A stretch of 64,000 bases of DNA, taken from positions 225,846-289,845 of the forward strand of contig CAWEZS010000012.1 of assembly GCA_963813645.1 (NCBI GenBank), read 5' to 3'. The translations under genes and the position numbers were made by a program. Each line of letters starts with the position of its first letter. The first letter of the stretch is position 1. This document shows positions 1-64,000 of the stretch, piece after piece. The stretch is from Terriglobia bacterium (GTDB lineage Bacteria; Acidobacteriota; Terriglobia; Terriglobales; Acidobacteriaceae). The notes beneath the pieces were generated by a model, which had not been told where the DNA came from, made no database searches, and saw only the letters and a program-made list of their open reading frames with translations.

Positions 1-676
1 CGAAGGTGTATTCAGCCGCCAGCGGGGTCTGCCCCGGGTCTTCGGGACTCCACGGGCCGAAAGTTCCCTTGGTTTCGATTTCCCCGGGAGGGATTGCGTT
101 GGTGAGCTGCGCCGTGAACTTGGCGGGACGGTCCAGGCCGACCGAATGCATCACCAGATGGTGAATCGCGAACACGTGGGGATCTTTGTCCGCCGACTTA
201 GGCAGCATTCGAAGTTCCGCGTCGTCAGAAACGATTTCTCCGATCAACACTGGAAGATTCTTGGCTTTTGGCCAATTCTGCGACCCTCTATCGCCCTTGG
301 GCGGAATCTGTATCACCAACCCCTTGAGCGTGACCTGGTCTACCCTCCACGGTTTCCAGGGCAGCCCCAGGATGCCGGCCTGGGCGGAGAACTCGCGAAT
401 GGAAATGAGGGGCGGAATATCAGTGCGGCCATCGTGACGGAGCACGAGTCCTGAACCTTCGATCCGCGCTCCTGGAAACAGGTTGACGTGAAACTCTTTG
501 AGTTCCACCTCGGCGTGGAATTTATCGCGAAGCAGCTCCACGACCTTCTTGTGCAGATACGGATTGGAGAGATGGATTCCGGCCACGATGGCGCACACTG
601 ATGCGATCACGACCAGTGATATCACGATCAAGAGAACCTTGCTTACCGGCCGGGTCTTTATTTCGGTCATGGGCAT
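1..676 (-). CDS. AsmA-like envelope protein, N-terminal part (gene runs off the window start)
   Basis: Absent from the ORF track because it has no stop in the window. My reverse-strand translation from ATG 676 (or 670) reads MPMTEIKTRPVSKVLLIVISLVVIASVCAIVAGIHLSNPYLHKKVVELLRDKFHAEVELKEFHVNLFPGARIEGSGLVLRHDGRTDIPPLISIREF... and stays open to nt 1. It has an N-terminal TM anchor. The family call is from memory. Confidence 0.55.
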   Translation of the reverse strand, partial: MPMTEIKTRPVSKVLLIVISLVVIASVCAIVAGIHLSNPYLHKKVVELLRDKFHAEVELKEFHVNLFPGARIEGSGLVLRHDGRTDIPPLISIREFSAQAGILGLPWKPWRVDQVTLKGLVIQIPPKGDRGSQNWPKAKNLPVLIGEIVSDDAELRMLPKSADKDPHVFAIHHLVMHSVGLDRPAKFTAQLTNAIPPGEIETKGTFGPWSPEDPGQTPLAAEYTF

Positions 677-851
677 CAGTCTCTGACGCTGCTTCGCGGC
701 CAGGGGTTGGCAGCAGAACGCCAGCAATCTTACCGAAATGGTGCTGGCCACGCTACGGCGGCACGCATGACTTACCGCAGGTCAACCCTTCAGTCGCATA
801 GGGTGACCGAAATTCCTGACGGTTAGCATCACTGAGTTATCCTAGACATGC

Positions 852-1841
852 ATGAAACGGCGGTCGCCCACGCTCGAGGGGTTTCAGACGATGTTTCGGC
901 TGCCCGTGCTTGGGTTAGCTGAGATCGCGGGGCGATGGAGTTTTGGGGTTGCGGCGGCGGCAGCACTCATCTTTGCGCTCCGCGAATACCTGGCCACCCT
1001 GCCAGTGACAGCGGGAGAGATGCTTTTGATGCGCACCCGCCAGCCGGCCTTAATCGTGCAGGCTCTCGCCCGCATCTTCCGGGGAAGCGCACCGCGGGCG
1101 GCGGCGGCATTGGTCGTGCTGACGCTGGCCCTGACGCTGGCGTGGATCGTGCTCGCGTCCGTCGGGCGTGCGCTCACTCTCAAAACGCTGCTGGAGTACT
1201 TCCGCGGTTCCGGAAGACCGTCAAACTCAGCCATGCAGGGCTTAGCCTCGCTGCTGGTCCTGAACTCCCTTCGCGCCGCCACGATGCTGGCCGCCACCGT
1301 GGGTGTTGTCGGCGCCATGCTGGTTGCCCGAGCTGCCTCGTCGCCAGAAGATCCTTCCCCCGGGAAGGTACTTTTAATCTTTTGGTTGTTGATCATGTTG
1401 ATCGGCCTGGCGTGCCCGCTGTTGAACTGGTATCTGTCGCTGGCCGCGATCTTCGTGGTGCGAGATAAGGTGTCGGCATTCGGCTCCCTCGCTAAAGCCA
1501 CGGACCTCTGCCGCATGCGCCCGGGTGCGCTGGCTAGTGCTGGCACCTGGTTCGGTATTGCGCATGCGATTATGTTCGTCGTTGCCAGCTCGGCCGTGGC
1601 AGTTCCCCTGGGTTTTGCGGAAGTACTCCCCGGAAGTATGGTCTTCGGCGGTGTTCTGCTGGTGACGCTGCTCTATTTCGCCGCTGTGGATTTCCTCTAT
1701 GTCGGCCGCCTGGCCACGTACGTTTTCCTGCTCGAAGAGCCGGAGCCCGAGCCTAAGCCGTCCATGCTGCTTCCGTCGGACGACGACATACTCAGCGACA
1801 TTCCCGGCCTGGTTCCTCCGCTCGAGGCGGCGGGAAGCTGA
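852..1841 (+). CDS. hypothetical polytopic membrane protein with acidic PEPEPEPKP tail
   Basis: 329-aa ORF with several hydrophobic helices. No recognisable family. Confidence 0.6.
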   Translation: MKRRSPTLEGFQTMFRLPVLGLAEIAGRWSFGVAAAAALIFALREYLATLPVTAGEMLLMRTRQPALIVQALARIFRGSAPRAAAALVVLTLALTLAWIVLASVGRALTLKTLLEYFRGSGRPSNSAMQGLASLLVLNSLRAATMLAATVGVVGAMLVARAASSPEDPSPGKVLLIFWLLIMLIGLACPLLNWYLSLAAIFVVRDKVSAFGSLAKATDLCRMRPGALASAGTWFGIAHAIMFVVASSAVAVPLGFAEVLPGSMVFGGVLLVTLLYFAAVDFLYVGRLATYVFLLEEPEPEPKPSMLLPSDDDILSDIPGLVPPLEAAGS

Positions 1842-1849
1842 AGCGCAAC

Positions 1850-1891
1850 TGAGAACCGAGACCTAAGTGAACTAACAACTGAGAGTTCACC
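1850..1891. repeat. short heptad-like array TGAGAAC CGAGACC TAAGTGA ACTAACA ACTGAGA GTTCACC
   Basis: Shares the TGAGAAC unit with 16793-16855 and contains the GTGAAC..GTTCAC inverted pair. Confidence 0.4.
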
Positions 1892-1896
1892 CAGCA

Positions 1897-1932
1897 GATT
1901 CCTCGCGCGACAAAGCCGCGCTTCGGAATGAC
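1897..1932. repeat. solo terminal module resembling the family A variant end
   Basis: GATTCCTCGCGCGACAAAGCCGCGCTTCGGAATGAC compared with GATCCTTCACGACTAAAGTCGTTCAGGATGAC at 27777-27808. Confidence 0.4.
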
Positions 1933-2023
1933 AACGCTTCTGGGATTTTTGGAGTTTTAAAACTGCATACGTGGCTCCCCCGCTACCCCTTTACACGTCC
2001 TCCACAATCTGAGAAACTCGTCC

Positions 2024-3586
2024 GTGGAAACACAGTCCATCGTCGTCCTCGATTTCGGGGCGCAGTATTCCCAACTCATCGCGCGCCGCATCCGTGAACA
2101 AAATGTCTTTTCGGTGGTGCTTCCGTGCACTGCCCCGCTGCAAGAAATTCTCAGCTACTCGCCTGTAGGCATCATTCTTTCCGGCGGGCCATCGTCAGTG
2201 TATGACGCTGACGCTCCGCCCGCGGATACCGGCGTGCTTCAGTTGGGCCTGCCGGTGCTTGGCATCTGTTACGGACTGCAGTTCATGGTGCACACTCTCG
2301 GCGGCAAGGTGCGCGCTGCGGACAAGCGCGAGTACGGTCATGCCAACGTTGAAATCCAGAATGGCTGCCGGCTTTTCGAAGGACTCCCTGCAAAACTTTC
2401 CGTCTGGATGTCGCATGGGGACGAAGCGGTCGAACTGCCCGCCGGATTCCACCTCGTCGCCAGTTCTCCGAGTGCGGTGGCCGCAATCGAAGCGCCGGAG
2501 AGAAAAATGTGGGCGGTGCAATTCCATCCCGAAGTGCATCATACCCAGTCGGGCGCCGACATTTTGCGCAACTTTGCGCTCAACATTTGTGGCGCAAAGC
2601 CTACCTGGACTGCGCAGCACTTCATTGACGCCAGCATTGCCAGCGTCCGTCACACCGTGGGCTCGGGACGCGCCATCTGCGCTCTCTCCGGAGGCGTCGA
2701 TTCCGCGGTCGCGGCCACGCTGGTAGATCGTGCGATGCGCGACGACAACGGCTCCTCGCGGCTTACTTGTGTGTTCGTCAACAATGGCGTGCTGCGCAAG
2801 AACGAGTTCGAAAAGGTGCAGCGCGGCTTGCGCGACAACCTGGGTCTGCGGCTGATCGCAGTTGACGCCACCGAGCGTTTCCTCAGCAGACTCGCGGGCG
2901 TCACTGATCCGGAGACCAAGCGGAAGATCATCGGTAAGGAATTCATCGCGGTCTTCGATGAGGAAGCGCAGCGCATTGAAAAAGCGGAAGGCAAGGTGGA
3001 ATGGCTGGTCCAGGGCACGCTCTATCCTGATGTGATCGAGTCGCGTTCAGTGCGCGGCCCGTCGCAGACCATCAAGACTCACCACAACGTCGGCGGCCTG
3101 CCCGACAAGATGAAGCTCAAGCTGATCGAGCCGCTCAAAGACTTATTCAAAGATGAAGTCCGCAAGATTGGCCGCGACCTGGGCATGCCGGAAGAAGTTC
3201 TGCAACGCCAGCCCTTCCCGGGGCCGGGTTTGGCTGTCCGCATTCTGGGTGAAGTCACGCCCGACCGTCTGAAGATCCTGCGCGACTGTGATGACATCGT
3301 CGGCTCCGAAATCAAGAAGGCTGGTCTCTACACCAAAATCTGGCAATCCTTCGCGGTCCTGCTGCCGGTGATGTCAGTCGGCGTGATGGGCGACCAGCGC
3401 ACCTACGCCTACACTTGCGCGGTGCGCGCCGTTCATTCTGAAGATGGCATGACCGCCGACTGGGTCCCGCTCCCGCATGAAGTGCTGAAAACCATTTCCA
3501 GCCGGATCGTGAACGAGGTGAAGGGCGTCAACCGGGTAGTTTATGACATCACTTCGAAGCCGCCGGGAACGATTGAGTGGGAATGA
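2024..3586 (+). CDS. guaA: glutamine-hydrolysing GMP synthase
   Basis: 520 aa with a GTG start. N-terminal GATase domain (VLDFGAQYSQLIARRIRE, GICYG), ATP-PPase SGGVDS motif, C-terminal ...KPPGTIEWE. Confidence 0.95.
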   Translation: METQSIVVLDFGAQYSQLIARRIREQNVFSVVLPCTAPLQEILSYSPVGIILSGGPSSVYDADAPPADTGVLQLGLPVLGICYGLQFMVHTLGGKVRAADKREYGHANVEIQNGCRLFEGLPAKLSVWMSHGDEAVELPAGFHLVASSPSAVAAIEAPERKMWAVQFHPEVHHTQSGADILRNFALNICGAKPTWTAQHFIDASIASVRHTVGSGRAICALSGGVDSAVAATLVDRAMRDDNGSSRLTCVFVNNGVLRKNEFEKVQRGLRDNLGLRLIAVDATERFLSRLAGVTDPETKRKIIGKEFIAVFDEEAQRIEKAEGKVEWLVQGTLYPDVIESRSVRGPSQTIKTHHNVGGLPDKMKLKLIEPLKDLFKDEVRKIGRDLGMPEEVLQRQPFPGPGLAVRILGEVTPDRLKILRDCDDIVGSEIKKAGLYTKIWQSFAVLLPVMSVGVMGDQRTYAYTCAVRAVHSEDGMTADWVPLPHEVLKTISSRIVNEVKGVNRVVYDITSKPPGTIEWE

Positions 3587-3599
3587 TCCTTATCGCAAT

Positions 3600-3796
3600 G
3601 TCATCCTGAGCAGAAGCCTTCCGTTCGCTTGCGAATGGAAGGTTGCAGTCGAAGGACCCCTACGCTCGGAACGGCACCAGCCGTTTTTGACCTTCACTGC
3701 TACAATCCCGTGAACTAGGCAGCCCGTGGATTCGGTAGGGGTCCTTCGACTCCGCAGTTGCTTCGCGATGCGAAGCAACCGCTGCGCTCAGGATGA
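3600..3796. repeat. family A element: two inverted 62-64-nt units (3600-3663 and 3735-3796)
   Basis: GTCATCCTGAGC...GTCGAAGGACCCCTAC / GTAGGGGTCCTTCGAC...GCTCAGGATGAC. Each unit has an internal hairpin. Confidence 0.75.
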
Positions 3797-5994
3797 CACA
3801 GAAGCCGGATGCTATGAGCAGGGCGTCACTCACGAAGATCGTCTGCGTAGTGGTAATCGGGATCGCCGCTTCGGGCATTGGTCAATCGCAAACCTTCCCC
3901 GTCAGCCCGGGCATAGCCTCCGAGCAACGCGATTGGCCGGTGTATGGCGGCGCTCCGGAAAATACCCACTACTCGTCCCTGAAGCAGATCAATCGCGCAA
4001 ACGTAAAGCAACTGCAGGTTGCCTGGAGCTTCGACACCGGCGAATCGGGCGGACTTCAGACCAGTCCGATCATCGTGGGCGATGTGCTTTTCGCGTATAG
4101 TCCCTCGCAAAAAGTAATTGCGCTGAACGCCGCCACCGGCGAGCTCCTGTGGAAGTTTGCTCCCCCCATTCACGGATGGCAGCCCGCTCGCGGCCTGGCC
4201 TACTGGAGCGATGGCAAGGAAAAGCGCATCCTCGCGGGCATCATGAATTCGGTCTATGCGCTCGATGCAGGCACCGGGAAGCCGATCTCAAGCTTTGGAG
4301 AGAACGGCCGCATCGATCTGCGCAAAGATCTGGGGCGAGATCCGGAAACCCAGTCCATCGCGCTGACCAGCCCCGGTGTTATCTACAAGGACCTCTTGAT
4401 CGTGGGCGGGCGCGACCCGGAGACGCTGCCTGCACCTCCCGGGGATATTCGCGCCTACAAGGTCCGCAGCGGCAAGCTGGCGTGGTCGTTCCATACCATC
4501 CCGCACCCGGGGGAGTTTGGTTACGACACCTGGCCCAAAGACGCCTGGAAATATAGCGGCTCGGCTAACAACTGGGCCGGGATGGCAATTGATCTGAAGC
4601 GTGGGATTCTTTACGTGCCGACGGGTTCCGCCGCCATGGATTTTTATGGCGCAAACCGGATCGGCGACAACCTTTTCGCCAACTGCCTGATCGCGCTGAA
4701 GGCAGAAACCGGAGAACGGATCTGGCATTTTCAAGGCGTCCGGCACGACATTTGGGACCGGGATTTTCCTTCAACACCAACTCTGGTTACGGTGCAGCGC
4801 GATGGAAAAGACGTGGACGCCGTCGCCCAAAGCAGCAAGCAGGGCTTTGTCTACTTATTTGATCGCAGCGACGGAAAGCCACTTTTTCCCGTTGAGTCCC
4901 GAAAATACCCTGCCAGCGACGTGCCCGGAGAAGTGGCTGCCGCGGAACAGCTTCTGCCTACAAAGCCAGCGCCCTATGCGCGCCAGCGCCTCACTGAAGA
5001 TATGCTGACCAATCGGACTCCGGAAGCCCACCGCTGGGCGGTTGAGCAATTCCGCAAGTTCCGCAGCGAGGGCCAATTCGTCCCACTCAGCGTGGGCAAG
5101 GACACGATTGTATTTCCCGGCTTCGACGGCGGCGCAGAGTGGGGCGGGTCCGCCGTGGATCCCGCGACCGGAATGCTCTACGTAAACGCGAATGAAATGG
5201 CGTGGACGGGAGCCCTGGCGGAAAACACGGGCAACGCTTCCAGCGGACGCGGAATCTATCAGAGCCAATGCAGCGCCTGCCACGGCGACAACATGGCGGG
5301 CTCCCCGCCGCAGTTCCCTGCCCTCACCGGCATCGCCAACCGGATGGGCCCGAAGGAGATCACCTCCACGATCACCGAAGGCAAAGGCCGAATGCCGGCT
5401 TTCACCAATTTGAGCGAGGATCAGCTCTTCGCGCTCCTCGAATATGTGATGAGCGGCGAGAGCAAGGAACTGCAAAGTTCCGCGCCGGTTCCGCCGGAAA
5501 TAAAATACCGTTTCACCGGATACAAGAAGTTCCTCGACCCCGAAGGATATCCGGCGATTACGCCCCCCTGGGGCACGCTGAACGCGATCAACCTGAATAC
5601 CGGAGAGTACGCCTGGAAGATTCCCCTGGGCGAGTATCCTGAACTCGCCGCACAGGGGCTGAAAAATACTGGAAGCGAGAATTACGGCGGGCCTATTGTG
5701 ACCGCCGGCGGGCTGCTGTTTATCGGGGCGTCCAATTTCGATCGAAAATTTCGTGCCTTCGATAAGTCGACCGGCGTACTGCTGTGGGAGACGACGCTGC
5801 CCTTCTCAGGCAACGCCACGCCCGCCACCTACGAAGTCGATGGGCGCCAATATGTGGTCATAGCCGCCGGCGGTGGCAAAGATCCCAAACAAGGCTCGGG
5901 AGGGGTTTACGTCGCATTCGCACTTCCTCGCGCCGCTTCGCCGAGGGACGGGCGTACCGCCCGTGCCGCGCGGGACGCCCGGCCTCCATTCTGA
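3793..5994 (+). CDS. PQQ-dependent dehydrogenase (glucose/quinate/shikimate family) with embedded cytochrome c domain
   Basis: 733 aa with a signal peptide, beta-propeller W-rich repeats and a CSACHG haem-binding motif mid-protein. ATG 3793 lies inside a repeat terminus, so 3814 is an alternative start. Confidence 0.85.
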   Translation: MTQKPDAMSRASLTKIVCVVVIGIAASGIGQSQTFPVSPGIASEQRDWPVYGGAPENTHYSSLKQINRANVKQLQVAWSFDTGESGGLQTSPIIVGDVLFAYSPSQKVIALNAATGELLWKFAPPIHGWQPARGLAYWSDGKEKRILAGIMNSVYALDAGTGKPISSFGENGRIDLRKDLGRDPETQSIALTSPGVIYKDLLIVGGRDPETLPAPPGDIRAYKVRSGKLAWSFHTIPHPGEFGYDTWPKDAWKYSGSANNWAGMAIDLKRGILYVPTGSAAMDFYGANRIGDNLFANCLIALKAETGERIWHFQGVRHDIWDRDFPSTPTLVTVQRDGKDVDAVAQSSKQGFVYLFDRSDGKPLFPVESRKYPASDVPGEVAAAEQLLPTKPAPYARQRLTEDMLTNRTPEAHRWAVEQFRKFRSEGQFVPLSVGKDTIVFPGFDGGAEWGGSAVDPATGMLYVNANEMAWTGALAENTGNASSGRGIYQSQCSACHGDNMAGSPPQFPALTGIANRMGPKEITSTITEGKGRMPAFTNLSEDQLFALLEYVMSGESKELQSSAPVPPEIKYRFTGYKKFLDPEGYPAITPPWGTLNAINLNTGEYAWKIPLGEYPELAAQGLKNTGSENYGGPIVTAGGLLFIGASNFDRKFRAFDKSTGVLLWETTLPFSGNATPATYEVDGRQYVVIAAGGGKDPKQGSGGVYVAFALPRAASPRDGRTARAARDARPPF

Positions 5995-6003
5995 CCTGAC
6001 GCC

Positions 6004-6840
6004 CTACTCCACTCTTTCCGATACCCAGCGCGAAATCGCAGTAGCCATCTTTCGAGGGGAGACCCGAATGGATTCTGCGACCAGCCAGTTGCGGAGTCCG
6101 GGAATCGCCAGCGTTTTGCCTTTGAGCAAAGCGCGATAGCCGGCGCGAGCTACCGTCTTCGCGTCCATGGGGCGAAGCTTTTTGAACAAGCGGGAAGCGT
6201 CGTTGCCGGCGCGGCCGGCAAATCCGGTTTCGGTTGCTCCCGGGCATAGACAAGTCACAGCAATCCCCTTGTCAGCGAGTTCGTTCGCTAACGCCTCAGA
6301 GAATGAAATTACATAAGCCTTAGTCGCGTAGTAAACCGCCATCAACGGACCTGGTTGAAAGCCCGCCGTCGAAGCCACATTCATGATCTTGCCGGTGCGG
6401 CGTCCCAGCATGGGCCCAAGAAAGAGCTTGGTCAGTTCGGTGAGCGCAGTGACGTTGAGCTGGATCTGTCCCAGGCTCTCTGGTAGCGGGACATCGGCGA
6501 ATTCGCCATACCGGCCGTATCCGGCGTTGTTCACCAGAATATCCACGGCACTGCCTTCGCTCTGGAGTTGCTCAAACAACGACTGCGGAGCGCTGGGCTC
6601 AGTGAGATCGAGGGCAAACGTCCTGACAGTGATTCCGAACTGGCGCTGCAGTTCATCGGCAACCTGCGCCAGCCTGGGCCGGTTGCGTGCGACCAGTACC
6701 AGGTTGTGATGGTCGTTGGCGAAGAGCTTGGCCAGTTCGTATCCGATGCCGCCGGACGCGCCGGTGATCAAGGCGACGGGAACACGCTCACTCACAACAT
6801 CCCCCAGGAGGGTTGTCATCCTGAATGGCCTTCCGGCCAC
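6004..6840 (-). CDS. SDR family oxidoreductase
   Basis: ALITGASGGIG Rossmann motif, NNAG, YxxxK (YYATKAY). The start may be the internal ATG at 6819. Confidence 0.85.
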   Translation of the reverse strand: MAGRPFRMTTLLGDVVSERVPVALITGASGGIGYELAKLFANDHHNLVLVARNRPRLAQVADELQRQFGITVRTFALDLTEPSAPQSLFEQLQSEGSAVDILVNNAGYGRYGEFADVPLPESLGQIQLNVTALTELTKLFLGPMLGRRTGKIMNVASTAGFQPGPLMAVYYATKAYVISFSEALANELADKGIAVTCLCPGATETGFAGRAGNDASRLFKKLRPMDAKTVARAGYRALLKGKTLAIPGLRNWLVAESIRVSPRKMATAISRWVSERVE

Positions 6841-6887
6841 GACGATGCATGCATTGCTGTAGGTGCCGGGGAAGCAGGTATGGATTC

Positions 6888-6917
6888 ACAAAAAAAGGCG
6901 AGCCGCGAAGCCCGCCC
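6888..6917 (-). terminator. rho-independent terminator after the lacD-like gene
   Basis: Minus-strand RNA GGGCGGGCTTCGCGGCTCGCC forms a 7-bp GC stem followed by TTTTTTT. Confidence 0.6.
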
Positions 6918-6942
6918 TTACCAATCGTCTAAGTAACGTGGT

Positions 6943-7950
6943 CTACGCCGTGACCATCGCCGGCTCAACCCCGTAAATCGGATACCACGGCGTCGCAGCC
7001 TTCAAACGTTCGTTCACGTTATTGATGTTGGTCACGCCTTCAGTTTCCAGCCATTCGCGGAACGCATTGGCACCCTGCTTGGCGTAAATCGGAATACCTT
7101 CCTTCCAAGTGGCACGGCCGCACAGCACGCCATTGAACTTGACCCCGGACTCCGCCGCCAGTTCCAGCGCCTCGGTATACTCGGCATTACTCACGCCTGC
7201 GGAGAGATAAATAAACGGTTTGGTGGTGGCGGTCGCCGCCTCCAGGAACAGGCCCATGGCTTCCATTTTGCTATAGGCTTTCTGGCCCCCGAAGGCCTTG
7301 GTGCCGTCGACGTACTTCATATTGATTGGCACTTCGACTTTTAGGACATCCACGCCGTAACGGTCCTTGCTGAACTCCTTCATGCTGGCGGCAACAATCT
7401 TTGGCTTCTTCTTGGCGTAGTCCAGGCCTTTCTCGTCCGCGCCTTCTTCGTAGCCCACGAATTCGAGGAAAAACGGGATGTCGTTGCCCCGACACTCATC
7501 CCCGATGCGTTCTACCCAGGCATGCTTTTTGTCGTTCACGTCTTTGGGGTCGAAGGGCGAGTAGTAAAGCAGGATCTTGAGGCAGTCCGCGCCGGCTTCT
7601 TTCAGGCGGCGCACTGACCAAAAATCAAGCAGATCGCCCAGACGCCCGGGGCCAGTCTTGTCGTACCCGGTCTTCTCATAGGCCAGCAACAATCCGGCAT
7701 TCTTGGCGCGGCGCTTGGAAGCTGGCAGCCCCCACTCCGGATCGAGCAGGATGGCGCTGGCATGGGGCGTAAGCACCTCGGTCACCAGCGACTTGAATTC
7801 TTCCATCATGGCGTCGCTCACTTCGCCGCCTTTTTCCTTGGCCAGCGATTTCTGTAACGAGCCGCGTTGGTCCATGGCAGCCGCGGCAATGACCCCGCGT
7901 TCGTTTGAAACATTTCTGAGCCCAGTCAGCTTTCCTGGGGTGAGTTTCAT
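6943..7950 (-). CDS. lacD: tagatose-1,6-bisphosphate aldolase (LacD family, class I)
   Basis: Strong resemblance along the whole length to LacD (ILLDPEWGLPAS, LLLAYEKTGYD, DVLKVEVPINMKYV, FNGVLCGRATW). Start chosen at MKLTPGKL. Confidence 0.9.
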   Translation of the reverse strand: MKLTPGKLTGLRNVSNERGVIAAAAMDQRGSLQKSLAKEKGGEVSDAMMEEFKSLVTEVLTPHASAILLDPEWGLPASKRRAKNAGLLLAYEKTGYDKTGPGRLGDLLDFWSVRRLKEAGADCLKILLYYSPFDPKDVNDKKHAWVERIGDECRGNDIPFFLEFVGYEEGADEKGLDYAKKKPKIVAASMKEFSKDRYGVDVLKVEVPINMKYVDGTKAFGGQKAYSKMEAMGLFLEAATATTKPFIYLSAGVSNAEYTEALELAAESGVKFNGVLCGRATWKEGIPIYAKQGANAFREWLETEGVTNINNVNERLKAATPWYPIYGVEPAMVTA

Positions 7951-8057
7951 AGATTCCTCCGACGGAAGCGTCAAATTCGCAACAATTGTAAACCATGGGG
8001 ACGGCAACGGGACCGGGAGGGTGAAATTTGGTGATTCGACGATCCGGACTGCCTTGT

Positions 8058-8159
8058 GTGGTCGCGGGCGACTCGCCCGCGGGTCTCGAGTCTAAAGTCA
8101 AAAGCCGCGGGCGAGGCCGCCCGCGACCACACTAAAGCCCTTCGCTTCCTGAGGATGAC
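8058..8159. repeat. GC-rich palindromic element (GTGGTCGCGGGCGACTCGCCCGCGG ... CCGCGGGCGAGGCCGCCCGCGACCAC) ending in CCTGAGGATGAC
   Basis: The arms 8058-8082 and 8105-8130 are inverted repeats, and the tail resembles a family A terminus. Confidence 0.55.
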
Positions 8160-8189
8160 AGAGCCATCCTGCTCGCGGTTTAATGGCGC

Positions 8190-8735
8190 ATGCACCTCGA
8201 CTGGATTCTTCTGCCAGTTCTTCTGGCGACGATGGCGGCATTGCTTTTTGTTCTTCGCCGCACTCGTTTTGGTCCTCTTCTGCGGGAACACATTGCCGAG
8301 CGTCCGCGGCGCCGGCTGTTTATCGCTTCGGTCAGCTTCTTTTTCACCTTTGCGATTGTGCGCGGCATGGTGTTTTGCATCGTGCATCATATTCCGCCCT
8401 TCCATTACGTGATCATGGAAGGCCGTCACATCCATCACCTGGTATTCGGGATTTTTATTCTGCTGTTTGTGGGTTACGGCTGGCTGTGCGAGTTCGGAAA
8501 TGGCAGCGATTCGTCGTCTGTTCTGGCCAGCGGTCTGATGTCGCTGCTATACGGATTGGGGGCGGCGCTGACGCTCGATGAATTCGCTCTGTGGTTGAAC
8601 TTGAAGGACGTCTACTTCGTGCGTGAAGGACGCTCCAGCTTCGACGCCATTATTCTTTTCGGTTCGCTGCTCGCCATCAGTACCTGGGGCGCGCCGCTTT
8701 TCTCGGCTTTGGCACGGGGCAAGCAAAATCGTTAA
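8190..8735 (+). CDS. hypothetical membrane protein
   Basis: 181 aa with about 5 hydrophobic helices. No family recognised. Confidence 0.6.
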   Translation: MHLDWILLPVLLATMAALLFVLRRTRFGPLLREHIAERPRRRLFIASVSFFFTFAIVRGMVFCIVHHIPPFHYVIMEGRHIHHLVFGIFILLFVGYGWLCEFGNGSDSSSVLASGLMSLLYGLGAALTLDEFALWLNLKDVYFVREGRSSFDAIILFGSLLAISTWGAPLFSALARGKQNR

Positions 8736-8774
8736 CCACGGAGGACACGAGGAACACAGAGGACAACCTTCCGC

Positions 8775-9512
8775 TTATTGCCGCAGTGTGAGGGTACCCA
8801 GTACTGCCTGCTGTTTGGCGATCAGCGATTGCACTCCCTGGCTGGCCAGGGTGATCATCTTTCCCAGTTGTTCTTCGTCGAACACCTGGTGCTCGGCTGT
8901 GGCCTGCACTTCGACCAGCTTGCGGCCGGCGGTCATGACAAAGTTCATGTCCACGTCGGCGCGTGAATCTTCCTCATAGGCCAGGTCGAGCAGGATCTCG
9001 CCATCCACAATTCCGACGCTCACCGCCGCCAGATAGTCGCGGAACGGAACTGAAGTCAGCGTGCCCGCCTCCACAAGTTTCTCGAGCGCCAGCCCGAGTG
9101 CGACAAAAGCACCGGTGACCGACGCGGTGCGGGTGCCGCCATCGGCCTGGATCACGTCGCAGTCAATCCAGATCGTGCGTTCGCCCATGCGCTCAAGATC
9201 GGTGACCGCCCGCAAGGAACGTCCAATCAGGCGCTGGATTTCATGAGTGCGCCCGCTGGGACGCCCTTTGCTGACCTCGCGTGGCGTGCGAGTCAGAGTG
9301 GCACGAGGCAGCATGCTGTACTCGCTTGAAATCCAGCCTTTGCCGCGGTTGCGCATGAACTGCGGTACCGTTTCTTCTACGGATGCGGTGCAGATCACGC
9401 GGGTATTGCCGAGTTCGATCAGGACCGACCCTTCGGCTGTATTGATGAAGTTAGGAATGATATTGACCGGCCGGAGTTGATCCGGCGAGCGGTTGTCTGA
9501 GCGATAGAACAT
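8775..9512 (-). CDS. rph: ribonuclease PH
   Basis: [13 protein letters not shown]...[19 protein letters not shown]...[15 protein letters not shown]...[11 protein letters not shown]. Start set at MFYRSD (9512), not the longer ORF. Confidence 0.95.
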
Positions 9513-9665
9513 GAAAACGATTTTAGCAGCCAGCAGCGATCCGCCCGGGCAGCGGTGGGCGTTCTGCATCTGGTATTTGTTGGAGGTGTTCAAAACTGCA
9601 CAGATTAAAGTGCACCGGCGAAGTACTGTAACTTGTCGGAAATATCGCTTTCGCAGGGAGTTGTT

Positions 9666-9890
9666 GTGGACACAAACCAGAGACAAATCGCTTTATCCGT
9701 GCTCGAATGCCTCAGGGGAGACCTTGTTTACGCGCACCTGAACAATGGAAGTCGGGTTCTCGACGTGGCTGATCTGCGTCAGTACCTCTATGAACAAATG
9801 GACAGGATCAGGACGCACGCCATGACCATGAATGATCTGTACGGCTACCGTCAGGCCAGCGGCACGGCACAAACAAGAAAGCGCGCCTGA
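9666..9890 (+). CDS. hypothetical small protein (about 74 aa)
   Basis: ORF with CAGGGAG 5 nt upstream of GTG 9666. No family recognised, so it could be spurious. Confidence 0.3.
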
Positions 9891-9916
9891 AGGCTACAAA
9901 CTCCGTAGCAGGGATC

Positions 9917-10510
9917 CTACTGCTGCAACTGCGCGACCATCTGTCCCACAGCCGAAACGTCGTAAACGACAGACAAGTCTGCATGTCCGGCCAGCGTCTC
10001 TCTTTCCCGGCCACCCACCAGAATCTTCACCCGATTGATTCCCGGAATGCTCATCGCCAAAGTCTGCACCAGCGAGGCCACCGTCAATTCTTCCACCAGC
10101 ACTCCGGAACGATGCCCGTCAGCAAAGGCATCGTTGATGTCGATCACCGCCAACCCTGGGTCAACCAGGTAGACGTCGCGAACCTCGGCGCCCGGCCCCA
10201 GCGGATGAGAAGAAGACTTGTCCAGGTACAGCGCCAGCAGCGCCCTAAGCAGCTCCTGCGCCCGTTCCTGACGTCCCGCAGGCAGCGGAATACTCGCTGA
10301 TTGCGGCCGCAGCACGCCGGGATCGTCATAGGCGACGTAGAGCGTTACCGGTTCCGTAGGCCCCTGCACTGGAGCCGAAATCGGATGAGCGTATTCGGAG
10401 GGGGGCTCGGTCTGGGCGGCTCGACCCCTCATCCGCCAGGCATAGAAGCTCATTCCCAGGGCCACCGCAAGCATGGCTGCGATTCCGATCATGAGATGGC
10501 GGGGGATCAT
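9917..10510 (-). CDS. GerMN domain-containing protein
   Basis: N-terminal TM anchor then a GerMN-like region (LYVAYDDPGVLRP...ELLRALLALYLD...ILVGGRERETLAGH). Overlaps the upstream amidase stop by 4 nt. Confidence 0.75.
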   Translation of the reverse strand: MIPRHLMIGIAAMLAVALGMSFYAWRMRGRAAQTEPPSEYAHPISAPVQGPTEPVTLYVAYDDPGVLRPQSASIPLPAGRQERAQELLRALLALYLDKSSSHPLGPGAEVRDVYLVDPGLAVIDINDAFADGHRSGVLVEELTVASLVQTLAMSIPGINRVKILVGGRERETLAGHADLSVVYDVSAVGQMVAQLQQ

Positions 10511-12009
10511 CGCTTCGCTCCCAGTTGGTCGCGCACCGCTTCAATTCCGGCGGTGACGGATTCGGCTACCAGTTGCTGGTAGCTGGCAGAATTGAGGTCG
10601 GCCAGCCTGCCTGCCGGGGGTGCGACCTCGATCGCCACAGCAGCGACAGTAACGTTGTTCAACGGACGCAACGGCGCAAGCAGGGACCGAACCGCAACCT
10701 GCCTTTTCCCCAGTTCGGCAGCCAGGCTGGTTTCGGCGGTCTGGCTGGCGTCGCGATATCCGGACTGCGCCGTGTTCCAGTCGAGAAACGGTCCCCGGCC
10801 CTCGGCCCCGGCGGGGAGGACTGCAGTGTAGAGCCGAACCCCACTGCCCTGGGACGCAGCATGCAGACAGATATAGATCGCCGGACGCGCCTCGTTTGTC
10901 ATATTGGCCCGCTGATCCAGGCTCATCGTGGTGTCTCCCTCGCGCAACATGAGGGTCGGAAAGCCGCGCGCTTGCAGCTGTTGCCGCAAGCGCTGCGCGA
11001 AAGCCAGCGTGACGTCCTTCTCCGCCAGCTGGTCGCTAAGGGCAGCGCCGCGTTCGTTGCCCCCGTGGCTGGCGTCCACGACTACAAAATACTGCACCGG
11101 GCCCGGAACCGTCGCCGGCGCCGCCGCTCCGGCTGGGACCTGCGGAGTTGGACCGCCCCCAGCAACTGGGGCTGGAGACGGCGCAGCCGGGGTCTGAGCG
11201 TGGGCTGTAGTCTGTGGCGCAGGCGTTATCGTGATAGTGCGGCCGTCATTGCTGAAACTGGCGAACAACGGAACCGGCCCACTGACGGCGATTTCCGCCG
11301 CTCCATTGTTCTCCTGAAACGTAGCCGAGGGGATTTCAGGGCTGTCAAAGGTCAAAGTTTGCGATCCCGGAGGAACCACCGGCTCCCGAGTAAACACCAT
11401 GCGCAGTTTTCCCGGCTCCGTGGCGATCATCGGATTCACGGGCGATGTGAAGTTCATCACCAGGGTGGGAGGATTCGTCCTGTTCACCTGGGCGGTGAAG
11501 TGCACCGCTGTGTTGCCGATGAACAATCGCCGCGACGCCTCGTGGAAATTTACCGGAACCCACAGGAAGCGCGACACCAGGGACGGCACCGAACTCAGCG
11601 GGACAAGGCCGCGCCCGTTTTCGAGAAGGAAGTTGGCTGTAAGATCGAAAGTCTGTCCCTTCACCCGCGCCCGCGTCTTGCCCGGAGTGAATTCGCTCTC
11701 GGAGCCGTTGTAGTTGAGCTTCCACGACCGGCCATCGGTTCGCGCGCTCACCGAACCCAGAGGTTGAAGGATTTCGAGGAGGCCGACGTAGTCGGTCCCG
11801 TTTGTCTCCCGGACGGTGAGGGAGTAGCTGGCGGCGCCGGAGTACACGGACAAACGCTTGTCGTCAGCAAAGCCGGAAACCGCCAGAACGAAGGCGAACA
11901 GAATGGTAAGGGAAGAAATCAGCACTGGAGCAGCGCGCCTGGTCTTTCGGCGGCGCAAGCGGCGGCTAGTGCAGGACCCGCTATTCCGGGGCCCGCTACT
12001 CCAGAGCAT
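10507..12009 (-). CDS. N-acetylmuramoyl-L-alanine amidase (AmiC-like, with N-terminal AMIN-like region and P/A-rich linker)
   Basis: Amidase_3 signature VVVDASHGGNERGA...EKDVTLAFAQRL...RANMTN...ICLHA. Confidence 0.85.
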   Translation of the reverse strand: MLWSSGPRNSGSCTSRRLRRRKTRRAAPVLISSLTILFAFVLAVSGFADDKRLSVYSGAASYSLTVRETNGTDYVGLLEILQPLGSVSARTDGRSWKLNYNGSESEFTPGKTRARVKGQTFDLTANFLLENGRGLVPLSSVPSLVSRFLWVPVNFHEASRRLFIGNTAVHFTAQVNRTNPPTLVMNFTSPVNPMIATEPGKLRMVFTREPVVPPGSQTLTFDSPEIPSATFQENNGAAEIAVSGPVPLFASFSNDGRTITITPAPQTTAHAQTPAAPSPAPVAGGGPTPQVPAGAAAPATVPGPVQYFVVVDASHGGNERGAALSDQLAEKDVTLAFAQRLRQQLQARGFPTLMLREGDTTMSLDQRANMTNEARPAIYICLHAASQGSGVRLYTAVLPAGAEGRGPFLDWNTAQSGYRDASQTAETSLAAELGKRQVAVRSLLAPLRPLNNVTVAAVAIEVAPPAGRLADLNSASYQQLVAESVTAGIEAVRDQLGAKR

Positions 12010-13312
12010 AGATCGTCAAGCCGGTAAGCAGCTTGGGATAAAAGTCGGTTGATTTCTGAGGCATGACTTCGCCGGCTAAGGCAATATCGCGCACCTGCGA
12101 CATACGGGCCGGATTCATCAGAAAAGCCACGTTGGCCGCACCACTGCGCACCTGGGCCATGGCCTCGCCGATGTCCCGAATGTAGCGGACGTTCTTCTGG
12201 TCCCGAATGGCTTCTTCCGAAATGCCCAGAACGCCCTCGAGCAAGCACTTGTGCAGCTGCACCACGTCAAGGGCTTGTTGGCGCAGCGACCATCCCGCGA
12301 AGACCTCCGGCGAAACCAGCTTGGCGCGGTCGAGAAGAACAACCCTGTCTGCGGTGACTGCCAGCAGAGCAGTGCCCATGCGGCCAGCTTCGCGCAGGAT
12401 CACCTTGGCACGGGCGGCATCTACGGATGGGTCTACCTCATCCACGCTGAAATAAGGGCAGGCCCCCTCCCGGAAAGCAGCCGCGGAAAATGACGGGAGA
12501 CCGTGCACCACGCGGTGGGTGGGCAGGATGACCAGGCCAGGGCTATCCATGTTGACCAAGGTCATCATGACCAGCTCGTAGGGAGCGGGCGGCGCATCCG
12601 GAGACGGTTTTGGATTCCCCGCAGCAGCCCGTCGCTCGTTCCGGTAATTCAGCGCGGTTTCGTAGCGATGATGGCCGTCGGCGATCACCAACTTCTTGTC
12701 CCGCATCTTGTTCTGCACACGGCTCACGACTGCTGGATCGGAGATTTTCCAGACCTGGTGCGAGACCCCATACTCATCTTTTGTGTCGAGATCGGGGTCG
12801 CCGGTGGACTCCAGCAGAGCATCGATCTCAGCCGCAGGATCGCTGTACAGCATGAAAAGTTGCCCAAAGTGGGCCCGCGTGGCCCGTAACAGTTCCAGGC
12901 GGTCGGCCTTGGGCTTGGCCAAAGTCTGCTCGTGGCGGAAAACCACGCCAGCCGAGTAATCTTCGATCCGGCCCAGGGCGATGATGCCGCGCCGCTCCAT
13001 TGCAGCGGCCGCGCCGGGCGCTGTAAAGCGCTGTACATAAAGGTAGAGAGAGGGTTGGGCATCCTGCAAAAAGATGCGCTGCTGGCGCCACTCCTGAAAA
13101 GATCGTGCCGCACGGCTGTACCTGTTCTCCCCGGTATGGTCCGTGGCGTGCTCTTTGCCCAGGATGACGCGCACCAGGTTGTGCGGGCTGGCGGCGTAAT
13201 ACCCGTCCTGCATCTCAGGAGTGATCTTGTCGTAGGGCTGAGTGACAACTTGTGGGATCGAGACCCGGGTAGGGTCATAACGAAGCGCGCGAAAGGGTTC
13301 AATGTGGGCCAT
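11996..13312 (-). CDS. DUF1015 domain-containing protein
   Basis: MAHIEPFRALRYDP...VTQPYDKI...IADGHHRYETAL. Start set at MAHIEPF. Confidence 0.85.
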   Translation of the reverse strand: MAHIEPFRALRYDPTRVSIPQVVTQPYDKITPEMQDGYYAASPHNLVRVILGKEHATDHTGENRYSRAARSFQEWRQQRIFLQDAQPSLYLYVQRFTAPGAAAAMERRGIIALGRIEDYSAGVVFRHEQTLAKPKADRLELLRATRAHFGQLFMLYSDPAAEIDALLESTGDPDLDTKDEYGVSHQVWKISDPAVVSRVQNKMRDKKLVIADGHHRYETALNYRNERRAAAGNPKPSPDAPPAPYELVMMTLVNMDSPGLVILPTHRVVHGLPSFSAAAFREGACPYFSVDEVDPSVDAARAKVILREAGRMGTALLAVTADRVVLLDRAKLVSPEVFAGWSLRQQALDVVQLHKCLLEGVLGISEEAIRDQKNVRYIRDIGEAMAQVRSGAANVAFLMNPARMSQVRDIALAGEVMPQKSTDFYPKLLTGLTIYALE

Positions 13313-13531
13313 GATCGGAAGTTGAGTATGAAATTGTACAAGAGCCGGCTGGCCCGCGGGAGGATAGGACCTCCCTTTGGCGAACGACTGCGAAAAATCG
13401 GGGACGAATATGGTGCGGAAGCTAGGCAAACCTTTGCAGTGTCCCAGTCATCGCAGTAATCGTGACAAAAGATTACAGAAGCGTGACAATCGAAATTGAA
13501 GCTATGGTACTATCGCCGCAATGAGGTAATT

Positions 13532-14638
13532 ATGGCCCGCCTTTATGGGCGCTGGTCATCCCGCCCATCGATCCAAGCTCGCTCGTCACGCTTGGGCCTA
13601 CCCCGGACCCTGAGAACCCTTATGCTGCCCAAAGAGCAGGCTTTTACCGTTTCATCAATTCTCTTCGTGATTCTGGCTGTGATTTTGATTGCCCCCGCCG
13701 TCCGGGCACAGAGCCCGGTGGACGATGTGCACGTCAGCCCCAGAATCCAGCCTCCTCCGCCCGCTGAGAAAGCGATCATGGATCCATCCCTGAGGACTCA
13801 TACCAAGCCCCTCAAGGTGGATGTGGACCTGGTCCTGGTGCCGGTCACCATTACCGACCCCATGAATCGCCTGGTCACTGGACTGGACAAAGAAAACTTC
13901 ACCCTCTACGAAGGCAAGGATCTGCAGGACATTCGTCACTTCTCCAGTGAAGACGCCCCCGTTTCTCTGGGTGTGATCTTCGACATGAGCGGCAGCATGA
14001 GCAGTAAGATCGAGCGCGCCCGCGAAGCCGTGATCGAGTTTTTCAAGGCGGCCAATCCGCAGGACGAATTCTTCATGATCACCTTCGCCGACAAGCCGGA
14101 GGAGATTTCCGATTTCACCCAGTCGATTGAAGAGATCCAGGGGAAGCTGGTGTACACCGTGCCCAAGGGACGGACGGCCCTGCTCGACGCCATTTATCTC
14201 GGCGTCAGCAAAATGAGGCAGGCCAAGTATCCCAAGAAGGCGCTGCTCGTCATCAGTGATGGTGGCGACAACCACAGCCGGTACACCGAGGGCGAGATCA
14301 AGTCCGTGGTGAAGGAAGCGGACCTATTGATTTATGCCATCGGCCTTTATGACCGTTACCTGTCCACTCCAGAAGAGCAACTGGGCCCCGCCCTGCTGGC
14401 CGACCTCACCGAACTCACGGGAGGGCGCGCTTTTACCATAGACAACCCGAATGATCTGGCCGACGTCTCTACAAAAATAGGGATCGAGCTACGCAACCAA
14501 TATGTGCTGGGATACCGTCCAAAGAATCCAGCGCATGATGGCAAATGGCGTAAAATAAAGGTGAAGCTGCTTCCACCTAAAGGTTTGCCGCCGCTGCGTG
14601 TGTATGCCAGGACGGGTTACTATGCACCTACGGAATAG
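13532..14638 (+). CDS. VWA domain protein, VWFA-related Acidobacterial domain type
   Basis: Signal anchor, MIDAS-like DMSGSM, ISDGGDN, C-terminal RTGYYA. ATG 13532 has GAGG 7 nt upstream. Confidence 0.8.
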   Translation: MARLYGRWSSRPSIQARSSRLGLPRTLRTLMLPKEQAFTVSSILFVILAVILIAPAVRAQSPVDDVHVSPRIQPPPPAEKAIMDPSLRTHTKPLKVDVDLVLVPVTITDPMNRLVTGLDKENFTLYEGKDLQDIRHFSSEDAPVSLGVIFDMSGSMSSKIERAREAVIEFFKAANPQDEFFMITFADKPEEISDFTQSIEEIQGKLVYTVPKGRTALLDAIYLGVSKMRQAKYPKKALLVISDGGDNHSRYTEGEIKSVVKEADLLIYAIGLYDRYLSTPEEQLGPALLADLTELTGGRAFTIDNPNDLADVSTKIGIELRNQYVLGYRPKNPAHDGKWRKIKVKLLPPKGLPPLRVYARTGYYAPTE

Positions 14639-15662
14639 TCGGGTTGCGCCACGGCTGGTCTTCTTCCTGTTCTTGCTCAACCTGGCAGTCGGGGCCCAGA
14701 ATACGGCTCCGCCCGAGGCCCCGCCCCGTAGTTCTCAACCGGCCCCCAGCCAATCCGAGGCTCCGCCTCCAGCCCAGGAAGCGCCGCCGGGGCAAGAACC
14801 GGGCGCCGAACCCGGCGGTTTTGTGTTCCATTCCGACGTGCAAGAGGTTCTGCTGCACGCCACGGTCATCGACGACAAGCAGCGCATGGTCACCAACCTC
14901 GACAAGAATGCTTTCACAGTATTCGAGGATGGCAAGCCCCAAGTCATCAAGTCTTTCCGCCACGAGGACATTCCGATCTCCCTCGGCATCGTGATTGACA
15001 ACTCAGGCTCGATGCGGGAAAAGCGCGCCAAGGTCAACAAGGCGGCATTAAACCTGGTGCGCGCCAGCAACCCGCAGGATGAAGTCTTTGTGGTCAACTT
15101 CAGCGACGAGTTTTTTCTCGATCAGCCCTTCACCAACAAGATCAACCTGCTGCAGAGCGCGCTGGAAAAATACGAGACCCGCGGCGGAACGGCCCTCTAT
15201 GACGCAGTGGTCGCTTCGGCGGACGAGTTGAAGAGGCATGGCAAGCTGCAGAAGAAGATCCTGTTTGTCGTGACCGACGGCGAGGACGATGCCAGCCGCG
15301 AATCGCTGGAGCAGGCAGTGCGACAGTTGCAGGAAGAGAATGGCCCCACGGTCTACTGCATCGGTGTGTTGGGCGAGGAAAGGGCACGACGCGCCAAGCG
15401 CGCCCTGCAAACCATTTCTGAGCGCACCGGAGGAATCGCATTTTTTCCCCGTACGCTGGACGAAGTAGACCAGATCAGCAGCACGGTTGCCCGCGACATT
15501 CGCAATCAGTACACCATCGGTTACAAACCCACGACACCCAAGACCGCGGGCGGATATCGCGCCATCCGGGTCGAGGCCCGCGCGTCCGGACACGGCAAGC
15601 TCACAGTAAGGACCCGCAGCGGCTACTACGCCGGCCAGGAGCAGGCCGCCGGCGGGAATTAG
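14622..15662 (+). CDS. VWA domain protein, VWFA-related Acidobacterial domain type (paralog)
   Basis: DNSGSM, VTDGEDD, C-terminal RSGYYA, proline-rich N-terminal linker. Overlaps the upstream paralog by 17 nt. Confidence 0.8.
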   Translation: MHLRNSRVAPRLVFFLFLLNLAVGAQNTAPPEAPPRSSQPAPSQSEAPPPAQEAPPGQEPGAEPGGFVFHSDVQEVLLHATVIDDKQRMVTNLDKNAFTVFEDGKPQVIKSFRHEDIPISLGIVIDNSGSMREKRAKVNKAALNLVRASNPQDEVFVVNFSDEFFLDQPFTNKINLLQSALEKYETRGGTALYDAVVASADELKRHGKLQKKILFVVTDGEDDASRESLEQAVRQLQEENGPTVYCIGVLGEERARRAKRALQTISERTGGIAFFPRTLDEVDQISSTVARDIRNQYTIGYKPTTPKTAGGYRAIRVEARASGHGKLTVRTRSGYYAGQEQAAGGN

Positions 15663-15664
15663 TC

Positions 15665-15761
15665 AGCACTTAGCAATTGGCAATTAGCACTTGGCCCTTC
15701 CCTGTTCCTGCCTCCTACTTTGTCCGCGTTTGCTGAGTGCCAATTGCTAATTGCCAAGTGC
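15665..15761. repeat. AT-rich heptad hairpin element (AGCACTT AGCAATT GGCAATT AGCACTT ... inverse)
   Basis: The left arm 15665-15695 is the reverse complement (about 24 of 27 nt) of the right arm 15738-15761, with a loop of about 42 nt. Confidence 0.7.
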
Positions 15762-15806
15762 CGCTTCTCCAATTGACGCTCTGCTTCCGCTTCCGTACCC
15801 TGTAGG

Positions 15807-16760
15807 GTGCACACAAAAAGCATCGAAGGGAAGCGCCTGCGCGTCACCGACGACATTTCTCAGCTCGTCGGCGACACTCCCATCCTGCAATTGAAGAAGC
15901 TGGTTCCGGATGACGCCGCCGGGGTCTTCGCCAAGCTGGAATACTTGAATCCCGGCGGAAGCGTTAAAGATCGTGCCGCCAGCGGAATCATTCTGCGCGC
16001 CGAAGCCGACGGTCAGCTCCGGCCCGGAGGCACAATTGTCGAGGCCACCGCCGGGAATACCGGCATCGGCCTGGCATTGATCGGGGTGCAGCGCGGTTAC
16101 CAGGTTGTTTTGTTCGTTCCCGAGCGATTCTCCGAAGAAAAAGTAGCCATCATGCGCGCACTGGGTGCCGTGGTCACCCGCACTCCAGACGCGGAGGGTA
16201 TGCCCGGCGCAATCAGGCGGGCCAATGAGTTTACGGCGGCCACCACCGGCGCATTCATGGCTGGCCAGTTCGAGAATCCTGCCAATCCCGACTATCACTA
16301 CGAAACCACGGCTCCTGAAATTTTCGAACAGATGGAGGGCCGCCTCGATGCCCTGGTCATTGGCGCCGGAACTGCCGGCACTTTTACCGGTGTCGCGCGT
16401 TTCATGAAGGAACGCCTGCCCAATGTGCTGGCCTACGCGGTGGAAACGCAAGGCTCGATTCTGGGCGGCGGCAAGCCGGGGCCGCACAAAGTTGAGGGCA
16501 TCGGGGCGAGCTTTATCCCGGGAAATTTCGACCGTTCGGTGTGTGACGCGGTACTTATGGTCACCGACGCGGACGCCTTTGGAATGGTAAGACAACTGGC
16601 GGCGCACGAGGGAGTGCTGTCGGGTTCGAGCGGCGGAGCCAATGTTGTAGCCGCGATGCGCGTAGCGGGCTGGCTGGGACCCGGTAAGCGGGTGGTCACC
16701 ATGATTCCGGATTCCGCAGAACGCTATTTGTCCAAGAAAATCTTCGAAGGCGGAATTTGA
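15807..16760 (+). CDS. PLP-dependent cysteine synthase / cystathionine beta-synthase family protein
   Basis: LVGDTPILQL...LEYLNPGGSVKDRAA...TAGNTGIGLA. GTG start. Confidence 0.85.
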   Translation: MHTKSIEGKRLRVTDDISQLVGDTPILQLKKLVPDDAAGVFAKLEYLNPGGSVKDRAASGIILRAEADGQLRPGGTIVEATAGNTGIGLALIGVQRGYQVVLFVPERFSEEKVAIMRALGAVVTRTPDAEGMPGAIRRANEFTAATTGAFMAGQFENPANPDYHYETTAPEIFEQMEGRLDALVIGAGTAGTFTGVARFMKERLPNVLAYAVETQGSILGGGKPGPHKVEGIGASFIPGNFDRSVCDAVLMVTDADAFGMVRQLAAHEGVLSGSSGGANVVAAMRVAGWLGPGKRVVTMIPDSAERYLSKKIFEGGI

Positions 16761-16792
16761 GAGAACAGCTGCCAGCTATCAGCAATCCCCTC

Positions 16793-16855
16793 TGAGAACT
16801 GAGAACTTGAAACTGAAGACTGAATATCAATAAATCAAGACTGAGACCTGAAAGC
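16793..16855. repeat. nine tandem heptads TGAGAAC-like, ending 5 nt before the ATG at 16861
   Basis: TGAGAAC TGAGAAC TTGAAAC TGAAGAC TGAATAT CAATAAA TCAAGAC TGAGACC TGAAAGC. Confidence 0.7.
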
Positions 16856-16860
16856 TCCCC

Positions 16861-18015
16861 ATGAAAAACAGACAACCCGGTTTTGCGACGCGTGCCATTC
16901 ACGCCGGACAGGAGCCCGATGCTGAAACCGGCGCGATAAGCGTTCCCATCTATCCCACTTCCACCTACGTGCAGGAGGAATTAGGCAAGAACAAGGGGTA
17001 CGAATACGCCCGCGTGTCGAATCCGACGCGCACCCGCCTGGAAGAGAATCTGGCAGCGCTAGAGGGAGGAATTTCTGCTCGCGTCTTCGCCAGCGGAATG
17101 GCTGCGATCAACGCCATCTGCACCATGTACAAGGCCGGGGATCATGTGGTCTGCGGCAACGATCTCTATGGAGGCGTGCCCCGCCTGTTCAACCAGGTGC
17201 TGGCAAATTTCGGGATGGAGTTCACCTACGTCGACACTTCGGACGCGAAGAATGTCGAGCGGGCCATGCGAAAAAACACACGCATGGTGTACATCGAGAC
17301 GCCAACGAACCCGCTCATGTCGCTGAGCGATATTGCAGCCATCAGCCAGTTATGCCGTCGCCGGAAAGCGGAACTAGTCGTGGATAACACTTTCATGTCT
17401 CCATACTTCCAGCAGCCGATTGCTCTGGGAGCCGACATGGTGGTCCACTCCACCACAAAATTCCTTAACGGACACAGCGACGGACTGGGCGGCGTTGTGG
17501 TTTGCACGACGAAAGAACAGGCTGACAAGCTGGCTTTCATCCAGAAAGCCGCAGGCGCGATACTTTCTCCGTTCGAGTGCTGGCTCGTTCTGCGAGGCGT
17601 CAAGACTCTTGCCGTGCGCATGCAGCAGCACGATCGCAGCGGCAGAATTGTGGCCGAGTTCCTGGCGCGCCATAAGAAAGTGAAGAAAGTCTTCTACCCC
17701 GGCCTTCCAGAACATCCGCAATACGACCTGGCGCAACAACAGATGACCGGCTTTGGCTCGATGATCACGTTTGAAACCGGATCGCGCTCCAACGCCAACA
17801 AGATGCTAAAGAAAGTGCGCGTATGCTCGCTGGCGGAATCCCTGGGTGGAGTTGAGACGCTGATCTCGCATCCCGCCACCATGACGCACGCAGCGCTGGG
17901 CGAAAAGGGAAGGCGTGAAATCGGCATCACGGACGGTCTTGTTCGCATCTCTGTAGGAATCGAAAACGTTGAAGACATCGTGGACGATCTCGATCAAGCC
18001 CTGGGCGCAATCTGA
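16861..18015 (+). CDS. cystathionine gamma-lyase/gamma-synthase (trans-sulfuration PLP enzyme)
   Basis: Cys/Met metabolism PLP family: VHSTTKFLNGHSD lysine motif, GGVETLISHPATMTHA. Confidence 0.9.
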   Translation: MKNRQPGFATRAIHAGQEPDAETGAISVPIYPTSTYVQEELGKNKGYEYARVSNPTRTRLEENLAALEGGISARVFASGMAAINAICTMYKAGDHVVCGNDLYGGVPRLFNQVLANFGMEFTYVDTSDAKNVERAMRKNTRMVYIETPTNPLMSLSDIAAISQLCRRRKAELVVDNTFMSPYFQQPIALGADMVVHSTTKFLNGHSDGLGGVVVCTTKEQADKLAFIQKAAGAILSPFECWLVLRGVKTLAVRMQQHDRSGRIVAEFLARHKKVKKVFYPGLPEHPQYDLAQQQMTGFGSMITFETGSRSNANKMLKKVRVCSLAESLGGVETLISHPATMTHAALGEKGRREIGITDGLVRISVGIENVEDIVDDLDQALGAI

Positions 18016-18060
18016 CAGATACCTCCGCCTGGCCCATGCTCTGATCGCAATCTTGGGTCT

Positions 18061-18066
18061 TATAAT
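18061..18066 (+). promoter_or_regulatory. TATAAT -10 box 8 nt upstream of ATG 18075 (possible leaderless transcript)
   Basis: Perfect TATAAT followed by AGCGGGCC ATG. No SD, and the -35 is weak. Confidence 0.3.
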
Positions 18067-18074
18067 AGCGGGCC

Positions 18075-19352
18075 ATGGCCGAGCTACCGCTGGATCGCGA
18101 TAATCCCTACCTCGGCGTGTACGCGGTCAATGTTTTCGTCCGCGATCAGGACCGAAGCCTGCGGTTCTACGTAGATCAGCTCGGCTTCAACCTGGCCTTT
18201 GATGTGCGCCTTCAATCCGGACAGCGTTGGGTAGGGGTTGCACCTCCGCACGGGACCGCCGTGCTTACCTTGATCGCGCCGGAACCCGACTCGGATGAGT
18301 ACAAGCTGATCGGCCAACCCACGCCGGTCGCCTTTGTGGCGGAAGATGTCGTGGCGACCTACAGTCAATGGAGAAAGCGCGGAGTTCGCTTTCGTCATGT
18401 TCCGCGTCTCAGGCGTGTCAAGTATCAGCAGCGCGCAAACGACTTGCCGGACGGCGCGCCCTCGTTGCTGCTGGGTAAACAATCACCGGTTTGGGGCGGA
18501 GTATTTACCCGCTTCGAGGATATCGACAGGAATTCCTTCGCCCTGGTGAGCTTCGATGAAATGACCCAGGCGGTGGAGGCGCAACGGCGCGCTACGGCGG
18601 CACGGCTTGAGTCCGAACGCCGCTCGGTTCATGAACTCGAGATCGCCAAACAGGTGCAGGCGAGACTCTTCCCCCAGACCTTTCCACCCATGAAAACACT
18701 CGACTATGCGGGCGTCTGTATTCAGGCTCGCCAAGTCGGTGGTGATTACTACGACTTTCTTCACCTGGGCGAGGACCGAATCGCGCTTGTGCTCGGCGAC
18801 ATCTCCGGCAAAGGAATTGCCGGGGCCCTCCTGATGGCGAACCTGCAGGCGAATCTGCGCAGCCAGCGCATTATTGCCCGGGACGACCTGCAACGCCTGT
18901 TGCGATCGGTCAACCAGTTGTTTTACGACAACACCGGCGACAGTTCCTATGCCACGCTGTTCTTCGCCGAATATGACGACCGGGCGCAACGCGTGCGCTA
19001 TGTCAACTGCGGCCATCTCTGCGGTCTCTTGCTACGCGGCGACGACACCGTGGAACAGTTGGCCTCCACTTGCACGGTTCTGGGACTCTTCAAGGAATGG
19101 GATTGCTCCCTCGGGGAATGTCAGCTGCGGTGCGGGGATTCAATGGCCCTCTACACCGACGGCGTCACCGAATCATTCAACTCGACGGGAGAGGAGTTTG
19201 GAGAACAGCGCTTGACCGAAGCTCTGCGCCGGCATCGTGAATTGCCTGCAGGGGATTTGGTGGCGGCGATCGTGGACGAGGTTCGCCGGTTTAGTTCCGG
19301 CGAACAGTACGACGACATCACTCTGATCGTCGCCAAGTGCATGGTGCGGTAA
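18075..19352 (+). CDS. VOC (glyoxalase-fold) domain fused to PP2C/SpoIIE serine phosphatase
   Basis: N-terminal VNVFVRDQDRSLRFYVDQLGF (VOC). C-terminal GGDYYDF, GDISGKG, LYTDGVTE, DDITLIV (SpoIIE/PP2C). Confidence 0.8.
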   Translation: MAELPLDRDNPYLGVYAVNVFVRDQDRSLRFYVDQLGFNLAFDVRLQSGQRWVGVAPPHGTAVLTLIAPEPDSDEYKLIGQPTPVAFVAEDVVATYSQWRKRGVRFRHVPRLRRVKYQQRANDLPDGAPSLLLGKQSPVWGGVFTRFEDIDRNSFALVSFDEMTQAVEAQRRATAARLESERRSVHELEIAKQVQARLFPQTFPPMKTLDYAGVCIQARQVGGDYYDFLHLGEDRIALVLGDISGKGIAGALLMANLQANLRSQRIIARDDLQRLLRSVNQLFYDNTGDSSYATLFFAEYDDRAQRVRYVNCGHLCGLLLRGDDTVEQLASTCTVLGLFKEWDCSLGECQLRCGDSMALYTDGVTESFNSTGEEFGEQRLTEALRRHRELPAGDLVAAIVDEVRRFSSGEQYDDITLIVAKCMVR

Positions 19353-19360
19353 CAGGGGTG

Positions 19361-19435
19361 GTAGCGCCGGCCTCCGGCCCGCCCGCTGGGCGGGCAAGAC
19401 GCCGGCCAGACAGCCGGCGGGACGGGGGCGCTACG
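19361..19435. repeat. family C GC-rich palindromic element (GTAGCGCC...GGCGCTAC termini)
   Basis: The termini are inverted repeats, and it shares GTAGCGCCGGC with the copies at 26321, 28947(-) and 37070(-). Confidence 0.55.
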
Positions 19436-19470
19436 CGTGCTGTGATAGTGGATGCACCTATGAGGAAATT

Positions 19471-20277
19471 GTGACCCGGCCTTCCCCCACCTCATCCCGC
19501 GAGTGGAACTCTTCCGAATATCATCGCCTGTCCGGACCGCAGGTCAGCTGGGGGAAAAAGGTCCTGGCGCGATTGCAACTGCGGGGAGACGAGACGGTGC
19601 TCGATGCCGGGTGTGGTACGGGCCGTCTGACCGCCGATTTGTTGGAGGCCTTGCCCAATGGCCGGGTCGTCGCGCTTGATGTTTCGCAGAATATGCTGCG
19701 ATCCGCCCGCGAATATCTGCAACCTCAATTCGACAAGCGAGTGCAATTTGTCGCCGCCAATCTCCCGGACATTCCTTTTGAGAATGCCTTCGACGGGATC
19801 GTCAGCACGGCGGCATTCCACTGGGTCCTGGATCATGACCGACTTTTCCGCAATTTGCATCGCGCGGTCCGCCCCGGCGGCTGGCTCCAGGCACAATGTG
19901 GCGGCGGCACCAATATTGCTCAGTTGCGAGAACGGATGGCGTCCCTTGCCGCATCGCTTCCCTTTGCCCCGTATCTGGCTGACTTCCCCTCGCCCTGGTT
20001 TTTTCAAAATGCAGAGGCTGCCGCCGATGCACTTAGACGCGCGGGCTTCGTCGAGATCGAGACCAGTCTCGAACCGGCTCTTATCGTCATGGAAAGTCGC
20101 CAGCACTATCAAGAATTCGTGAGAACAGTTATCGTGCGAACGCATCTCGATCGTCTTCCGGACACCGAGTTGCGGAGCCAATATGTCTCGCAGCTTGCAG
20201 ATTTTGCGGCGGCCGATGATCCTCCGTTCCTCCTCGATTACTGCCGGCTTAATTTGGGGGCGAAGAAACCGGCTTGA
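19471..20277 (+). CDS. class I SAM-dependent methyltransferase (trans-aconitate methyltransferase-like)
   Basis: VLDAGCGTGRLT motif I. 268 aa with a GTG start. Confidence 0.8.
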   Translation: MTRPSPTSSREWNSSEYHRLSGPQVSWGKKVLARLQLRGDETVLDAGCGTGRLTADLLEALPNGRVVALDVSQNMLRSAREYLQPQFDKRVQFVAANLPDIPFENAFDGIVSTAAFHWVLDHDRLFRNLHRAVRPGGWLQAQCGGGTNIAQLRERMASLAASLPFAPYLADFPSPWFFQNAEAAADALRRAGFVEIETSLEPALIVMESRQHYQEFVRTVIVRTHLDRLPDTELRSQYVSQLADFAAADDPPFLLDYCRLNLGAKKPA

Positions 20278-20308
20278 TTCGGGCGCGAGCTCCCGCTCCG
20301 GCATTAGT

Positions 20309-20435
20309 CACCACGAACCACGTGGGGACAGTCGCCCTCGGCTGTCCGGTCGAGCGAAGCTCGACCTATCTCTCGCGGACCCATAGTTCGCGGAGCGTCC
20401 CTCCGTCGGAAAGCCGAGGCGGCTGTCCGCGTAAC
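20309..20435. repeat. family B element (one intact unit CCACGAACCACGTGGGGACAG-CGCCCTCGGCTGTCCGGTCGAGCGAAGCTCGAC plus a degenerate inverted partner)
   Basis: Near-identical to the units at 45697-45834. Confidence 0.6.
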
Positions 20436-20482
20436 TGCTGCCAACTCCACGCACGAGCAGGGCACTCGCGCTCACATTCAAA

Positions 20483-20800
20483 CTACTTCACGGATTCTCC
20501 CAGCCAGTTCAGATACTCCATGCTTCCGCTGTCGATGGAGACGGTAACGCACTCCGGCACATCGTAAGAATGAAGCTCCTTGATCGCATCCCGCACCCGT
20601 TCAAACGCGCTGCGTGTGGTCTTGATGATGAGCAGCCACTCTTCGGCTTCCTCCACTTCGCCTTCCCAACGGTAGATCGACCCGACCTGAGGAACGATAT
20701 TCACGCACGCAGCCAGCAGGCGTTCGACCAGGGCGCGTCCAATCTTGCGAGCCTCCTCCTTCGAACCGGCGGTGGTGAGGACGAGAATCTTGTCTGTCAT
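20483..20800 (-). CDS. cutA: divalent-cation tolerance protein CutA
   Basis: 105 aa: LAACVNIVPQVGSIYRWEGEVEEAEEWLLIIKT...HSYDVPE. Confidence 0.9.
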   Translation of the reverse strand: MTDKILVLTTAGSKEEARKIGRALVERLLAACVNIVPQVGSIYRWEGEVEEAEEWLLIIKTTRSAFERVRDAIKELHSYDVPECVTVSIDSGSMEYLNWLGESVK

Positions 20801-21098
20801 ATAGCAGCCTTCATTTTACCGGCTGACAGGGTAGCACCCGGGCGCGATCGGGAGATTAACCTGGCCACAGAAATTCATTTTGGAACTTCGGACTGGCGCG
20901 GTTATGGCGGATGGCTGCGAACCGCGGCAATTCTCTGGGTCAAAACTTGCAGGAGCTATTTGTCGAAGTTGGTTCCCTTTGCCGTCTGCGAGAAAACTTT
21001 CACTTGACCCAGGAGTGAAGGAGAAGTTCACTGGAACGTTACATGGGGAGCCTCGCGATCTGCCGGGTCGAAAGGTCGCTAAGGGCGGCCGCCAAATA

Positions 21099-21569
21099 AT
21101 GGATCTTCGAATAAAGCAGATGCCGAAAATCCGGGTGGTGCCCAGAGCCCAGCGCGGACTCCACGCGCTGGTTGACCGCGCGCCTCAGGCCGAGGCTTTT
21201 GGCGAGCGTGTTAAGGAAAGGCTGCGTCCAGCTACGACCTGGTTGTATAACTCGCGCCGCCGCCTGGCCACCCTGGGAGTCGCCATGTTGACGGGCTGGC
21301 TGTTTCTTCACGTAATGTTCGGAGCCAACGGCATGGTAGTTTACCGTCAGAAGCGCGCGGAGTATCACAGCTTGCGGCACGAAATTGGTGTCCTGCAGAA
21401 GGAAAGCGAGCACTACACCGAACAGATCAACGCCCTTCAGACTGATCCCAAGACCATTGAGAAGGAAGCTCGCGAGCAGTTGCACTACACCCGCCCGGGT
21501 GAAGTCGTGTACGTGGCTCCCGTGCCTCCTGCGATCCAGATACCCTCGACCAACGCGGCCCAGAAGTAA
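21099..21569 (+). CDS. ftsB: septum formation initiator family protein (FtsB/DivIC)
   Basis: TM helix then coiled coil (YRQKRAEYHSLRHEIGVLQKESEHYTEQINALQTDPKTIEKEAREQLHYTRPGEVVY). Start set at MDLRIK. Confidence 0.75.
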   Translation: MDLRIKQMPKIRVVPRAQRGLHALVDRAPQAEAFGERVKERLRPATTWLYNSRRRLATLGVAMLTGWLFLHVMFGANGMVVYRQKRAEYHSLRHEIGVLQKESEHYTEQINALQTDPKTIEKEAREQLHYTRPGEVVYVAPVPPAIQIPSTNAAQK

Positions 21570-21615
21570 ATTCGATCGTAAGAGGCCTCGACCCATCCCC
21601 GGCTTCGCCAGGGCT

Positions 21616-21810
21616 GTCATCCTGAGTGCAGGCTTTCGTTCCGCGAAGCGGGACGAAAGCAAGCGAAGGACCTGTGCATTCCGCACCCCCGTCCACGTAC
21701 CTCCGCGGAAGCTTAGGGCGCTGTTTATCGCCAGCGAATGCATGTGTCGGTCGTTGAGTCCTGCGTTGGGACCCTTCGTTAAGCGAAGGGCTCCGCTTCC
21801 TCAGGATGAC
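21616..21810. repeat. family A element: two inverted units bounded by GTCATCCTGAG ... CTCAGGATGAC
   Basis: The termini are inverted repeats, with GAAGGACC / GGGACCCTTCG inner boxes and a hairpin inside each unit. Confidence 0.7.
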
Positions 21811-21838
21811 AGCGGGTGAGAATTTTGGGTATTGATGG

Positions 21839-22975
21839 CTAGACAGACGCCTTTTGTGCGACGGCCTTGGGGACTCTTTGCTTGCGCAGTTCGACCTGAA
21901 AGGCGGCAGACGAAAGATCAGTCTTTTTTCTGAAGAGGTCCAGCAATGGGTCCTCTACGCCGTTCCCGGATTTGACGACAGCCGCCGGTTCGCCGATGTC
22001 CAAGCCCTCCGGCTCCACCAGCAATTCGGGGAGAGACCCGTTCGTGTTAGTCATGGCCTGGATGAATTTCTCCAGATCATTACGTTGCGATTCGGTGGCC
22101 TGAGCGAATTCGATTCCCATGCCGAGGTCAGAGTGCATGACCAGTACAACACCTTCCGCTTTGAAACTTATACCCGCAACCTTCATGGAGAGGATGATAC
22201 GAGTCCGCACCGGGAAGGGCGAAGCCGTCGCCAGATAACAGCCTCCCAGGCTGAGGTCAGTGAGTTTGCAGGGAGCGGGCGGATCATCCTGCTCAAATTC
22301 CGGAGCGCGGCTTTCCAGCCACGCGTTCAACTTATCGCGCATGGCGGGGGCTAGATTCAGGAAGCGCAATCCAATTTGGCGCCCGGGATTCTCCCAGGCC
22401 ACGTCCCCGACGCATTCGATGTTCTCTTCAGTTCCCGGCAAGGCAAACTGCAGGGTGACAGTTCCAAGATTCTTCGGGCGGTGCGCGAGCTGGACGGCGA
22501 TTCCCCCTTCGCCGATGTCGCTACTGACAGCCCGCAGCTGGCCGGCGCCGTCATTCACCTGGATGGTAACTGGAGTCTCGACAGGGATACGGGCGTTGCG
22601 GCGCCTTTCGCGTTTCATCAGCGCTCGGACCGCGCGAAAGCTGGTCTTGGCGCGTTCCGGAGAAAGCGGCTGGTGCAGGACGAAATGGGCCCCCAGGTCT
22701 CGGGAGTCTCCCAACGAGGTTTGGGCGCCGACAATGGCGACCGCCACGGCCCGCTTGTTGCAGGGCGCGGAGCGGGCACTACGCAACACGCGCGAGGCGG
22801 TGCCCGGATCTGCGCAGTCCACAATGACTGCTTCAAACCTTCCGCGGGTCAGTTTGTGAATGGCAGATTCGGCATCGGCGCAAAGCTCCATGCCGATTTC
22901 CAGCTCACTCAATACCCGCCGCAGGACCCGGACGACCTTCTCGTCGGCACAAAAAACCAGCGCTTGTAAACTCAT
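21839..22975 (-). CDS. pseudo-receiver domain protein with two PilZ-like domains
   Basis: N-terminal CheY-like fold (VFCADEK...AVIVDC...) with the conserved Lys position read as HQP. RRNAR + DIGEGG, and later DLSLGG. Start set at MSLQALVF. Confidence 0.75.
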   Translation of the reverse strand: MSLQALVFCADEKVVRVLRRVLSELEIGMELCADAESAIHKLTRGRFEAVIVDCADPGTASRVLRSARSAPCNKRAVAVAIVGAQTSLGDSRDLGAHFVLHQPLSPERAKTSFRAVRALMKRERRRNARIPVETPVTIQVNDGAGQLRAVSSDIGEGGIAVQLAHRPKNLGTVTLQFALPGTEENIECVGDVAWENPGRQIGLRFLNLAPAMRDKLNAWLESRAPEFEQDDPPAPCKLTDLSLGGCYLATASPFPVRTRIILSMKVAGISFKAEGVVLVMHSDLGMGIEFAQATESQRNDLEKFIQAMTNTNGSLPELLVEPEGLDIGEPAAVVKSGNGVEDPLLDLFRKKTDLSSAAFQVELRKQRVPKAVAQKASV

Positions 22976-23012
22976 TCGACGCCTTCGACTCTGGTGCTGC
23001 TCGAGGCTTGCT

Positions 23013-23174
23013 TTAGCCCCGGCCGGCAGCTCCTTCGGCTTCCTCGCGCTCGTCATCGAGCAAATGGGCCACCCCGCGGAGCTGTTCCGCGGCGGTCTGT
23101 AGAGCTTCGATCTGCTTGCCTAGTTGAGCCTGCTCTGCCTGTTTCTTACGCAGCACTTCGTAGATATCCCTCAC
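23013..23174 (-). CDS. small coiled-coil protein (about 53 aa)
   Basis: AAGGAGG lies 8 nt upstream of GTG 23174. Heptad-like VRDIYEVLRKKQAEQAQLGKQIEALQTAAEQL with an acidic tail. Sits 37 nt upstream of the PilZ gene. Confidence 0.4.
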   Translation of the reverse strand: MRDIYEVLRKKQAEQAQLGKQIEALQTAAEQLRGVAHLLDDEREEAEGAAGRG

Positions 23175-23470
23175 AGTTTTGGCCTCCTTATCGCACTCTA
23201 GGTAGGTCTGTGACAACCGTCAATGACCCGCCGTGGACAACCCGTTACCGGGGTAACTCCGGATTGGGCGGGGCGGGCTCTCGGCAGTGGGCAGCGTGGG
23301 TAAAAAGCTCTATTCGCGGAGCTTAGGTAATGTTTGATGGCGTACCAAACAGGGCAACGGCAGTCAGAGAGAGATGCTAAATGATTCCCAATGCGGGATC
23401 TTTTAAGAATTAATACATGCGCTTAGTAAAATATATCTTGCCGCTGCCATAAAGACGGGTCATATTTTCA

Positions 23471-23499
23471 TTGACTTATAGGGTCAAATGTCCTAGAAT
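23471..23499 (+). promoter_or_regulatory. sigma-70-like promoter TTGACT-N17-TAGAAT
   Basis: Near-consensus hexamers in an AT-rich intergenic island, about 140 nt upstream of ATG 23643. Confidence 0.5.
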
Positions 23500-23642
23500 C
23501 ATTATCTTCCAGTCATACACAAGGTTCTCCTGGTAGTAGGGCTTTGTGGTGCAATTTGGCGTGAATCTTCTGAAACGCCAAACGAATCTAAGTCTTAAGT
23601 TCATTATTTGCAGTTTTATCCCAGGTACGAGGCATAATCTTC

Positions 23643-23870
23643 ATGGCGAAGCGACGCGGAAATCCGAACTGGGGCAAGCCCGAGCCGATAGGGCCCATTA
23701 CCCCGACCATCACTGAATTTGAGCAGGTTGTGCGCGAGTATAAGCTTTCGCCCGACCAATACTTGCGTTCCACCCGCCTGCGTGAATGGGCGCGGCGCAA
23801 CAAGAATTCCAAGTACATCCCTGAGCCCCTGTTGGAAGCCTGGGGATTCGAAATCGAATCAACGCTGTAA
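23643..23870 (+). CDS. hypothetical basic 75-aa protein
   Basis: MAKRRGNPNWGKPEP... Own promoter and terminator, GAGG 11 nt upstream. No family recognised. Confidence 0.55.
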   Translation: MAKRRGNPNWGKPEPIGPITPTITEFEQVVREYKLSPDQYLRSTRLREWARRNKNSKYIPEPLLEAWGFEIESTL

Positions 23871-23891
23871 CCTGAACCGCCAGGAACTCAA

Positions 23892-23922
23892 AGGCCGCCT
23901 TAACCGGCGGCTTTTCTTATTT
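23892..23922 (+). terminator. rho-independent terminator
   Basis: GCCGCC-ttaacc-GGCGGC stem followed by TTTTCTTATTT. Confidence 0.55.
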
Positions 23923-23986
23923 GCACTGGAACCAGTGGAAGAATTTGGCTGCGGTCCCCGGTCTGGCGGACTATCCTACCCGCGTG

Positions 23987-24598
23987 ATGAAATTCACACC
24001 CGATCAGATCGTAGCGACCGTCGTTGCAACCAGCTTTGCAGCCGGGCTTAACGTATACGCCACGGTGGCTACGCTGGGGTTGCTGGCCCATCTCGGGGTG
24101 CTGGAGCTGCCGCCGGCGCTGGGGATTCTCGCCAGCTGGTGGGTGATCGGAATCAGCGGGGTGCTGTTCGCCATTGAATTTTTCGCGGACAAAATTCCCG
24201 CCTTCGATCTGGTCTGGAACACTTTACACACTTTCATCCGGGTCCCGGTGGCGGCGCTGCTGGCGTATCGCGCGACTGCGGCGTTATCGCCCTGGGAACA
24301 GCTGGCGGCAACGGCGGCCGGCGGCTTGATCGCCTTCGCGGCCCATGGGGGCAAGACTGCAGCCCGGGCGGCCGTGACCGCATCGCCCGAACCTTTCTCC
24401 AACGCGGCATTGAGTTTGGGAGAGGACGGTCTGGCCATCTTTCTGACCTGGTTTGCTACGCGGCACCCTTATTCGGCGGCGGCGATCGTCGCGGTTCTCC
24501 TGCTGATTATCGTGCTGTTAGCGCGTTGGGTGCTGCGGGCTTTGCGATCACTCTTCCGCGGCGCGGAAGAAGTGGTGACAGCGGGGACTGGCAGGTAG
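23987..24598 (+). CDS. DUF4126 domain-containing membrane protein
   Basis: FAAGLNVYATVATLGLL...FAIEFFADKIPAFD. Start set at MKFTPDQ. Confidence 0.75.
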   Translation: MKFTPDQIVATVVATSFAAGLNVYATVATLGLLAHLGVLELPPALGILASWWVIGISGVLFAIEFFADKIPAFDLVWNTLHTFIRVPVAALLAYRATAALSPWEQLAATAAGGLIAFAAHGGKTAARAAVTASPEPFSNAALSLGEDGLAIFLTWFATRHPYSAAAIVAVLLLIIVLLARWVLRALRSLFRGAEEVVTAGTGR

Positions 24599-24600
24599 GC

Positions 24601-25119
24601 ATGGAGTTCCTGAAGATTTGGCTTTTAAGCATTGTTGCGGCTGTGACTTACGGAATTTTTCACGACCAAGTCACTGCTAGAGTTTGCGTCGAGTATTTCT
24701 CAGTAGCCCACCCGATGATCCTGCCGCTTACGTCACCAACTCTGCTCGGTTTGGAATGGGGGATACTTGCGACGTGGTGGGTGGGGTGCGGGCTCGGAGT
24801 TTTGCTGGCCTCTTCGGCTAGACTCGGCTCCCTGCCCTCACTAGGCGTTCGCGATCTGTACCAGCCGATCGAAATGCTGCTGCTCTCAATGGCTTGTGGT
24901 GCGCTGGTAGCTGGGGTCGCCGGATTTCTCTTGACGAAAACGAATGTGATTTCCCTGCAAGGGCCGCTGGCCGTCTCTATCCCCCAATCGAAACATGCCC
25001 GATTTATGGCTGATGCATGGGCCCACCTGGCCTCGTATTTCATTGGCGGCTGCGGCGGTCTGATCTTATCGATTCGAGCTTATGCCCGGCGCAGGCAACT
25101 CGCGTTGAGGTTGGCATAG
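24601..25119 (+). CDS. hypothetical membrane protein
   Basis: 172 aa starting at MEFLKIW, 3 nt after the DUF4126 stop. 4 hydrophobic helices. Confidence 0.6.
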   Translation: MEFLKIWLLSIVAAVTYGIFHDQVTARVCVEYFSVAHPMILPLTSPTLLGLEWGILATWWVGCGLGVLLASSARLGSLPSLGVRDLYQPIEMLLLSMACGALVAGVAGFLLTKTNVISLQGPLAVSIPQSKHARFMADAWAHLASYFIGGCGGLILSIRAYARRRQLALRLA

Positions 25120-25157
25120 ACAGCTTGTATGCCCCTTTTTGCTAAAATCAGGCAATC

Positions 25158-26324
25158 ATGATGGCGAACTCACCCTTTACTGACGTTCCTACCGCAATCG
25201 AGGAGATCCGCGCGGGCGGGATGGTTGTGGTGGTGGACGATGAAGACCGGGAAAACGAAGGCGACCTCACGCTGGCGGCGGAGAAGGTAACGCCGGAAGC
25301 CATAAATTTCATGGCCAAATACGGGCGCGGCCTGGTCTGCCTGGCTATGACCGAGGAACGACTGGACCATCTCCGCATCGGGCAGATGACGGCGGAGAAC
25401 ACCTCGAATTATGGGACAGCATTCTGCGAAGCCATTGATGCCCGCGAAGGCGTGACCACCGGCATCTCTGCTTATGATCGCGCCCGCACGATCAAGGTTG
25501 CTGTTGACCCTGCTACGCGACCCGCCGACCTAGCCCGACCCGGCCACGTCTTTCCGCTGCGGGCGCGCAAGGGTGGAGTACTGGTCCGCGCCGGACAAAC
25601 TGAAGCTGCGGTGGACCTGGCCCGCATGGCCGGGCTGGTGCCGGCGGGCATCATCTGCGAAATCATGCGCGACGATGGGACCATGGCGCGCGTCCCCGAT
25701 CTCATCGAGTTCTGCCAGGTTCACGGCCTGAAACTGCTGACCGTGGCGGAACTGATCCGCTACCGCATGCAGCACGAGCGCTACGTGCATCGCGTGGGCG
25801 AGGCCTTGATTGACACCCAGCACGGAGAGTTCCGCCTGATCGCCTACGAAAGCGAAGTCGAAGGCGGTGAGTCCCACATAGCTTTGGTGCGCGGCGACAT
25901 TGAGAGCGGCGATGAGCCGGTTCTGGTGCGAATGCACTCGCACTGCCTGTTGGGCGACGTTTTCGGATCCACGGGCTGCGACTGTCATGCCACCATCGAG
26001 GGCTCAATGCAGAGGATTGCCCGGGAAGGCCGGGGCGCGCTGATCTATCTGCACCAGACGTCGAAAGGGTTTTCGGTGGAGAAGTTGCCGGAGCGAACAG
26101 CACTCACCTTTCATCGCGACAAGCGTTTGCCGGCGTTGCCCGAGAGCGAGCGCAAGACCCAGCGCGAAGTGGGAATCGGCGCGCAAATCTTGTCAGACCT
26201 GAATCTGCGGCGCATCCGGCTGCTGACCAACCATCCGCGAAAAGTTGCTGGCCTCGAAGGATTCGGCATCGAAATCGTCGAACAGATTCCAGTAGCGCTG
26301 GACCGCACCCGAATCAAGGCGTAG
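25158..26324 (+). CDS. ribBA: bifunctional 3,4-dihydroxy-2-butanone-4-phosphate synthase / GTP cyclohydrolase II
   Basis: [22 protein letters not shown], then the RibA half with [14 protein letters not shown]. Confidence 0.95.
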
Positions 26325-26460
26325 CGCCGGCGTCCCTTCGGAACTCAGGGCAGGCTCGCCGGGTGTCCCGAGGGCGTCCCTGTGGAGGACGGGCGTCCCG
26401 CCCGTCGAGCGATGGCTTGTGCACGACGGGCGGGACGCCCGTCCTCCATAGTTCGATGAC
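26321..26460. repeat. composite family C element (GTAGCGCCGGCGTCCC module plus GGAGGACGGGCGTCCCGCCCGTC hairpin)
   Basis: The first module aligns with 28873-28947 (opposite strand). The hairpin arms 26384-26406 / 26425-26447 match the arms at 46663-46728. Confidence 0.7.
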
Positions 26461-26483
26461 AGCGTTTTTACTGGTCTAAAGAA

Positions 26484-27047
26484 ATGAAAGCCCCTTCCCC
26501 CACCCCTTCCACCTACATAGCCCTGCTCCGCGGCATCAATGTCGGCGGGCACAAAATCATCAAGATGGACCAGTTGCGAAAAGCATTCGAGGGACTGGGG
26601 TTCGAAGACGTGACTACCTATGTTCAGAGTGGAAACGTAGTCTTCAAGTCGCCCAAGAAAGCTTCTGTGGACTTGTCCAGGAAGATTGAGGAGATGTTGT
26701 TTCAACGGTTCAGCATGTCCGTGCCCGTGATTGTGCGAACCGCGGAGGAAGTTGACGATGTCTTAAGAAATAATCCCTTCCTCAAGGAACATGGCATCGA
26801 CGTTACCAGGTTGCACGTTACTTTTCTCTCGCATACTCCACAGAAAGCGGCCTTAAAGGGACTGAACGAAATTCCGGTTGGTCCGGACCGGTTTCACTGC
26901 CGCGGTCAGGAAATATATCTCCACTGCCCGAACGGTTTTGGCGGGACCAAGCTATCCATCAATGCGTTTGAGAAGGTGCTTGCCGTGGGCGCGACTACGC
27001 GCAACTGGAACACGGTTAACAAGCTGTTCGAGATGGCGCGAGCTTAG
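26484..27047 (+). CDS. DUF1697 domain-containing protein
   Basis: YIALLRGINVGGHKIIKMDQL...YVQSGNVVF. Confidence 0.85.
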   Translation: MKAPSPTPSTYIALLRGINVGGHKIIKMDQLRKAFEGLGFEDVTTYVQSGNVVFKSPKKASVDLSRKIEEMLFQRFSMSVPVIVRTAEEVDDVLRNNPFLKEHGIDVTRLHVTFLSHTPQKAALKGLNEIPVGPDRFHCRGQEIYLHCPNGFGGTKLSINAFEKVLAVGATTRNWNTVNKLFEMARA

Positions 27048-27119
27048 TTGCCGCATGCAAGAACTGCACGACAAAATCCACGAAGTCAAGGACTGTTGCT
27101 TACAGCGCACGTGCGGCCA

Positions 27120-27182
27120 GTAGGGGTCCTTCGACTGCGTGGCCGCTTCGCGAAGCGAAGCCGCCACTCCGCTCAGGATGAC
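27120..27182. repeat. solo family A unit (GTAGGGGTCCTTCGAC-hairpin-GCTCAGGATGAC)
   Basis: Same ends as unit 3735-3796. Internal hairpin GCTTCGCGAAGC. Confidence 0.7.
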
Positions 27183-27221
27183 AGCCCGTTGAGTTCAGAT
27201 CAAGTTCCCGTCATTTTGAAC

Positions 27222-27587
27222 TCAGTCAGAGTGTGAGAGCCGCTTGGAAATTAGAGTCGCGTAAAGCACGCCTCTGTCCCAAATGCCTCTGGCGATCACT
27301 CGATCGCTGTCCTTGACCTGGGTCGGGTCAATGACGTTGAACTTCTTGCTGCCGTGCTCCTGGCTGACCCACCGAGTGCCGCTGTCATAGTGAACGATCT
27401 TTTCAATGTTTGAATTCACGCTCCGAACCGTCAAGGTGGACTTTTCCGGATTGCTCCGAATGACGTTTCCCTCCCAGCGGCCTTCGCTAGAGTTCTTGTG
27501 AGTCTTGTCCTGCGCGGGAGCCACCACTGTCAACGAGTACACAATCAGAGGCGCGAACAGCAGGGCGAATAGCTTGCGGATCATCAT
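27222..27587 (-). CDS. hypothetical exported protein
   Basis: 121 aa with a cleavable-looking signal peptide (...VVAPAQD). Confidence 0.6.
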   Translation of the reverse strand: MMIRKLFALLFAPLIVYSLTVVAPAQDKTHKNSSEGRWEGNVIRSNPEKSTLTVRSVNSNIEKIVHYDSGTRWVSQEHGSKKFNVIDPTQVKDSDRVIARGIWDRGVLYATLISKRLSHSD

Positions 27588-27678
27588 GACCTCCCTTTTG
27601 CCGTACTAGGGCTGCGCAAAACACAGAACAATAGACCTCCGGCCGAGGAAAGGGCAAGCCCCCTCTGAGCTGGAAGTG

Positions 27679-27808
27679 GTCATCCTGAGCTTGCGAAGAG
27701 CCTGCCCTGAGCGAAGTCGAAGGGATCTAGCGCGCAGCGGATATGCAGAATCGCCGCTGAATGGTGCCACGCGCGAGATCCTTCACGACTAAAGTCGTTC
27801 AGGATGAC
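27679..27808. repeat. family A variant element (same subfamily as 51329-51435)
   Basis: Shares GTCATCCTGAGCTTGC..GGATCTAGCG..AGCGGATATG..AATGGTGC..ACGCGCGAGATCCTTCACGACTAAAGTCGTTCAGGA with the second copy. Confidence 0.75.
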
Positions 27809-27963
27809 GCCGGTGGAGGGATTTGTTCAAACTGACCCGCTAGCCAGAGCGGTTGGACTGTCCAGCAATACTGTTCTAGATCGTGGGCAATTCCCGGCGT
27901 GATTTCAGCAGATTTACGGCACGACTGAAGTTGTGCCCTTCCCGGATAACGAAGGGATCGAAC

Positions 27964-28227
27964 TTAGCAGGGCTTGCGGATGACGATGTCGCTGTCGTTG
28001 ATAAAGAACTGCACCGAACACTGATCGGAGCCGCAGATTACGGGCAGCAGACCGGCCAGCTGTTTGCGCGTGATGAGGCCCAGAGTGCCGCAGTCGGGAC
28101 AGGCGAGCACGGCCCAGTAGGGATCTTCCTTCTCGCCGACATGGCCGGCATTTTCCAGCACGAAGATGGTGCCGGGCTGCATCTGCTCGGGAATCCACTC
28201 GTTCAGGACGTTCAGTTCTCCAACCAT
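27964..28227 (-). CDS. hypothetical small zinc-ribbon-like protein
   Basis: 87 aa with CPDCG ... CGSDQC cysteine pairs. Sits 45 nt downstream of the MerR gene on the same strand. Confidence 0.5.
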   Translation of the reverse strand: MVGELNVLNEWIPEQMQPGTIFVLENAGHVGEKEDPYWAVLACPDCGTLGLITRKQLAGLLPVICGSDQCSVQFFINDSDIVIRKPC

Positions 28228-28272
28228 CTCGCCTCCCCGGGAGTCAAACTTTTTGGAGCCAAACTTCCCTGC

Positions 28273-28740
28273 CTATGATGCTTTTCTGCGGGCCGCTTGT
28301 GGTGCACTGCCGTTAGCTTTTTTTTCCGCGTTGCGAATTACGGCGCGAACCTGGCGCACAGTGTCGCTGAGACAAACCGCCAGCATGGGCTGACGGGAAT
28401 TCTTGAGGATGTCCACAATCTGCCGCGCGGACGTTTCCAGGTAGAGGGTACGGCCGTCGGTGAGCAGGTGGTAGTCGGACGAGCTGGTAACAGTTTCCGC
28501 CAGACGCTTGCTGAACTCGCGCTGCAAAAAGCGCATGACCTTGCGCACCCGCTGCAGAGAGAAGCCCCTGCGGCGCAGCTCGCAGATGACCGCGACTTCG
28601 GCCAGGTCTTCGTTTGAGTACAGGCGGCGATGTCCTTCGCGCGCTGGGACGACGATGCGGCGCTCGTCCCACCACTGCAACTGGCGCAGCGTGATGCCGG
28701 TCAGGGCCACGACCTCCCGGGATGTGAAGTGCTCCTTCAT
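28273..28740 (-). CDS. MerR family transcriptional regulator
   Basis: N-terminal HTH FTSREVVALTGITLRQLQWWDERRIV...RLYSNEDL. Confidence 0.8.
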   Translation of the reverse strand: MKEHFTSREVVALTGITLRQLQWWDERRIVVPAREGHRRLYSNEDLAEVAVICELRRRGFSLQRVRKVMRFLQREFSKRLAETVTSSSDYHLLTDGRTLYLETSARQIVDILKNSRQPMLAVCLSDTVRQVRAVIRNAEKKANGSAPQAARRKAS

Positions 28741-28751
28741 TAATCCGATGG

Positions 28752-28785
28752 AAATGTTTCAAACATTTTGGATAAAAAATGTTTG
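28752..28785 (-). promoter_or_regulatory. three copies of a 9-mer AAATGTTT(C/G) (two direct, one inverted): candidate operator
   Basis: Plus strand has AAATGTTTC at 28752, inverted AAACATTT at 28761 and AAATGTTTG at 28777. They lie between the predicted -10 and the merR-like ATG. Confidence 0.35.
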
Positions 28786-28789
28786 AGAC

Positions 28790-28817
28790 ATTCTAGGCGC
28801 GGTACGCCTAGTGTCAA
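28790..28817 (-). promoter_or_regulatory. sigma-70-like promoter TTGACA-N16-TAGAAT for the MerR-like gene
   Basis: The reverse complement of 28790-28817 reads TTGACA CTAGGCGTACCGCGCC TAGAAT. The spacer is itself a palindrome (CTAGGCG..CGCCTAG). Confidence 0.5.
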
Positions 28818-28872
28818 TGAAAGATTTGGGTTTCGAGGTGACTAGAGGAGTTCCTCGTTTTGCGTGGGCCTG

Positions 28873-28947
28873 GGCGCTGAGGGCGGGACGCCCTCAGGAC
28901 AGCCGGCGGGCCTGTCCTGAGCGAAGTCGAAGGAACGCCGGCGCTAC
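28873..28947. repeat. family C element (minus orientation), terminus overlapping the thiS stop codon
   Basis: The minus strand reads GTAGCGCCGGCGTTCCTTCGACTTCGCTCAGGACAGGCCCGCCGGCTGTCCTGAGGGCGTCCCGCCCTCAGCGCC, which aligns with 26321-26395. Confidence 0.65.
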
Positions 28948-29147
28948 GAAGTTCCGCCGCCTACGAAGTGGACGATTTCGAGGTGGTCACCTTCGGCCAG
29001 GTTGGTTTCTGTCCACTTGGCTCGCGGGACGATGTCCCGGTTCAGTTCCACCGCCACGCGGTCTTGCTTCATTCCGAGCTGTTCGATCAGCAGGGCCAGG
29101 GTGGTCGGGGCGAAGGTTTGTTCCTGGCCGTTGATGACAATTTTCAT
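28944..29147 (-). CDS. thiS: sulfur carrier protein ThiS (with 2-residue extension after the GG motif)
   Basis: [12 protein letters not shown]...[15 protein letters not shown]. Start set at MKIVING. Confidence 0.8.
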
Positions 29148-29190
29148 TGTCATGATTCTCGCAACTATCGGACGATGGGGCAAGCAGAGG

Positions 29191-29310
29191 CCACGTGGGG
29201 ACAGCCGCCCCCGGCTGTCCGGTCGAGCACTGCTCGACAGTGCTTTTTGACGGCACAAAACTTAGCGGAGCTCTGCTCCGCCGGACAGCCGAGGGCGGCT
29301 GTCCCCACGT
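29191..29310. repeat. family B element (two inverted units, CCACGTGGGGACAGCCGCC...GGCGGCTGTCCCCACGT)
   Basis: The terminal 30 nt are near-perfect inverted repeats, and each unit has a GGACAGCC/GGCTGTCC hairpin. Confidence 0.75.
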
Positions 29311-29317
29311 AGCCTGT

Positions 29318-29905
29318 TTAGGCTTCTACTTTTCTTAGCTGGAACTTGCGGGTAGCAGTGCGGCCGGAGTAGCTGGCCTGCACCAGGACCGACGAGTCGG
29401 GCAATGAGGACTCATCCACTTCAATTCTCATCTCGGTGTCACCGGAGGGGTCGGTGACCACCTGGGCATAGAAAGGAGCGGAATCGGGGCGGGCGAAACG
29501 GATGGTCAGGCGTGCACCAGGGACGCCGGAGCCGCTCTCCGTGACCCGCAACCGCATCGTCAGATTGCGATCGTTGTGCACCGAGTTGGCGTTCAGCCAT
29601 TGCACGTCCAGCTCTTTGACCGCGGCCAGGGTCTCGGGCGTGTCGCGCTTGTCGAGGATGTCGTCCAGATGGCCGTCGCGGATCGCATCAAGAACCAGGC
29701 GATGCTGGTCGCGCAGGCCGTGTTCTTTTTGCTGGTCCGTGAAGCCGCCGGCCAGCTTCTCTCCATAGGGGGTCGCCCGCTTGCCGATGCAACGGCCGCG
29801 GACAAAGACCTGGGTTTGCAGCAGAAGCTCGCTCTCGCGGGCCTCGCTCTGCACATGGTAGACGGTGTCGCCCTGCTTGATGTCGGTGTTGAAGCCGAAT
29901 ATCAT
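29318..29905 (-). CDS. hypothetical protein (N-terminal MIFGFNTDIKQGDTVYHVQSE domain, C-terminal beta-sandwich-like region)
   Basis: 195-aa ORF divergent from the nuo operon. No family recognised. Confidence 0.6.
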   Translation of the reverse strand: MIFGFNTDIKQGDTVYHVQSEARESELLLQTQVFVRGRCIGKRATPYGEKLAGGFTDQQKEHGLRDQHRLVLDAIRDGHLDDILDKRDTPETLAAVKELDVQWLNANSVHNDRNLTMRLRVTESGSGVPGARLTIRFARPDSAPFYAQVVTDPSGDTEMRIEVDESSLPDSSVLVQASYSGRTATRKFQLRKVEA

Positions 29906-30002
29906 GCGCTCTTCTTCACTATCACAATTTCACTCTTACGAAAGCGATCGTGCGTATCAATTAAACAGTTTTAACGAAACTGCAACAAAGTCAGCCGGTC
30001 GC

Positions 30003-30036
30003 TTGACACTACCAGTAGCGAAATCTAATCTAGAAT
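30003..30036 (+). promoter_or_regulatory. candidate nuo operon promoter TTGACA-N17-TAATCT (a TAGAAT box follows immediately)
   Basis: 30003-30008 TTGACA and 30026-30031 TAATCT. TAGAAT at 30031-30036 would need a 22-nt spacer. Confidence 0.4.
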
Positions 30037-30076
30037 GTTTACTTGGCGCTTGGCGCGAATTATATATAGCTCTCCC

Positions 30077-30472
30077 ATGCCCGACAATTACTTCGTCCGC
30101 TACCTGCCACTCCTGATCCACTTTATAGTCGCGGGAGCCCTCGCGGGCGTAATCGTCTTTCTGTCCTGGCTGATCGGGTATCGCCGCCCTACGCGGGCCA
30201 AAATGTCGCCCTACGAGTGTGGGATGACCCCCATCGGGGATGCCCGAGAGCGTTTCTCGGTCAAATTCTATATGGTGGGCATGCTGTTCATCCTGTTTGA
30301 CATTGAAGCCATCTTTCTTTATCCCTGGGCCGTGATCCTGCGCGATCTTAAGATGTTTGGTTTCTGGGAGATGCTGGTTTACATCGGCATCATGCTGGTG
30401 GGCTTTTTCTACGTATGGAAGAAAGGCGCTCTCGACTGGGGTAAACCTTCAGCCCGCCGAGGCCAGGTCTGA
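30077..30472 (+). CDS. nuoA: NADH-quinone oxidoreductase subunit A
   Basis: PYECG...FDIEAIFLYPW motif. Start set at MPDNYF. Confidence 0.9.
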   Translation: MPDNYFVRYLPLLIHFIVAGALAGVIVFLSWLIGYRRPTRAKMSPYECGMTPIGDARERFSVKFYMVGMLFILFDIEAIFLYPWAVILRDLKMFGFWEMLVYIGIMLVGFFYVWKKGALDWGKPSARRGQV

Positions 30473-30969
30473 TGCCGTTTCCACCCGCCATCACCGATCT
30501 GGAGCAACTGAAGAACCATCCAGCCGTGGCCAAGCTGTTGGCTTGGAATTCGACTGCGGTCAAGGGCGCGAAGTTCGATCGCGACGAGATGAGTATTTAC
30601 GTGGAGCGGTCGCTTATCCGTGACGCTTGTATGCTGCTCCGCGACGATGAGGATTGTCAGTTCAATTATCTTGCCGACGTCACCTGCGTGGATTGGTTTC
30701 CTTCGGAACCGCGCTTCGAGGTCGTTTACCACCTGCTGTCGATTCCCAAGAAAGAGCGCGTGCGATTGAAGGTTCGGCTTGACGGCAGCAGCCCGGCGCT
30801 GGATTCGGTGACACAGGTCTGGCCCGGTGCGAATTACTTCGAACGCGAGGTGTTTGATTTGTTTGGCGTGCGTTTTGCCGGACACCCCTACCTGCGGCGG
30901 ATTGTGATGCCGGAAGATTGGGAAGGCCATCCCTTGCGTAAAGACTATCCGGTGGAGGGCTACCGCTAG
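30472..30969 (+). CDS. nuoC: NADH-quinone oxidoreductase subunit C
   Basis: WPGANYFEREVFDLFGVRFAGHP...LRKDYP. The ATG overlaps the nuoA TGA by 1 nt. Confidence 0.95.
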   Translation: MPFPPAITDLEQLKNHPAVAKLLAWNSTAVKGAKFDRDEMSIYVERSLIRDACMLLRDDEDCQFNYLADVTCVDWFPSEPRFEVVYHLLSIPKKERVRLKVRLDGSSPALDSVTQVWPGANYFEREVFDLFGVRFAGHPYLRRIVMPEDWEGHPLRKDYPVEGYR

Positions 30970-30977
30970 GTCCCGCC

Positions 30978-32183
30978 ATGGCTCATCTTTCCCCCGCACC
31001 CTCGCTTGAACCCGGTCAGGACCGCACCATGATCCTGAACATGGGTCCACATCATCCCTCGACCCATGGCGTGCTTCGACTGCTGCTCGAGATTGACGGC
31101 GAAAATATTGTCCGCATCATGCCCGACATCGGGTTTCTGCACACTGGAATTGAGAAGACCTGCGAGGCCAAGTTCTACCAGCAAGTTGTCCCGCTGACCG
31201 ACCGTATCGACTACCTGTGCCCCCTGACCAATAATCTTTGCTACGTGCTCGCGGTTGAAAAGCTGCTGGGCCTGGAGATTCCTCCGAAAGCGCAGTGGAT
31301 GCGGGTGATGTTGAACGAGCTCACGCGCATCAATTCGCACCTGGTCTGGCTGGGGACGCATGCGCTTGATATCGGGGCAATGACCGTTTTTCTTTATTGC
31401 TTCCGCGAGCGTGAAGACATCCTGCGGCTGTTCGAGATGGTCAGCGGACAGCGCATGATGACTTCGTACTTCCGCATCGGCGGGCTGGCGCTGGAACCAC
31501 CACTGGGCTTTTTCGAACGCGTGCAGGATTTCGCGACGCGCTTTCCGTCGAAGGTCGATGAGTACGAAAATTTACTGACCGGAAATCCTATCTGGGGAAT
31601 GCGGACCAAAGGGGTGGCGCGGATCACGGCAGAAGACGCCGTCGCTCTGGGAGCCAGCGGGCCGACGTTGCGGGGCAGTGGAGTGGATTTCGATTTGCGC
31701 CGCGACATGCCCTACTCCAGCTATGAGAAATTCGAATTCAAGGTGCCGGTATCGCAGGACGGCGACGTATTTGCCCGCTACGCGTGCCGGGTGGCGGAAC
31801 TACGGGAATCCATCGCCATAGTGCAGCAGGCGCTCGATGGCATGCCGGAAGGCCCCATCAAGGCAACGGCGCCAAAGGTGATCCTGCCCGACCGCGAGAT
31901 GATGAAGACGCAAATGGAAGCGCTCATCTATCACTTCAAAATCATCACGGAAGGCTTCGCCGTGCCCGCGGGCGAGGTCTACCAGGCGGTGGAATCGCCG
32001 CGCGGCGAAATGGGATACTACGTGGTCAGCGACGGCACCGCGAAACCGTATCGGGTCCACATGCGTTCGGCTTGTCTGGCTAATCTGCAGGCGCTGCCTA
32101 CGATGTGCGAGGGCCGGCTGCTGGCGGATGTGGTGGCTGCGATCGGCAGCATTGACATTGTGCTAGGCGAAATTGACCGGTAG
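30978..32183 (+). CDS. nuoD: NADH-quinone oxidoreductase subunit D
   Basis: NMGPHHPSTHGVLRL...GFLHTGIEK...ESPRGEMGYY...DIVLGEIDR. Confidence 0.95.
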   Translation: MAHLSPAPSLEPGQDRTMILNMGPHHPSTHGVLRLLLEIDGENIVRIMPDIGFLHTGIEKTCEAKFYQQVVPLTDRIDYLCPLTNNLCYVLAVEKLLGLEIPPKAQWMRVMLNELTRINSHLVWLGTHALDIGAMTVFLYCFREREDILRLFEMVSGQRMMTSYFRIGGLALEPPLGFFERVQDFATRFPSKVDEYENLLTGNPIWGMRTKGVARITAEDAVALGASGPTLRGSGVDFDLRRDMPYSSYEKFEFKVPVSQDGDVFARYACRVAELRESIAIVQQALDGMPEGPIKATAPKVILPDREMMKTQMEALIYHFKIITEGFAVPAGEVYQAVESPRGEMGYYVVSDGTAKPYRVHMRSACLANLQALPTMCEGRLLADVVAAIGSIDIVLGEIDR

Positions 32184-32224
32184 GGATTGAGTAATTGGGG
32201 AATTTGGTAATTGAGTAATTAAAC
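32184..32224. repeat. left arm of AT-rich octad element (GTAATTGN x4)
   Basis: GGGATTGAGTAATTGGGGAATTTGGTAATTGAGTAATTAAAC. 32186-32205 pairs with 32608-32630. Confidence 0.6.
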
Positions 32225-32228
32225 ATCC

Positions 32229-32599
32229 ATGGTGATCGCGATGAAAACCCAGCCGGAGCAACTCAGGGACCGGACAAAATCGTTCGCATTGCGCATCATT
32301 CGCCTTTTTCCATCGCTTCCCTACAAGCCTGACGCACAGGTCCTGGGTAAGCAGCTGTTACGATGCGGAACCTCAGTTGCCGCTAACTACCGGGCAGTTT
32401 GTCGTGCAAGATCGAAGGCAGAATTCGTTGCCAAGATGGAATTGTGGTTGAAGAGGCAGACGAGACTATCTTGTGGTTGGAACTGTTGACCGAATCGGGG
32501 ATTATTTCCGAGGAGAAAACACGAGAGCTGCTGACGGAGGCGCGGGAGTTGACGGCGATATTCACGGCATCACAACACACGGCCAGAAGCGTAGCTTAG
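32229..32599 (+). pseudogene. four-helix-bundle protein (23S rRNA intervening-sequence protein family), split by a 1-nt frameshift near 32438
   Basis: ORF 32229-32489 gives ...LRDRTKSFALRIIRLF...QVLGKQLLRCGTSVAANYRAVCRARSKAEFVAKM. ORF 32399-32599 continues in another frame with IVVEEADETILWLELLTESGII... Together they match the family consensus. Confidence 0.7.
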
Positions 32600-32602
32600 C
32601 GC

Positions 32603-32632
32603 CTTAAAATTGCACAATTACTCAATTCTTAG
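32603..32632. repeat. right arm of AT-rich octad element, ending at the nuoE ATG
   Basis: CTTAAAATTGCACAATTACTCAATTCTTAG is immediately followed by ATG 32633. Confidence 0.6.
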
Positions 32633-33109
32633 ATGAAGTTTTCGGAACAATTCGAAACGCGCTTCGCCGAGATGCTGACGCACTATCCGACCAAGAGGTC
32701 GGTGCTCGTCCCGACGCTGCTGTATGCGCAGGACGAGGCTGGCTACCTCTCCGATGAAGTGATCGACGAGATTGCCGGTCGACTGGAACTGACATCTCTC
32801 GAAGTGCGCAACGTGATCAGCTACTACTCCATGCTGACCACCAAGCCGCGAGGCAAGTACAACGTTCAGGTCTGCACCAACATTGCCTGCATGCTGCGCG
32901 GCGGTGAAGAACTTCTGGAACATTGCGAGAAGAAACTCGGCATCGGACACAAGCAGACCACGCCCGACGGTCTTTTCTGCCTGGAAGAAGTGGAGTGCAT
33001 CGGAGGCTGTAGTTGGGCTCCGGCGGTGCAGGTGAATTACGCTTTTTATGAGAACCTGACCCCGGAGAAGATGGATAGAGTGCTGGACGAGTACAGGAAG
33101 AAGAATTGA
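32633..33109 (+). CDS. nuoE: NADH-quinone oxidoreductase subunit E
   Basis: 2Fe-2S thioredoxin-like fold: VCTNIACMLRG...ECIGGCSWAP. Confidence 0.95.
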   Translation: MKFSEQFETRFAEMLTHYPTKRSVLVPTLLYAQDEAGYLSDEVIDEIAGRLELTSLEVRNVISYYSMLTTKPRGKYNVQVCTNIACMLRGGEELLEHCEKKLGIGHKQTTPDGLFCLEEVECIGGCSWAPAVQVNYAFYENLTPEKMDRVLDEYRKKN

Positions 33110-33203
33110 GTAATTGGGGAAATTGAGTAATTGTGTAATTTGGAAGACGGAGCTGTCAGGATATTTTTCAAATTACTCAATTACTAAATTACCCAATTAC
33201 TAG
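33104..33203. repeat. AT-rich octad hairpin element between nuoE and nuoF
   Basis: GAGTAATTGGGGAAATTGAGTAATTGTGTAATTTGGAA - loop - TTCAAATTACTCAATTACTAAATTACCCAATTACTA. The arms are about 36 nt with few mismatches, and the nuoE TGA lies in the first unit. Confidence 0.8.
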
Positions 33204-33211
33204 ATGCCACC

Positions 33212-34519
33212 ATGGCTGATCTAGTTTCCCATCCCGATGAAGTAAAGGTTGTCACCCGGCGGTTTGGCCTGGGTGCGACCAATATTGATCGCTACCTGGA
33301 GCTTGACGGCTACAAGGCGGTGCAGAAGGCCTTGGGCATGGGAGCGGATGGCATCGTCAACGAGGTCAAGAACTCCGGCTTGCGCGGGCGCGGGGGCGCG
33401 GGGTTCAGCACCGGCCTGAAGTGGTCGTTCGTACCCAAGCAAGCGTCGAAGCCGAAATATATTTTGTGCAATGGCGACGAGAGCGAGCCCGGCACGTGTA
33501 AAGACCGCCTGATTTTTGAGCACGATCCGCACGCGGTGATCGAAGGCGTCATGATCGCCGGGCTGGCGGTGGGATCGAAGACCGGCTACATCTACGTTCG
33601 CGGTGAATACCGCTATCTTCTCGAAATTGTGCAGAAGGCGATTGCCGATGCTTACGCGCGTGGCTTTCTGGGCAAGAACATTTTTGGGAGCGGGCAGGAC
33701 TTCGATATTTACTGGCACGGGGGCGCGGGCGCGTACGAAGTGGGTGAAGAATCGGCCCTGATGGAATCGCTCGAAGGCAAGCGCGGCATCCCTCGCATCA
33801 AGCCTCCCTTCCCTGCGGTGGTTGGGCTGTGGGGCGGGCCGACGGTAATTAACAATGCTGAAACATTGGCCAGCGTGCCGCACATTATTCTGGGCGGGGC
33901 GGAGTGGTACGCCAAGCTGGGCCCGCCGAAAAATGGCGGGACGCGGCTGTTCTGTCTCAGCGGACACGTCAAGAAGCCCGGAGTTTACGAGCTGCCGATG
34001 GGATACAACCTTAGAAAGATGATCTTCGAGGTGGGCGGCGGAATTCCCAACGGACGCGCGCTTAAGGCAGTAGTGCCGGGCGGATCGAGTACGCCGATAT
34101 TGAAGTCCGACGAGATCGATATCGCCATGGATTTCGACAGCGTTGCCAAAACCGGATCCATGCTGGGATCGGGTGGCGTGGTCATCCTCGACGACACAAC
34201 CTGCATAGTCAAATTTGCCTTGCGAACCATGAAGTTTTACCAGCACGAGAGCTGCGGCTGGTGCATCCCATGCCGCGAAGGCACCGACTGGCTGAAGAAG
34301 ACGCTGATTCGCTTCCACTCCGGCGGCGGAGTGAAAAAAGATATCGACAACATGTACTACCTGTCGGAAAACATGCTGGGCCGGACCTTCTGTCCGCTGG
34401 GCGATGCCGCGGCCATGCCGACCATGGCATTCATCAAAAAGTTCCGGCAGGAGTTTGAAGATCATTTGGACGGCAAGCCGTGTCCGTTTGAGAAGGCGGC
34501 GGAGCCGGTGCTGGCGTAG
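33212..34519 (+). CDS. nuoF: NADH-quinone oxidoreductase subunit F
   Basis: GLRGRGGAGFSTGLKW, CNGDESEPGT, ESCGWCIPCREG. Confidence 0.95.
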   Translation: MADLVSHPDEVKVVTRRFGLGATNIDRYLELDGYKAVQKALGMGADGIVNEVKNSGLRGRGGAGFSTGLKWSFVPKQASKPKYILCNGDESEPGTCKDRLIFEHDPHAVIEGVMIAGLAVGSKTGYIYVRGEYRYLLEIVQKAIADAYARGFLGKNIFGSGQDFDIYWHGGAGAYEVGEESALMESLEGKRGIPRIKPPFPAVVGLWGGPTVINNAETLASVPHIILGGAEWYAKLGPPKNGGTRLFCLSGHVKKPGVYELPMGYNLRKMIFEVGGGIPNGRALKAVVPGGSSTPILKSDEIDIAMDFDSVAKTGSMLGSGGVVILDDTTCIVKFALRTMKFYQHESCGWCIPCREGTDWLKKTLIRFHSGGGVKKDIDNMYYLSENMLGRTFCPLGDAAAMPTMAFIKKFRQEFEDHLDGKPCPFEKAAEPVLA

Positions 34520-34525
34520 CAAATC

Positions 34526-34617
34526 GGGTAATTGGGTAATTTTGTAATTGAGTAATTTGAAAACGCACGGCGGGGGGATGATTTCAAATTACACAATTAC
34601 TAAATTTCTCAATTCCC
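34526..34617. repeat. AT-rich octad hairpin element between nuoF and nuoG
   Basis: GGGTAATTGGGTAATTTTGTAATTGAGTAATTTGAAA - loop - TTTCAAATTACACAATTACTAAATTTCTCAATTCCC. GTAATT recurs with a period of 8 nt. Confidence 0.8.
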
Positions 34618-34627
34618 AAATTTAATC

Positions 34628-37006
34628 ATGGCTGACGTAAACATCACGGTAGACGGCAAGAAGGTCACGGCTCCGGCTGGGACTCTGCTGATTGAAGCCT
34701 GCAAGACTGTGGGCATCGAAGTACCTTCGTTTTGCTACTACCCGAATCTCTCGCTGCAGGGCGCTTGCCGCATGTGCCTGGTAAAAATCGAGAAGATGCC
34801 GAAGCTGCAGACTGCGTGCACCACGGTCGTTGGCGAAGGCATGGTTGTGATTACGGACAGCGATGAAGTGCATCAGGCACGCAAGGGCATGGTGGAATTG
34901 CTGCTAGGTAATCATCCTCTTGATTGTCCGGTGTGCGATGCCGGGGGCGAGTGCGAATTGCAGGACATGACATTCTCTTACGGCGCCGCGGAGTCGAAGT
35001 ACATGGAACCCAAGAACCACAAAGAGGAGCAGCAGTGGTCTCCCGTGGTGTACTTCGACCGGCCGCGCTGCATCCTTTGTTATCGCTGCGTGCGGGTGTG
35101 CGGCGAGGGCATGGACGTTTGGGCACTGGGAGTACAGAATCGCGGCGTGGGTTCGATCATCGCACCCAATAAAGAAGACCACCTGGAGTGCGAAGAGTGC
35201 GGCATGTGCATTGACATCTGTCCGGTAGGCGCGCTGACTTCGGGGGCTTACCGTTATAAGACGCGTCCCTGGGAGATGAACCACGTCGGCACCACCTGTA
35301 CCCATTGCGCGGACGGATGCAAGACCACGCTGGGCGTGCGGCGTTCCGAAACCGGTATGGAGATTGTGCGCGGAGACAATCGCGACAAAAGCGGCATCAA
35401 CGGCGATTTCCTCTGCATCAAGGGCCGCTACGCATTTGATTTTGCCAACCGCGAGGACCGCCTGACCCAGCCGCTGATTCGTAAAGATGGACAACTGGTC
35501 CCGGCTACCTGGGAAGCGGCGTTTGAACTGATCGGAAAACGCTTCAAGGAAGCTCGCGATCAAAATGGCGGGCAGGCGATAGGGGTCGTAGGTTCAAACC
35601 GCACCACCAACGAAGAGAATTATCTCTTGCAGAAGTTCGCTCGCGTGGTTTTACAAACCAATAACATCGACCATCACCGCACAGCGGACTTCCCTGCATT
35701 TGCCGCGGCGCTTGGAGGCAAGCCAGAATCCGCCGCCAGCATGCGCGATGTGTTCAATGCGCCGGCAATTCTGCTGATTGGAAACGATCCAACGGAACAG
35801 CATCCGTTGCTAGCTTGGCAGATTCGGAATAACGTTCGACTGCACAACGCGAAACTGTATGTGGTGAATTCTGCGGACATCAAACTTCACCGGCAGGCGG
35901 CTGGGTTTTTGCGGATTCCCGCGGGTACGGAGGGGCGGTTCACCGCCTTCCTGGCGGGAGATGATTCTGCGGCGAATGCCATCACCAGCCATGTGGCCGC
36001 GGGCGGCTCGCCCGCGCAGCCCAGCCCTGGCGAGTTTCGCGACCAGCTTCGCGGCGAGCAGAACCTGGTCATCATTTTCGGCGCCGAGATTCGCGGTGGC
36101 GATATTGCTTCCCTGGTCAAGTTTGGCTCGGGCATTCCTGGAGCAAAGTTTTTGTGTCTCGCCGACTATGCCAACTCTCGGGGCGCGGCCGACATGGGCC
36201 TCTATCCCGACTTGCTGCCCGGCTATCATCCGATCGCCGACTCTGGAAAATTCCATGAGGAGTGGGGCGGAGTTCCGCAAACGACCGGATTGACCTTGCC
36301 GGAGATGGTTGAGAGCGCCGGCTCGGGAAAATTGAAAGCGCTCTACGTGGTAGGCGCCAATCCAGTGGGAAGGTTCGGCATCGATCCTTTTGTTTTTTCG
36401 CAGAGTTTCGTGGTGGTACAGGACATGTTCCTGACCGAAACTGCGGTTTTGGCCGACGTGGTTTTGCCGGCGGCCAACGCCTACGAGAAATCAGGGACGT
36501 TCACCAATACTTGCGGCGATCTGCAACTGGTGAAGAAGGCAGGAGAGGTCAGCGGCAGCAAGTCCGATTTCGAGATGATCGTACGCGTCGCGGATGCGAT
36601 GGGGACGGACATCCACAAACTGGTTCCGTTCGGCCGGGGCGAGGCCGCGGACATGGGACAATCGCGCGGGGCACAATCGGGAGAAGCTGACCGGCATGGT
36701 GTCTGGCTCGAGGCGCACGGGCTGGAGCCGAAGATGAGTCCGTTTGATCCCATGGCGATTCTCGACGAAATTCAACGGCTGGTGCCGGGATACGAAGTTT
36801 TGCGGATGAACCTGCTGGCGGGTAACGATCAGCACACGACACTGGTAGGCAGCACGACCGGAGCTTCGCAGGATCCAGCGCTGATTGCTCCCGCGAATGA
36901 CAACCTGTTTAGCTCGGGTACGTTGGGGCGCTATTCGCGGACGCTGAACTCGGTGATGGAGAACCACAACCGACAGCCGGTGGAATCTGAAGTTGCAGCG
37001 GACTGA
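34628..37006 (+). CDS. nuoG: NADH-quinone oxidoreductase subunit G
   Basis: 2Fe-2S and 4Fe-4S cysteine motifs (CRMCLV, HPLDCPVCDAGGEC, CILCYRCVRVC, CEECGMCIDICP) plus a molybdopterin-like domain. Confidence 0.95.
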   Translation: MADVNITVDGKKVTAPAGTLLIEACKTVGIEVPSFCYYPNLSLQGACRMCLVKIEKMPKLQTACTTVVGEGMVVITDSDEVHQARKGMVELLLGNHPLDCPVCDAGGECELQDMTFSYGAAESKYMEPKNHKEEQQWSPVVYFDRPRCILCYRCVRVCGEGMDVWALGVQNRGVGSIIAPNKEDHLECEECGMCIDICPVGALTSGAYRYKTRPWEMNHVGTTCTHCADGCKTTLGVRRSETGMEIVRGDNRDKSGINGDFLCIKGRYAFDFANREDRLTQPLIRKDGQLVPATWEAAFELIGKRFKEARDQNGGQAIGVVGSNRTTNEENYLLQKFARVVLQTNNIDHHRTADFPAFAAALGGKPESAASMRDVFNAPAILLIGNDPTEQHPLLAWQIRNNVRLHNAKLYVVNSADIKLHRQAAGFLRIPAGTEGRFTAFLAGDDSAANAITSHVAAGGSPAQPSPGEFRDQLRGEQNLVIIFGAEIRGGDIASLVKFGSGIPGAKFLCLADYANSRGAADMGLYPDLLPGYHPIADSGKFHEEWGGVPQTTGLTLPEMVESAGSGKLKALYVVGANPVGRFGIDPFVFSQSFVVVQDMFLTETAVLADVVLPAANAYEKSGTFTNTCGDLQLVKKAGEVSGSKSDFEMIVRVADAMGTDIHKLVPFGRGEAADMGQSRGAQSGEADRHGVWLEAHGLEPKMSPFDPMAILDEIQRLVPGYEVLRMNLLAGNDQHTTLVGSTTGASQDPALIAPANDNLFSSGTLGRYSRTLNSVMENHNRQPVESEVAAD

Positions 37007-37045
37007 AAACTCTTTCTACACACTTTTATAGGGCAGGACGTATAC

Positions 37046-37070
37046 GCTGAGGGCGGGACGCCGGCGCTAC
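37046..37070. repeat. minimal family C remnant (minus strand GTAGCGCCGGCGTCCCGCCCTCAGC)
   Basis: Joins the two ends seen in the 28873-28947 copy. Lies in the nuoG-nuoH spacer. Confidence 0.45.
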
Positions 37071-37082
37071 CTGGGATAACGT

Positions 37083-38123
37083 TTGAATATCACCACCTTC
37101 ATTATCGTTTCTTTCATCAAGACTGTGCTGGCACTGTTTGTGTTGCTAACGGCGGTGGCGTATACAGTCTGGCTAGAGCGCAAAGTTGTCGGCCACATGC
37201 AGAACCGCTGGGGACCCACTCGAGTGGGTCCGTTTGGCTTGCTGCAGCCGCTGGCGGACGGAATTAAGTTCCTGTTCAAGGAAGACCTGACGCCGCCGCA
37301 CGTGTACCGGCCGCTGTATATCGCGGCGCCGATCATTGCTGTCATGTGCGCCCTGACTTCAATCGCAGTGATTCCGGTGGGCAACTGGATCACGATCGGC
37401 AGCCTGCACATTCCGCTGCAGATCACGGATGTCAACATCGGATTGCTGATCATTCTGGGCGTTACTTCGCTCGGAGTGTACGGCGTCGCGCTGGCGGGTT
37501 GGTCATCGAACAGCAAGTATTCCCTGCTGGGTGGGCTGCGGGCCAGCGCGCAGATGATCAGTTACGAGATTTCGCTCGGGCTTTCCCTGGTGGGCGTGCT
37601 GATGCTTACCGGCAGCTTCAGCCTGCGAGATATCGTGGACGCGCAGAGCGGGACGTTTTGGTGGATTGTTCCGCGCTGGAACATTTTCTACGGCGGGCAG
37701 TTCATCGCTTTCTTTATTTATCTGATGTCGGCGTATGCGGAAACCAACCGCATCCCGTTCGATCTGCCAGAGGCGGAGACCGAACTGGTCGCGGGATATC
37801 ACACCGAGTACAGCGCCATGAAGTTTGCCATGTTTTTCATGGCCGAATACGCCAACATGATTACTGTCGCGGCCGTGGCTTCGCTCCTGTTTTTAGGCGG
37901 CTGGCATGGCCCGGTGTTTGGGCCACCGATCTTGCAGGCGCTTCTGCCAGTCTTTTGGTTTGCGTTAAGGATCTTTGGCTTTCTGTTTCTATATATATGG
38001 GTGCGCGGCACCTTGCCCCGGTTTCGTTATGATCAGCTCATGGCATTCGGGTGGAAATTTCTTTTGCCGCTGGCGATCGCAAATCTGGTGGTGACGGCGC
38101 TGGTGGTGGCGTTGCGGGCTTGA
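37083..38123 (+). CDS. nuoH: NADH-quinone oxidoreductase subunit H
   Basis: ERKVVGHMQNRWGPTRVGPFGLLQPLADG...AETNRIPFDLPEAETELVAGYHTEYS. TTG start. Confidence 0.95.
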   Translation: MNITTFIIVSFIKTVLALFVLLTAVAYTVWLERKVVGHMQNRWGPTRVGPFGLLQPLADGIKFLFKEDLTPPHVYRPLYIAAPIIAVMCALTSIAVIPVGNWITIGSLHIPLQITDVNIGLLIILGVTSLGVYGVALAGWSSNSKYSLLGGLRASAQMISYEISLGLSLVGVLMLTGSFSLRDIVDAQSGTFWWIVPRWNIFYGGQFIAFFIYLMSAYAETNRIPFDLPEAETELVAGYHTEYSAMKFAMFFMAEYANMITVAAVASLLFLGGWHGPVFGPPILQALLPVFWFALRIFGFLFLYIWVRGTLPRFRYDQLMAFGWKFLLPLAIANLVVTALVVALRA

Positions 38124-38126
38124 TAA

Positions 38127-38162
38127 TCAGTTTCTAGTTTCCTGTTTCTGGTTTCCAGTTTC
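38127..38162. repeat. five tandem heptads NNGTTTC abutting the nuoJ ATG
   Basis: CAGTTTC TAGTTTC CTGTTTC TGGTTTC CAGTTTC ATG. Confidence 0.7.
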
Positions 38163-38681
38163 ATGACTCATCTGATCGTATTTCTGTTCTTCGGGGCGTT
38201 GTGCGTGGCGGGGGCGGTAAACCTGCTGGTGCAACGGCATCCCATCAACAGCGCGCTCTCGTTGGTGGTGGTGATGGCGTCGCTGGCGGTGGAATATCTT
38301 CTGCTGGGAGCGGAGTTCGTCGCGGCAGTGCAAGTCATCGTGTACGCAGGCGCGGTCATGGTGTTGTTTGTGTTTGTCATCATGCTGTTGAACGCGGGAG
38401 AGGAAGAGCGCACTAAAGGAAGTCGCGTAGCGCTCCTGTTTGGAGTCCCCGGAGTGCTGGTGGGCAGCGTGCTGGTGGGTTGGGTGCTGATCGAACGCAC
38501 TGGCAGCCAGACGGTATCCGCCGGGGCTCTACCCGGCGCGCCGCGGACCATTGGCTGGCTGCTGTTTCACAATTTCCTTCTCCCGTTTGAAGTGACTTCG
38601 ATTCTGGTGCTGATCGCCATTATGGGCGCCGTCGTTCTGGCCAGCCATCCCGACACGGACTCAGGAAAGAAGGAGGGCTGA
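38163..38681 (+). CDS. nuoJ: NADH-quinone oxidoreductase subunit J
   Basis: 172 aa, with the hydrophobic pattern and VQVIVYAGAVMVLFVFVIMLL typical of NuoJ. Confidence 0.9.
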   Translation: MTHLIVFLFFGALCVAGAVNLLVQRHPINSALSLVVVMASLAVEYLLLGAEFVAAVQVIVYAGAVMVLFVFVIMLLNAGEEERTKGSRVALLFGVPGVLVGSVLVGWVLIERTGSQTVSAGALPGAPRTIGWLLFHNFLLPFEVTSILVLIAIMGAVVLASHPDTDSGKKEG

Positions 38682-38983
38682 TGGTGCCGATCTCGTACTA
38701 CCTCATTCTCAGCGGGATTCTGTTTGCCTGCGGCGTGACCGGTTTTCTGATCAAGCGCAACATCATCAGCATTTTCATGTCGATTGAACTGATGTTGAAT
38801 GGCGTGAATCTTTCATTCGTCGCATTTGCCGCGCAGTGGCATGCCTTGAGCGGACAAATATTCGTATTCTTCGTGATGGTGGTGGCGGCGGCCGAGGCGG
38901 CGGTGGGACTGGCGATCATCATCGCCGTTTACCGCACCCGTGAAACTCTGAACGTCGACCAGGTGGATTTGCTCAAACTATGA
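38681..38983 (+). CDS. nuoK: NADH-quinone oxidoreductase subunit K
   Basis: 100 aa: MSIELMLNGVNL...AAAEAAVGLAI. 1-nt overlap with the nuoJ stop. Confidence 0.95.
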   Translation: MVPISYYLILSGILFACGVTGFLIKRNIISIFMSIELMLNGVNLSFVAFAAQWHALSGQIFVFFVMVVAAAEAAVGLAIIIAVYRTRETLNVDQVDLLKL

Positions 38984-41034
38984 CGCCCGATTTGCATCTG
39001 TGGATCATCCCAATGCTGCCGCTGGTGGGCGCCGCGATCAACGGTTTCCTGGGCAAAAAGTTTTCCCGGCAAACCGTCGCCGCCGTAGCCCTGTTGTTCA
39101 GCGGCATGGCGTTTGCGATGGTGCTATTTGTAGCGTCCCGCTTCTCCTCGCTGAGCACGCCACACATCGAGTTTCTCGCCACCTGGATCCGCGCCGGAAA
39201 GTTTCAGGTCGACTTCTCCTTTTACCTCGACCAGCTGTCTTTGGTGATGCTGCTGGTCGTGACGGGTGTCGGATTCCTTATTCACATCTATTCCGTCGGT
39301 TATATGTGGGAGGAAGGCGGGTTCTATCGCTTCTTCGCCTACCTGAATCTGTTCATGTTCTTCATGCTGACGCTGGTGCTCGCGAGCAACTACCTGCTGA
39401 TGTTCATCGGATGGGAAGGCGTGGGCCTGGCTTCATATCTTCTGATTGGGTTCTGGTTCACCAAGGACTCGGCAGCATCGGCCGGAAAGAAAGCGTTCAT
39501 CGTCAATCGGGTCGGCGATTTCGGATTTCTGATTGCACTATTTCTGCTGATAAAGCATTTCGGCTCGCTGAATTTCGATCAGGTTTTCCAGGGCGTTATT
39601 CCGATGAGCCCCGAGAACGGCGGAGCCGGGCTACTCACCACCGTGGGCCTGCTGCTGATGGTGGGAGCTGCGGGCAAGTCGGCGCAGATTCCGCTCTATG
39701 TGTGGCTGCCCGACGCCATGGAAGGCCCGACTCCGGTCTCCGCGCTGATTCACGCCGCGACCATGGTGACCGCTGGCGTGTATATGGTTTCCCGGTCGCA
39801 CGTAATTTTCGAGCGGGCGCCAATGGCCTTGACGGTTGTGGCCATCATCGGGACGCTGACTGCCTTGTTCGCCGCCACTATCGGCATCACGCAGACGGAC
39901 ATTAAGAAGGTACTGGCATACTCCACGATTTCGCAGCTTGGGTATATGTTCATGGCCTGCGGGGTGGGGGCTTTTTCAGCAGGTATTTTCCATCTGATGA
40001 CGCACGCCTTCTTCAAGGGGTTGCTGTTTCTGGCCGCCGGGTCGGTGATTCACGCGGTGAGCGGCGAACAGGACATGCGTCAGATGGGCGGGTTGCGCAC
40101 CAAGATTCCTTGGACCTTCTGGACCATGACGATCGCTACGTTCGCTATCGCAGGGATTCCACCGTTTGCCGGATTCTTCAGCAAGGATGAAATTTTGTGG
40201 CGGGCTTACCAGGCTAGTTGGGTCTATTGGTTTATCGGATTGTTCACGGCATTTCTCACTTCCTTTTATATGTTCCGGTTGTGGTTCATGACCTTTTTCG
40301 GGGAATACCGTGGGACGGCGGAAGCACATGATGAAGCCGGACACGATTTGGCGCATCACGACCTGCAGGCGGGGGCGCCCGCACCACATGGGCACAGACA
40401 TGGGCATAGCGGGATTCATGAGAGTCCGCGGGTGATGGTGATTCCGCTCGTCGTGCTGGCGTTCCTCTCTCTTACAGGCGGGTGGATTGGGGTTCCGGGA
40501 TCGCTCGGCGGGAGCAATCGCTTCGACAAATTTCTCGGGCCGGTATTCCACTCGACGATCGCAGCCAGTACTGAAGGCCATGGGTTGGCGGCGACGCCAG
40601 AGAGAGAAGCGGAAGGCCCCGAGCCGCACACTGGTCATGTGACCGAGCTGATCTTCACCGGCATTTCAGTGTTTGCGGGACTACTCGGATTTCTGCTGGC
40701 GTGGCAGCTTTACTATCGCAACCCGCAGTTGCCGCAGCAGATCGCGGCGGGGTTGGGAGGTCTCTACGACGCGGTGGTCCACAAGTACTACATCGATGAG
40801 TTGTACGCGACTTTGTTCGTCAAGCCGCTCATCGCCGGCTCTGCCCTGATTTTGTGGCACGGCATAGACCAGGATGTGATCGATGCCTCGGTGGACAACG
40901 GCGCGCATGGGGCAAATGAGGTTTCTGATTCGGTTCGTCACATGCAATCCGGCAACCTGCGCTCGTACGCTGGATGGGTGGCAGCGGGAGCCGCCGCGGT
41001 GATCGCTTACATGGTCTGGATGGGAACACGATGA
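38980..41034 (+). CDS. nuoL: NADH-quinone oxidoreductase subunit L
   Basis: GWEGVGLASYLLIGFW, SALIHAATMVTAGVY. ATGA overlap with nuoK. Confidence 0.95.
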   Translation: MTPDLHLWIIPMLPLVGAAINGFLGKKFSRQTVAAVALLFSGMAFAMVLFVASRFSSLSTPHIEFLATWIRAGKFQVDFSFYLDQLSLVMLLVVTGVGFLIHIYSVGYMWEEGGFYRFFAYLNLFMFFMLTLVLASNYLLMFIGWEGVGLASYLLIGFWFTKDSAASAGKKAFIVNRVGDFGFLIALFLLIKHFGSLNFDQVFQGVIPMSPENGGAGLLTTVGLLLMVGAAGKSAQIPLYVWLPDAMEGPTPVSALIHAATMVTAGVYMVSRSHVIFERAPMALTVVAIIGTLTALFAATIGITQTDIKKVLAYSTISQLGYMFMACGVGAFSAGIFHLMTHAFFKGLLFLAAGSVIHAVSGEQDMRQMGGLRTKIPWTFWTMTIATFAIAGIPPFAGFFSKDEILWRAYQASWVYWFIGLFTAFLTSFYMFRLWFMTFFGEYRGTAEAHDEAGHDLAHHDLQAGAPAPHGHRHGHSGIHESPRVMVIPLVVLAFLSLTGGWIGVPGSLGGSNRFDKFLGPVFHSTIAASTEGHGLAATPEREAEGPEPHTGHVTELIFTGISVFAGLLGFLLAWQLYYRNPQLPQQIAAGLGGLYDAVVHKYYIDELYATLFVKPLIAGSALILWHGIDQDVIDASVDNGAHGANEVSDSVRHMQSGNLRSYAGWVAAGAAAVIAYMVWMGTR

Positions 41035-42548
41035 ACGCGGATAATTGGAGCCCGTTTATTCTGACGCTGGTGACCTTCATCCCGCTGGCGGGAGCGTTGC
41101 TGTTGTTGTCGTTGCCGCGGCGTGATCGCGATATCCGGGTATTTTCCCTGGTGGTTACGCTGTTTACGTTTGTCCTGTCACTGCATTTGCCGGTCCACTT
41201 CCATCGGGCCCAGACCGGGTTTCAATATGAACTCGATCGCGCATGGATTCCGATACCCAACATTCATTACCACATGGGCGTGGACGGAATATCCATGTGG
41301 CTGGTGGTACTTACCACTTTTCTCACCCCACTGTGCGTGCTGATCTCCTGGAAATCGATTCATGAGCGGGTAAAGGAATTCTTCATCATCTTGCTGGTGC
41401 TGGAGACGGCGCTGATCGGCGTCTTCGTGGCGCTCGATCTGTTCATGTTCTATTTCTTTTGGGAAGCCACCCTGATTCCGATGGCATTGCTGATTGGAAT
41501 GTACGGGCATGGCCGAAAGGTTTATGCAGCCGTCAAGTTCTTCATGTACACCATGATCGCGTCGGTGTTCATGCTGGCGGCGATTCTTTGGCTCTACGCC
41601 AAGGTCGGAACCTTTGATTTTGTCACCATACAGAACGCCATCCGCAGCGGCCAGGTGGAGAATTTTGCCAGCGCGGCACAGTGGCTTTTCCTGGGATTCT
41701 TCATCGCGTTTGCGGTCAAAGTTCCGCTCTTTCCTTTTCACACCTGGTTGCCCGACGCCCACGTAGAGGCGCCCACCGCGGGGTCCGTATTGCTGGCCGG
41801 GGTGTTGCTGAAGATGGGGACGTACGGAATGTTGCGTTTCAACCTCGGGCTGTTCCCCGACCAGGCCCGCGCCAACGCCTGGTGGGTCATGATTCTGGCG
41901 CTGATCGGCATTATTTATGGCGCGCTGGTGGCGCTGGTACAGCCCAACATGAAGAAGCTGATCGCCTACTCCTCGATCAGCCACCTGGGCTTTGTGGTGT
42001 TGGGAATTTTCAGCTTCACACAGGTTGGCTTGGACGGCGCGACGTTCGTGATGCTGGCGCACGGCGTATCGACTGGGGCTTTGTTCATGCTGGCGGGCAT
42101 CCTTTACGAGCGCCGCCACACCTACGACATTTCGGAATTCGGCGGGCTCGCGAGCTCGATGCCGGTGTACGCAAGTTTCTTCCTGTTCGTGGTGCTGGCC
42201 TCGGTCGGGTTGCCCCTGCTGAACGGCTTTATCGGAGAGTTCCTGGTGCTGAGTGGAGCGTTTCAGGATCGTGCGGTTTACGGAGTTCTGGGCGCGACCG
42301 GCATCATCTGGAGTGCGGGTTACCTACTATGGATGTACCAGCGAGTTTTCTACGGAAAGATCACGCATCCCGTGAACGAAACTCTGCCTGATCTGGATAC
42401 GCGTGAGCACATCGCTCTTCTGCCCGCAGCCGCCGCCGCGTTGGTGATGGGCGTGGCGCCCCTGCTGTGGTTGAACGCCATCGATCCCTCCGTTCAAACC
42501 GCGTTGGCGCCCTTCGCGCAATTGGCCAGCAAGGTGGTTGGCCAGTGA
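41031..42548 (+). CDS. nuoM: NADH-quinone oxidoreductase subunit M
   Basis: FFWEATLIPM, HTWLPDAHVEAPTAGSVLLAGVLLKMG. ATGA overlap with nuoL. Confidence 0.95.
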   Translation: MNADNWSPFILTLVTFIPLAGALLLLSLPRRDRDIRVFSLVVTLFTFVLSLHLPVHFHRAQTGFQYELDRAWIPIPNIHYHMGVDGISMWLVVLTTFLTPLCVLISWKSIHERVKEFFIILLVLETALIGVFVALDLFMFYFFWEATLIPMALLIGMYGHGRKVYAAVKFFMYTMIASVFMLAAILWLYAKVGTFDFVTIQNAIRSGQVENFASAAQWLFLGFFIAFAVKVPLFPFHTWLPDAHVEAPTAGSVLLAGVLLKMGTYGMLRFNLGLFPDQARANAWWVMILALIGIIYGALVALVQPNMKKLIAYSSISHLGFVVLGIFSFTQVGLDGATFVMLAHGVSTGALFMLAGILYERRHTYDISEFGGLASSMPVYASFFLFVVLASVGLPLLNGFIGEFLVLSGAFQDRAVYGVLGATGIIWSAGYLLWMYQRVFYGKITHPVNETLPDLDTREHIALLPAAAAALVMGVAPLLWLNAIDPSVQTALAPFAQLASKVVGQ

Positions 42549-44008
42549 GTGCCGCCGGAGTGAGCCAGACCATACCTCAGAGCGTGGAGTACGTACGCAT
42601 TCTGCCGGAAATCATCCTGTCGTTGTTTGGCATGGCGATCATGGTGCTCGATCCCCTGGTAGACGAGCGTAGCAGCCAGAAGCTGCTAGGTTTCATCGCC
42701 CTGATCGGCTCCGTGGCAGCGATCGCGGCAACGCTTTATCAGTCGCAGTTCCCCGGCCTGGGATTCTGGGGCGTGATCAAAGTGGATGCGTTCAGCACCT
42801 TCTTCCACATTTTGATTACTGCGATCACTGCGGTAGTAATCCTCAGCTCTTTCGAGTACATGCAGGCACAGCAGATCCGGGCGGGAGAATATTACGGGCT
42901 GATTCTTTTCGGCGCGGTCGGCATGTGCCTGATGTCTTCAGCGGTCGAACTGGTGCTGGTCTTCATCGCGCTGGAGATTTCTTCGATTTCAACTTACGTG
43001 CTGACCGGATTCCGCAGGCGTGCGGCCATCAGCAGTGAAGCGTCGTTGAAATATTTCCTGCTGGGGTCTTTTGCTACGGCTTTTTTCCTTTACGGTGTGG
43101 CGCTGACATTTGGCGCGACCGGATCTACCAGCATTTCACTTATCGCCCTGGCACTTCGATCGAATCCGATTCCCGTGCTGGCCTATGCCGGGATCGCGTT
43201 CATGTTCGTGGGCCTGGGTTTCAAAGTGGCAGCCGCGCCTTTTCACATCTGGACACCCGACGTGTACGAAGGCGCTCCCGCGCCCGTCGTCGGCTTCATG
43301 TCAACCGCTCCCAAGGCAGCGGCATTCGCAGTCCTGCTGCGCGTAATGTTTGAAGCCAATGCGCCCGGGCGGCTTTGGTTGATCTGGGTCGCGGCCGCTC
43401 TTTCCATGACCCTGGGGAACGTGGGCGCACTAGTGCAGCAGAACGTCAAACGGCTGTTGGCATATTCTTCCATCGCGCATGCCGGATATCTTCTCGTAGC
43501 CTTTGCCGCGTTGCCTGCCAATGGCGTTCCCGCAGCTATGTTCTACACCGCGTCTTACGCAGCCATGAATGTCGGCGCGTTCGCCGTGGTCAGCCACATC
43601 GCGGGCGCTGGAGAGCGTTACGTCACCCTCGATGACTACGCGGGACTCGGACGGCGATCACCGCTTCTCGCCGCCACGCTAACGATTTTTTTGTTATCGC
43701 TAATCGGAATTCCGATGACCGGCGGCTTCTTCGCCAAGTTCTACGTGTTCAGCGCAGCGCTGCAAGCTAACCTGGTTGGACTTACCATCATCGGCGTACT
43801 CAACAGCGCCGTGGGCGCGTACTACTACCTGCGAATCATCGTGGTGATGTATATGCGTGAAGCGCGCGAAGAATTGCCGGCGATTCCGGTTACACCTGCT
43901 CTGGGGGCGGCGCTGGCCATCAGCGTGGCCGCCACTCTTTATCTTGGCGTGCTTCCTGGTCGAGTGTTGCAATACGCGTCACGGTCAGCGGCGGAGCTTT
44001 TACATTAG
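42545..44008 (+). CDS. nuoN: NADH-quinone oxidoreductase subunit N
   Basis: ALEISSISTYVL, PFHIWTPDVYEGAP. GTG 42545 overlaps the nuoM stop (GTGA). Confidence 0.9.
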   Translation: MSAAGVSQTIPQSVEYVRILPEIILSLFGMAIMVLDPLVDERSSQKLLGFIALIGSVAAIAATLYQSQFPGLGFWGVIKVDAFSTFFHILITAITAVVILSSFEYMQAQQIRAGEYYGLILFGAVGMCLMSSAVELVLVFIALEISSISTYVLTGFRRRAAISSEASLKYFLLGSFATAFFLYGVALTFGATGSTSISLIALALRSNPIPVLAYAGIAFMFVGLGFKVAAAPFHIWTPDVYEGAPAPVVGFMSTAPKAAAFAVLLRVMFEANAPGRLWLIWVAAALSMTLGNVGALVQQNVKRLLAYSSIAHAGYLLVAFAALPANGVPAAMFYTASYAAMNVGAFAVVSHIAGAGERYVTLDDYAGLGRRSPLLAATLTIFLLSLIGIPMTGGFFAKFYVFSAALQANLVGLTIIGVLNSAVGAYYYLRIIVVMYMREAREELPAIPVTPALGAALAISVAATLYLGVLPGRVLQYASRSAAELLH

Positions 44009-44153
44009 GTTTTAACGTCTGCGTTCTGTGCGGTAACGGGTTACCCAGGTTATCCCTCACTCAGCTTTGCCGCATCTTTAAAATCCGTCAAATCCCCTGT
44101 CCCACGGGCGTTTTGCGCGATGCAAGAAATGTGTGGATTTTGTGGATCAGCGA

Positions 44154-44182
44154 TTGACAATCGAGCACGATGCGTTCATCAT
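44154..44182 (+). promoter_or_regulatory. weak candidate promoter TTGACA-N17-CATCAT upstream of the flp gene
   Basis: Hexamers read by eye. A CAATCGAG direct repeat sits at about 44157 and 44190. Confidence 0.25.
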
Positions 44183-44223
44183 GGGTTTCAATCGAGAATA
44201 TTTTGGAGCCTTGGAGGTCAGTC

Positions 44224-44388
44224 ATGATGAACCTGATTGAGAGAATTTGGTCCGAAGACCAGGGACAAGACATCGCCGAGTACGCAGTCATGCTAGCTGT
44301 GATTCTTGTTCTGGTTGTCGGCACGATACGACTGGTCGGCTCTAATGCCAACACTGTTTTCTCCAACGTAGGCAGTGCAGTTCAATAG
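44224..44388 (+). CDS. flp: Flp family type IVb pilin
   Basis: 54 aa: MMNLIERIWSEDQG/QDIAEYAVMLAVILVLVVG. Contains the G-x4-EY Flp motif, with GGAGG 7 nt upstream. Confidence 0.75.
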   Translation: MMNLIERIWSEDQGQDIAEYAVMLAVILVLVVGTIRLVGSNANTVFSNVGSAVQ

Positions 44389-45662
44389 GCGCCAGACTCG
44401 CCACCGGCGACTCCATTTTTTAGGCGGTAGAGGGTTTCGCCTGCGTGGGGAACGAGTTTGGTGCCCTCATCCTCGCGTCCTTGCCAATCTTCAAACCTGA
44501 TGCTGTTGGGATCAACATAATTCAGGTTCACGCGACGACAGCGTCCTTCGGGAATGCCGGTCGCGAGGCTGACTTTTATCCGCAGAGTCTCGACGCCGGT
44601 CGAAGCGTCGTACGTGCCCTGCCCGATCAGGTGCGTGGAATGCGCGATCACGCCACGCGGCACGTCGGCAAAGCGCTCCCACTGTTTCAGAAAATAATCC
44701 CGGCAGTGATAACCGATGCGGTCGAGAAATACTCCGTGGGTGTAACTGAATTCCGTAATGTGCGGAGCATAGAGAACGACTTCACCGCCATCCGCGATGG
44801 CAGGCTCCAGTTTGTACATGCCCTTGGCGCCGGTCCAGATGTCGTCATACATCTGGGGCAGGACGGAGAGAACGCGGCGAAAGGGACGATCTTCCCAACG
44901 AACATGCTCTCGTGCTGACAGCTCCGCCGCCTCTTTCCAGGCTTCCCGCGCGGAGCCGAAGTAGATGCCGGCGACATCCTGGTTTCTCAAGACCAGAGCG
45001 AAGCAGGAAACGGGAACCGTAATCTTCTCGGCGGCCTGATCGATCAGAGCACGCACCGGAGTGCAAGGCGTGCCGATGAGGTTGTAGCTACCCAGCAGGG
45101 CGCCAAGCCAGTGCGTCTGGTTGATCATTTCTCCACTGCTCACTCCCGGGAACAGATACTTGTTGCCTCCCGAAAACCCCACCACTTCGTGGGGAAACAC
45201 AGGTCCGCAAATCAAGACCTGGTCGTAGTCGAAAAGCAGGCGATTGACCTTGACCAGGATTGGCTCGGACAGAAGGCCCCCGGAGGCCTCGGCAACTTTC
45301 TCGGCAGGGATCGTGCCTAAATCTACAAAGGTGCCGGGAAGATCCCAGCGATGGTTGAGGACCCGGGCGGTACCGCAGCTTCCGTTGACGACAGGACATC
45401 CCATTAGACGGGTAAGCTGCGTCTCATTCATGAGCGAATGTGTGCCCAGGGCAACGAGGTAGTCGCAGGCGGACGCCTGGGCGCCGATCTCCTCACGCAG
45501 AAGCTGAAACATCAGGGGCATCGGCATGGTGCGAGTGCCGTCGGGAATAATAGTCAGCACACGCTTGCCTTTGAGTTTCAGGTCGGCGGCCGCCTGGGCT
45601 ACGACTTGGCGAACCTCGTCGCAGGAGAGCACGCGATCCATCGCACTTTTGCCGAGAGTCAT
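44382..45662 (-). CDS. LarA-like (lactate racemase N-terminal domain, DUF2088) protein
   Basis: VLTIIPDGTRTMP...LVALGTHSLM... pattern. The start is set downstream of the repeat that inflates the tracked ORF. Confidence 0.7.
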   Translation of the reverse strand: MTLGKSAMDRVLSCDEVRQVVAQAAADLKLKGKRVLTIIPDGTRTMPMPLMFQLLREEIGAQASACDYLVALGTHSLMNETQLTRLMGCPVVNGSCGTARVLNHRWDLPGTFVDLGTIPAEKVAEASGGLLSEPILVKVNRLLFDYDQVLICGPVFPHEVVGFSGGNKYLFPGVSSGEMINQTHWLGALLGSYNLIGTPCTPVRALIDQAAEKITVPVSCFALVLRNQDVAGIYFGSAREAWKEAAELSAREHVRWEDRPFRRVLSVLPQMYDDIWTGAKGMYKLEPAIADGGEVVLYAPHITEFSYTHGVFLDRIGYHCRDYFLKQWERFADVPRGVIAHSTHLIGQGTYDASTGVETLRIKVSLATGIPEGRCRRVNLNYVDPNSIRFEDWQGREDEGTKLVPHAGETLYRLKNGVAGGESGAY

Positions 45663-45696
45663 CAGATGGGACCTTGCTTCTGCATTATGGCATCCG

Positions 45697-45834
45697 CCAC
45701 GAACCACGTGGGGACAGCCGCCCTCGGCTGTCCGGCGGAGCGAAGCTCCGCTTGTCTTTGAGGGCGGCAAGAACCTGTCGAGCTTCGCTCGACTGGACAG
45801 CCGAGGGCGGCTGTCCCCACGTGGTTCGTGGTGG
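45697..45834. repeat. family B element (two complete inverted units)
   Basis: CCACGAACCACGTGGGGACAGCCGCCCTCGGCTGTCCGG... / ...CTGGACAGCCGAGGGCGGCTGTCCCCACGTGGTTCGTGGTGG. Confidence 0.8.
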
Positions 45835-45837
45835 TTC

Positions 45838-46614
45838 CTACTGGTTGACGCCGCTGGCCAGGAAGCCTCCATCTACCGCCAACACGTGGCCGGTGACAAA
45901 GCTCGCGGCTTCCGAAGCGAGAAACACCGCGGCACCACCAAGTTCGTCGAGCTTTCCGAACCTCTTCATCGGCGTTCGCACAAGAAATTCACGGCCGCGT
46001 TCGGTGCCGTCCAGCAGGGCGGAGTTCAGTTCGGTGCGAAAAACGCCGGGAGCGATGGCATTCACGCAAATTCCAAACTTGGCCCATTCAATGGCCAGCG
46101 ACTTGGTCAGTGAAGCCACCGCCGCCTTGCTGGCGCTGTATGCGGCAACTTCATAGAGAGCCACGAACGAGGATAGCGAAGCGATATTAACAATACGGCC
46201 ATAACCGCGCTCGATCATGTGCCGGCCAAAAACCTGACAGGCGCGCAAAGTTCCGTTCAGGTTGGTTTCGAGGATTCCATTCCACTCGGATTCCGGGACT
46301 TCGAGCGTTGGGCTCCGCTTGGTCCGTCCGGCGCAGTTGACCAGGATCTGCACGCCGCCGAACTCCGCCGTCACCGCCCGCAGAAGGTGGGCCAGGCTGC
46401 TGGTGTCCGTGACATCGCAGGTTTGGACGAGCGACCGCCGCCCGAGCGCCTTGACCTCGGCGACCGCAGCGCTCAACTGTTCGGCGCGGCGACCGGAGGG
46501 GACGACGTTTGCCCCAGCTTGAGCCAGCGCCTTGGTGAGAGCCAGCCCGATGCCGCTGGTCCCGCCGATCACTACGGCGGTTTTGTTCGTCAGATCGAGA
46601 AGCGGATAACCCAT
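45838..46614 (-). CDS. SDR family oxidoreductase (gluconate 5-dehydrogenase / 3-oxoacyl-ACP reductase-like)
   Basis: VIGGTSGIGLA, NCAG, YSASKAAV. Confidence 0.85.
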   Translation of the reverse strand: MGYPLLDLTNKTAVVIGGTSGIGLALTKALAQAGANVVPSGRRAEQLSAAVAEVKALGRRSLVQTCDVTDTSSLAHLLRAVTAEFGGVQILVNCAGRTKRSPTLEVPESEWNGILETNLNGTLRACQVFGRHMIERGYGRIVNIASLSSFVALYEVAAYSASKAAVASLTKSLAIEWAKFGICVNAIAPGVFRTELNSALLDGTERGREFLVRTPMKRFGKLDELGGAAVFLASEAASFVTGHVLAVDGGFLASGVNQ

Positions 46615-46662
46615 GAGTCGTCCTTGCTTACGGTTTTGTTAGACGAATTATAAAGTGTTTAA

Positions 46663-46728
46663 GTGGAGGACGGGCGTCCCGCCCGTCATACACAGGCCAT
46701 CGCCGGACGGGCGGGACGCCCGTCCTCC
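46663..46728. repeat. family C hairpin (GGAGGACGGGCGTCCCGCCCGTC - 17 nt - GACGGGCGGGACGCCCGTCCTCC)
   Basis: Perfect 23-nt inverted arms in a divergent promoter region. Confidence 0.75.
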
Positions 46729-46770
46729 GCTCGGTATAACATCTTCAGATCATGTAACGGAGGGACAGCT

Positions 46771-48426
46771 TTGAAGGCCATCATCTGCATACCTCGTAGT
46801 TTGTTTACGGCATTTGCGGTTACCGCAATTCTTCTCATCTCCCTGGCTCGCGCGCAGAACGCAAATTTCCATAACGCTCCGGCGTCGGCCAGGGCACTCA
46901 AGAACCCTTATGAAGGGCAGCAGCCTCCGAACGCGAAGGCGCTATTCCATCTGCGCTGTGCCCGCTGCCACGGAGAGAATGGCGAAGGCTCAGGCAACAT
47001 TCCTCCTCTGAAGGCCGAACGAATCAAGGCGGTGACCCCGGGAGAGATTTTCTGGTTCATCACTAAAGGCGATGTGCCCAATGGCATGCCCTCCTGGGCA
47101 ACTTTACCCAAACAACAGCGCTGGCAGATCGTCAGCTACGTGCAGAACCTTGGTCAGCGGCGCGCCGGATCGAGCGCTCCGCCGGCTGCGCCGATGGCAG
47201 CCGAGAAGCTGAATGCACCGCCTCCCAAGCCGCCGTTTACCGACTTTCGCTATGAGAAGCCGGGAAAAGTTTGGAAGATCACTCTCAAAGACCTTCCCGC
47301 TCCTTTTGCAACCGCGTCGGCGGGCAATGGACCGCAGTTGGTGGCGCGTCCCGAAGGCGCGTGGCCGGAGGTTCCTGAAGGCTTTAAAGTGGAGTTGTAC
47401 GCGGCGGGACTCGACAATCCGCGGATCATACGCACCGCTCCCAACGGCGACATTTTCGTGGCCGAGACCAAGGCGGGCGACATCCGAGTCTTCCGCGGGA
47501 TCACCGCGAATGGCAAGCCCGTGCAGATGTCGGTTTTTGCTGGCGGATTGAACCGGCCGTTTGGCATCGCATTTTATCCTCCGGGGCCGAATCCGGAGTG
47601 GGTCTATGTGGTCAATATGGACTCGGTCGTACGCTTCCCTTATCAAAACGGTGATTTGCAGGCCCGCGGTGCTGTCCAACACCTTGCGGACTTGCCGAGC
47701 GGAGGCGGTCACACGACACGTGACATCCAGTTCTCACTCGATGGCAAACGAATGTTCGTCTCGGTGGGGTCGGCTTCAAACGTCGACGACCCGGACACCA
47801 CGCCAGCGGAAAAAAACCGCGCCGACGTTCTAGTATTCAATCCCGACGGCTCAAACCTGCAGGTTTACGCCTACGGCATTCGCAACTGCGTGGGGCTTGG
47901 AGTGAATCCGTTGACTGGCGAGTTGTGGTGCTCAACCAACGAACGCGACGGGCTCGGTGACAACCTGGCCCCCGACTACATCACTCATGTGCAGGAGGGT
48001 GGGTTTTACGGATGGCCCTGGTGGTACATGGGCGGCAATCAGGATCCCCGGCACAAGGGCAAGCATCCCGAACTCAAAGATAAGGTCATCACGCCCGACG
48101 TCCTGGTGAACCCGCACAACGCATCCCTCGGAATTACTTTTTACGATGGCAAACAATTTCCGGCGCAGTATCAGGGCGATCTTTTCGCGTCGGAGCATGG
48201 CTCGTGGAACCGGGGGGTTCGTGTGGGCTACGAATTGATCCGCGTACCTCTGCATCAGACCGGCCATGCCAGCGGCGAATATGAGGATTTCATGACTGGC
48301 TTCGTCGTGGACAACGGGCAAGTGTGGGGACGCCCGGTTGGTGTCACCACCGCTCCCGACGGCTCGCTGCTGGTCACCGACGACGGTTCGAATTCCATCT
48401 GGAGGATCAGTTACACCGGAAAGTGA
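46771..48426 (+). CDS. cytochrome c domain fused to PQQ-dependent sugar dehydrogenase (sorbosone dehydrogenase-like)
   Basis: CARCHGENGEG haem motif then an sGDH-like beta-propeller (GIAFYP, HTTRDI, GIRN, ERDGLGD, GGFYGWPW). TTG 46771 has GGAGGGA upstream. Confidence 0.8.
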   Translation: MKAIICIPRSLFTAFAVTAILLISLARAQNANFHNAPASARALKNPYEGQQPPNAKALFHLRCARCHGENGEGSGNIPPLKAERIKAVTPGEIFWFITKGDVPNGMPSWATLPKQQRWQIVSYVQNLGQRRAGSSAPPAAPMAAEKLNAPPPKPPFTDFRYEKPGKVWKITLKDLPAPFATASAGNGPQLVARPEGAWPEVPEGFKVELYAAGLDNPRIIRTAPNGDIFVAETKAGDIRVFRGITANGKPVQMSVFAGGLNRPFGIAFYPPGPNPEWVYVVNMDSVVRFPYQNGDLQARGAVQHLADLPSGGGHTTRDIQFSLDGKRMFVSVGSASNVDDPDTTPAEKNRADVLVFNPDGSNLQVYAYGIRNCVGLGVNPLTGELWCSTNERDGLGDNLAPDYITHVQEGGFYGWPWWYMGGNQDPRHKGKHPELKDKVITPDVLVNPHNASLGITFYDGKQFPAQYQGDLFASEHGSWNRGVRVGYELIRVPLHQTGHASGEYEDFMTGFVVDNGQVWGRPVGVTTAPDGSLLVTDDGSNSIWRISYTGK

Positions 48427-48461
48427 CCGCAAGGCGGTTCACTGGGTTGAGCGAGAGCACG

Positions 48462-49961
48462 ATGCCAGATTCTCTCTTCTCACGTCGAAAATTGCTGAAG
48501 GCAGCGGGTGCCATGGCGGGCAGCGCCCTGCTTTCTCCGGTTGCTACTCTTGGGCAGCTAACTCCCGCGTCTCCGCGAGATGTTGAATCTCAGATGGCCA
48601 GCCCTCCGGACTACACCCTTACCATTGCGGTCAAGCCTATCGAACTTGCCCCGAATCGCATTCTCTCTACAACGACATACAACGGCCAGTTTCCCGGGCC
48701 ATTGCTGCGTTTGAAAGAAGATCAGCGGGTGACCCTGGACATTCACAATGAAACCGACAGGCCTGAGCAATTGCATTGGCACGGGCAAGCTGTTTCAGCC
48801 GATGTAGATGGGGCCGCAGAAGAAGGCACTCCGTTTATTGCGCCCCACGGAACCCGCCGCATATCCTTTACGCCCAAGCCCTCCGGATTTCGCTTCTATC
48901 ACACCCACGTCCGCGCAAGAGAAGACTTGAGCGCTGGACAGTACAGCGGCCTCGTCGGCCCCGTATACATCGAACCCAAGAACCATCCGGGCAATTACGA
49001 CCGCGAAATATTCCTCACCTTGAAGGAATTCGAGCCCACGTTCAGCCGCGGCGGTGATATGGCGATGGATTTCTTGACTCCGGCAACGGTGGTAAAGAGC
49101 CTGAAAGATACTGGAGAGCGTGCCATGAAAGCATCTCTGGCGAAGGGCGCGCCGCACGGGTTTGAAGTCGGCTACGGCTCGTTCACCATCAACGGGCGCA
49201 TGCTGGGCCATGGCGAACCGATAAGGGTCAGGCGCGGTGAGCGGGTGTTGCTCCACATTCTGAATGGAAGCGCCACCGAAATCCGCAGCCTGGCACTGCC
49301 CGGACACACCTTTACGGTGGTCGCGCTGGACGGAAATACAATTCCCAAACCAACGCCGGTTCCCGGGCTTTGGCTGGGCACGGCAGAACGGGTTTCTGCC
49401 ATCGTTGAGATGAATCATCCGGGGATCTGGATCATGGGCGATCTGGCAGACGACGATCGCCGTCGTGGCATGGGAATCATCGTCGAATATGCCGGGGAGA
49501 AGGGCAAGCCGCAGTGGATCGCTCCCAAACCGTTTCGCTGGAATTATGCCCATTTTGGCCGCTCCGCGGTGGCCCCAGAGCCTGACCAGAGCTTCGACAT
49601 GAGGTTCGCCAAGCAAAATGCTGCCCGGGATGGCTTCAACCTGTGGACGATCAATGACGTCGCCTTCTCAGAGGAACAAATGCAACCCATGTTCCGATTG
49701 GAGAAAGGCAAGCGCTACCGCCTTCGCATGCAGAACGCGAGTGATGACATCCATCCCATCCACCTTCATCGCCACAGTTTCGAACTGACTCAAAATGCCG
49801 GCCAAACGATGTCTGGAGTGATGAAAGATGTGGTGATGGTCGGTGGGTACCAGAAAGTCAACGTTGACTTCACGGCGGACAAGCCCGGGCTTACACTCTT
49901 TCATTGTCATCAGCAGCTCCATATGGATTTTGGGTTCATGGCGCTATTCGACTACATCTAG
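48462..49961 (+). CDS. multicopper oxidase, Tat-exported
   Basis: SRRKLLK twin-arginine signal. LHWHG, FYHTH, HPIHLHRH and HCHQQLHMDFGFM copper motifs. Confidence 0.85.
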   Translation: MPDSLFSRRKLLKAAGAMAGSALLSPVATLGQLTPASPRDVESQMASPPDYTLTIAVKPIELAPNRILSTTTYNGQFPGPLLRLKEDQRVTLDIHNETDRPEQLHWHGQAVSADVDGAAEEGTPFIAPHGTRRISFTPKPSGFRFYHTHVRAREDLSAGQYSGLVGPVYIEPKNHPGNYDREIFLTLKEFEPTFSRGGDMAMDFLTPATVVKSLKDTGERAMKASLAKGAPHGFEVGYGSFTINGRMLGHGEPIRVRRGERVLLHILNGSATEIRSLALPGHTFTVVALDGNTIPKPTPVPGLWLGTAERVSAIVEMNHPGIWIMGDLADDDRRRGMGIIVEYAGEKGKPQWIAPKPFRWNYAHFGRSAVAPEPDQSFDMRFAKQNAARDGFNLWTINDVAFSEEQMQPMFRLEKGKRYRLRMQNASDDIHPIHLHRHSFELTQNAGQTMSGVMKDVVMVGGYQKVNVDFTADKPGLTLFHCHQQLHMDFGFMALFDYI

Positions 49962-50102
49962 AACCCAAAACGGCTGCCGCATGACCGCGTTCGCGAAGAG
50001 CCGGTTGGAGCTCATAGACGATCTGGTTACAATTGCCTCGTTGCCGACGCACTTCCTTTTCAATCCTCCTATCAGGAAACTTTTGCGAGCTCGTGAGATC
50101 TC

Positions 50103-51269
50103 TTGATCCATAGATATGACGCTCTAATTCTCGGCGGCGGCGCTGCCGGGCTGATGTGTGCCATCGAAGCCGGGAAGCGGGGACGCCGGGTGGCTGTCCT
50201 CGAACGCGCCGAGCGGCTGGGAAAGAAGATTCTCATCTCCGGCGGCGGGCGCTGCAATTTCACCAACCTTCACTGCTCGGCGGCAAACTTCATTTCGGCG
50301 AATCCGCACTTCGCCAAGTCGGCGCTGGCGCGCTATACACCTTCCGATTTCGTGACGCTGGTCGAGAAGCACGGTATTCCTTATCACGAAAAGACCCTGG
50401 GTCAGCTCTTCTGCGATCACTCCGCTCAAGACATTCTGAATATGCTCGAAACGGAGTGTCGTGCGTCCGGAGTTCACCTGTCTACCAACACTGCGATCCA
50501 GCAAGTAACTCGGACCGACGAGTTTGTGGTGAGGGCAAAGGAAAGCGAATTTCGCGCTCCGGCGTTGGTTGTGGCCACCGGCGGACTGTCCATCCCGAAG
50601 ATGGGGGCCACCGGATTCGGCTACGACCTGGCGCGACAATTCGGATTAGCAATCCGCGAGACCCGTCCGGGGCTGGTGCCCCTCCTGTTCGGTACGGAAG
50701 ATGCGCGGCGCTACACCGGCTTGGCCGGCGTGTCTGCCGAGGCAATTGCTGCGTGTGACAGCCAGAGCTTCCGGGAAAAGATGTTAGTGACCCATCGCGG
50801 GCTGAGTGGGCCGGCGATCCTACAGATTTCGTCCTACTGGAAGAAAGGGCAATCCATCCTTATCGACCTCGCGCCGGAGCACGAAATCACGGCAGAGCTT
50901 CTCGAAGGCGTCATGCCGCGGAACCTGGCCTCGCTGCGTGCTGCGCTCCGTAGTTGTCTCCCGAACCGTCTGGCCGACCGCTGGTTGGAGATCCACGAAC
51001 CCACAAGCTGGACGAACCAAGCTCTTCGTGAGGTGGAGCGCCAGATACACCAGTGGGACATCGCTCCGGCGGGTACGGAGGGCTACGGAAAAGCCGAGGT
51101 GACAGTGGGCGGCGTCGACACCGACGAGTTGTCGGCCAAGACTATGGAGAGCCGGAAGCTGTCCGGCCTCTTTTTCATCGGAGAAGTTGTGGATGTGACT
51201 GGACACCTGGGCGGTTTCAACTTCCAATGGGCATGGGCATCGGGCGCCAGCGCAGGGCGGGCGCTGTAG
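50103..51269 (+). CDS. NAD(P)/FAD-dependent oxidoreductase, HI0933/BaiN family
   Basis: DALILGGGAAGLMCA...ISGGGRCNFTN...GEVVDVTGHLGGFNFQWAW. TTG start. Confidence 0.85.
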   Translation: MIHRYDALILGGGAAGLMCAIEAGKRGRRVAVLERAERLGKKILISGGGRCNFTNLHCSAANFISANPHFAKSALARYTPSDFVTLVEKHGIPYHEKTLGQLFCDHSAQDILNMLETECRASGVHLSTNTAIQQVTRTDEFVVRAKESEFRAPALVVATGGLSIPKMGATGFGYDLARQFGLAIRETRPGLVPLLFGTEDARRYTGLAGVSAEAIAACDSQSFREKMLVTHRGLSGPAILQISSYWKKGQSILIDLAPEHEITAELLEGVMPRNLASLRAALRSCLPNRLADRWLEIHEPTSWTNQALREVERQIHQWDIAPAGTEGYGKAEVTVGGVDTDELSAKTMESRKLSGLFFIGEVVDVTGHLGGFNFQWAWASGASAGRAL

Positions 51270-51328
51270 ATGAAACCTGTATCCAGGAACGGCACTGGCT
51301 CAGTTCTAACTTCCTCCCCTCATCACGG

Positions 51329-51435
51329 GTCATCCTGAGCTTGCCAAGGATCTAGCGTGTAGCGGATATGTACGACGGCGTGCCAATGGTGCGGTACGCG
51401 CGAGATCCTTCACGACTAAAGTCGTTCAGGACGAT
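51329..51435. repeat. family A variant element (same subfamily as 27679-27808)
   Basis: See 27679-27808. Lacks a 25-nt internal segment present in that copy. Confidence 0.75.
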
Positions 51436-51561
51436 GCCGGCGTGGGAGATTGTTCAAAGTTGCCACCCGTGGGGAAGCGCTCCTTGACGCCAACCAGAAC
51501 TGGGTTGATGATCTCAGGTCGGACTTCAACCCTCTGAACTTCACTTGGGAGTCTTGAACCA

Positions 51562-52641
51562 ATGACCTGCACCCTCTCCGTATCCGGCTGGCGAGTTAGA
51601 TCTTCCCTGCTGCGATTGGCTTGCGGCGCGCTTTTGGTTCTTGGGCTGGGCATCGCCTCCTGGGCGGCTCCAACGAGAGACAAAGCCCTGCATATCTACT
51701 TCGTGGATGTCGAAGGCGGCCAGGCAACGCTATTCGTGACGCCCGCCGCTCAATCCTTGCTGATCGACACCGGCTGGCCGAGGAACGATGGCCGCGATGC
51801 CGACCGGATCGCTGCTACTGCTCGGAAAGCAGGCGTCAGCAAGATTGATTACGTTCTGATTACGCATTTTCACGACGATCACGTGGGTGGCGTTCCACAA
51901 CTGGTCGCGCGCATTCCGGTGGGAACATTTATCGACCACGGGGACAATCGCGAGAGCACCGATGCTGTGACCGTGAAGGACTGGCAAGCCTACCAGGCCG
52001 TATTGGCAACCGGAAAGTACAAACGCCTCAGCGCCAAGCCCGGAGACGTCCTGCCCGTCAAGGGAATGCAAGCCACGATTATCAGTTCAGATGCGGCGTT
52101 GATCGAAAAGCCGCTGCCGGGAGCCGGACAGGAGAATCCGTATTGTAAGGATGCCGAACAATTTCCGGCGGACACTACGGAAAACCTCCGTTCTCTGGGG
52201 ACGTTGGTTAGTTTTGGCAAGCTGAGGATTCTCGACCTGGGCGATCTTACGCACGACAAGGAAATGCAGTTGATGTGCCCGGTGAACAAGATCGGCAAGA
52301 TTGAGATTTACATCGTTTCTCATCATGGCTGGGCGCAAAGCGGTAGCTTGCCATTCGTATACGGCATCGCCCCACGCGTGGCGATCATGGACAACGGCGC
52401 CAGGAAAGGCGGCACTCCATCAATCCTGGACATCATCAGGAAGTCGCCCGGCCTGGAAGATCTCTGGCAGCTGCATTTTTCCGAAGAAGGTGGCGCGGCG
52501 CACAATGTTGCCGCGGAGTTCATCGCGAATCCCGATGGCCCTGATGCCGCGCATGACCTGGAGTTGACGGCTCATCCAGACGGAAGCTTCGAAGTTTTCA
52601 ATTCCCGGACTCAGAAAAGCAAGAACTATCGAGCGCGCTGA
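51562..52641 (+). CDS. exported MBL-fold metallo-hydrolase
   Basis: Signal peptide and LITHFHDDHVGG metal motif. Confidence 0.75.
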   Translation: MTCTLSVSGWRVRSSLLRLACGALLVLGLGIASWAAPTRDKALHIYFVDVEGGQATLFVTPAAQSLLIDTGWPRNDGRDADRIAATARKAGVSKIDYVLITHFHDDHVGGVPQLVARIPVGTFIDHGDNRESTDAVTVKDWQAYQAVLATGKYKRLSAKPGDVLPVKGMQATIISSDAALIEKPLPGAGQENPYCKDAEQFPADTTENLRSLGTLVSFGKLRILDLGDLTHDKEMQLMCPVNKIGKIEIYIVSHHGWAQSGSLPFVYGIAPRVAIMDNGARKGGTPSILDIIRKSPGLEDLWQLHFSEEGGAAHNVAAEFIANPDGPDAAHDLELTAHPDGSFEVFNSRTQKSKNYRAR

Positions 52642-52673
52642 CCGACACCCAGACGGAATCGAGGACAATCCTG

Positions 52674-53933
52674 TTGCTGCGCTGGCGAATCGCCATCCTG
52701 GTTAGCGTTGCCATCGCGATCAGCTATCTGGATCGCCAGACGCTTCCTGTTGCGGTTAGCGCGATCGCACGAGATATCCCGCTTTCCAATCAGCGCTTCT
52801 CTGCACTGCAGTCGGCGTTCTTGCTTTCCTACGCGTTGATGTACCTGGGCGGAGGAAAGTTGGTCGACGCCCTGGGCACTCGCATTGGATTCGCCGTCAT
52901 CATGACGTTCTGGTCGCTCGCCAACGCGAGCCACGCCCTGGCTACAAGCTTCGCCATGCTCATGGCAAGCAGATTTCTTTTGGGGATGGGCGAAGGCGGG
53001 GGCTTTCCTGCCGCCACCCGCGCTGTGACCGAATGGTTTCCGACGAACGAGCGAGCCACCGCGATGGGTATCATCAACGCAGGCACTGCCGTCGGCGCGG
53101 TGATCGCGCCACCACTGATCGCCCTGCTGCTGGCCTATTCGAGCTGGCGATGGATTTTCGTCGTCACCAGCGGACTCGGCTTGCTCTGGACGGCATGGTG
53201 GATCTCATCTTACTTTTCGCCGGAGAATCATCCCGATTCCAGCGTGCGCGAACAATTCGCGCCTGCTTCTCAGCCCGCACTCCCCACGCCGGCGATTCCC
53301 TGGATCGATCTGTTGCGGATCCGCGAGTCCTGGGGCTTGATAAGCGCCAAGTTTCTCAGCGATGCCGCCTGGTATTTCTATCTTTTCTGGCTTCCGAAAT
53401 ATCTTTACGATGCCCGGGGATTTGACGTGAAGGCAGTCGGCACGTTCGCCTGGATTCCTTACGCCGCTGCCGGGGTTGGATGCCTCTTGGGCGGCTGGTT
53501 TTCGAGCTACCTGATCAAGCGCCAGTTCTCGCTGGGCGTGGCCCGAAAGTTGGCGCTGGGACTGAGTGCGGTGGTGATGCCGTCCATCCTGCTCGTCCCA
53601 CGGCTTCCGGTAGCATGGGCGCTTGCGATATTCAGTCTGGCATATTTCGGGCAGCAGTCGTGGTCAACCCTGGTGATGGTGCTTCCCACCGACCTCTTCC
53701 CTGCCAACGTGGTAGGCTCCGTGGCCGGACTGGTGGGCTTTGGCGGGGCCATGGGCGGAATCGCCTTCGGGCAGCTGGTGGGCTATCTGCTGGACCACGG
53801 ATTTGGCTACGGTGTCGTATTCTCATTGGCTGGCACTTTTCACGTGGCAGCATTCGTTATCATTCTTGCCACCGTGCCAGTGGTCCGGCCTCTGAAACTG
53901 GCACGGAAACTGAGTTATTCGGGAGCCCGATGA
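52674..53933 (+). CDS. MFS transporter (hexuronate/sugar-acid ExuT-like)
   Basis: 12-TM pattern, LRWRIAILVSVAIAISYLDRQ, GMGEGGGFPA. TTG start. Confidence 0.85.
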   Translation: MLRWRIAILVSVAIAISYLDRQTLPVAVSAIARDIPLSNQRFSALQSAFLLSYALMYLGGGKLVDALGTRIGFAVIMTFWSLANASHALATSFAMLMASRFLLGMGEGGGFPAATRAVTEWFPTNERATAMGIINAGTAVGAVIAPPLIALLLAYSSWRWIFVVTSGLGLLWTAWWISSYFSPENHPDSSVREQFAPASQPALPTPAIPWIDLLRIRESWGLISAKFLSDAAWYFYLFWLPKYLYDARGFDVKAVGTFAWIPYAAAGVGCLLGGWFSSYLIKRQFSLGVARKLALGLSAVVMPSILLVPRLPVAWALAIFSLAYFGQQSWSTLVMVLPTDLFPANVVGSVAGLVGFGGAMGGIAFGQLVGYLLDHGFGYGVVFSLAGTFHVAAFVIILATVPVVRPLKLARKLSYSGAR

Positions 53934-55102
53934 GGATCAAAGAAATTCGTACTCGCGTGATGCGCTGGCGCGGAAAGACGGTTCCCTTGCCGCCACATTT
54001 CTGCACCAATCCCATGGACTTGCTGAACCTGCCGGAAGCTTCGATGCAGACGTTTACTTTTCACGGCTGGCTGGTGGTTGAAATCTTGACCGACGACGGC
54101 CTGGTGGGGATCGGCAATGCCGCGCTCGCGCCCCAGGTCACGAAGCAGGTAATCGATCTCCATCTCAAGCCGCTTTTGATTGCAAAAGATCCGTGGGACA
54201 TCGAGTTTCTTTGGCAGCTCATGTATCGCAAGACGATGGCGTTCGGCCGAAGAGGCATCGGCATGGTTGCAATCAGCGCGGTGGATATTGCGCTGTGGGA
54301 CCTTCTGGGCAAGTCGGCGAAACAGCCTGTCTATCGGCTGCTGGGAGGCCGAACCAAGCCGCGCATTCCCGTGTACGCCAGCCGGCTCTACAGCGTCGAG
54401 TTGAGCGAGTTGACCGCCGAGGCGAAGCGTTACAAGGCCGAGGGCTACAAAGCCATGAAGCTTCGCTTTGGGTGGGGACCGACAGACGGCGCGTCCGGCA
54501 TGCAGCGCAATCTGAATCTGGTGCGCACCGTGCGCGAGACCGTGGGCGATGGCATCGACGTAATGGCCGACGCTTACATGGGATGGACGCTCGATTATGC
54601 CAAGCGCATGCTGCCGCTCCTCGAACCGTTCAACTTGAGATGGCTGGAAGAGCCGGTCATCCCCGATGATGTGAACGGCTACGTTGAATTGAAGTCTTAC
54701 GGACGAGTTCCCATCGCAGGCGGCGAACACGAGTTCACGGCGTACGGTTTTCGCGACCTGCTGGAGGCTCGCGCACTCGACTACATCCAGTTTGATACCA
54801 ATCGCGTGGGCGGCCTCACGCAAGCTCGCAAGATTGCCGCTATGGCAGAGGCCTATTCCGTTCCGGTCATCCCTCATGCTGGGCAGATGCACAACTATCA
54901 TGTTGTGATGGCCAGTCTGAATTCGCCCATGGCAGAGTTCTTCCCGGTCGTGGACGTCGAAGTTGGCAACGAATTATTCTGGTACATCTTCAACGGCGAA
55001 CCCAAAGCCAAAGACGGCTTCATTGATCTGGATGAAAGTGTTCCGGGGCTGGGTTTGACCATTAATGAGGCGGCGCTGGAAAAGTTTGAAGTCATCGAAT
55101 GA
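53930..55102 (+). CDS. enolase-superfamily sugar-acid dehydratase (L-rhamnonate dehydratase-like)
   Basis: VEILTDDGLVGIG, ISAVDIALWDLLGK, LRWLEEP, GGEHEF. ATG 53930 overlaps the MFS stop (ATGA). Confidence 0.85.
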   Translation: MRIKEIRTRVMRWRGKTVPLPPHFCTNPMDLLNLPEASMQTFTFHGWLVVEILTDDGLVGIGNAALAPQVTKQVIDLHLKPLLIAKDPWDIEFLWQLMYRKTMAFGRRGIGMVAISAVDIALWDLLGKSAKQPVYRLLGGRTKPRIPVYASRLYSVELSELTAEAKRYKAEGYKAMKLRFGWGPTDGASGMQRNLNLVRTVRETVGDGIDVMADAYMGWTLDYAKRMLPLLEPFNLRWLEEPVIPDDVNGYVELKSYGRVPIAGGEHEFTAYGFRDLLEARALDYIQFDTNRVGGLTQARKIAAMAEAYSVPVIPHAGQMHNYHVVMASLNSPMAEFFPVVDVEVGNELFWYIFNGEPKAKDGFIDLDESVPGLGLTINEAALEKFEVIE

Positions 55103-56109
55103 CGCTCATGACGCGACTGGTTCAACTCAAGCGCGGGGACGCAAGGCGGGTGGCTCTGGTCGAGGAACCGCAACTGCGCCTGCTTGACGGCTGCAGCTCG
55201 ATCTACGAATTAGCCAACTCAGCCATTAGCGCCGGCGTGAAGCTCGGCGAGCTGGCACGGAAGCGGGCCAAGGGTGAACCGCTCGAATATGAGGCCGTCT
55301 ACCAGGGGCAGTCGGAGTGGCACATTCTGCCGCCCATTGATCATCCCGGGGAACCGGCGCGCTGCCTGGTTTCGGGGACCGGGTTGACCCACATGGGCAG
55401 CGCTCGCGGCCGCCAGAGTATGCACGCCTCGACCGAGGCGGACCTGACCGACAGCATGAAAATGTTTCGCTCGGGAATTGAAGGAGGGCGTCCAGTGCCC
55501 GGAGCCATCGGCGCCGCTCCCGAGTGGTTTTACAAAGGTACGGGCACGATTCTGCGTGGCCACAACGATGCACTCGACGTCCCGCCGTACGCTGGTGACG
55601 GCGGCGAGGAAGCGGAACTGGCAGGCATCTACATCATCGCTCCCAACGGCCAGCCGTGCCGCATCGGGATGGCCGGCGGCAACGAATTTTCGGATCACGT
55701 ATTTGAAAAGACGAACTATCTCAATCTGGCGGCATCCAAACTTCGGACCTGTGCGCTCGGTCCCGAACTTCTGGTGGACCCTGAATTCGAGTCGGTCGCG
55801 GTCGAAGTAAAGATCGAACGCGCCGGCACTCCGCTCTGGTCGAAAACATTCCGCACGGGAGAGGCCGAGATGTGTCACAGCCTGGCGAACATCGAACACC
55901 ATCATTTCAAGCATGAAGCGCATCGCCGGCCGGGAGACGTCCACGTGCACTTCTTCGGCACTGACGCCTTAAGTTTCAGCGATGGCATAAACTTGCAGGA
56001 TGGCGATGTGATGCAAGTCTCAATTGAAGGCTTTGGGCGGCCCTTGCGCAATCCGGTGCGCGTGGCCGGAGGCAAACCAAGACTAGTCAGCGTGAAAGGT
56101 TTGGGGTGA
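55099..56109 (+). CDS. FAH-superfamily protein (GguC/AraD1-like 2-keto-3-deoxy sugar-acid enzyme)
   Basis: 336 aa, ATGA overlap with the upstream gene. Pattern ...PEWFYKGTG...EEAELAGIY... recalled from GguC-type proteins. Confidence 0.65.
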   Translation: MTLMTRLVQLKRGDARRVALVEEPQLRLLDGCSSIYELANSAISAGVKLGELARKRAKGEPLEYEAVYQGQSEWHILPPIDHPGEPARCLVSGTGLTHMGSARGRQSMHASTEADLTDSMKMFRSGIEGGRPVPGAIGAAPEWFYKGTGTILRGHNDALDVPPYAGDGGEEAELAGIYIIAPNGQPCRIGMAGGNEFSDHVFEKTNYLNLAASKLRTCALGPELLVDPEFESVAVEVKIERAGTPLWSKTFRTGEAEMCHSLANIEHHHFKHEAHRRPGDVHVHFFGTDALSFSDGINLQDGDVMQVSIEGFGRPLRNPVRVAGGKPRLVSVKGLG

Positions 56110-56110
56110 A

Positions 56111-56986
56111 ATGATGGCGAAACCGAGGGTCGCAATTATCGGATTGGGAATCATGGGAAGCGGGATGGCCGGGCGGGTGCTCTCCGCGAACTTTCCTTTG
56201 GCCGTCTACAACAGAAATCGAGACAAGACTGCGACCTTGGCGAGCGCAGGTGCGAGCGTGGCTCAGTCGCCGCGTGAGGCCGGGTCTGGTGCGGACATCA
56301 TCATCAGCATGGTCTCGGATGATATTGCCTCCCGCGGCGTGTGGTTTGGCGAAAACGGCGCGTTGGCAGGAGCCCGTCGCGGAGCGGTGCTTATTGAGTG
56401 CAGCACTCTCACGGTCGGATGGGTCAAGGAACTGGCGGCCGCGGCTGCTCAGCAAGGATGCGAGTTGCTGGATGCGCCGGTCACCGGCACCAAGCCTCAT
56501 GCGGCTTCCGGCGAATTGTCGTTCTTGATCGGAGGCTCGGACGCGGCGCTCGCCACCGCCCAGCCTGTTCTATCTGTGCTGGGACGCGAATTCATTCACC
56601 TCGGCCCGACTGGTAGCGGCGCCCTGATGAAGCTCATCAACAATTTCATGTGTGGCGTGCAAGCTGCGTCTCTCGCGGAAGCGGAATATATGATCGGCGC
56701 CGGCGGCCTGGATCTCGCGAAGGCGCTCGCAATACTTACCCAGGGAGCTCCGGGCAGTGGCCTGGTGCAGCGAGCTGCCGCCCGCGCTTTTGCCAATGAC
56801 TTTACCCCGAATTTCCCGCTGCACTTGATGGCCAAGGACTTGGGGTACGCCATCGCCGAAGCTTCGCATCTCGGACATAACCTTCAGACAGCAAGTTCCG
56901 CGCTCAGCATATTCAAAGAGGCGATTGCCAAAGGTTACGGCAATCAGGATTTTTCCGCAGTGATCAAGTCACAGCAGCGCGGTTAA
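56111..56986 (+). CDS. NAD(P)-dependent beta-hydroxyacid dehydrogenase (3-hydroxyisobutyrate dehydrogenase family)
   Basis: VAIIGLGIMGSGMA, DAPVTG, KLINN. Confidence 0.85.
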   Translation: MMAKPRVAIIGLGIMGSGMAGRVLSANFPLAVYNRNRDKTATLASAGASVAQSPREAGSGADIIISMVSDDIASRGVWFGENGALAGARRGAVLIECSTLTVGWVKELAAAAAQQGCELLDAPVTGTKPHAASGELSFLIGGSDAALATAQPVLSVLGREFIHLGPTGSGALMKLINNFMCGVQAASLAEAEYMIGAGGLDLAKALAILTQGAPGSGLVQRAAARAFANDFTPNFPLHLMAKDLGYAIAEASHLGHNLQTASSALSIFKEAIAKGYGNQDFSAVIKSQQRG

Positions 56987-57023
56987 GGACATACTTAGGC
57001 ATTCAGCTCGGACGGGAGACCTT

Positions 57024-57857
57024 ATGTGGCTGGTCCAGCCTGACAAATGCAAAAAGTGGTCTACCCGCGGTTCGCGTGTTTTCGCGTTACTGGTGATAAC
57101 GCTTTTTTCTTCAGTACTCGCATCCGGTCAAAAACCGGAGTATGACTTCTACCCCGAATTTCGAAACGCCTTTACTCCAAAACTCCGTGCCGAGAATCCT
57201 TCGCAGTCGCTTACGAATGAACAGATCGTGGAACGGTATGCGGCGAAGCTCAAGAGCAAAGGAGTCACGGAAACCGAAATAGCCCGTCGGACAAGATTGC
57301 TTCTGACATCGCGCAGCCTCTTGGAGGCAGACTACTGGAATCGGTACTATAGCGACAGCCATTCCAATTTCAACAGGGCTCCGAACGGCTTCCTCAAGCA
57401 AATGGTGGAAGGGGAGCAGCCCGGAACTGCTTTGGACTATGGAATGGGAGAGGGCCGAAACGCTATCTACCTGGCAAGTCTGGGGTGGCAGGTGTGGGGA
57501 TTTGATCCTGCTGATGCGGGCGTCGCACTAGCCCAAAAACGGGCGAAGGAACTGCGGCTGACGCTGCACACTGCAACCGTTCGTGACAGCGAGTACGATT
57601 TCGGCAAAGAACGATTCGACCTTGTTTTGTTTAGTTGGACCATGCCGCTGGTGCCCGTCCAGAAGGTCGTTGATTCACTCAAACCCGGCGGAATCGTGGT
57701 GATGGAATGCGGGGCCGATTTCGTCAGCGGCCGCAATGAGATTCTTCACATGTTTGATCCTCTCCAGATCGTCCGCTATGAGATCATTCGGGCGAAGTCC
57801 GACTTCTACGATCGCCGTGAGACGGATGTGCTCCGGCTGGTGGCAAGAAAACCATAG
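57024..57857 (+). CDS. class I SAM-dependent methyltransferase with N-terminal signal/anchor
   Basis: Hydrophobic N-terminus (FALLVITLFSSVLASG), then ALDYGMGEGRNAIYLASLGWQVWGFD. Confidence 0.7.
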   Translation: MWLVQPDKCKKWSTRGSRVFALLVITLFSSVLASGQKPEYDFYPEFRNAFTPKLRAENPSQSLTNEQIVERYAAKLKSKGVTETEIARRTRLLLTSRSLLEADYWNRYYSDSHSNFNRAPNGFLKQMVEGEQPGTALDYGMGEGRNAIYLASLGWQVWGFDPADAGVALAQKRAKELRLTLHTATVRDSEYDFGKERFDLVLFSWTMPLVPVQKVVDSLKPGGIVVMECGADFVSGRNEILHMFDPLQIVRYEIIRAKSDFYDRRETDVLRLVARKP

Positions 57858-57870
57858 ACATACCACAGAA

Positions 57871-59586
57871 TCACTCCCAACTAAGTCGGACGAGAGAAAG
57901 CCCTTGCCTGGGCAAGGCAAATTGCAGATGGGCTGTGCCTTGCGTGATCGGCGTCCACGCGGGAGAAGCGAGCATCTGCAACTGGCCGGCGCGTTGCAGT
58001 TGCTGATATTGCCCTTCGGTTGGCGACTGTGGCGATCCCATTTCTTTCCAGGCTGCGAATGAGTTGCTGCGGCTGGAATCGATGCGGAAGTGCTCGAGCA
58101 GTCCATGACTGATCTTTGCGGGAAGCCCACGGACAACCAAGTCGACCGCGGTGGCGGCGGCAGGCAGATCGTCGTCGTGGTAATTCCAGATCAGAACCTC
58201 CACCTCATGCTCCTTGCGCGTGGCGATCACGCTAATGTCGGGCTGTCCACGCACGCCGTTGCGGACAACGTCTTCGGAAGGCAAGGCGCCTGAACTGGTG
58301 GCTTTTACGCGCACGTTGCCCAGCAGACCAAACATGCGGAAAGCATTCAGCACTGGTTTGTCTACCCCGTTGGTAGCCAGGGTGCGGAAACCTTCAAAGT
58401 AGGGCTGGCCTTCGAATTCAAATGCCCAGGTCACAGCGCCGAGAAAATTGACGCGCTCTCGGCTGGCCAGAAAGAAAATGTTGTTCAGGGTTTCTGCCGT
58501 ATGGGCGGCATACAGCGGACCGTTGCGATAGGAGTTCTGTGGATTGCTGCGAGCGGAGCAGGCGGCGCATCCTTCAGGATCGGACTCTCCCAGGACAATC
58601 GGCGTGCGGCGCCATTCCGGAAATGATGCCACAATCTGGAAGCCCTGCTCGATCGCTGCCAATTGGCGTGCTAGGCCCATCTGTACGTGATCGCCCTGCC
58701 ACTTCGGGGCACCCTTGGGATGAAAGCTGATAAAGTCCAGACGCGAGCCAGTTCTTCCGCTCACATAGTTTGGCTGGTGAGCACAATGGTCTAGGAATGA
58801 GCGCAAGAATTCGGCCGCCTTCGGATTTGCCGGGCCGGTGCTGTCCGGCCCTCCGACGCGAGCCTCGGGAAGCGCCCGCAGCACCGCATCCACGCTGAAG
58901 TCATAAAGCTTGAAATATTCCTCCGGCGTTCCCTTCCAGTACTCGATGTCGGGTTCGTTCCAGACCTCCCACAGCCAGGTCTTTACTTCCGCATCTCCAT
59001 AGCGCTCGCGGAGGTGACGGACAAATTGAAAGACCACTTCCGACCACTTCTGATAATCCTTGGGAGGGTAGGCCCAGCCGGTGAAGATCGGGCCTTGCGG
59101 AAAATTGTGACGATAGGGCTCCGGATGCGTCGAGAGAGCTTCAGGCATGAAGCCGATTTCGACCAACGGCTTTACGCCAGCTTTCTGAAAAGTGTCGAAA
59201 ATCTGGTCCAGTATCGTCCAGCTGTAGACTGGATTGCCCGCAGCATCCCCGCTGTAAACGTTGGTTGATCCCCACTTCAACGAGGACGAGCCATCGCCCG
59301 TGGTCAAAAGATTGTGGACCCTCACATAGGCAGGCTGTGAACTGAGTGCCGCCAACTCTCCCAGAAGTTTCTTGCCGTTTGCCGCGTAGGTGTAGTTGGG
59401 TTCGTCGTAGCCGAAGTAATTCCAGATGGGTGAGATTGTTTCCCGGGGCTGATCAAACTGCACCTCGATATTTACGCTCTGCACGCCCTGTTGCGGGCTC
59501 TGTTGTGAACTCGCTACTAGTGAAAGCAGCAGCAAAGGAAGGACACATCGAAGCGCAAGAATCGATTTGAATCCCAGATGGTTCAT
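57871..59586 (-). CDS. glycoside hydrolase family 39-like (beta-xylosidase type), exported
   Basis: Signal peptide and WEVWNEPD acid/base motif. 571 aa. Confidence 0.75.
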   Translation of the reverse strand: MNHLGFKSILALRCVLPLLLLSLVASSQQSPQQGVQSVNIEVQFDQPRETISPIWNYFGYDEPNYTYAANGKKLLGELAALSSQPAYVRVHNLLTTGDGSSSLKWGSTNVYSGDAAGNPVYSWTILDQIFDTFQKAGVKPLVEIGFMPEALSTHPEPYRHNFPQGPIFTGWAYPPKDYQKWSEVVFQFVRHLRERYGDAEVKTWLWEVWNEPDIEYWKGTPEEYFKLYDFSVDAVLRALPEARVGGPDSTGPANPKAAEFLRSFLDHCAHQPNYVSGRTGSRLDFISFHPKGAPKWQGDHVQMGLARQLAAIEQGFQIVASFPEWRRTPIVLGESDPEGCAACSARSNPQNSYRNGPLYAAHTAETLNNIFFLASRERVNFLGAVTWAFEFEGQPYFEGFRTLATNGVDKPVLNAFRMFGLLGNVRVKATSSGALPSEDVVRNGVRGQPDISVIATRKEHEVEVLIWNYHDDDLPAAATAVDLVVRGLPAKISHGLLEHFRIDSSRSNSFAAWKEMGSPQSPTEGQYQQLQRAGQLQMLASPAWTPITQGTAHLQFALPRQGLSLVRLSWE

Positions 59587-61016
59587 CCGCGGCCTCTCGT
59601 AGTACCGGTCGCGGGAAGCTCCAGACCCAGAAATTCCCGCGCATTACTGAAGCAGATGTTGCGGACCATGCTTCCGAGGAGCTTCTCGTCGCTCGGAAGC
59701 TCGCCGTTCTCCACGTCCCGTCCCAGCAGATCGCAGAGGACCCGGCGGAAATATTCATGACGCGGAAATGACATGAAGGATCGCGAGTCGGTCAGCATTC
59801 CGATAAACCGGGATAGCAGCCCGGTGTTGGACAGCGCTTTGAGCTGCCATTCGATTCCATCTTTCTGATCGAGAAACCACCAGGCGCTGCCGAATTGTAT
59901 TTTGCCCGCCACCGAACCGTCCTGAAAATTGCCGATGGCGGTGGCAAGAACGTAATTGTCCGCCGGGTTGACGTTGTAGACGATCGTCTTGGGCAACGCA
60001 TGCTCCTGCTCCAGCAGGTCAAGGTAGGCGCCCAGTGCCGCGGCCTGCTCCCAGTCGCCCACACTGTCGTAGCCGGTGTCAGGTCCCGCTTCTTTGGTTC
60101 GCCGGGAATTTACATTGCGGAGCGCTCCCAGGTGCAGTTGCTTGGTCCAGCCTTTTTCAGCGTCCAGGCTGCCGAAGAACAACATCAGGAAGGAGGCGAA
60201 CTTTTCTTGTTCAGTGTCGGTCGTGGACGTACCGCCGCGGGCCTTGGCGAAAATGGCCGCAGCCTCACGTTCAGTACACCGCGTTGCATGGCAGCGGTTC
60301 AGACCATGATCGGAGAGCCGGCCTCCGCTGGCATGGAAGAAATCATGGCGCTGCCGGAGCGCATCAAGAAAATCGTTAAGGGACGGGATTTCCTTCTGGC
60401 TCGCCTCCTGCAGGCGGTTGACCCAGGCATTCCACGTGTCGGGGATGCCGATCCGCAAAGCCTTGTCAGGGCGGAAAGTGGGATACATGCGAAGTTCGGT
60501 GGCCGAAGTATTCAGCGCCCGGTGACAGGCAAGGTCGTCACAGGGATCGTCGGTTGAGCACACTGCCCGAACTTTGAATTTCCGGAGTATCCCTTGCGCG
60601 GTGAGGTCCCCCTTTTGCAGTGCGGAGTTCGCGCGCTCCCAAACCCCATTTGCATTACTTTCATCCAGCAGCTCACCGATGCCAAAGTATCGCTTCAGCT
60701 CGAGATGGGTCCACAGATAGAGTGGGCTGCGCAGTGTGTACGGCACCGTACGGGCCCATGCCAGAAACTTCTCGTAAGGAGCCGCAGCGCCGGTGCAGTA
60801 CTCCTCCGACACTCCATTGGCGCGCATCAGGCGCCATTTGTAGTGGTCGCCTTTCAGCCAGATCTCCCACAAATCGCCAAAGCGGTGGTCGGAGGCGACG
60901 TCGGCGGGCGGAAGATGCGAATGGTAGTCCAGGATCGGTTCATTCGCGGCATAGTCGTGATACAGTCGGCGAGCCATCTCCGAATGAAGCAGGAAGTCAT
61001 CGTGGATGAATTCCAT
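59583..61016 (-). CDS. uxaC: glucuronate isomerase
   Basis: FIHDDFLLHSEMARRLYHDYA...ILDYHSHL...GDHYKWR. Start set at MEFIHDDF, and the ORF extends to 61052. Confidence 0.9.
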   Translation of the reverse strand: MEFIHDDFLLHSEMARRLYHDYAANEPILDYHSHLPPADVASDHRFGDLWEIWLKGDHYKWRLMRANGVSEEYCTGAAAPYEKFLAWARTVPYTLRSPLYLWTHLELKRYFGIGELLDESNANGVWERANSALQKGDLTAQGILRKFKVRAVCSTDDPCDDLACHRALNTSATELRMYPTFRPDKALRIGIPDTWNAWVNRLQEASQKEIPSLNDFLDALRQRHDFFHASGGRLSDHGLNRCHATRCTEREAAAIFAKARGGTSTTDTEQEKFASFLMLFFGSLDAEKGWTKQLHLGALRNVNSRRTKEAGPDTGYDSVGDWEQAAALGAYLDLLEQEHALPKTIVYNVNPADNYVLATAIGNFQDGSVAGKIQFGSAWWFLDQKDGIEWQLKALSNTGLLSRFIGMLTDSRSFMSFPRHEYFRRVLCDLLGRDVENGELPSDEKLLGSMVRNICFSNAREFLGLELPATGTTRGRG

Positions 61017-61163
61017 TGCACGCTCCGGACATGGAATTGTTAACTGCTTCACTCGATCTCGAACCCATGGCTACACCTCCGCTTCTCGAAGCGGTATCAT
61101 ATTAGACTTCCACTGGCCGTTTCTGGAAGAATAGCGCGGGAAAGAGCTGGAGAGGCAACCACT

Positions 61164-61616
61164 ATGCAGATTAAAGTCAATGGCGTGGAACGTTCCTACG
61201 ATGGCGATCCCAATCTGCCGCTGCTGTGGTATCTGCGCGACGTGTTGGGGTTGACCGGAACCAAGTATGGTTGCGGTATGGCGCTATGCGGGGCCTGTGT
61301 CGTACACCAGGATGGAAAGGCAGTCCGCTCCTGCGTGACCCCGGTGAGCGCGACGGCGGGGAAAGAGATTACCACCATCGAAGCTATCTCCAAGAGCGGG
61401 CTGCACGTGGTACAGCAGAAGTGGATCGAATACAACGTGCCGCAATGCGGCTACTGCCAGTCGGGACAGATCATGCAGGCCATTTCCCTGCTGAAAGAAA
61501 AGCCGAAGCCCACTGACGAAGACATTGACAACGGCATGTCGGGAAACATCTGCCGCTGTGGAACCTACCAGCGCATTCGTGCAGCCATCAAAGCAGCCGC
61601 GGGAGAAAAGGCATGA
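61164..61616 (+). CDS. (2Fe-2S)-binding small subunit of an IorAB/aldehyde-oxidase-type molybdoenzyme
   Basis: [12 protein letters not shown]...[11 protein letters not shown]...NICRCGTY. Confidence 0.9.
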
Positions 61617-63871
61617 GCGACAACATTCTGAATGTCAGCCGGCGCGGTTTTCTGCAGGGGTTGGTTTCCACGGGCGCCCTGGTCCTGAGTGTGCGCCTGA
61701 TTCCGAAGGCTTTGTGGGCCGCCGAGGCAACAGCCGGTTCGCCTGTGGACCACGCAGTCCTGCACCCCAATGTGTTTGTGGGAATTGATACGGACGGAAC
61801 TGTCTATTTGGTGGCGGCCCGTTCGGAGATGGGCACTACCAGCCGCACTTCGGTGCCGCTTATTCTGGCGGACGAACTGGACGCGGACTGGAAGCGAGTC
61901 AAACTGGAACAGGCGATCGGCGACCCGCGTTACGGGGACCAGGACACCGATGGATCGCACTCGGTCCGCGATGGTTTTGTGACCATGCGCGAGGCCGGCG
62001 CCACGGCGCGCCTGATGCTGACACAAGCCGCAGCTCAGAAGTGGGGCGTGCCCGTTTCAGAGTGCGAATCCGACCTGCACGCGATCGTGCATAAGCCAAG
62101 CAAGCGCAAGGCTGGATACGGAGAACTGGCCTCGGCAGCCGCCAAGTTGCCTGTGCCCAAGAAAGAAGATCTGACCTACAAGCCGAAAAGCGCCTGGCGC
62201 TACATGGGGAAGGGCGCGGTCAGTTACGATCTGCAAAATCTTTGCACCGGCAAGGCGGGCTTCGGCATGGACGCGCACATGGATGGCATGGTCTATGCCT
62301 CAGTCGAGCATCCGCCGGTACTGGGCGGCAAGGTCAAGTCTTACGACGACAAGGCTCCGCTGCTGGTAAAGGGCGTGAAGCAAACTATTCCCATCAAGCC
62401 CTTCACCCCGCCGCATCACTTTCAACCGCTGGGCGGAGTCGCGGTCATTGCTGACAACACCTGGGCCGCTTTCCAGGGACGCAAGAAACTGAACGTCACG
62501 TGGGACAACGGGCCCAACGCCAGCTACAACTCGGATCAATATAAAAAGCAGTTGCAGGAAACGGCCCGCAAACCGGGAAAGGTCGTGCGAAATATCGGCG
62601 ACGTGGACGCCGCCTTCGCCAAGGGCGGAAAGATCGTGGAGGCGGAATACTACCTGCCCCACCTGGCGCACGCCCCCATGGAGCCGCCCGCGGCGCTGGC
62701 CGACTATCGGGATGGCAAAGTAACGGTGTGGACTTGCACGCAGAGCCCGCAGGCCGTGCAGGAGACACTTGGGGAAGCACTCGGCATTCCTAAAGAAAAC
62801 GTCACCTGCCACGTGACTCTGCTAGGCGGAGGGTTTGGCCGGAAGTCGAAACCTGATTACGCAGCCGAGGCAGCAGTTCTCTCGAAGGCGGTCGGCAAGC
62901 CGGTCAAGGTAGTGTGGAGCCGCGAAGACGACATCAAATTCGGTTTCTATCACTCCGTTTCCGCGATGTACATGAAGGCTTCGTTGAATGAAAAAGGAAT
63001 GCCTGTGGCCTGGTTGCAACGTACGGTATTTCCGCCGATCGGCTCCACCTTCGCGTTGGACACGACTTACGGCGACGGCGGCGAATTAGGTCTGGGTTGG
63101 ACCGACGTGCCCTTCGACATCCCCAACCATCGCGCCGAAAACGGCTCGGCGGAAAATCATGTCCGCATCGGTTGGTTCCGCTCGGTTGCCAATATCTATC
63201 ATGCTTTCGCAGTGCAGTCCTTCGCGGATGAACTCGCGCACCTTTCGGGACGCGACCCAGTGGAATATATGCTGGACCTGATCGGCCCTGCGCGGATTGT
63301 AGACGTCAAGGCTTCGGCGCCTGAGAACAATAATTATGGCGGCTCGACCACCGAATACCCTTTGGACACTGCCCGCATGCGGCGCGTGGTTGAACTGGCC
63401 GCGGAAAAATCCGGCTGGGGAAAACGGAAGCTGGGTAAAGGCTCGGGGATGGGTATCGCTGTGCACCGAAGTTTCCTGACTTACGTGGCTACGGTGGTTG
63501 AAGTCGAAGTGGACGATAAGGGCGAAGTGAAAATTCCCATGGTGCACACCGCCGTGGATGCCGGGATCGTGGTAAATCCGGAAGCGACGAGAGCACAATT
63601 CGAGGGTGCCGCGGTTTTTGGAACCAGCATTGTGCGAAGTGGCGCGATTACGGCGAAAGACGGAGCTATTGAGCAGTCGAACTTCAATGACTATCCTGTC
63701 GCCCGCATGAACGAAGCTCCCTACAAGACGAACGTTTACATCGTGGACAGCGACGCACCGCCGGCAGGTGTAGGCGAGCCTGGTGTGCCGCCGTTTGCCC
63801 CCGCGGTCTGCAATGCAATCTTCGCCGCGAGTGGAAAACGCATTCGCGAGTTGCCACTTTCGAAAGCGTAA
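61613..63871 (+). CDS. molybdopterin-binding large subunit (isoquinoline 1-oxidoreductase beta-like), Tat signal
   Basis: SRRGFLQG signal. 752 aa, C-terminal [23 protein letters not shown] overlap with the small subunit. Confidence 0.9.
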
Positions 63872-64000
63872 AGGGGCTCGATGGTGCCGAACACAATAAC
63901 CTAGACCGGGTAATCAAAGTTTATGGGCCGCGAACCTAACTCTCAATGCTGGGGGCAGTTCTGTGACATCCCAACTTCGTCCTTATCTTGCTGTCGCCGT

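Follow-up and report, generated by a model that had tools for sequence, protein, structure and literature searches.

A four-helix-bundle gene between pairing tandem-unit arms in the complex I operon of a Terriglobia bacterium, with a layout like that of rRNA intervening sequences

The analysed stretch of DNA (hereafter the window; 64,000 nucleotides from a Terriglobia bacterium of the Acidobacteriaceae) carries a complex I operon, and the elements found in three of its spacers are listed with the adjoining nuo genes in Table 1. The nuoD–nuoE spacer is 449 nt long (32184-32632), and the gene ends given by the initial annotation (nuoD to 32183, nuoE from 32633) agreed with the sequence and with matches to PF00346 and PF01257. 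The spacer opens with an array of units of the type GTAATTGN, namely GGGATTGA GTAATTGG GGAATTTG GTAATTGA GTAATTAA (32183-32222). The array had been recognised before, but we counted about five units (two exact and three degenerate) instead of four. About three inverse units, AAATTGCA CAATTACT CAATTCTT (32607-32631), close the spacer and run, as had been claimed, into the ATG of nuoE, which is preceded by no Shine-Dalgarno-like sequence. The base of the predicted stem includes the nuoD stop codon TAG (32181-32183), the inverted repeat beginning at 32181. No promoter-like or terminator-like site was found within 32184-32632. Furthermore, Rfam gave no rRNA match in 28000-42000, and the cassette does not lie inside an rRNA helix. 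At permissive E-values the same region returned only sub-threshold miRNA families (a plant family in the case of the nuoE/nuoF hairpin), which we took as chance matches.

Table 1 Genes and elements around the nuoD–nuoE spacer (positions in the window)
Feature	Position	Strand	Remarks
nuoD (complex I 49-kDa subunit)	30978..32183	+	PF00346, E 1.7e-117
left (5') arm	32183..32228	+	five tandem 8-nt units; 33% GC; pairs with right arm
four-helix-bundle gene	32241..32599	+	PF05635/TIGR02436; sense to nuo; alternative ATG at 32229
right (3') arm	32603..32632	+	inverse units AAATTGCA CAATTACT CAATTCTT AG; abuts nuoE ATG
nuoE	32633..33109	+	PF01257; stop TGA 33107-33109
ORF-less hairpin, nuoE/nuoF spacer	33102..33206	+	dG -37.1 kcal/mol
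nuoF	33212..34519	+	PF01512, PF10589
ORF-less hairpin, nuoF/nuoG spacer	34521..34623	+	arms 34521-34562 / 34582-34623; dG -34.1 kcal/mol
nuoG	34628..37006	+	PF13510, PF10588, PF00384

A repeat search identified an inverted repeat of 25 nt with 84% complementarity (32181-32205 / 32607-32631), and the 12 contiguous base pairs proposed earlier (ATTGAGTAATTG / CAATTACTCAAT) fall inside it. Both the MFE structure and the centroid structure predicted for 32150-32660 contain the paired arms. The fold of these 511 nt was no better than those of shuffled sequences (z -0.35), as expected because the arms make up a small part of the folded region. The arm duplex alone reached -27.2 kcal/mol, compared with -13.0±3.1 kcal/mol for shuffled arms (z -4.6; matched by 1 of 500 shuffles), and the antisense strand gave only -16.7 kcal/mol. 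Folding better than shuffled controls was thus confirmed for the arms alone and failed for the whole spacer. The nuoD–nuoE cassette is bordered by long complementary termini, as is an rRNA intervening sequence (IVS). In addition, the window has 14 copies of the motif GTAATTG where 3.9 would be expected, a count reached by 0 of 100 shuffles, and 10 of these copies are in the three spacers. The whole-spacer fold would suit spacers that are AT-rich low-complexity DNA with neither functional pairing nor a family, a reading to which we give a negligible chance. Such chance resemblance is refuted by the arm duplex, the motif count, the two short hairpins (z -6.4 and -6.8) and the family-wide permutation and sliding controls given below.

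The initial annotation had placed the ORF between the arms in the four-helix-bundle family, and this was borne out once its reading frame was repaired. The frame-repaired protein matched nearly the full profiles of PF05635 (61.4 bits, cut-off 33.8) and TIGR02436 (88.8 bits, cut-off 24), and also PDB 2RLD (E 1.2e-17). Judging by its similarity to 2RLD and to the proteins treated in PMC4990558, it would adopt a four-helix-bundle fold. The ORF had, however, been taken as whole, and a 1-nt deletion disrupts it in the window copy. From a start at 32229 or 32241, frame 1 meets a stop codon at 32487-32489; a different frame, ending at 32597-32599, encodes the C-terminal half. One T is absent between 32437 and 32438 by comparison with a near-identical metagenome contig (L207), whose intact homolog (P0001) is 99% identical. 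About 95 other copies are intact, and 5 of about 100 are broken, the window copy among them. The window copy is either recently inactivated by this deletion or mis-assembled. Programmed frameshifting was considered and rejected, as there is no slippery sequence at AAGAT/GGAATT and the stops of the other broken copies lie elsewhere.

The cassette gene has a GC3 of 0.59, compared with 0.69-0.74 for the nuo genes. Its product has a pI of 9.1, and bAvd, for comparison, is a basic nucleic-acid-binding pentamer. Among related copies, dN/dS values of 0.046-0.09 indicate strong purifying selection on the protein, and the arms diverge less (p 0.13-0.27) than 4-fold sites do (0.59).

The spacers between nuoE and nuoF (E/F) and between nuoF and nuoG (F/G) hold hairpins without an ORF, which had been proposed to be miniature derivatives of the element between nuoD and nuoE (D/E). 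The E/F hairpin consists of about four GTAATTGN-type units, a 20-nt loop and about four NCAATTAC units, and the nuoE stop codon TGA lies within its first unit (AATTGAGTAATTG). None of 200 shuffles folded as well (z -6.35), and the sense strand folded better than the antisense strand (-36.6 vs -30.5). The F/G hairpin (z -6.80) is built on an inverted repeat of 42 nt with 83% complementarity. Both have the same units as the cassette in similar order, together with a common inner boundary (...TTGAAAA / TTTTCAA...). Moreover, the F/G junction carries a four-helix-bundle gene in about 17 related loci, including that of a close relative (L001), and the E/F junction carries one in another relative (L182). 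The common units, the boundary and these gene-filled junctions support the proposed kinship, which would have arisen by deletion or by insertion. A loose alignment between the loop of the window F/G hairpin and the 3' end of the filled L001 element does no more than hint at an origin by deletion for this hairpin.

The hairpin family reaches far beyond the four-helix-bundle gene. A scan of species-representative genomes yielded at least 119 loci that match the unit pattern. An ORF was found in 3 among the 119 pattern loci listed, as searched with an HMM built from close acidobacterial relatives, which divergent members could escape. In a Chloroflexota locus (L092), AT-rich, non-coding sequence of about 310 nt lies between the arms, and no cargo gene. 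Among relatives, an ORF-less E/F hairpin was present in about 36 of 43. RNAalifold returned no consensus structure for 28 orthologous E/F hairpins because the number of units varies and the column register is ambiguous, and it was replaced by arm swaps and stem-anchored pair counts.

Every homolog at 79-99% identity that we looked up sits between nuoD and nuoE. In a wider sample of 80 further loci, about 35 copies were at D/E, about 16 at F/G, 1 at E/F, 5 upstream of nuoA and about 40 outside nuo operons. Recurrent non-nuo junctions were lolE/lolD, nrdR/isocitrate-type dehydrogenase, RND pump/adaptor, trpB/trpA and dipeptidase/endonuclease IV. Across about 100 Terriglobales copies, the gene almost always lies inside pairing tandem-unit arms, and at the operon junctions (nuo, trpB/A, lolE/D and others) it is read in the sense of its host operon. 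The expectation that other copies would be flanked by such arms held for most of about 96 related copies, whose flanks form stronger duplexes than shuffles do (typical z -3 to -12) at both nuo and non-nuo sites, and for the Bacteroidaceae copies described below. At the level of sequence, the left and right arms co-vary: their units differ by lineage and complementarity to the own partner arm is kept. Lineage-specific unit pairs include GTAATTG/CAATTAC, GCGATCG/CGATCGC, GTCATTG/CAATGAC, GGTAAGTT/AACTTACC and GGGTCATCG/CGATGACCC. On average, own-arm duplexes reached -35.7 kcal/mol, falling to -26.5 kcal/mol after arms were swapped between loci. Stem-anchored counts gave 74.1% canonical pairs, compared with 43.7±2.0% when right arms were permuted (0 of 500 permutations as high) and 33-45% when arms were slid, with 4-6 pair types per column. 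In 29 of 42 gene-carrying elements pairing was stronger on the sense strand (p 0.0013), through G·U pairs.

At 65 of 89 junctions the stem begins inside the stop codon or up to 3 nt after it, and at 67 of 89 it ends no more than 5 nt before the start codon, the median distances being -1 to +2 nt. This tight fit would suit a different reading, in which the tandem-unit hairpins are regulatory devices of the host operon and the four-helix-bundle gene is a secondary passenger in some loops. The devices might bridge stop and start codons for termination-reinitiation coupling, make segments of the mRNA more stable or, in the manner of REP/BIME-like elements, set the NuoE/F/G stoichiometry. We consider this reading unlikely, although several observations would suit it. 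Shine-Dalgarno-like sequences are absent before nuoE, nuoF and nuoG, whereas AAGGA/GAGG usually precedes the cassette gene. Where a D/E junction is empty, the stop codon overlaps the start codon (ATGA/GTGA) in the coupled state, and trpB/trpA, a classically translationally coupled pair, is among the sites. The ORF-less hairpins are also far commoner than the gene-carrying ones, as their frequency at E/F illustrates. Nevertheless, most dispersed ORF-less hairpins lack tight stop/start bracketing, and their flanking genes are co-directional in about 72% of cases, comparable to the genomic baseline, on which grounds stop-to-start bridging is not supported as a general property of the hairpins. 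Some relatives have no spacer, or unrelated GC-rich hairpins, at the same nuo junctions, and the Bacteroidaceae copies leave 12-25 nt between the right arm and the ATG. Finally, a host device fails to explain why only one gene family rides the loops across two phyla. The idea that a unit length not divisible by 3 together with a stop triplet serves to stop all three frames was set aside, as the effect was only modest (left arms close 2.28 frames vs 1.96 for shuffles).

The same junctions have been occupied repeatedly. D/E was filled independently by at least five lineages and F/G by at least three, one D/E copy nests among the copies upstream of nuoA, and D/E, E/F and F/G were each found empty, short and long. 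Within each of the main D/E and F/G clades, the element is inherited vertically. Together with long-term purifying selection, such inheritance also fits a gene beneficial to the host, a point against regarding the element as purely selfish. Comparison of empty and filled junctions indicated that the upstream stop codon is apparently provided by the element itself. Arm similarity follows ORF similarity only moderately (Spearman 0.44-0.57; group contrast small, 38.2 vs 35.7), so that strictly joint inheritance of arms and ORF was rejected; the moderate correlation also counts against the cassette reading put forward below.

Terminal inverted repeats, three copies in the window and at least 119 loci in the genome scan are traits of MITE/REP type. 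The elements might also be seen as a DNA miniature transposon. Its arms would be terminal inverted repeats offering multiple binding sites to an enzyme (transposase or recombinase) supplied from another locus, its short form would be a MITE, its long form would have acquired a cargo gene, and RNA pairing would be a by-product. Such a transposon would fit inverted repeats composed of several direct sub-repeats, identical ends on long and short forms, many dispersed copies in many genomes and phyla, and recurrence at new sites. The conservation of an ATTG/CAAT core across phyla would be in keeping with a protein-binding site, as would the slower change of the arms relative to synonymous sites. 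The ORF-less hairpins, furthermore, show no strand asymmetry (17 vs 14, p 0.54), so that selection at the RNA level is demonstrated only for the long form. We nevertheless judge this reading quite improbable. No consistent direct repeat indicative of a target-site duplication was detected between empty and filled D/E, E/F and F/G junctions, and no transposase or other mobility enzyme was found in the elements or among the neighbours examined (loci up to about 10 kb). The gene-carrying elements favour sense-strand pairing, and lineage-specific changes of the units are tolerated so long as complementarity is kept. The cargo is sense-oriented in all copies at D/E, E/F and F/G, which a DNA transposon would not require. 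The lack of a recognisable target-site duplication and of a mobility enzyme, like the whole-spacer z of -0.35, also speaks against the cassette reading that we prefer.

Homologs of PDB 2RLD with the same layout were present in Bacteroidaceae, between araD and araA, between aminotransferase and DAHP synthase genes, and between V-ATPase A and B. Their arms consist of (TGACAAT)n / (ATTGTCA)n heptamers (z -7 to -12). The araD/araA copy of Bacteroides thetaiotaomicron may be BT_0352. By homology and layout, the family spans operon gene junctions of at least two phyla, Acidobacteriota and Bacteroidota. A Flavobacterium copy lies between gmk and nadD, and such a locus was attributed to a phage in the genome paper (PMC5524665). 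No description of the operon-junction arrangement was found in the literature searched, which consisted mostly of sources other than subscription journals.

This spread of sites also bears on the idea that the protein serves complex I as an accessory subunit or assembly factor peculiar to the lineage, the arms being just its private regulatory signals. The nuoD/nuoE position is kept in many Terriglobales and purifying selection is strong, as one would expect of such a subunit. Close paralogs, however, occur in the lol, trp, RND efflux and nrdR/dehydrogenase operons, and Bacteroidaceae paralogs in the ara, aromatic amino-acid and V-ATPase operons. The nuo operons themselves carry one, two or no copies at varying junctions, some 5 of about 100 copies are broken, and the family is also found in rRNA IVSs and in DGRs. 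We regard a role as a complex I component as very improbable.

The closest known counterpart of the cassette is the 23S rRNA IVS of Coxiella, and the rRNA-IVS-like layout noted in the initial annotation is an apt description. The IVS in 23S helix 45 of Coxiella burnetii is 428 nt long, close to the 449 nt here, with a 28-bp terminal stem, a sense S23p ORF in the loop and a tandem heptamer (GACAGAT) in the 5' arm, present in 3-4 copies that vary in number among strains (PMC4990558). IVSs with S23p ORFs are also known from Leptospira, Brucella and Xanthomonas-type bacteria. IVSs in general sit in 23S helices 9, 25 or 45 or in 16S rRNA, and RNase III excision of IVSs has been demonstrated for Coxiella, Salmonella and Leptospira (PMC4990558). 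Both kinds of element have a PF05635/S23p gene that is sense to the host transcript and prone to decay, a complementary terminal stem of about 28 bp, short tandem direct repeats in the 5' arm, and a sporadic distribution with evidence of transfer. They differ in that the host RNA here is a polycistronic mRNA rather than an rRNA helix, that the stem links a stop to a start codon whereas the IVS replaces an rRNA tetraloop, and that one operon can hold several copies and short forms without an ORF exist. Moreover, strong purifying selection acts on the protein here, and a Shine-Dalgarno-like signal usually precedes its gene; the Coxiella ORF, in contrast, is apparently unexpressed. Excision by RNase III is demonstrated for IVSs and only predicted for the cassette.

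Other known elements resemble parts of the system. CREE/NEMIS elements of Neisseria are short, dispersed, intergenic inverted-repeat elements co-transcribed with their neighbours, whose hairpins can be bound and cleaved by RNase III and which affect adjacent gene expression; they differ in having a defined target-site duplication and no coding capacity and in being confined to Neisseria (PMC2649163). The inverted repeats of CREE are unique sequences, not arrays of 7-8-nt units, and no gene-carrying long form is known. The ORF-less hairpins here have a REP-like distribution, REP/REPIN sequences being abundant extragenic hairpin palindromes that often lie in operons and form within-genome families; REPs, however, are about 20-40 nt long, GC-rich and tied to RAYT, with no tandem-unit arrays and no genes in their loops (PMC3116915). 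DGR Avd proteins are homologous in four-helix-bundle fold and family, PF05635 resembling Avd (PMC10053308). The neighbours of the cassette copies are, in contrast, housekeeping operon genes (nuoC-G here), and neither a reverse transcriptase nor template/variable repeats lay next to any copy examined. Cyanobacterial STRR sequences are intergenic heptamer arrays with degenerate units and a copy number that varies by slippage. The P6b stem-loop of the Nostoc tRNA-Leu intron likewise has a stem of heptanucleotide repeats (PMC4476775). Neither is known to enclose a protein gene, and both differ in sequence and host context.

We favour the view, which we hold to be probable, that the nuoD–nuoE spacer is an IVS-type cassette, a PF05635 S23p/Avd-like gene in a long tandem-unit hairpin that belongs to a semi-selfish family. 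Having no promoter of its own and lying in sense orientation at a gene junction, the cassette would be transcribed within the host operon. Its arms would pair in the transcript into a stem reaching from the upstream stop codon to a few nucleotides before the downstream start codon, and this stem would close off the insert of about 400 nt as a side-loop, bringing the host cistrons back side by side, possibly to the benefit of the operon. By analogy with the homologous rRNA IVSs, the stem is probably an RNase III substrate, and cleavage would free the cassette RNA and split the operon segments. A cut before nuoE might harm its translation, given the missing Shine-Dalgarno-like sequence, which speaks against the operon being spared. 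The family would be a hitchhiking, semi-selfish one with long gene-carrying and short ORF-less forms, both of which may re-occupy the same junctions repeatedly, most simply through recombination between similar arms. The window would then capture a state in which the short form occupies the E/F and F/G sites and the D/E copy is newly inactivated or wrongly assembled.

A broader reading, which taken as a whole we put forward only tentatively as a possibility, is that PF05635 genes are the cargo of phylum-spanning mobile 'intervening sequences' that can settle in any strongly transcribed RNA. Operon junctions would be the main habitat and the rRNA IVSs a special case. The targets of the Avd-like protein would be its own ATTG/CAAT-core arms, on which it would work for spread or retention, spread might use an RNA intermediate and a reverse transcriptase in trans, as Avd does in DGRs, and the ORF-less hairpins would be non-autonomous derivatives. 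The origin and function of rRNA IVSs and their conserved ORF have been in question since about 1990. The same cassette design (about 450 nt, a stem of about 28-35 bp, 7-8-nt repeats) occurs in ordinary operons of two phyla, including those for complex I, trp, lol, ara and V-ATPase. In this light, rRNA IVSs are one of the habitats of a far more extensive family of elements, with matches (E ≤ 1e-3) in 9,842 protein clusters at 50% identity. Should the stems act as RNase III sites or as coupling bridges, they would offer a natural design for inserting a gene without breaking an operon. Bacteroides thetaiotaomicron is a tractable system for the question of IVSs, with genetics, dRNA-seq data (Theta-Base, PMC7366714) and the crystal structure 2RLD of the same or a near-identical protein. 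In current annotation, the gene appears as a 'four helix bundle protein' without context, and hairpin predictors label the arms as terminators.

The nuoD-nuoE (D/E) spacer is 449 nt long in a window of 58% GC, and repeat search found it bracketed by a 25-nt inverted repeat of 84% complementarity, which bears out the claim of the initial annotation that pairing arms enclose a gene here. The arms were paired in both the MFE and the centroid folds of 32150-32660. The expectation that this region would fold better than shuffled sequence held for the arms alone, whose duplex reached -27.2 kcal/mol where shuffles averaged -13.0±3.1 (z -4.6; equaled by 1 of 500), and not for the total fold of the 511 nt, which was of ordinary energy (z -0.35) because the arms are a minor fraction of the region. 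The antisense duplex gave just -16.7 kcal/mol, since several sense pairs are G·U. The nuoE-nuoF (E/F) and nuoF-nuoG (F/G) spacers are, as also described initially, ORF-less hairpins (approximately 100 nt each) built of the same units as the D/E arms, with z of -6.35 and -6.80. GTAATTG occurs 14 times in the window against 3.9 expected, 10 of them within these three spacers; chance is scarcely credible as a source of the arrangement. Neither promoter-like nor terminator-like sites were found inside the D/E spacer, and an Rfam search gave no match above threshold.

Coordinates of the features discussed (window positions unless a related locus, L-number, is named)
Feature	Position	Strand	Description
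nuoD	end 32183	+	annotation and profile match
nuoE	start 32633	+	annotation and profile match
Left arm	start of D/E spacer		five 8-nt units: GGGATTGA GTAATTGG GGAATTTG GTAATTGA GTAATTAA
Right arm	end of D/E spacer		three inverse units: AAATTGCA CAATTACT CAATTCTT; continuous with the nuoE ATG
Enclosed ORF, N-terminal part	stop 32487-32489		approximately 68 profile positions in one frame
Enclosed ORF, remainder	end 32597-32599		other frame
Tandem-unit hairpin	15666-15761		7-nt units GCACTTA GCAATTG GCAATTA GCACTTG ... and inverse units; no enclosed ORF; begins 4 nt past the stop of ORF 14598..15662(+)
GC-rich inverted repeats, family present twice	29188-29315; 45694-45834		arms 48-55 nt (CCACGTGGGGACAGCCGCCC...GGCTGTCCGG)
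GC-rich inverted repeats, family present twice	26380-26451; 46662-46731		arms 26-31 nt (GGAGGACGGGCGTCCCGCCCGTC)
Gene copies approximately 600 nt upstream of nuoC, before nuoA	L131 2327-2683; L141 402-757; L142 2262-2618; L143 3-260; L161 428-784	-	opposite strand to nuo
Bracketed AT-rich stretch (Chloroflexota MAG)	L092 173-577		five GTAATTGA units and inverse around approximately 310 nt

Profile search assigned the ORF between the D/E arms to the four-helix-bundle family PF05635/TIGR02436, with 2RLD as the closest solved structure. The family proposed initially was thus correct, while the gene is not intact, its reading frame being broken. L207, a metagenome contig of 692 bp, matches the spacer almost base for base, its sole difference within the ORF being one extra T (AAGATTGG versus AAGATGG in the window); the frame was therefore either lost by mutation very recently or broken in assembly. 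With the frame restored, the product is 119 aa long (123 aa from the upstream ATG 32229) and has a pI of 9.1, and GC3 of the ORF is 0.59 versus 0.69-0.74 in the nuo genes. Three D/E copies (L142, L185, and L187) carry independent in-frame stops at profile positions of approximately 72-79, near the window frameshift (approximately 68).

Pairing arms proved to be general beside other family copies: in most of them, the 70 nt 5' and 70 nt 3' of the gene pair far beyond shuffles (z -3 to -12). The unit sequence is lineage-specific, and every left arm is complementary to its own right arm (GTAATTG with CAATTAC; GYGATYG or GCGATCG with CGATCGC; GTCATTG with CAATGAC; GGTAAGTT with AACTTACC; GGGTCATCG with CGATGACCC). 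RNAalifold failed to give a structure on the raw alignment because unit number varies, and three alignment-free tests were therefore used instead. When arms were swapped, the mean duplex was -35.7 kcal/mol for own arms, -30.5 with another junction of the same locus, and -26.5 with other loci. In a stem-anchored count over 63 elements and 24 pairs, where the anchor is each sequence's own predicted duplex and the sequences are related, 74.1% of cells were canonical, compared with 43.7±2.0% when right arms were permuted (none of 500 permutations got to 74.1%) and 33-45% in slid registers; every column held four to six pair types. The sense strand paired better in 29 of 42 gene-carrying elements (p 0.0013), and no such asymmetry was found in 31 ORF-less hairpins. 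In 251 of 251 pairs, the arms had diverged much less (p 0.13-0.27) than 4-fold-degenerate positions in the ORF between them (0.59), although arms this repetitive are easy to align and the pairs are non-independent. The units contain TAA or TGA and their length is not divisible by 3; as a result, no frame stays open through the left arm in 49 of 96 elements (mean of closed frames 2.28 versus 1.96 shuffled). Right arms are stop-poor (1.40 versus 1.66), and the effect is modest.

The stems fit tightly between the flanking genes. Of 89 nuo junctions with a hairpin, 65 have their first paired base inside or ≤3 nt past the upstream stop, and in 67 the downstream start codon follows ≤5 nt beyond the last paired base, median stem-to-codon distances being -1 to +2 nt. 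Often the first unit incorporates the stop (TTGAGTAATTG) and the last overlaps the ATG (CTCAATGGCT). No Shine-Dalgarno-like sequence precedes nuoE, nuoF, or nuoG; before the cassette gene, AAGGA or GAGG is usual at 6-10 nt 5' of its start. Each junction occurs among relatives in three states. D/E (47 loci) has no spacer or an overlap in 4, an unrelated spacer in 2, an ORF-less hairpin in 4, and a hairpin with gene in 37; the corresponding counts are 3, a few, approximately 36, and 1 at E/F (43 loci), and 1, approximately 5, approximately 10, and approximately 17 at F/G (33 loci). Stop and start codons overlap at empty D/E junctions. We favor, with some confidence, a hitchhiking IVS-type cassette: it would be transcribed along with the host operon, its arms would pair in the transcript and hold the insert as a closed side-loop between upstream stop and downstream start, and the stem would probably be processed by RNase III. 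That the hairpins instead serve the host in coupling or stability, with the gene as a passenger, seems rather unlikely. In L127 and L165, other GC-rich hairpins occupy F/G in place of the AT-rich one.

Its closest relatives place the window in an uncultured member of the Terriglobales (Acidobacteriota): homologs were named 'Terriglobales bacterium', and related loci came from Sulfotelmatobacter, Angelobacter, and Acidobacteriaceae MAGs. All homologs at 79-99% identity that were looked up sit between nuoD and nuoE. L001, whose NuoD is 99% identical to that of the window, has an additional copy at F/G, precisely the spacer that in the window is an ORF-less hairpin. With 80 further loci from a metagenome scan, the pooled set held the gene at D/E in approximately 35 loci, at F/G in approximately 16, at E/F in one (L182), upstream of nuoA on the minus strand in 5, and at non-nuo sites in approximately 40; a complex I accessory protein is accordingly a very improbable identity for the product. 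Recurrent non-nuo junctions are lolE/lolD, nrdR/isocitrate-isopropylmalate-type dehydrogenase, RND pump/adaptor, dipeptidase/endonuclease IV, and trpB/trpA, where, among callable cases, 27 of 28 upstream and 18 of 27 downstream neighbors are co-directional with the gene. Disruption affects 5 of approximately 100 copies, and intact copies are under strong purifying selection (median dN/dS 0.06 at D/E, 0.046 at F/G, and 0.09 at non-nuo sites). The family is a large one: 9,842 clusters at 50% identity match at E ≤ 1e-3.

A neighbor-joining tree of 91 intact copies joined a large D/E clade to a sister clade from F/G, a pattern that indicates inheritance by descent within each site. Other lineages also fill these junctions (at least four at D/E and at least two at F/G), and the D/E copy of L101 is nested among upstream-of-nuoA copies. 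L136 and L143 each have two elements with unlike arm types. Arm and protein similarity correlated at Spearman 0.57 overall and 0.44 for pairs at different nuo sites. No target-site duplication was recognizable between empty and filled nuo junctions. We infer that arms and cargo are swappable at occupied junctions, most simply through recombination via similar arms. The upstream-of-nuoA copies group with some D/E copies, and that of L141 is broken.

The D/E element resembles rRNA IVSs in cargo family, size, stem, and repeat-built arms, but lies outside any rRNA gene and so lacks their defining feature. The Coxiella 23S rRNA IVS has 428 nt, a 28-bp terminal stem, a decaying sense S23p ORF, and three or four tandem GACAGAT heptamers in the 5' arm, the site of RNase III cleavage; RNase III also excises IVSs of Salmonella, Leptospira, and alphaproteobacteria, and IVS origin is stated as unclear, an old hypothesis making the ORF a mobility component (PMC4990558). 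PF05635 is also the Avd-like family of DGRs (PMC10053308), and Correia elements set a precedent for RNase III acting within mRNAs on co-transcribed inverted-repeat hairpins (PMC2649163). Our literature search, of incomplete coverage, returned no account of four-helix-bundle cassettes at operon junctions or of these repeat strings, an absence that holds for the searched literature and is no proof of novelty.

The same design occurs in Bacteroidota. Bacteroidaceae homologs of 2RLD lie, all in sense, at aldolase-II gene/araA, aminotransferase/DAHP synthase-chorismate mutase gene, and V-ATPase A/B subunits, flanked by (TGACAAT)n from the upstream stop and (ATTGTCA)n that stops 12-25 nt short of the next ATG; the arm duplexes reach -28 to -61 kcal/mol (z -7 to -12, unmatched by any of 200 shuffles). 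Public annotations already touch on these elements: in Flavobacterium columnare, a gene of 366 nt annotated as 'four helix bundle protein' lies between gmk and nadD and was assigned to a phage region (PMC5524665, Table 5), and a B. thetaiotaomicron transcriptome supplement lists TransTermHP 'terminators' just past BT_0353 and BT_0352, flagged FALSE (PMC7366714, supplementary file 8).

Hairpins without the gene are widely dispersed, a situation for which REPINs offer a general model (PMC3116915). A pattern scan for GTAATTNNGTAATTNNGTAATT, with one genome per species, gave at least 119 loci; among those listed, approximately half are from Acidobacteriota and a quarter from Chloroflexota, the rest being Bacteroidota, Nitrospiraceae, and others. 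Seven of the 119 overlap nuo genes and 3 carry a four-helix-bundle gene; the majority are hairpins lacking an ORF, alongside a few pure tandem arrays. Genes flanking the listed loci are co-directional in approximately 72% of callable cases, roughly the genomic baseline, and exact stop-to-start bracketing is not general among them; the short form thus behaves as a REP/MITE-type repeat. A DNA-level MITE with multi-site terminal repeats, as an account of the whole element, strikes us as improbable, somewhat more so than host-serving hairpins. The hairpin at 15666-15761 (-52.6 kcal/mol for the fold of 15641-15790) is a different flavor of the tandem-unit design. The L092 loop contains no credible ORF and may be decayed or different cargo. 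Five loci (L012, L017, L023, L047, and L083), from Bacteroidota, Chloroflexota, and Rhodoferax MAGs, consist of 4-12 copies of 8-nt units GGTAATTG or GCGTAATT in pure tandem, without an inverse arm.

Follow-up and report, generated by a model that had tools for sequence, protein, structure and literature searches.

The spacer between nuoE and nuoF in this Terriglobia genome raises the question of whether the long AT-rich hairpin that fills it is a working part of the nuo operon or an insert that the operon tolerates. The window analysed is the whole stretch of 64 kb. It belongs to a MAG assigned to Terriglobia (Acidobacteriota) by its nearest relatives, and the 5.0-Mb genome, in 33 contigs, was surveyed as well. 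nuoE was assigned to 32633-33109 (Pfam 2Fe-2S_thioredx, PF01257), and nuoF starts at 33212 (Pfam Complex1_51K, SLBB, NADH_4Fe-4S; PF01512). An AT-rich hairpin between the two genes had been proposed in a first reading of the DNA (the sequence-only reading), and it is present as described, folding over 33105-33205. The comparison with shuffled controls that had been suggested there was carried out. Folded as RNA, 33095-33215 forms 38 pairs in helices of 3+10+4+8+13 with an MFE of -37.2 kcal/mol. For 200 dinucleotide shuffles the mean was -20.2 ± 3.1 kcal/mol (z = -5.40), and none of them (0/200) was equally stable. The parts of the locus are the following.

33105..33147, + strand: left arm of the hairpin, with GTAATTNN-type octad units; its terminal motif AATTGAGTAATTG holds the nuoE stop codon (fold, motif scan, sequence)
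33107..33109, + strand: nuoE stop codon TGA (ORF 32633-33109; Pfam 2Fe-2S_thioredx; nuoE 3' ends of relatives compared)
33148..33163, + strand: apical loop, 16 nt, relatively GC-rich (fold)
33164..33205, + strand: right arm of the hairpin, with NNCAATTAC units (sequence, fold)
33212..33214, + strand: nuoF start codon ATG, without an SD-like motif upstream (Pfam)

In the stem, 33105-33147 is paired with 33164-33205, and the mismatches are single, recur every 8-9 nt and fall on the variable positions of the 8-nt GTAATTNN units. A stem of about 36 bp and a loop of about 24 nt had been claimed. The long stem was confirmed, with 38 imperfect bp, but the loop measures only about 16 nt, because the stem continues into the stretch regarded as loop. 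The distance to the nuoF ATG is 8 bases when counted from the last repeat unit, which agrees with the earlier count, and 6 when counted from the last paired base. An earlier start of nuoF is impossible because of an in-frame TAA at 33185-33187.

The nuoE TGA had been placed in the first unit and is indeed found there, within AATTGAGTAATTG. That the element itself supplies this codon was corroborated by comparing the nuoE 3' ends of relatives, in which the native last two to three codons plus the stop are replaced by the element terminus. The gene ends with ...KKN-TGA in the window, L001, and L009, with ...KKD-TGA in L016, and with ...KKRIE-TAA in L002; the terminus, ATTGAGTAA, thus supplies the stop in two frames among relatives. 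As read directly from the sequence, TTGAGTAATTGA holds stop codons in all three frames, and this property is in actual use, as L002 stops in the other frame (TAA) of the same motif. The absence of a Shine-Dalgarno sequence before nuoF was correctly noticed, but it is not special to this gene. SD-like motifs precede only about 29% of the genes in the genome, and nuo genes without them occur both with and without an adjoining hairpin. Because such motifs are rare genome-wide, their absence here is uninformative.

Neither a promoter nor an intrinsic terminator was predicted at the three nuo hairpins, including 33104-33211, and it is for this reason that the element is taken to be transcribed together with nuo. 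The stem is AT-rich and is followed by AGAUGCCACC without a U-tract, so that it does not have the make-up of an intrinsic terminator. Short motifs repeated at a constant spacing could serve as iterated sites of a protein-binding array at the DNA level, and hairpins can pause RNA polymerase, as a terminator or attenuator between nuoE and nuoF would. Both ideas are highly improbable in view of the missing U-tract, the fact that none of the three nuo hairpins was called as a terminator, a period of 7-8 bp that does not keep phase with the DNA helix, and units that differ completely between orthologous spacers. Rfam searches of the whole 64-kb window gave 0 matches at the gathering score, which also speaks against them.

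The nuoE-nuoF hairpin is not the only one of its kind in the window. The motif GTAATTGNGTAATTG, with up to two mismatches, occurs 17 times where 0.15 are expected, and all 17 matches are located in three consecutive spacers, nuoD-E, nuoE-F, and nuoF-G. A related family is found elsewhere in the window.

32183..32632, + strand: full cassette in the nuoD-nuoE spacer; left arm 32183-32221, PF05635 gene 32229-32599, right arm about 32600-32632
34521..34623, + strand: gene-less sister hairpin in the nuoF-nuoG spacer, built of GTAATT units, with a near-identical orthologue in L012
15666..15761, no strand assigned: hairpin from a related family of heptads, with the unit GCAATTR

In the nuoD-E spacer, the arms lie 380 nt apart and enclose a gene of the PF05635 family (IVP, '23S rRNA intervening sequence protein'). 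The gene is split into two frames, since one G is missing from a GGG run at about 32438 in comparison with the intact orthologue of L002; the loss may be genuine, or it may stem from an assembly error in the homopolymer. In the 16-nt loop of the nuoE-nuoF hairpin, no remnant of an IVP gene is detectable. The hairpin between nuoE and nuoF is likely to be a non-autonomous member, lacking the gene, of a family of palindromic cassettes whose full members carry IVP in the loop. The design of this family is defined by arms of 4-5 tandem units of 7-8 nt and a PF05635 four-helix-bundle gene in the loop.

To count the motif genome-wide and to record its position relative to genes had also been proposed. 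This search revealed 22 AATT-period-8 arms, corresponding to about 12 GTAATTNN elements, compared to 1 arm in shuffled sequence, and the elements are dispersed over many operons. Besides the three nuo junctions, copies are located at rplN>rplX, rplR>rpsE, hsp20>clpB, hscB>hscA, and ybaB>recR, in the gap separating two permease genes, and upstream of a gene for an HU-like protein. The view that the element separates or organises the N-module genes is not supported by this distribution, as the same family is present in ribosomal-protein, chaperone, recR, and other operons. The termini ATTGAGTAATTG...CAATTACTCAAT are common to the 12 GTAATTNN copies and are shared by bare hairpins and IVP cassettes alike. 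No target-site duplication was evident by inspection of the flanks of the 12 copies, and no clean pair of empty and filled sites was available for comparison.

In total, 294 tandem arrays of period 7 or 8 were detected in the genome, 271 with 7-nt and 23 with 8-nt units, while shuffled sequences yielded 2. They fall into about ten unit families, and at least 61 can be recognised as paired inverted arms. About 80% of the arrays are intergenic; according to rough gene calls, 19% of the genome is non-coding. The junctions are co-directional, convergent, and divergent at background proportions, and the arrays typically start at the upstream stop codon. A preference of AT-rich arms for tight operon junctions was not significant (p = 0.09). 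Array length is narrowly distributed: 244 of the 294 consist of 4-5 units, with a steep fall above 6. Six PF05635 genes are present, each between inverted tandem-unit arms (6/6), and each with another unit family (TTAGCTN, GAGAACY, GCAATTR, GTTTCAN, GTCAGCN, and GTAATTNN). All six families recur as bare arrays in the same genome, and gene-less hairpins outnumber gene-bearing cassettes by about 20 to 1.

To follow the fate of the element at a single locus, 80 Terriglobia nuo loci with NuoF proteins 85-99% identical were compared. By length, the nuoD-E, E-F, and F-G spacers form three groups, of 0-30, 60-165, and 430-610 nt. The E-F spacer consists of an inverted tandem-unit hairpin in 70 of the 80 loci and is short in ten; in some relatives, nuoE and nuoF overlap or abut. 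Depending on the lineage, the E-F unit is GTAATTNN, CAGATTK, GTCATTGA, GCTGATT, CAGAAGT, TTTGTAA, or still others, and remnants of 21-28 nt with two units left are seen in L013 and L015. The turnover is already apparent at 95-99% NuoF identity. At this level, the D-E spacer may hold a GTAATT-arm IVP cassette, an unrelated hairpin of the CACGAAG type, the same unit flipped, or just 12 nt, and the F-G spacer a heptad hairpin of TTGGTCG units, a REP-like palindrome rich in GC, or GTAATT units, either as a hairpin or as the arms of an IVP cassette. The element family is thus gained, lost, and replaced between close relatives, and it fills the junctions exactly from stop to start. The earlier suggestion of a translation or stability module is not supported by these data, since the nuo spacers of close relatives are either empty or occupied by hairpins of other kinds, by palindromes resembling REP, or by IVP cassettes.

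ORFs in the gene-sized nuo spacers match PF05635 in 30 of 37 cases, and these 30 all share the strand of the operon and are enclosed by AT-rich arms; five others represent an unrelated DinB_2 insertion without arms. Gene-bearing copies shorten by internal deletion. In the D-E spacer of L011 (228 nt), which was verified as such a decay intermediate, both arms and the first 125 nt or so of the IVP gene are kept and about 240 nt are lost. An IVP gene was found in the nuoE-nuoF spacer in none of the 80 loci, and the loops of bare hairpins contained no convincing IVP remnants. The nuoE-nuoF copy could have originated by decay in place or could have arrived as a bare hairpin. The type of the E-F unit matches the arms of the nuo cassettes of its own genome weakly (0.134 versus 0.108; a value as high as the observed one arose in 42 of 2000 permutations).

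A maximum-likelihood tree of the 30 IVPs from nuo spacers splits into two clades with 98/98 support, and these match the arm type, TTTGTAA heptads in one and GTAATT/GYGATY octads in the other. Each clade contains D-E and F-G subclades; two changes suffice to explain the position label, and a value as low was obtained in 0 of 500 shuffles. Because the tree splits by arm type, gene and arms are seen to be inherited together, each lineage having colonised more than one spacer. Inside one clade, the arms can drift in concert, from GTAATT to GYGATY.

The association of arrays and IVP genes extends beyond nuo. Arrays were counted in samples of 27-400 kb from 14 other genomes of the order and in the complete Terriglobia genome of the window, here G000.

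Six genomes without a PF05635 match (five genera): 4 arrays in 888 kb, 4.5/Mb, which is noise level
Eight genomes with IVP genes: 72 arrays in 1243 kb, 58/Mb
G036, with ten IVP genes: 22 arrays in 97 kb, 228/Mb
G000: 294 arrays in 5015 kb, 59/Mb

The number of IVP genes and the array density are correlated (Spearman rho 0.82, p = 0.0002, n = 15 genomes, with kinship ignored). For reverse transcriptase (PF00078) and Y1 transposase (PF01797) genes, the corresponding values in the same 15 genomes were rho -0.06 and 0.00. G003 has 140 arrays/Mb with neither gene, and G003, G026, G028, and G038 are all array-rich without a reverse transcriptase gene. Two candidates for a mobiliser were rejected on these grounds. 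Avd, the accessory protein of diversity-generating retroelements (DGRs), is a small four-helix bundle homologous to IVP that acts on nucleic acid in concert with another protein, an enzyme. By analogy a reverse transcriptase could have been expected, but the arrays are independent of it and a template/variable repeat pair, as in DGRs, is not present. REP/BIME sequences with their RAYT (Y1) transposases are likewise abundant, intergenic, imperfect palindromes located just past stop codons; unlike them, the arrays are built of tandem units and their density shows no relation to Y1 genes.

IVP genes outside the nuo operon have comparable flanks. In 24 genomes of the order, 29 IVP loci were compared with controls: 62% showed a flank complementarity of at least 16/20 compared to 2% in the control, and a clear 7/8-nt array was present in the flank of 69% compared to 11%. 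The same arrangement was encountered around plasmid-borne IVP genes, with GTCAGGA arm units in Nostoc punctiforme, GGAGATA in Picosynechococcus (cas10>IVP>cmr3), GCAGAAG in Stanieria, GGTGACA in Anabaena 90 (cas6>IVP>cas4), and AAAAGCT arrays in Pseudanabaena. In a plasmid of Calothrix the unit is TTAGCTG, which is that of the cassette on contig C19 of the Terriglobia genome, and the two IVPs are 55% identical. Finally, Azospirillum lipoferum p2 harbors a classical intervening sequence (IVS) inside 23S rRNA, whose arms are inverted heptads, CAGAGGA/CGGAGGA. Given their occurrence across the order, on plasmids, and in the Azospirillum 23S IVS, inverted tandem-unit arms are general to IVP cassettes, true rRNA IVSs included.

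These observations also bear on the possibility that the repeat was generated locally, a palindromic seed growing by polymerase slippage and intrastrand template switching without transposition or a protein partner. Tandem units with variable positions would be expected from such a process, as would the drift of units at one site seen inside one IVP clade and the two units still left in the remnants of L013 and L015; over-representation of heptamers in several bacteria has been attributed to slippage (PMC4692102). Local growth does not readily account for conserved termini and units at about 12 dispersed loci, for the sharing of a unit family and related IVPs between Acidobacteriota and Cyanobacteriota (C19 compared with Calothrix and Pseudanabaena), for an arm length that is capped at 4-5 units instead of being geometrically distributed, or for the virtual absence of arrays from IVP-less genomes of similar GC content. 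It is considered improbable as an explanation of the nuoE-nuoF hairpin.

A more serious alternative, although still an unlikely one, is that the hairpin is a selected RNA module of the nuo operon, an RNase III or stability site or a translational-coupling bridge that tunes nuoE, nuoF, and nuoG. Occupancy of the E-F spacer in 70 of 80 relatives could also mean benefit, and the stems join stop and start almost exactly. Of 139 nuo spacers of hairpin size, 88% have the stop codon inside the stem or not more than 3 nt from it and 94% have the start codon not more than 12 nt from it; stop and start are thus drawn together by the stem. In the same spacers, the fold of the sense strand is slightly more stable than that of the antisense strand (-39.0 versus -36.7 kcal/mol), by 2.3 kcal/mol on average and in 90 of 139 cases, and it contains more G.U pairs (417 versus 315). 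However, the sense strand shows no avoidance of A.C mismatches (87 versus 73). Covariation among 13 orthologous E-F hairpins was based on few informative pairs in an alignment of ambiguous register, but a few compensatory changes from G-C to U-A were seen. Taken together, these values may hint at some RNA-sense-specific selection on the nuo hairpins. Stability or translational-coupling roles were proposed for the short tandemly repeated repetitive (STRR) hairpins found between operon genes of cyanobacteria (PMC2670836). What argues against a dedicated module is the presence of the same family in many unrelated operons, the unrelated elements or empty junctions at 95-99% NuoF identity, including overlaps of nuoE and nuoF, and the IVP-less genomes, which have nuo operons yet essentially no arrays.

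The stem is a reasonable candidate for an RNase III substrate because it has the architecture of rRNA IVSs, the stem of which RNase III cuts, and because an rnc gene is present in the genome (G000:C19:222048-222755). In Coxiella, the IVS stem is cut by RNase III in its middle (PMC4990558), and co-transcribed Correia hairpins of Neisseria bind the enzyme and are cleaved or protected (PMC2649163). In the nuo transcript, the 38-bp imperfect duplex might be cut in the same way as in rRNA IVSs, or it might be melted by the ribosome terminating on nuoE, with subsequent re-initiation on nuoF; in either case, the effect on nuoF expression would be near neutral. The element is probably selfish, persisting or spreading as an insert that would depend somehow on IVP. 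It could be tolerated inside essential operons by virtue of the three-frame stops at its terminus and of the stem joining the upstream stop with the downstream start. A tolerated passenger, rather than a dedicated regulator of nuo or of the N-module, is the most likely role of the nuoE-nuoF hairpin.

STRR heptamer repeats have been known since 1990 and 23S rRNA IVSs with S23p/IVP genes since about 1990-95, and for neither do we know of an accepted function or mobility mechanism. The IVSs, for example in helix 45 of Coxiella burnetii and in Leptospira, consist of terminal inverted repeats forming a long stem and of a PF05635 gene (S23p/IVP ORF), and have been described in rRNA only (PMC4990558). 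This is exactly how the sister copy at 32183-32632 is built, the nuoE-nuoF copy shares the stable terminal-repeat stem of 38 bp, and the Azospirillum IVS shares the tandem-unit arms, which are heptads there. The nuoE-nuoF copy differs in its location between protein-coding genes and not in helix 25 or 45 of 23S rRNA, in its 16-nt loop without a PF05635 ORF, and in its 8-nt units. STRR sequences are tandem 7-nt units that form hairpins in intercistronic spacers such as hupS-hupL (PMC2670836), and heptamer arrays, some of them inverted, occur in Xanthomonas and Nostoc (PMC4692102). Like STRR, the nuoE-nuoF copy is intergenic, hairpin-forming, and located within an operon. Unlike STRR, it has a period of 8 and is from Acidobacteriota and not cyanobacteria, yet 271 arrays of the genome have period 7. 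Correia repeat enclosed elements (CREE) of Neisseria and other MITEs are small, dispersed, co-transcribed inverted repeats as well (PMC2649163, PMC2229807). With MITEs the element shares terminal inverted repeats, ATTGAGTAATTG...CAATTACTCAAT, common to bare and gene-bearing members, and a presence/absence polymorphism between close relatives. It is not related to CREE or MITEs in sequence, its arms are tandem-unit arms, no target duplication is visible by inspection, and the candidate partner is a four-helix-bundle gene. The ORF of the IVP cassettes is PF05635 only, and a transposase-encoding partner as in MITEs was not found.

In the literature, the coverage of which was incomplete, no published link of STRR-type arms to IVP genes and no report of such cassettes in mRNA operons was found. 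The data suggest that STRR and rRNA IVSs are two faces of one element family that has also colonised mRNA operons. As a single locus, nuoE-nuoF is of modest interest, but it offers a good entry to this class of elements. For annotation, the family accounts for many 'orphan' AT-rich spacers, for repeat-donated stop codons, and for small four-helix-bundle genes in conserved operons.

These results raise the hypothesis that IVP itself binds or propagates the tandem-unit arms. If this were true, rRNA intervening sequences, cyanobacterial STRR, and operon-internal hairpins would be united. We know of no catalytic activity of IVP and of no transposition mechanism for IVP-type elements. The closest structure, 2RLD, is an uncharacterised four-helix bundle with five chains in the entry, and Avd, a member of the same Pfam family, is a pentamer. 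A multimeric four-helix-bundle IVP would read arms of 4-5 units and thereby create or propagate cassettes as well as the more numerous bare hairpins. That IVP is the trans-acting factor of an unrecognised class of mobile or self-maintaining elements without transposase or reverse transcriptase is a tentative proposal, possible but clearly less secure than the assignment of the nuoE-nuoF hairpin to the cassette family. Over longer evolutionary distances, IVP and arms covary weakly: for 38 IVP loci outside nuo, protein identity and sharing of arm 6-mers gave a Spearman coefficient of 0.10, and 6 of 1000 Mantel permutations were as high.

The nuo operon of the window (30035-44008) appears to read nuoA-C-D-E-F-G-H-J-K-L and onwards; this order was inferred from open reading frames, the assignments of nuoA, nuoC, nuoH and nuoJ being putative. 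The ORF order also suggests that there is space for neither nuoB nor nuoI at their usual places. Further palindromes and arrays were detected within the window:

26380-26451, 46662-46731, 29188-29315 and 45694-45834: GC-rich REP-like palindromes of two families (GGAGGACGGGCGTCCCGCCCGTC... and CCACGTGGGGACAGCCGCCC...)
38127-38162: NNGTTTC heptad array (tctagtttcctgtttctggtttccagtttcATG), abutting the nuoJ ATG

The array before nuoJ, likewise within the nuo operon, consists of one arm alone and has a different unit family. A GC-rich palindrome related to the REP-like elements fills the nuoF-nuoG spacer in L001, L004, L010, L013, L015 and other loci of related Terriglobia, and several unrelated hairpin families therefore compete for the same junctions. 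In five further relatives (L040, L065, L067, L069, L070), this spacer is about 590-610 nt long and harbors a DinB_2-family gene of ~190 aa without repeat arms.

At the nuoD-nuoE junction, the unit GTGTCCTY/RAGGACAC is found among relatives in both possible arm configurations: it forms the left arm in one of two groups (L005, L007, L017, L018, L020, L022 versus L001, L003, L004, L012) and the right arm in the other. The arrangement gives the impression of a hairpin flipped inside out. In the window, the same spacer contains a gene for the PF05635 protein (IVP), which is split by a frameshift at 32438, one G being absent from a GGG run by comparison with the intact orthologue of the relative L002. 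This may be a homopolymer assembly error instead of a pseudogene.

IVP cassettes are also contained in CRISPR-cas operons on cyanobacterial plasmids (L081, L088, L084):

cas6>IVP>cas4: Pseudanabaena galeata and Anabaena sp. 90, plasmid
cas10>IVP>cmr3: Picosynechococcus PCC 7003, plasmid

The Pseudanabaena IVP gene is flanked by long AAAAGCT/AAAAGCC arrays (>15 units) in direct, not inverted, orientation. Very long arrays were present in a sample (L225-L229) of G017, another genome of the order, where GCGCAGA/GCACAGA/GCGCAAA heptads form arrays of >25 units, in contrast to the 4-5 units to which arrays are limited in G000, the genome holding the window. G017 has only one IVP gene.

Three reverse-transcriptase matches were obtained in G000:

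C5:90984-91670
C32:178989-179675
C31:105109-105795

Their 440-aa open frames are identical and their scores near-identical. All three probably represent a single group II intron or retroelement present in several copies; they have no relation to the tandem-unit arrays.
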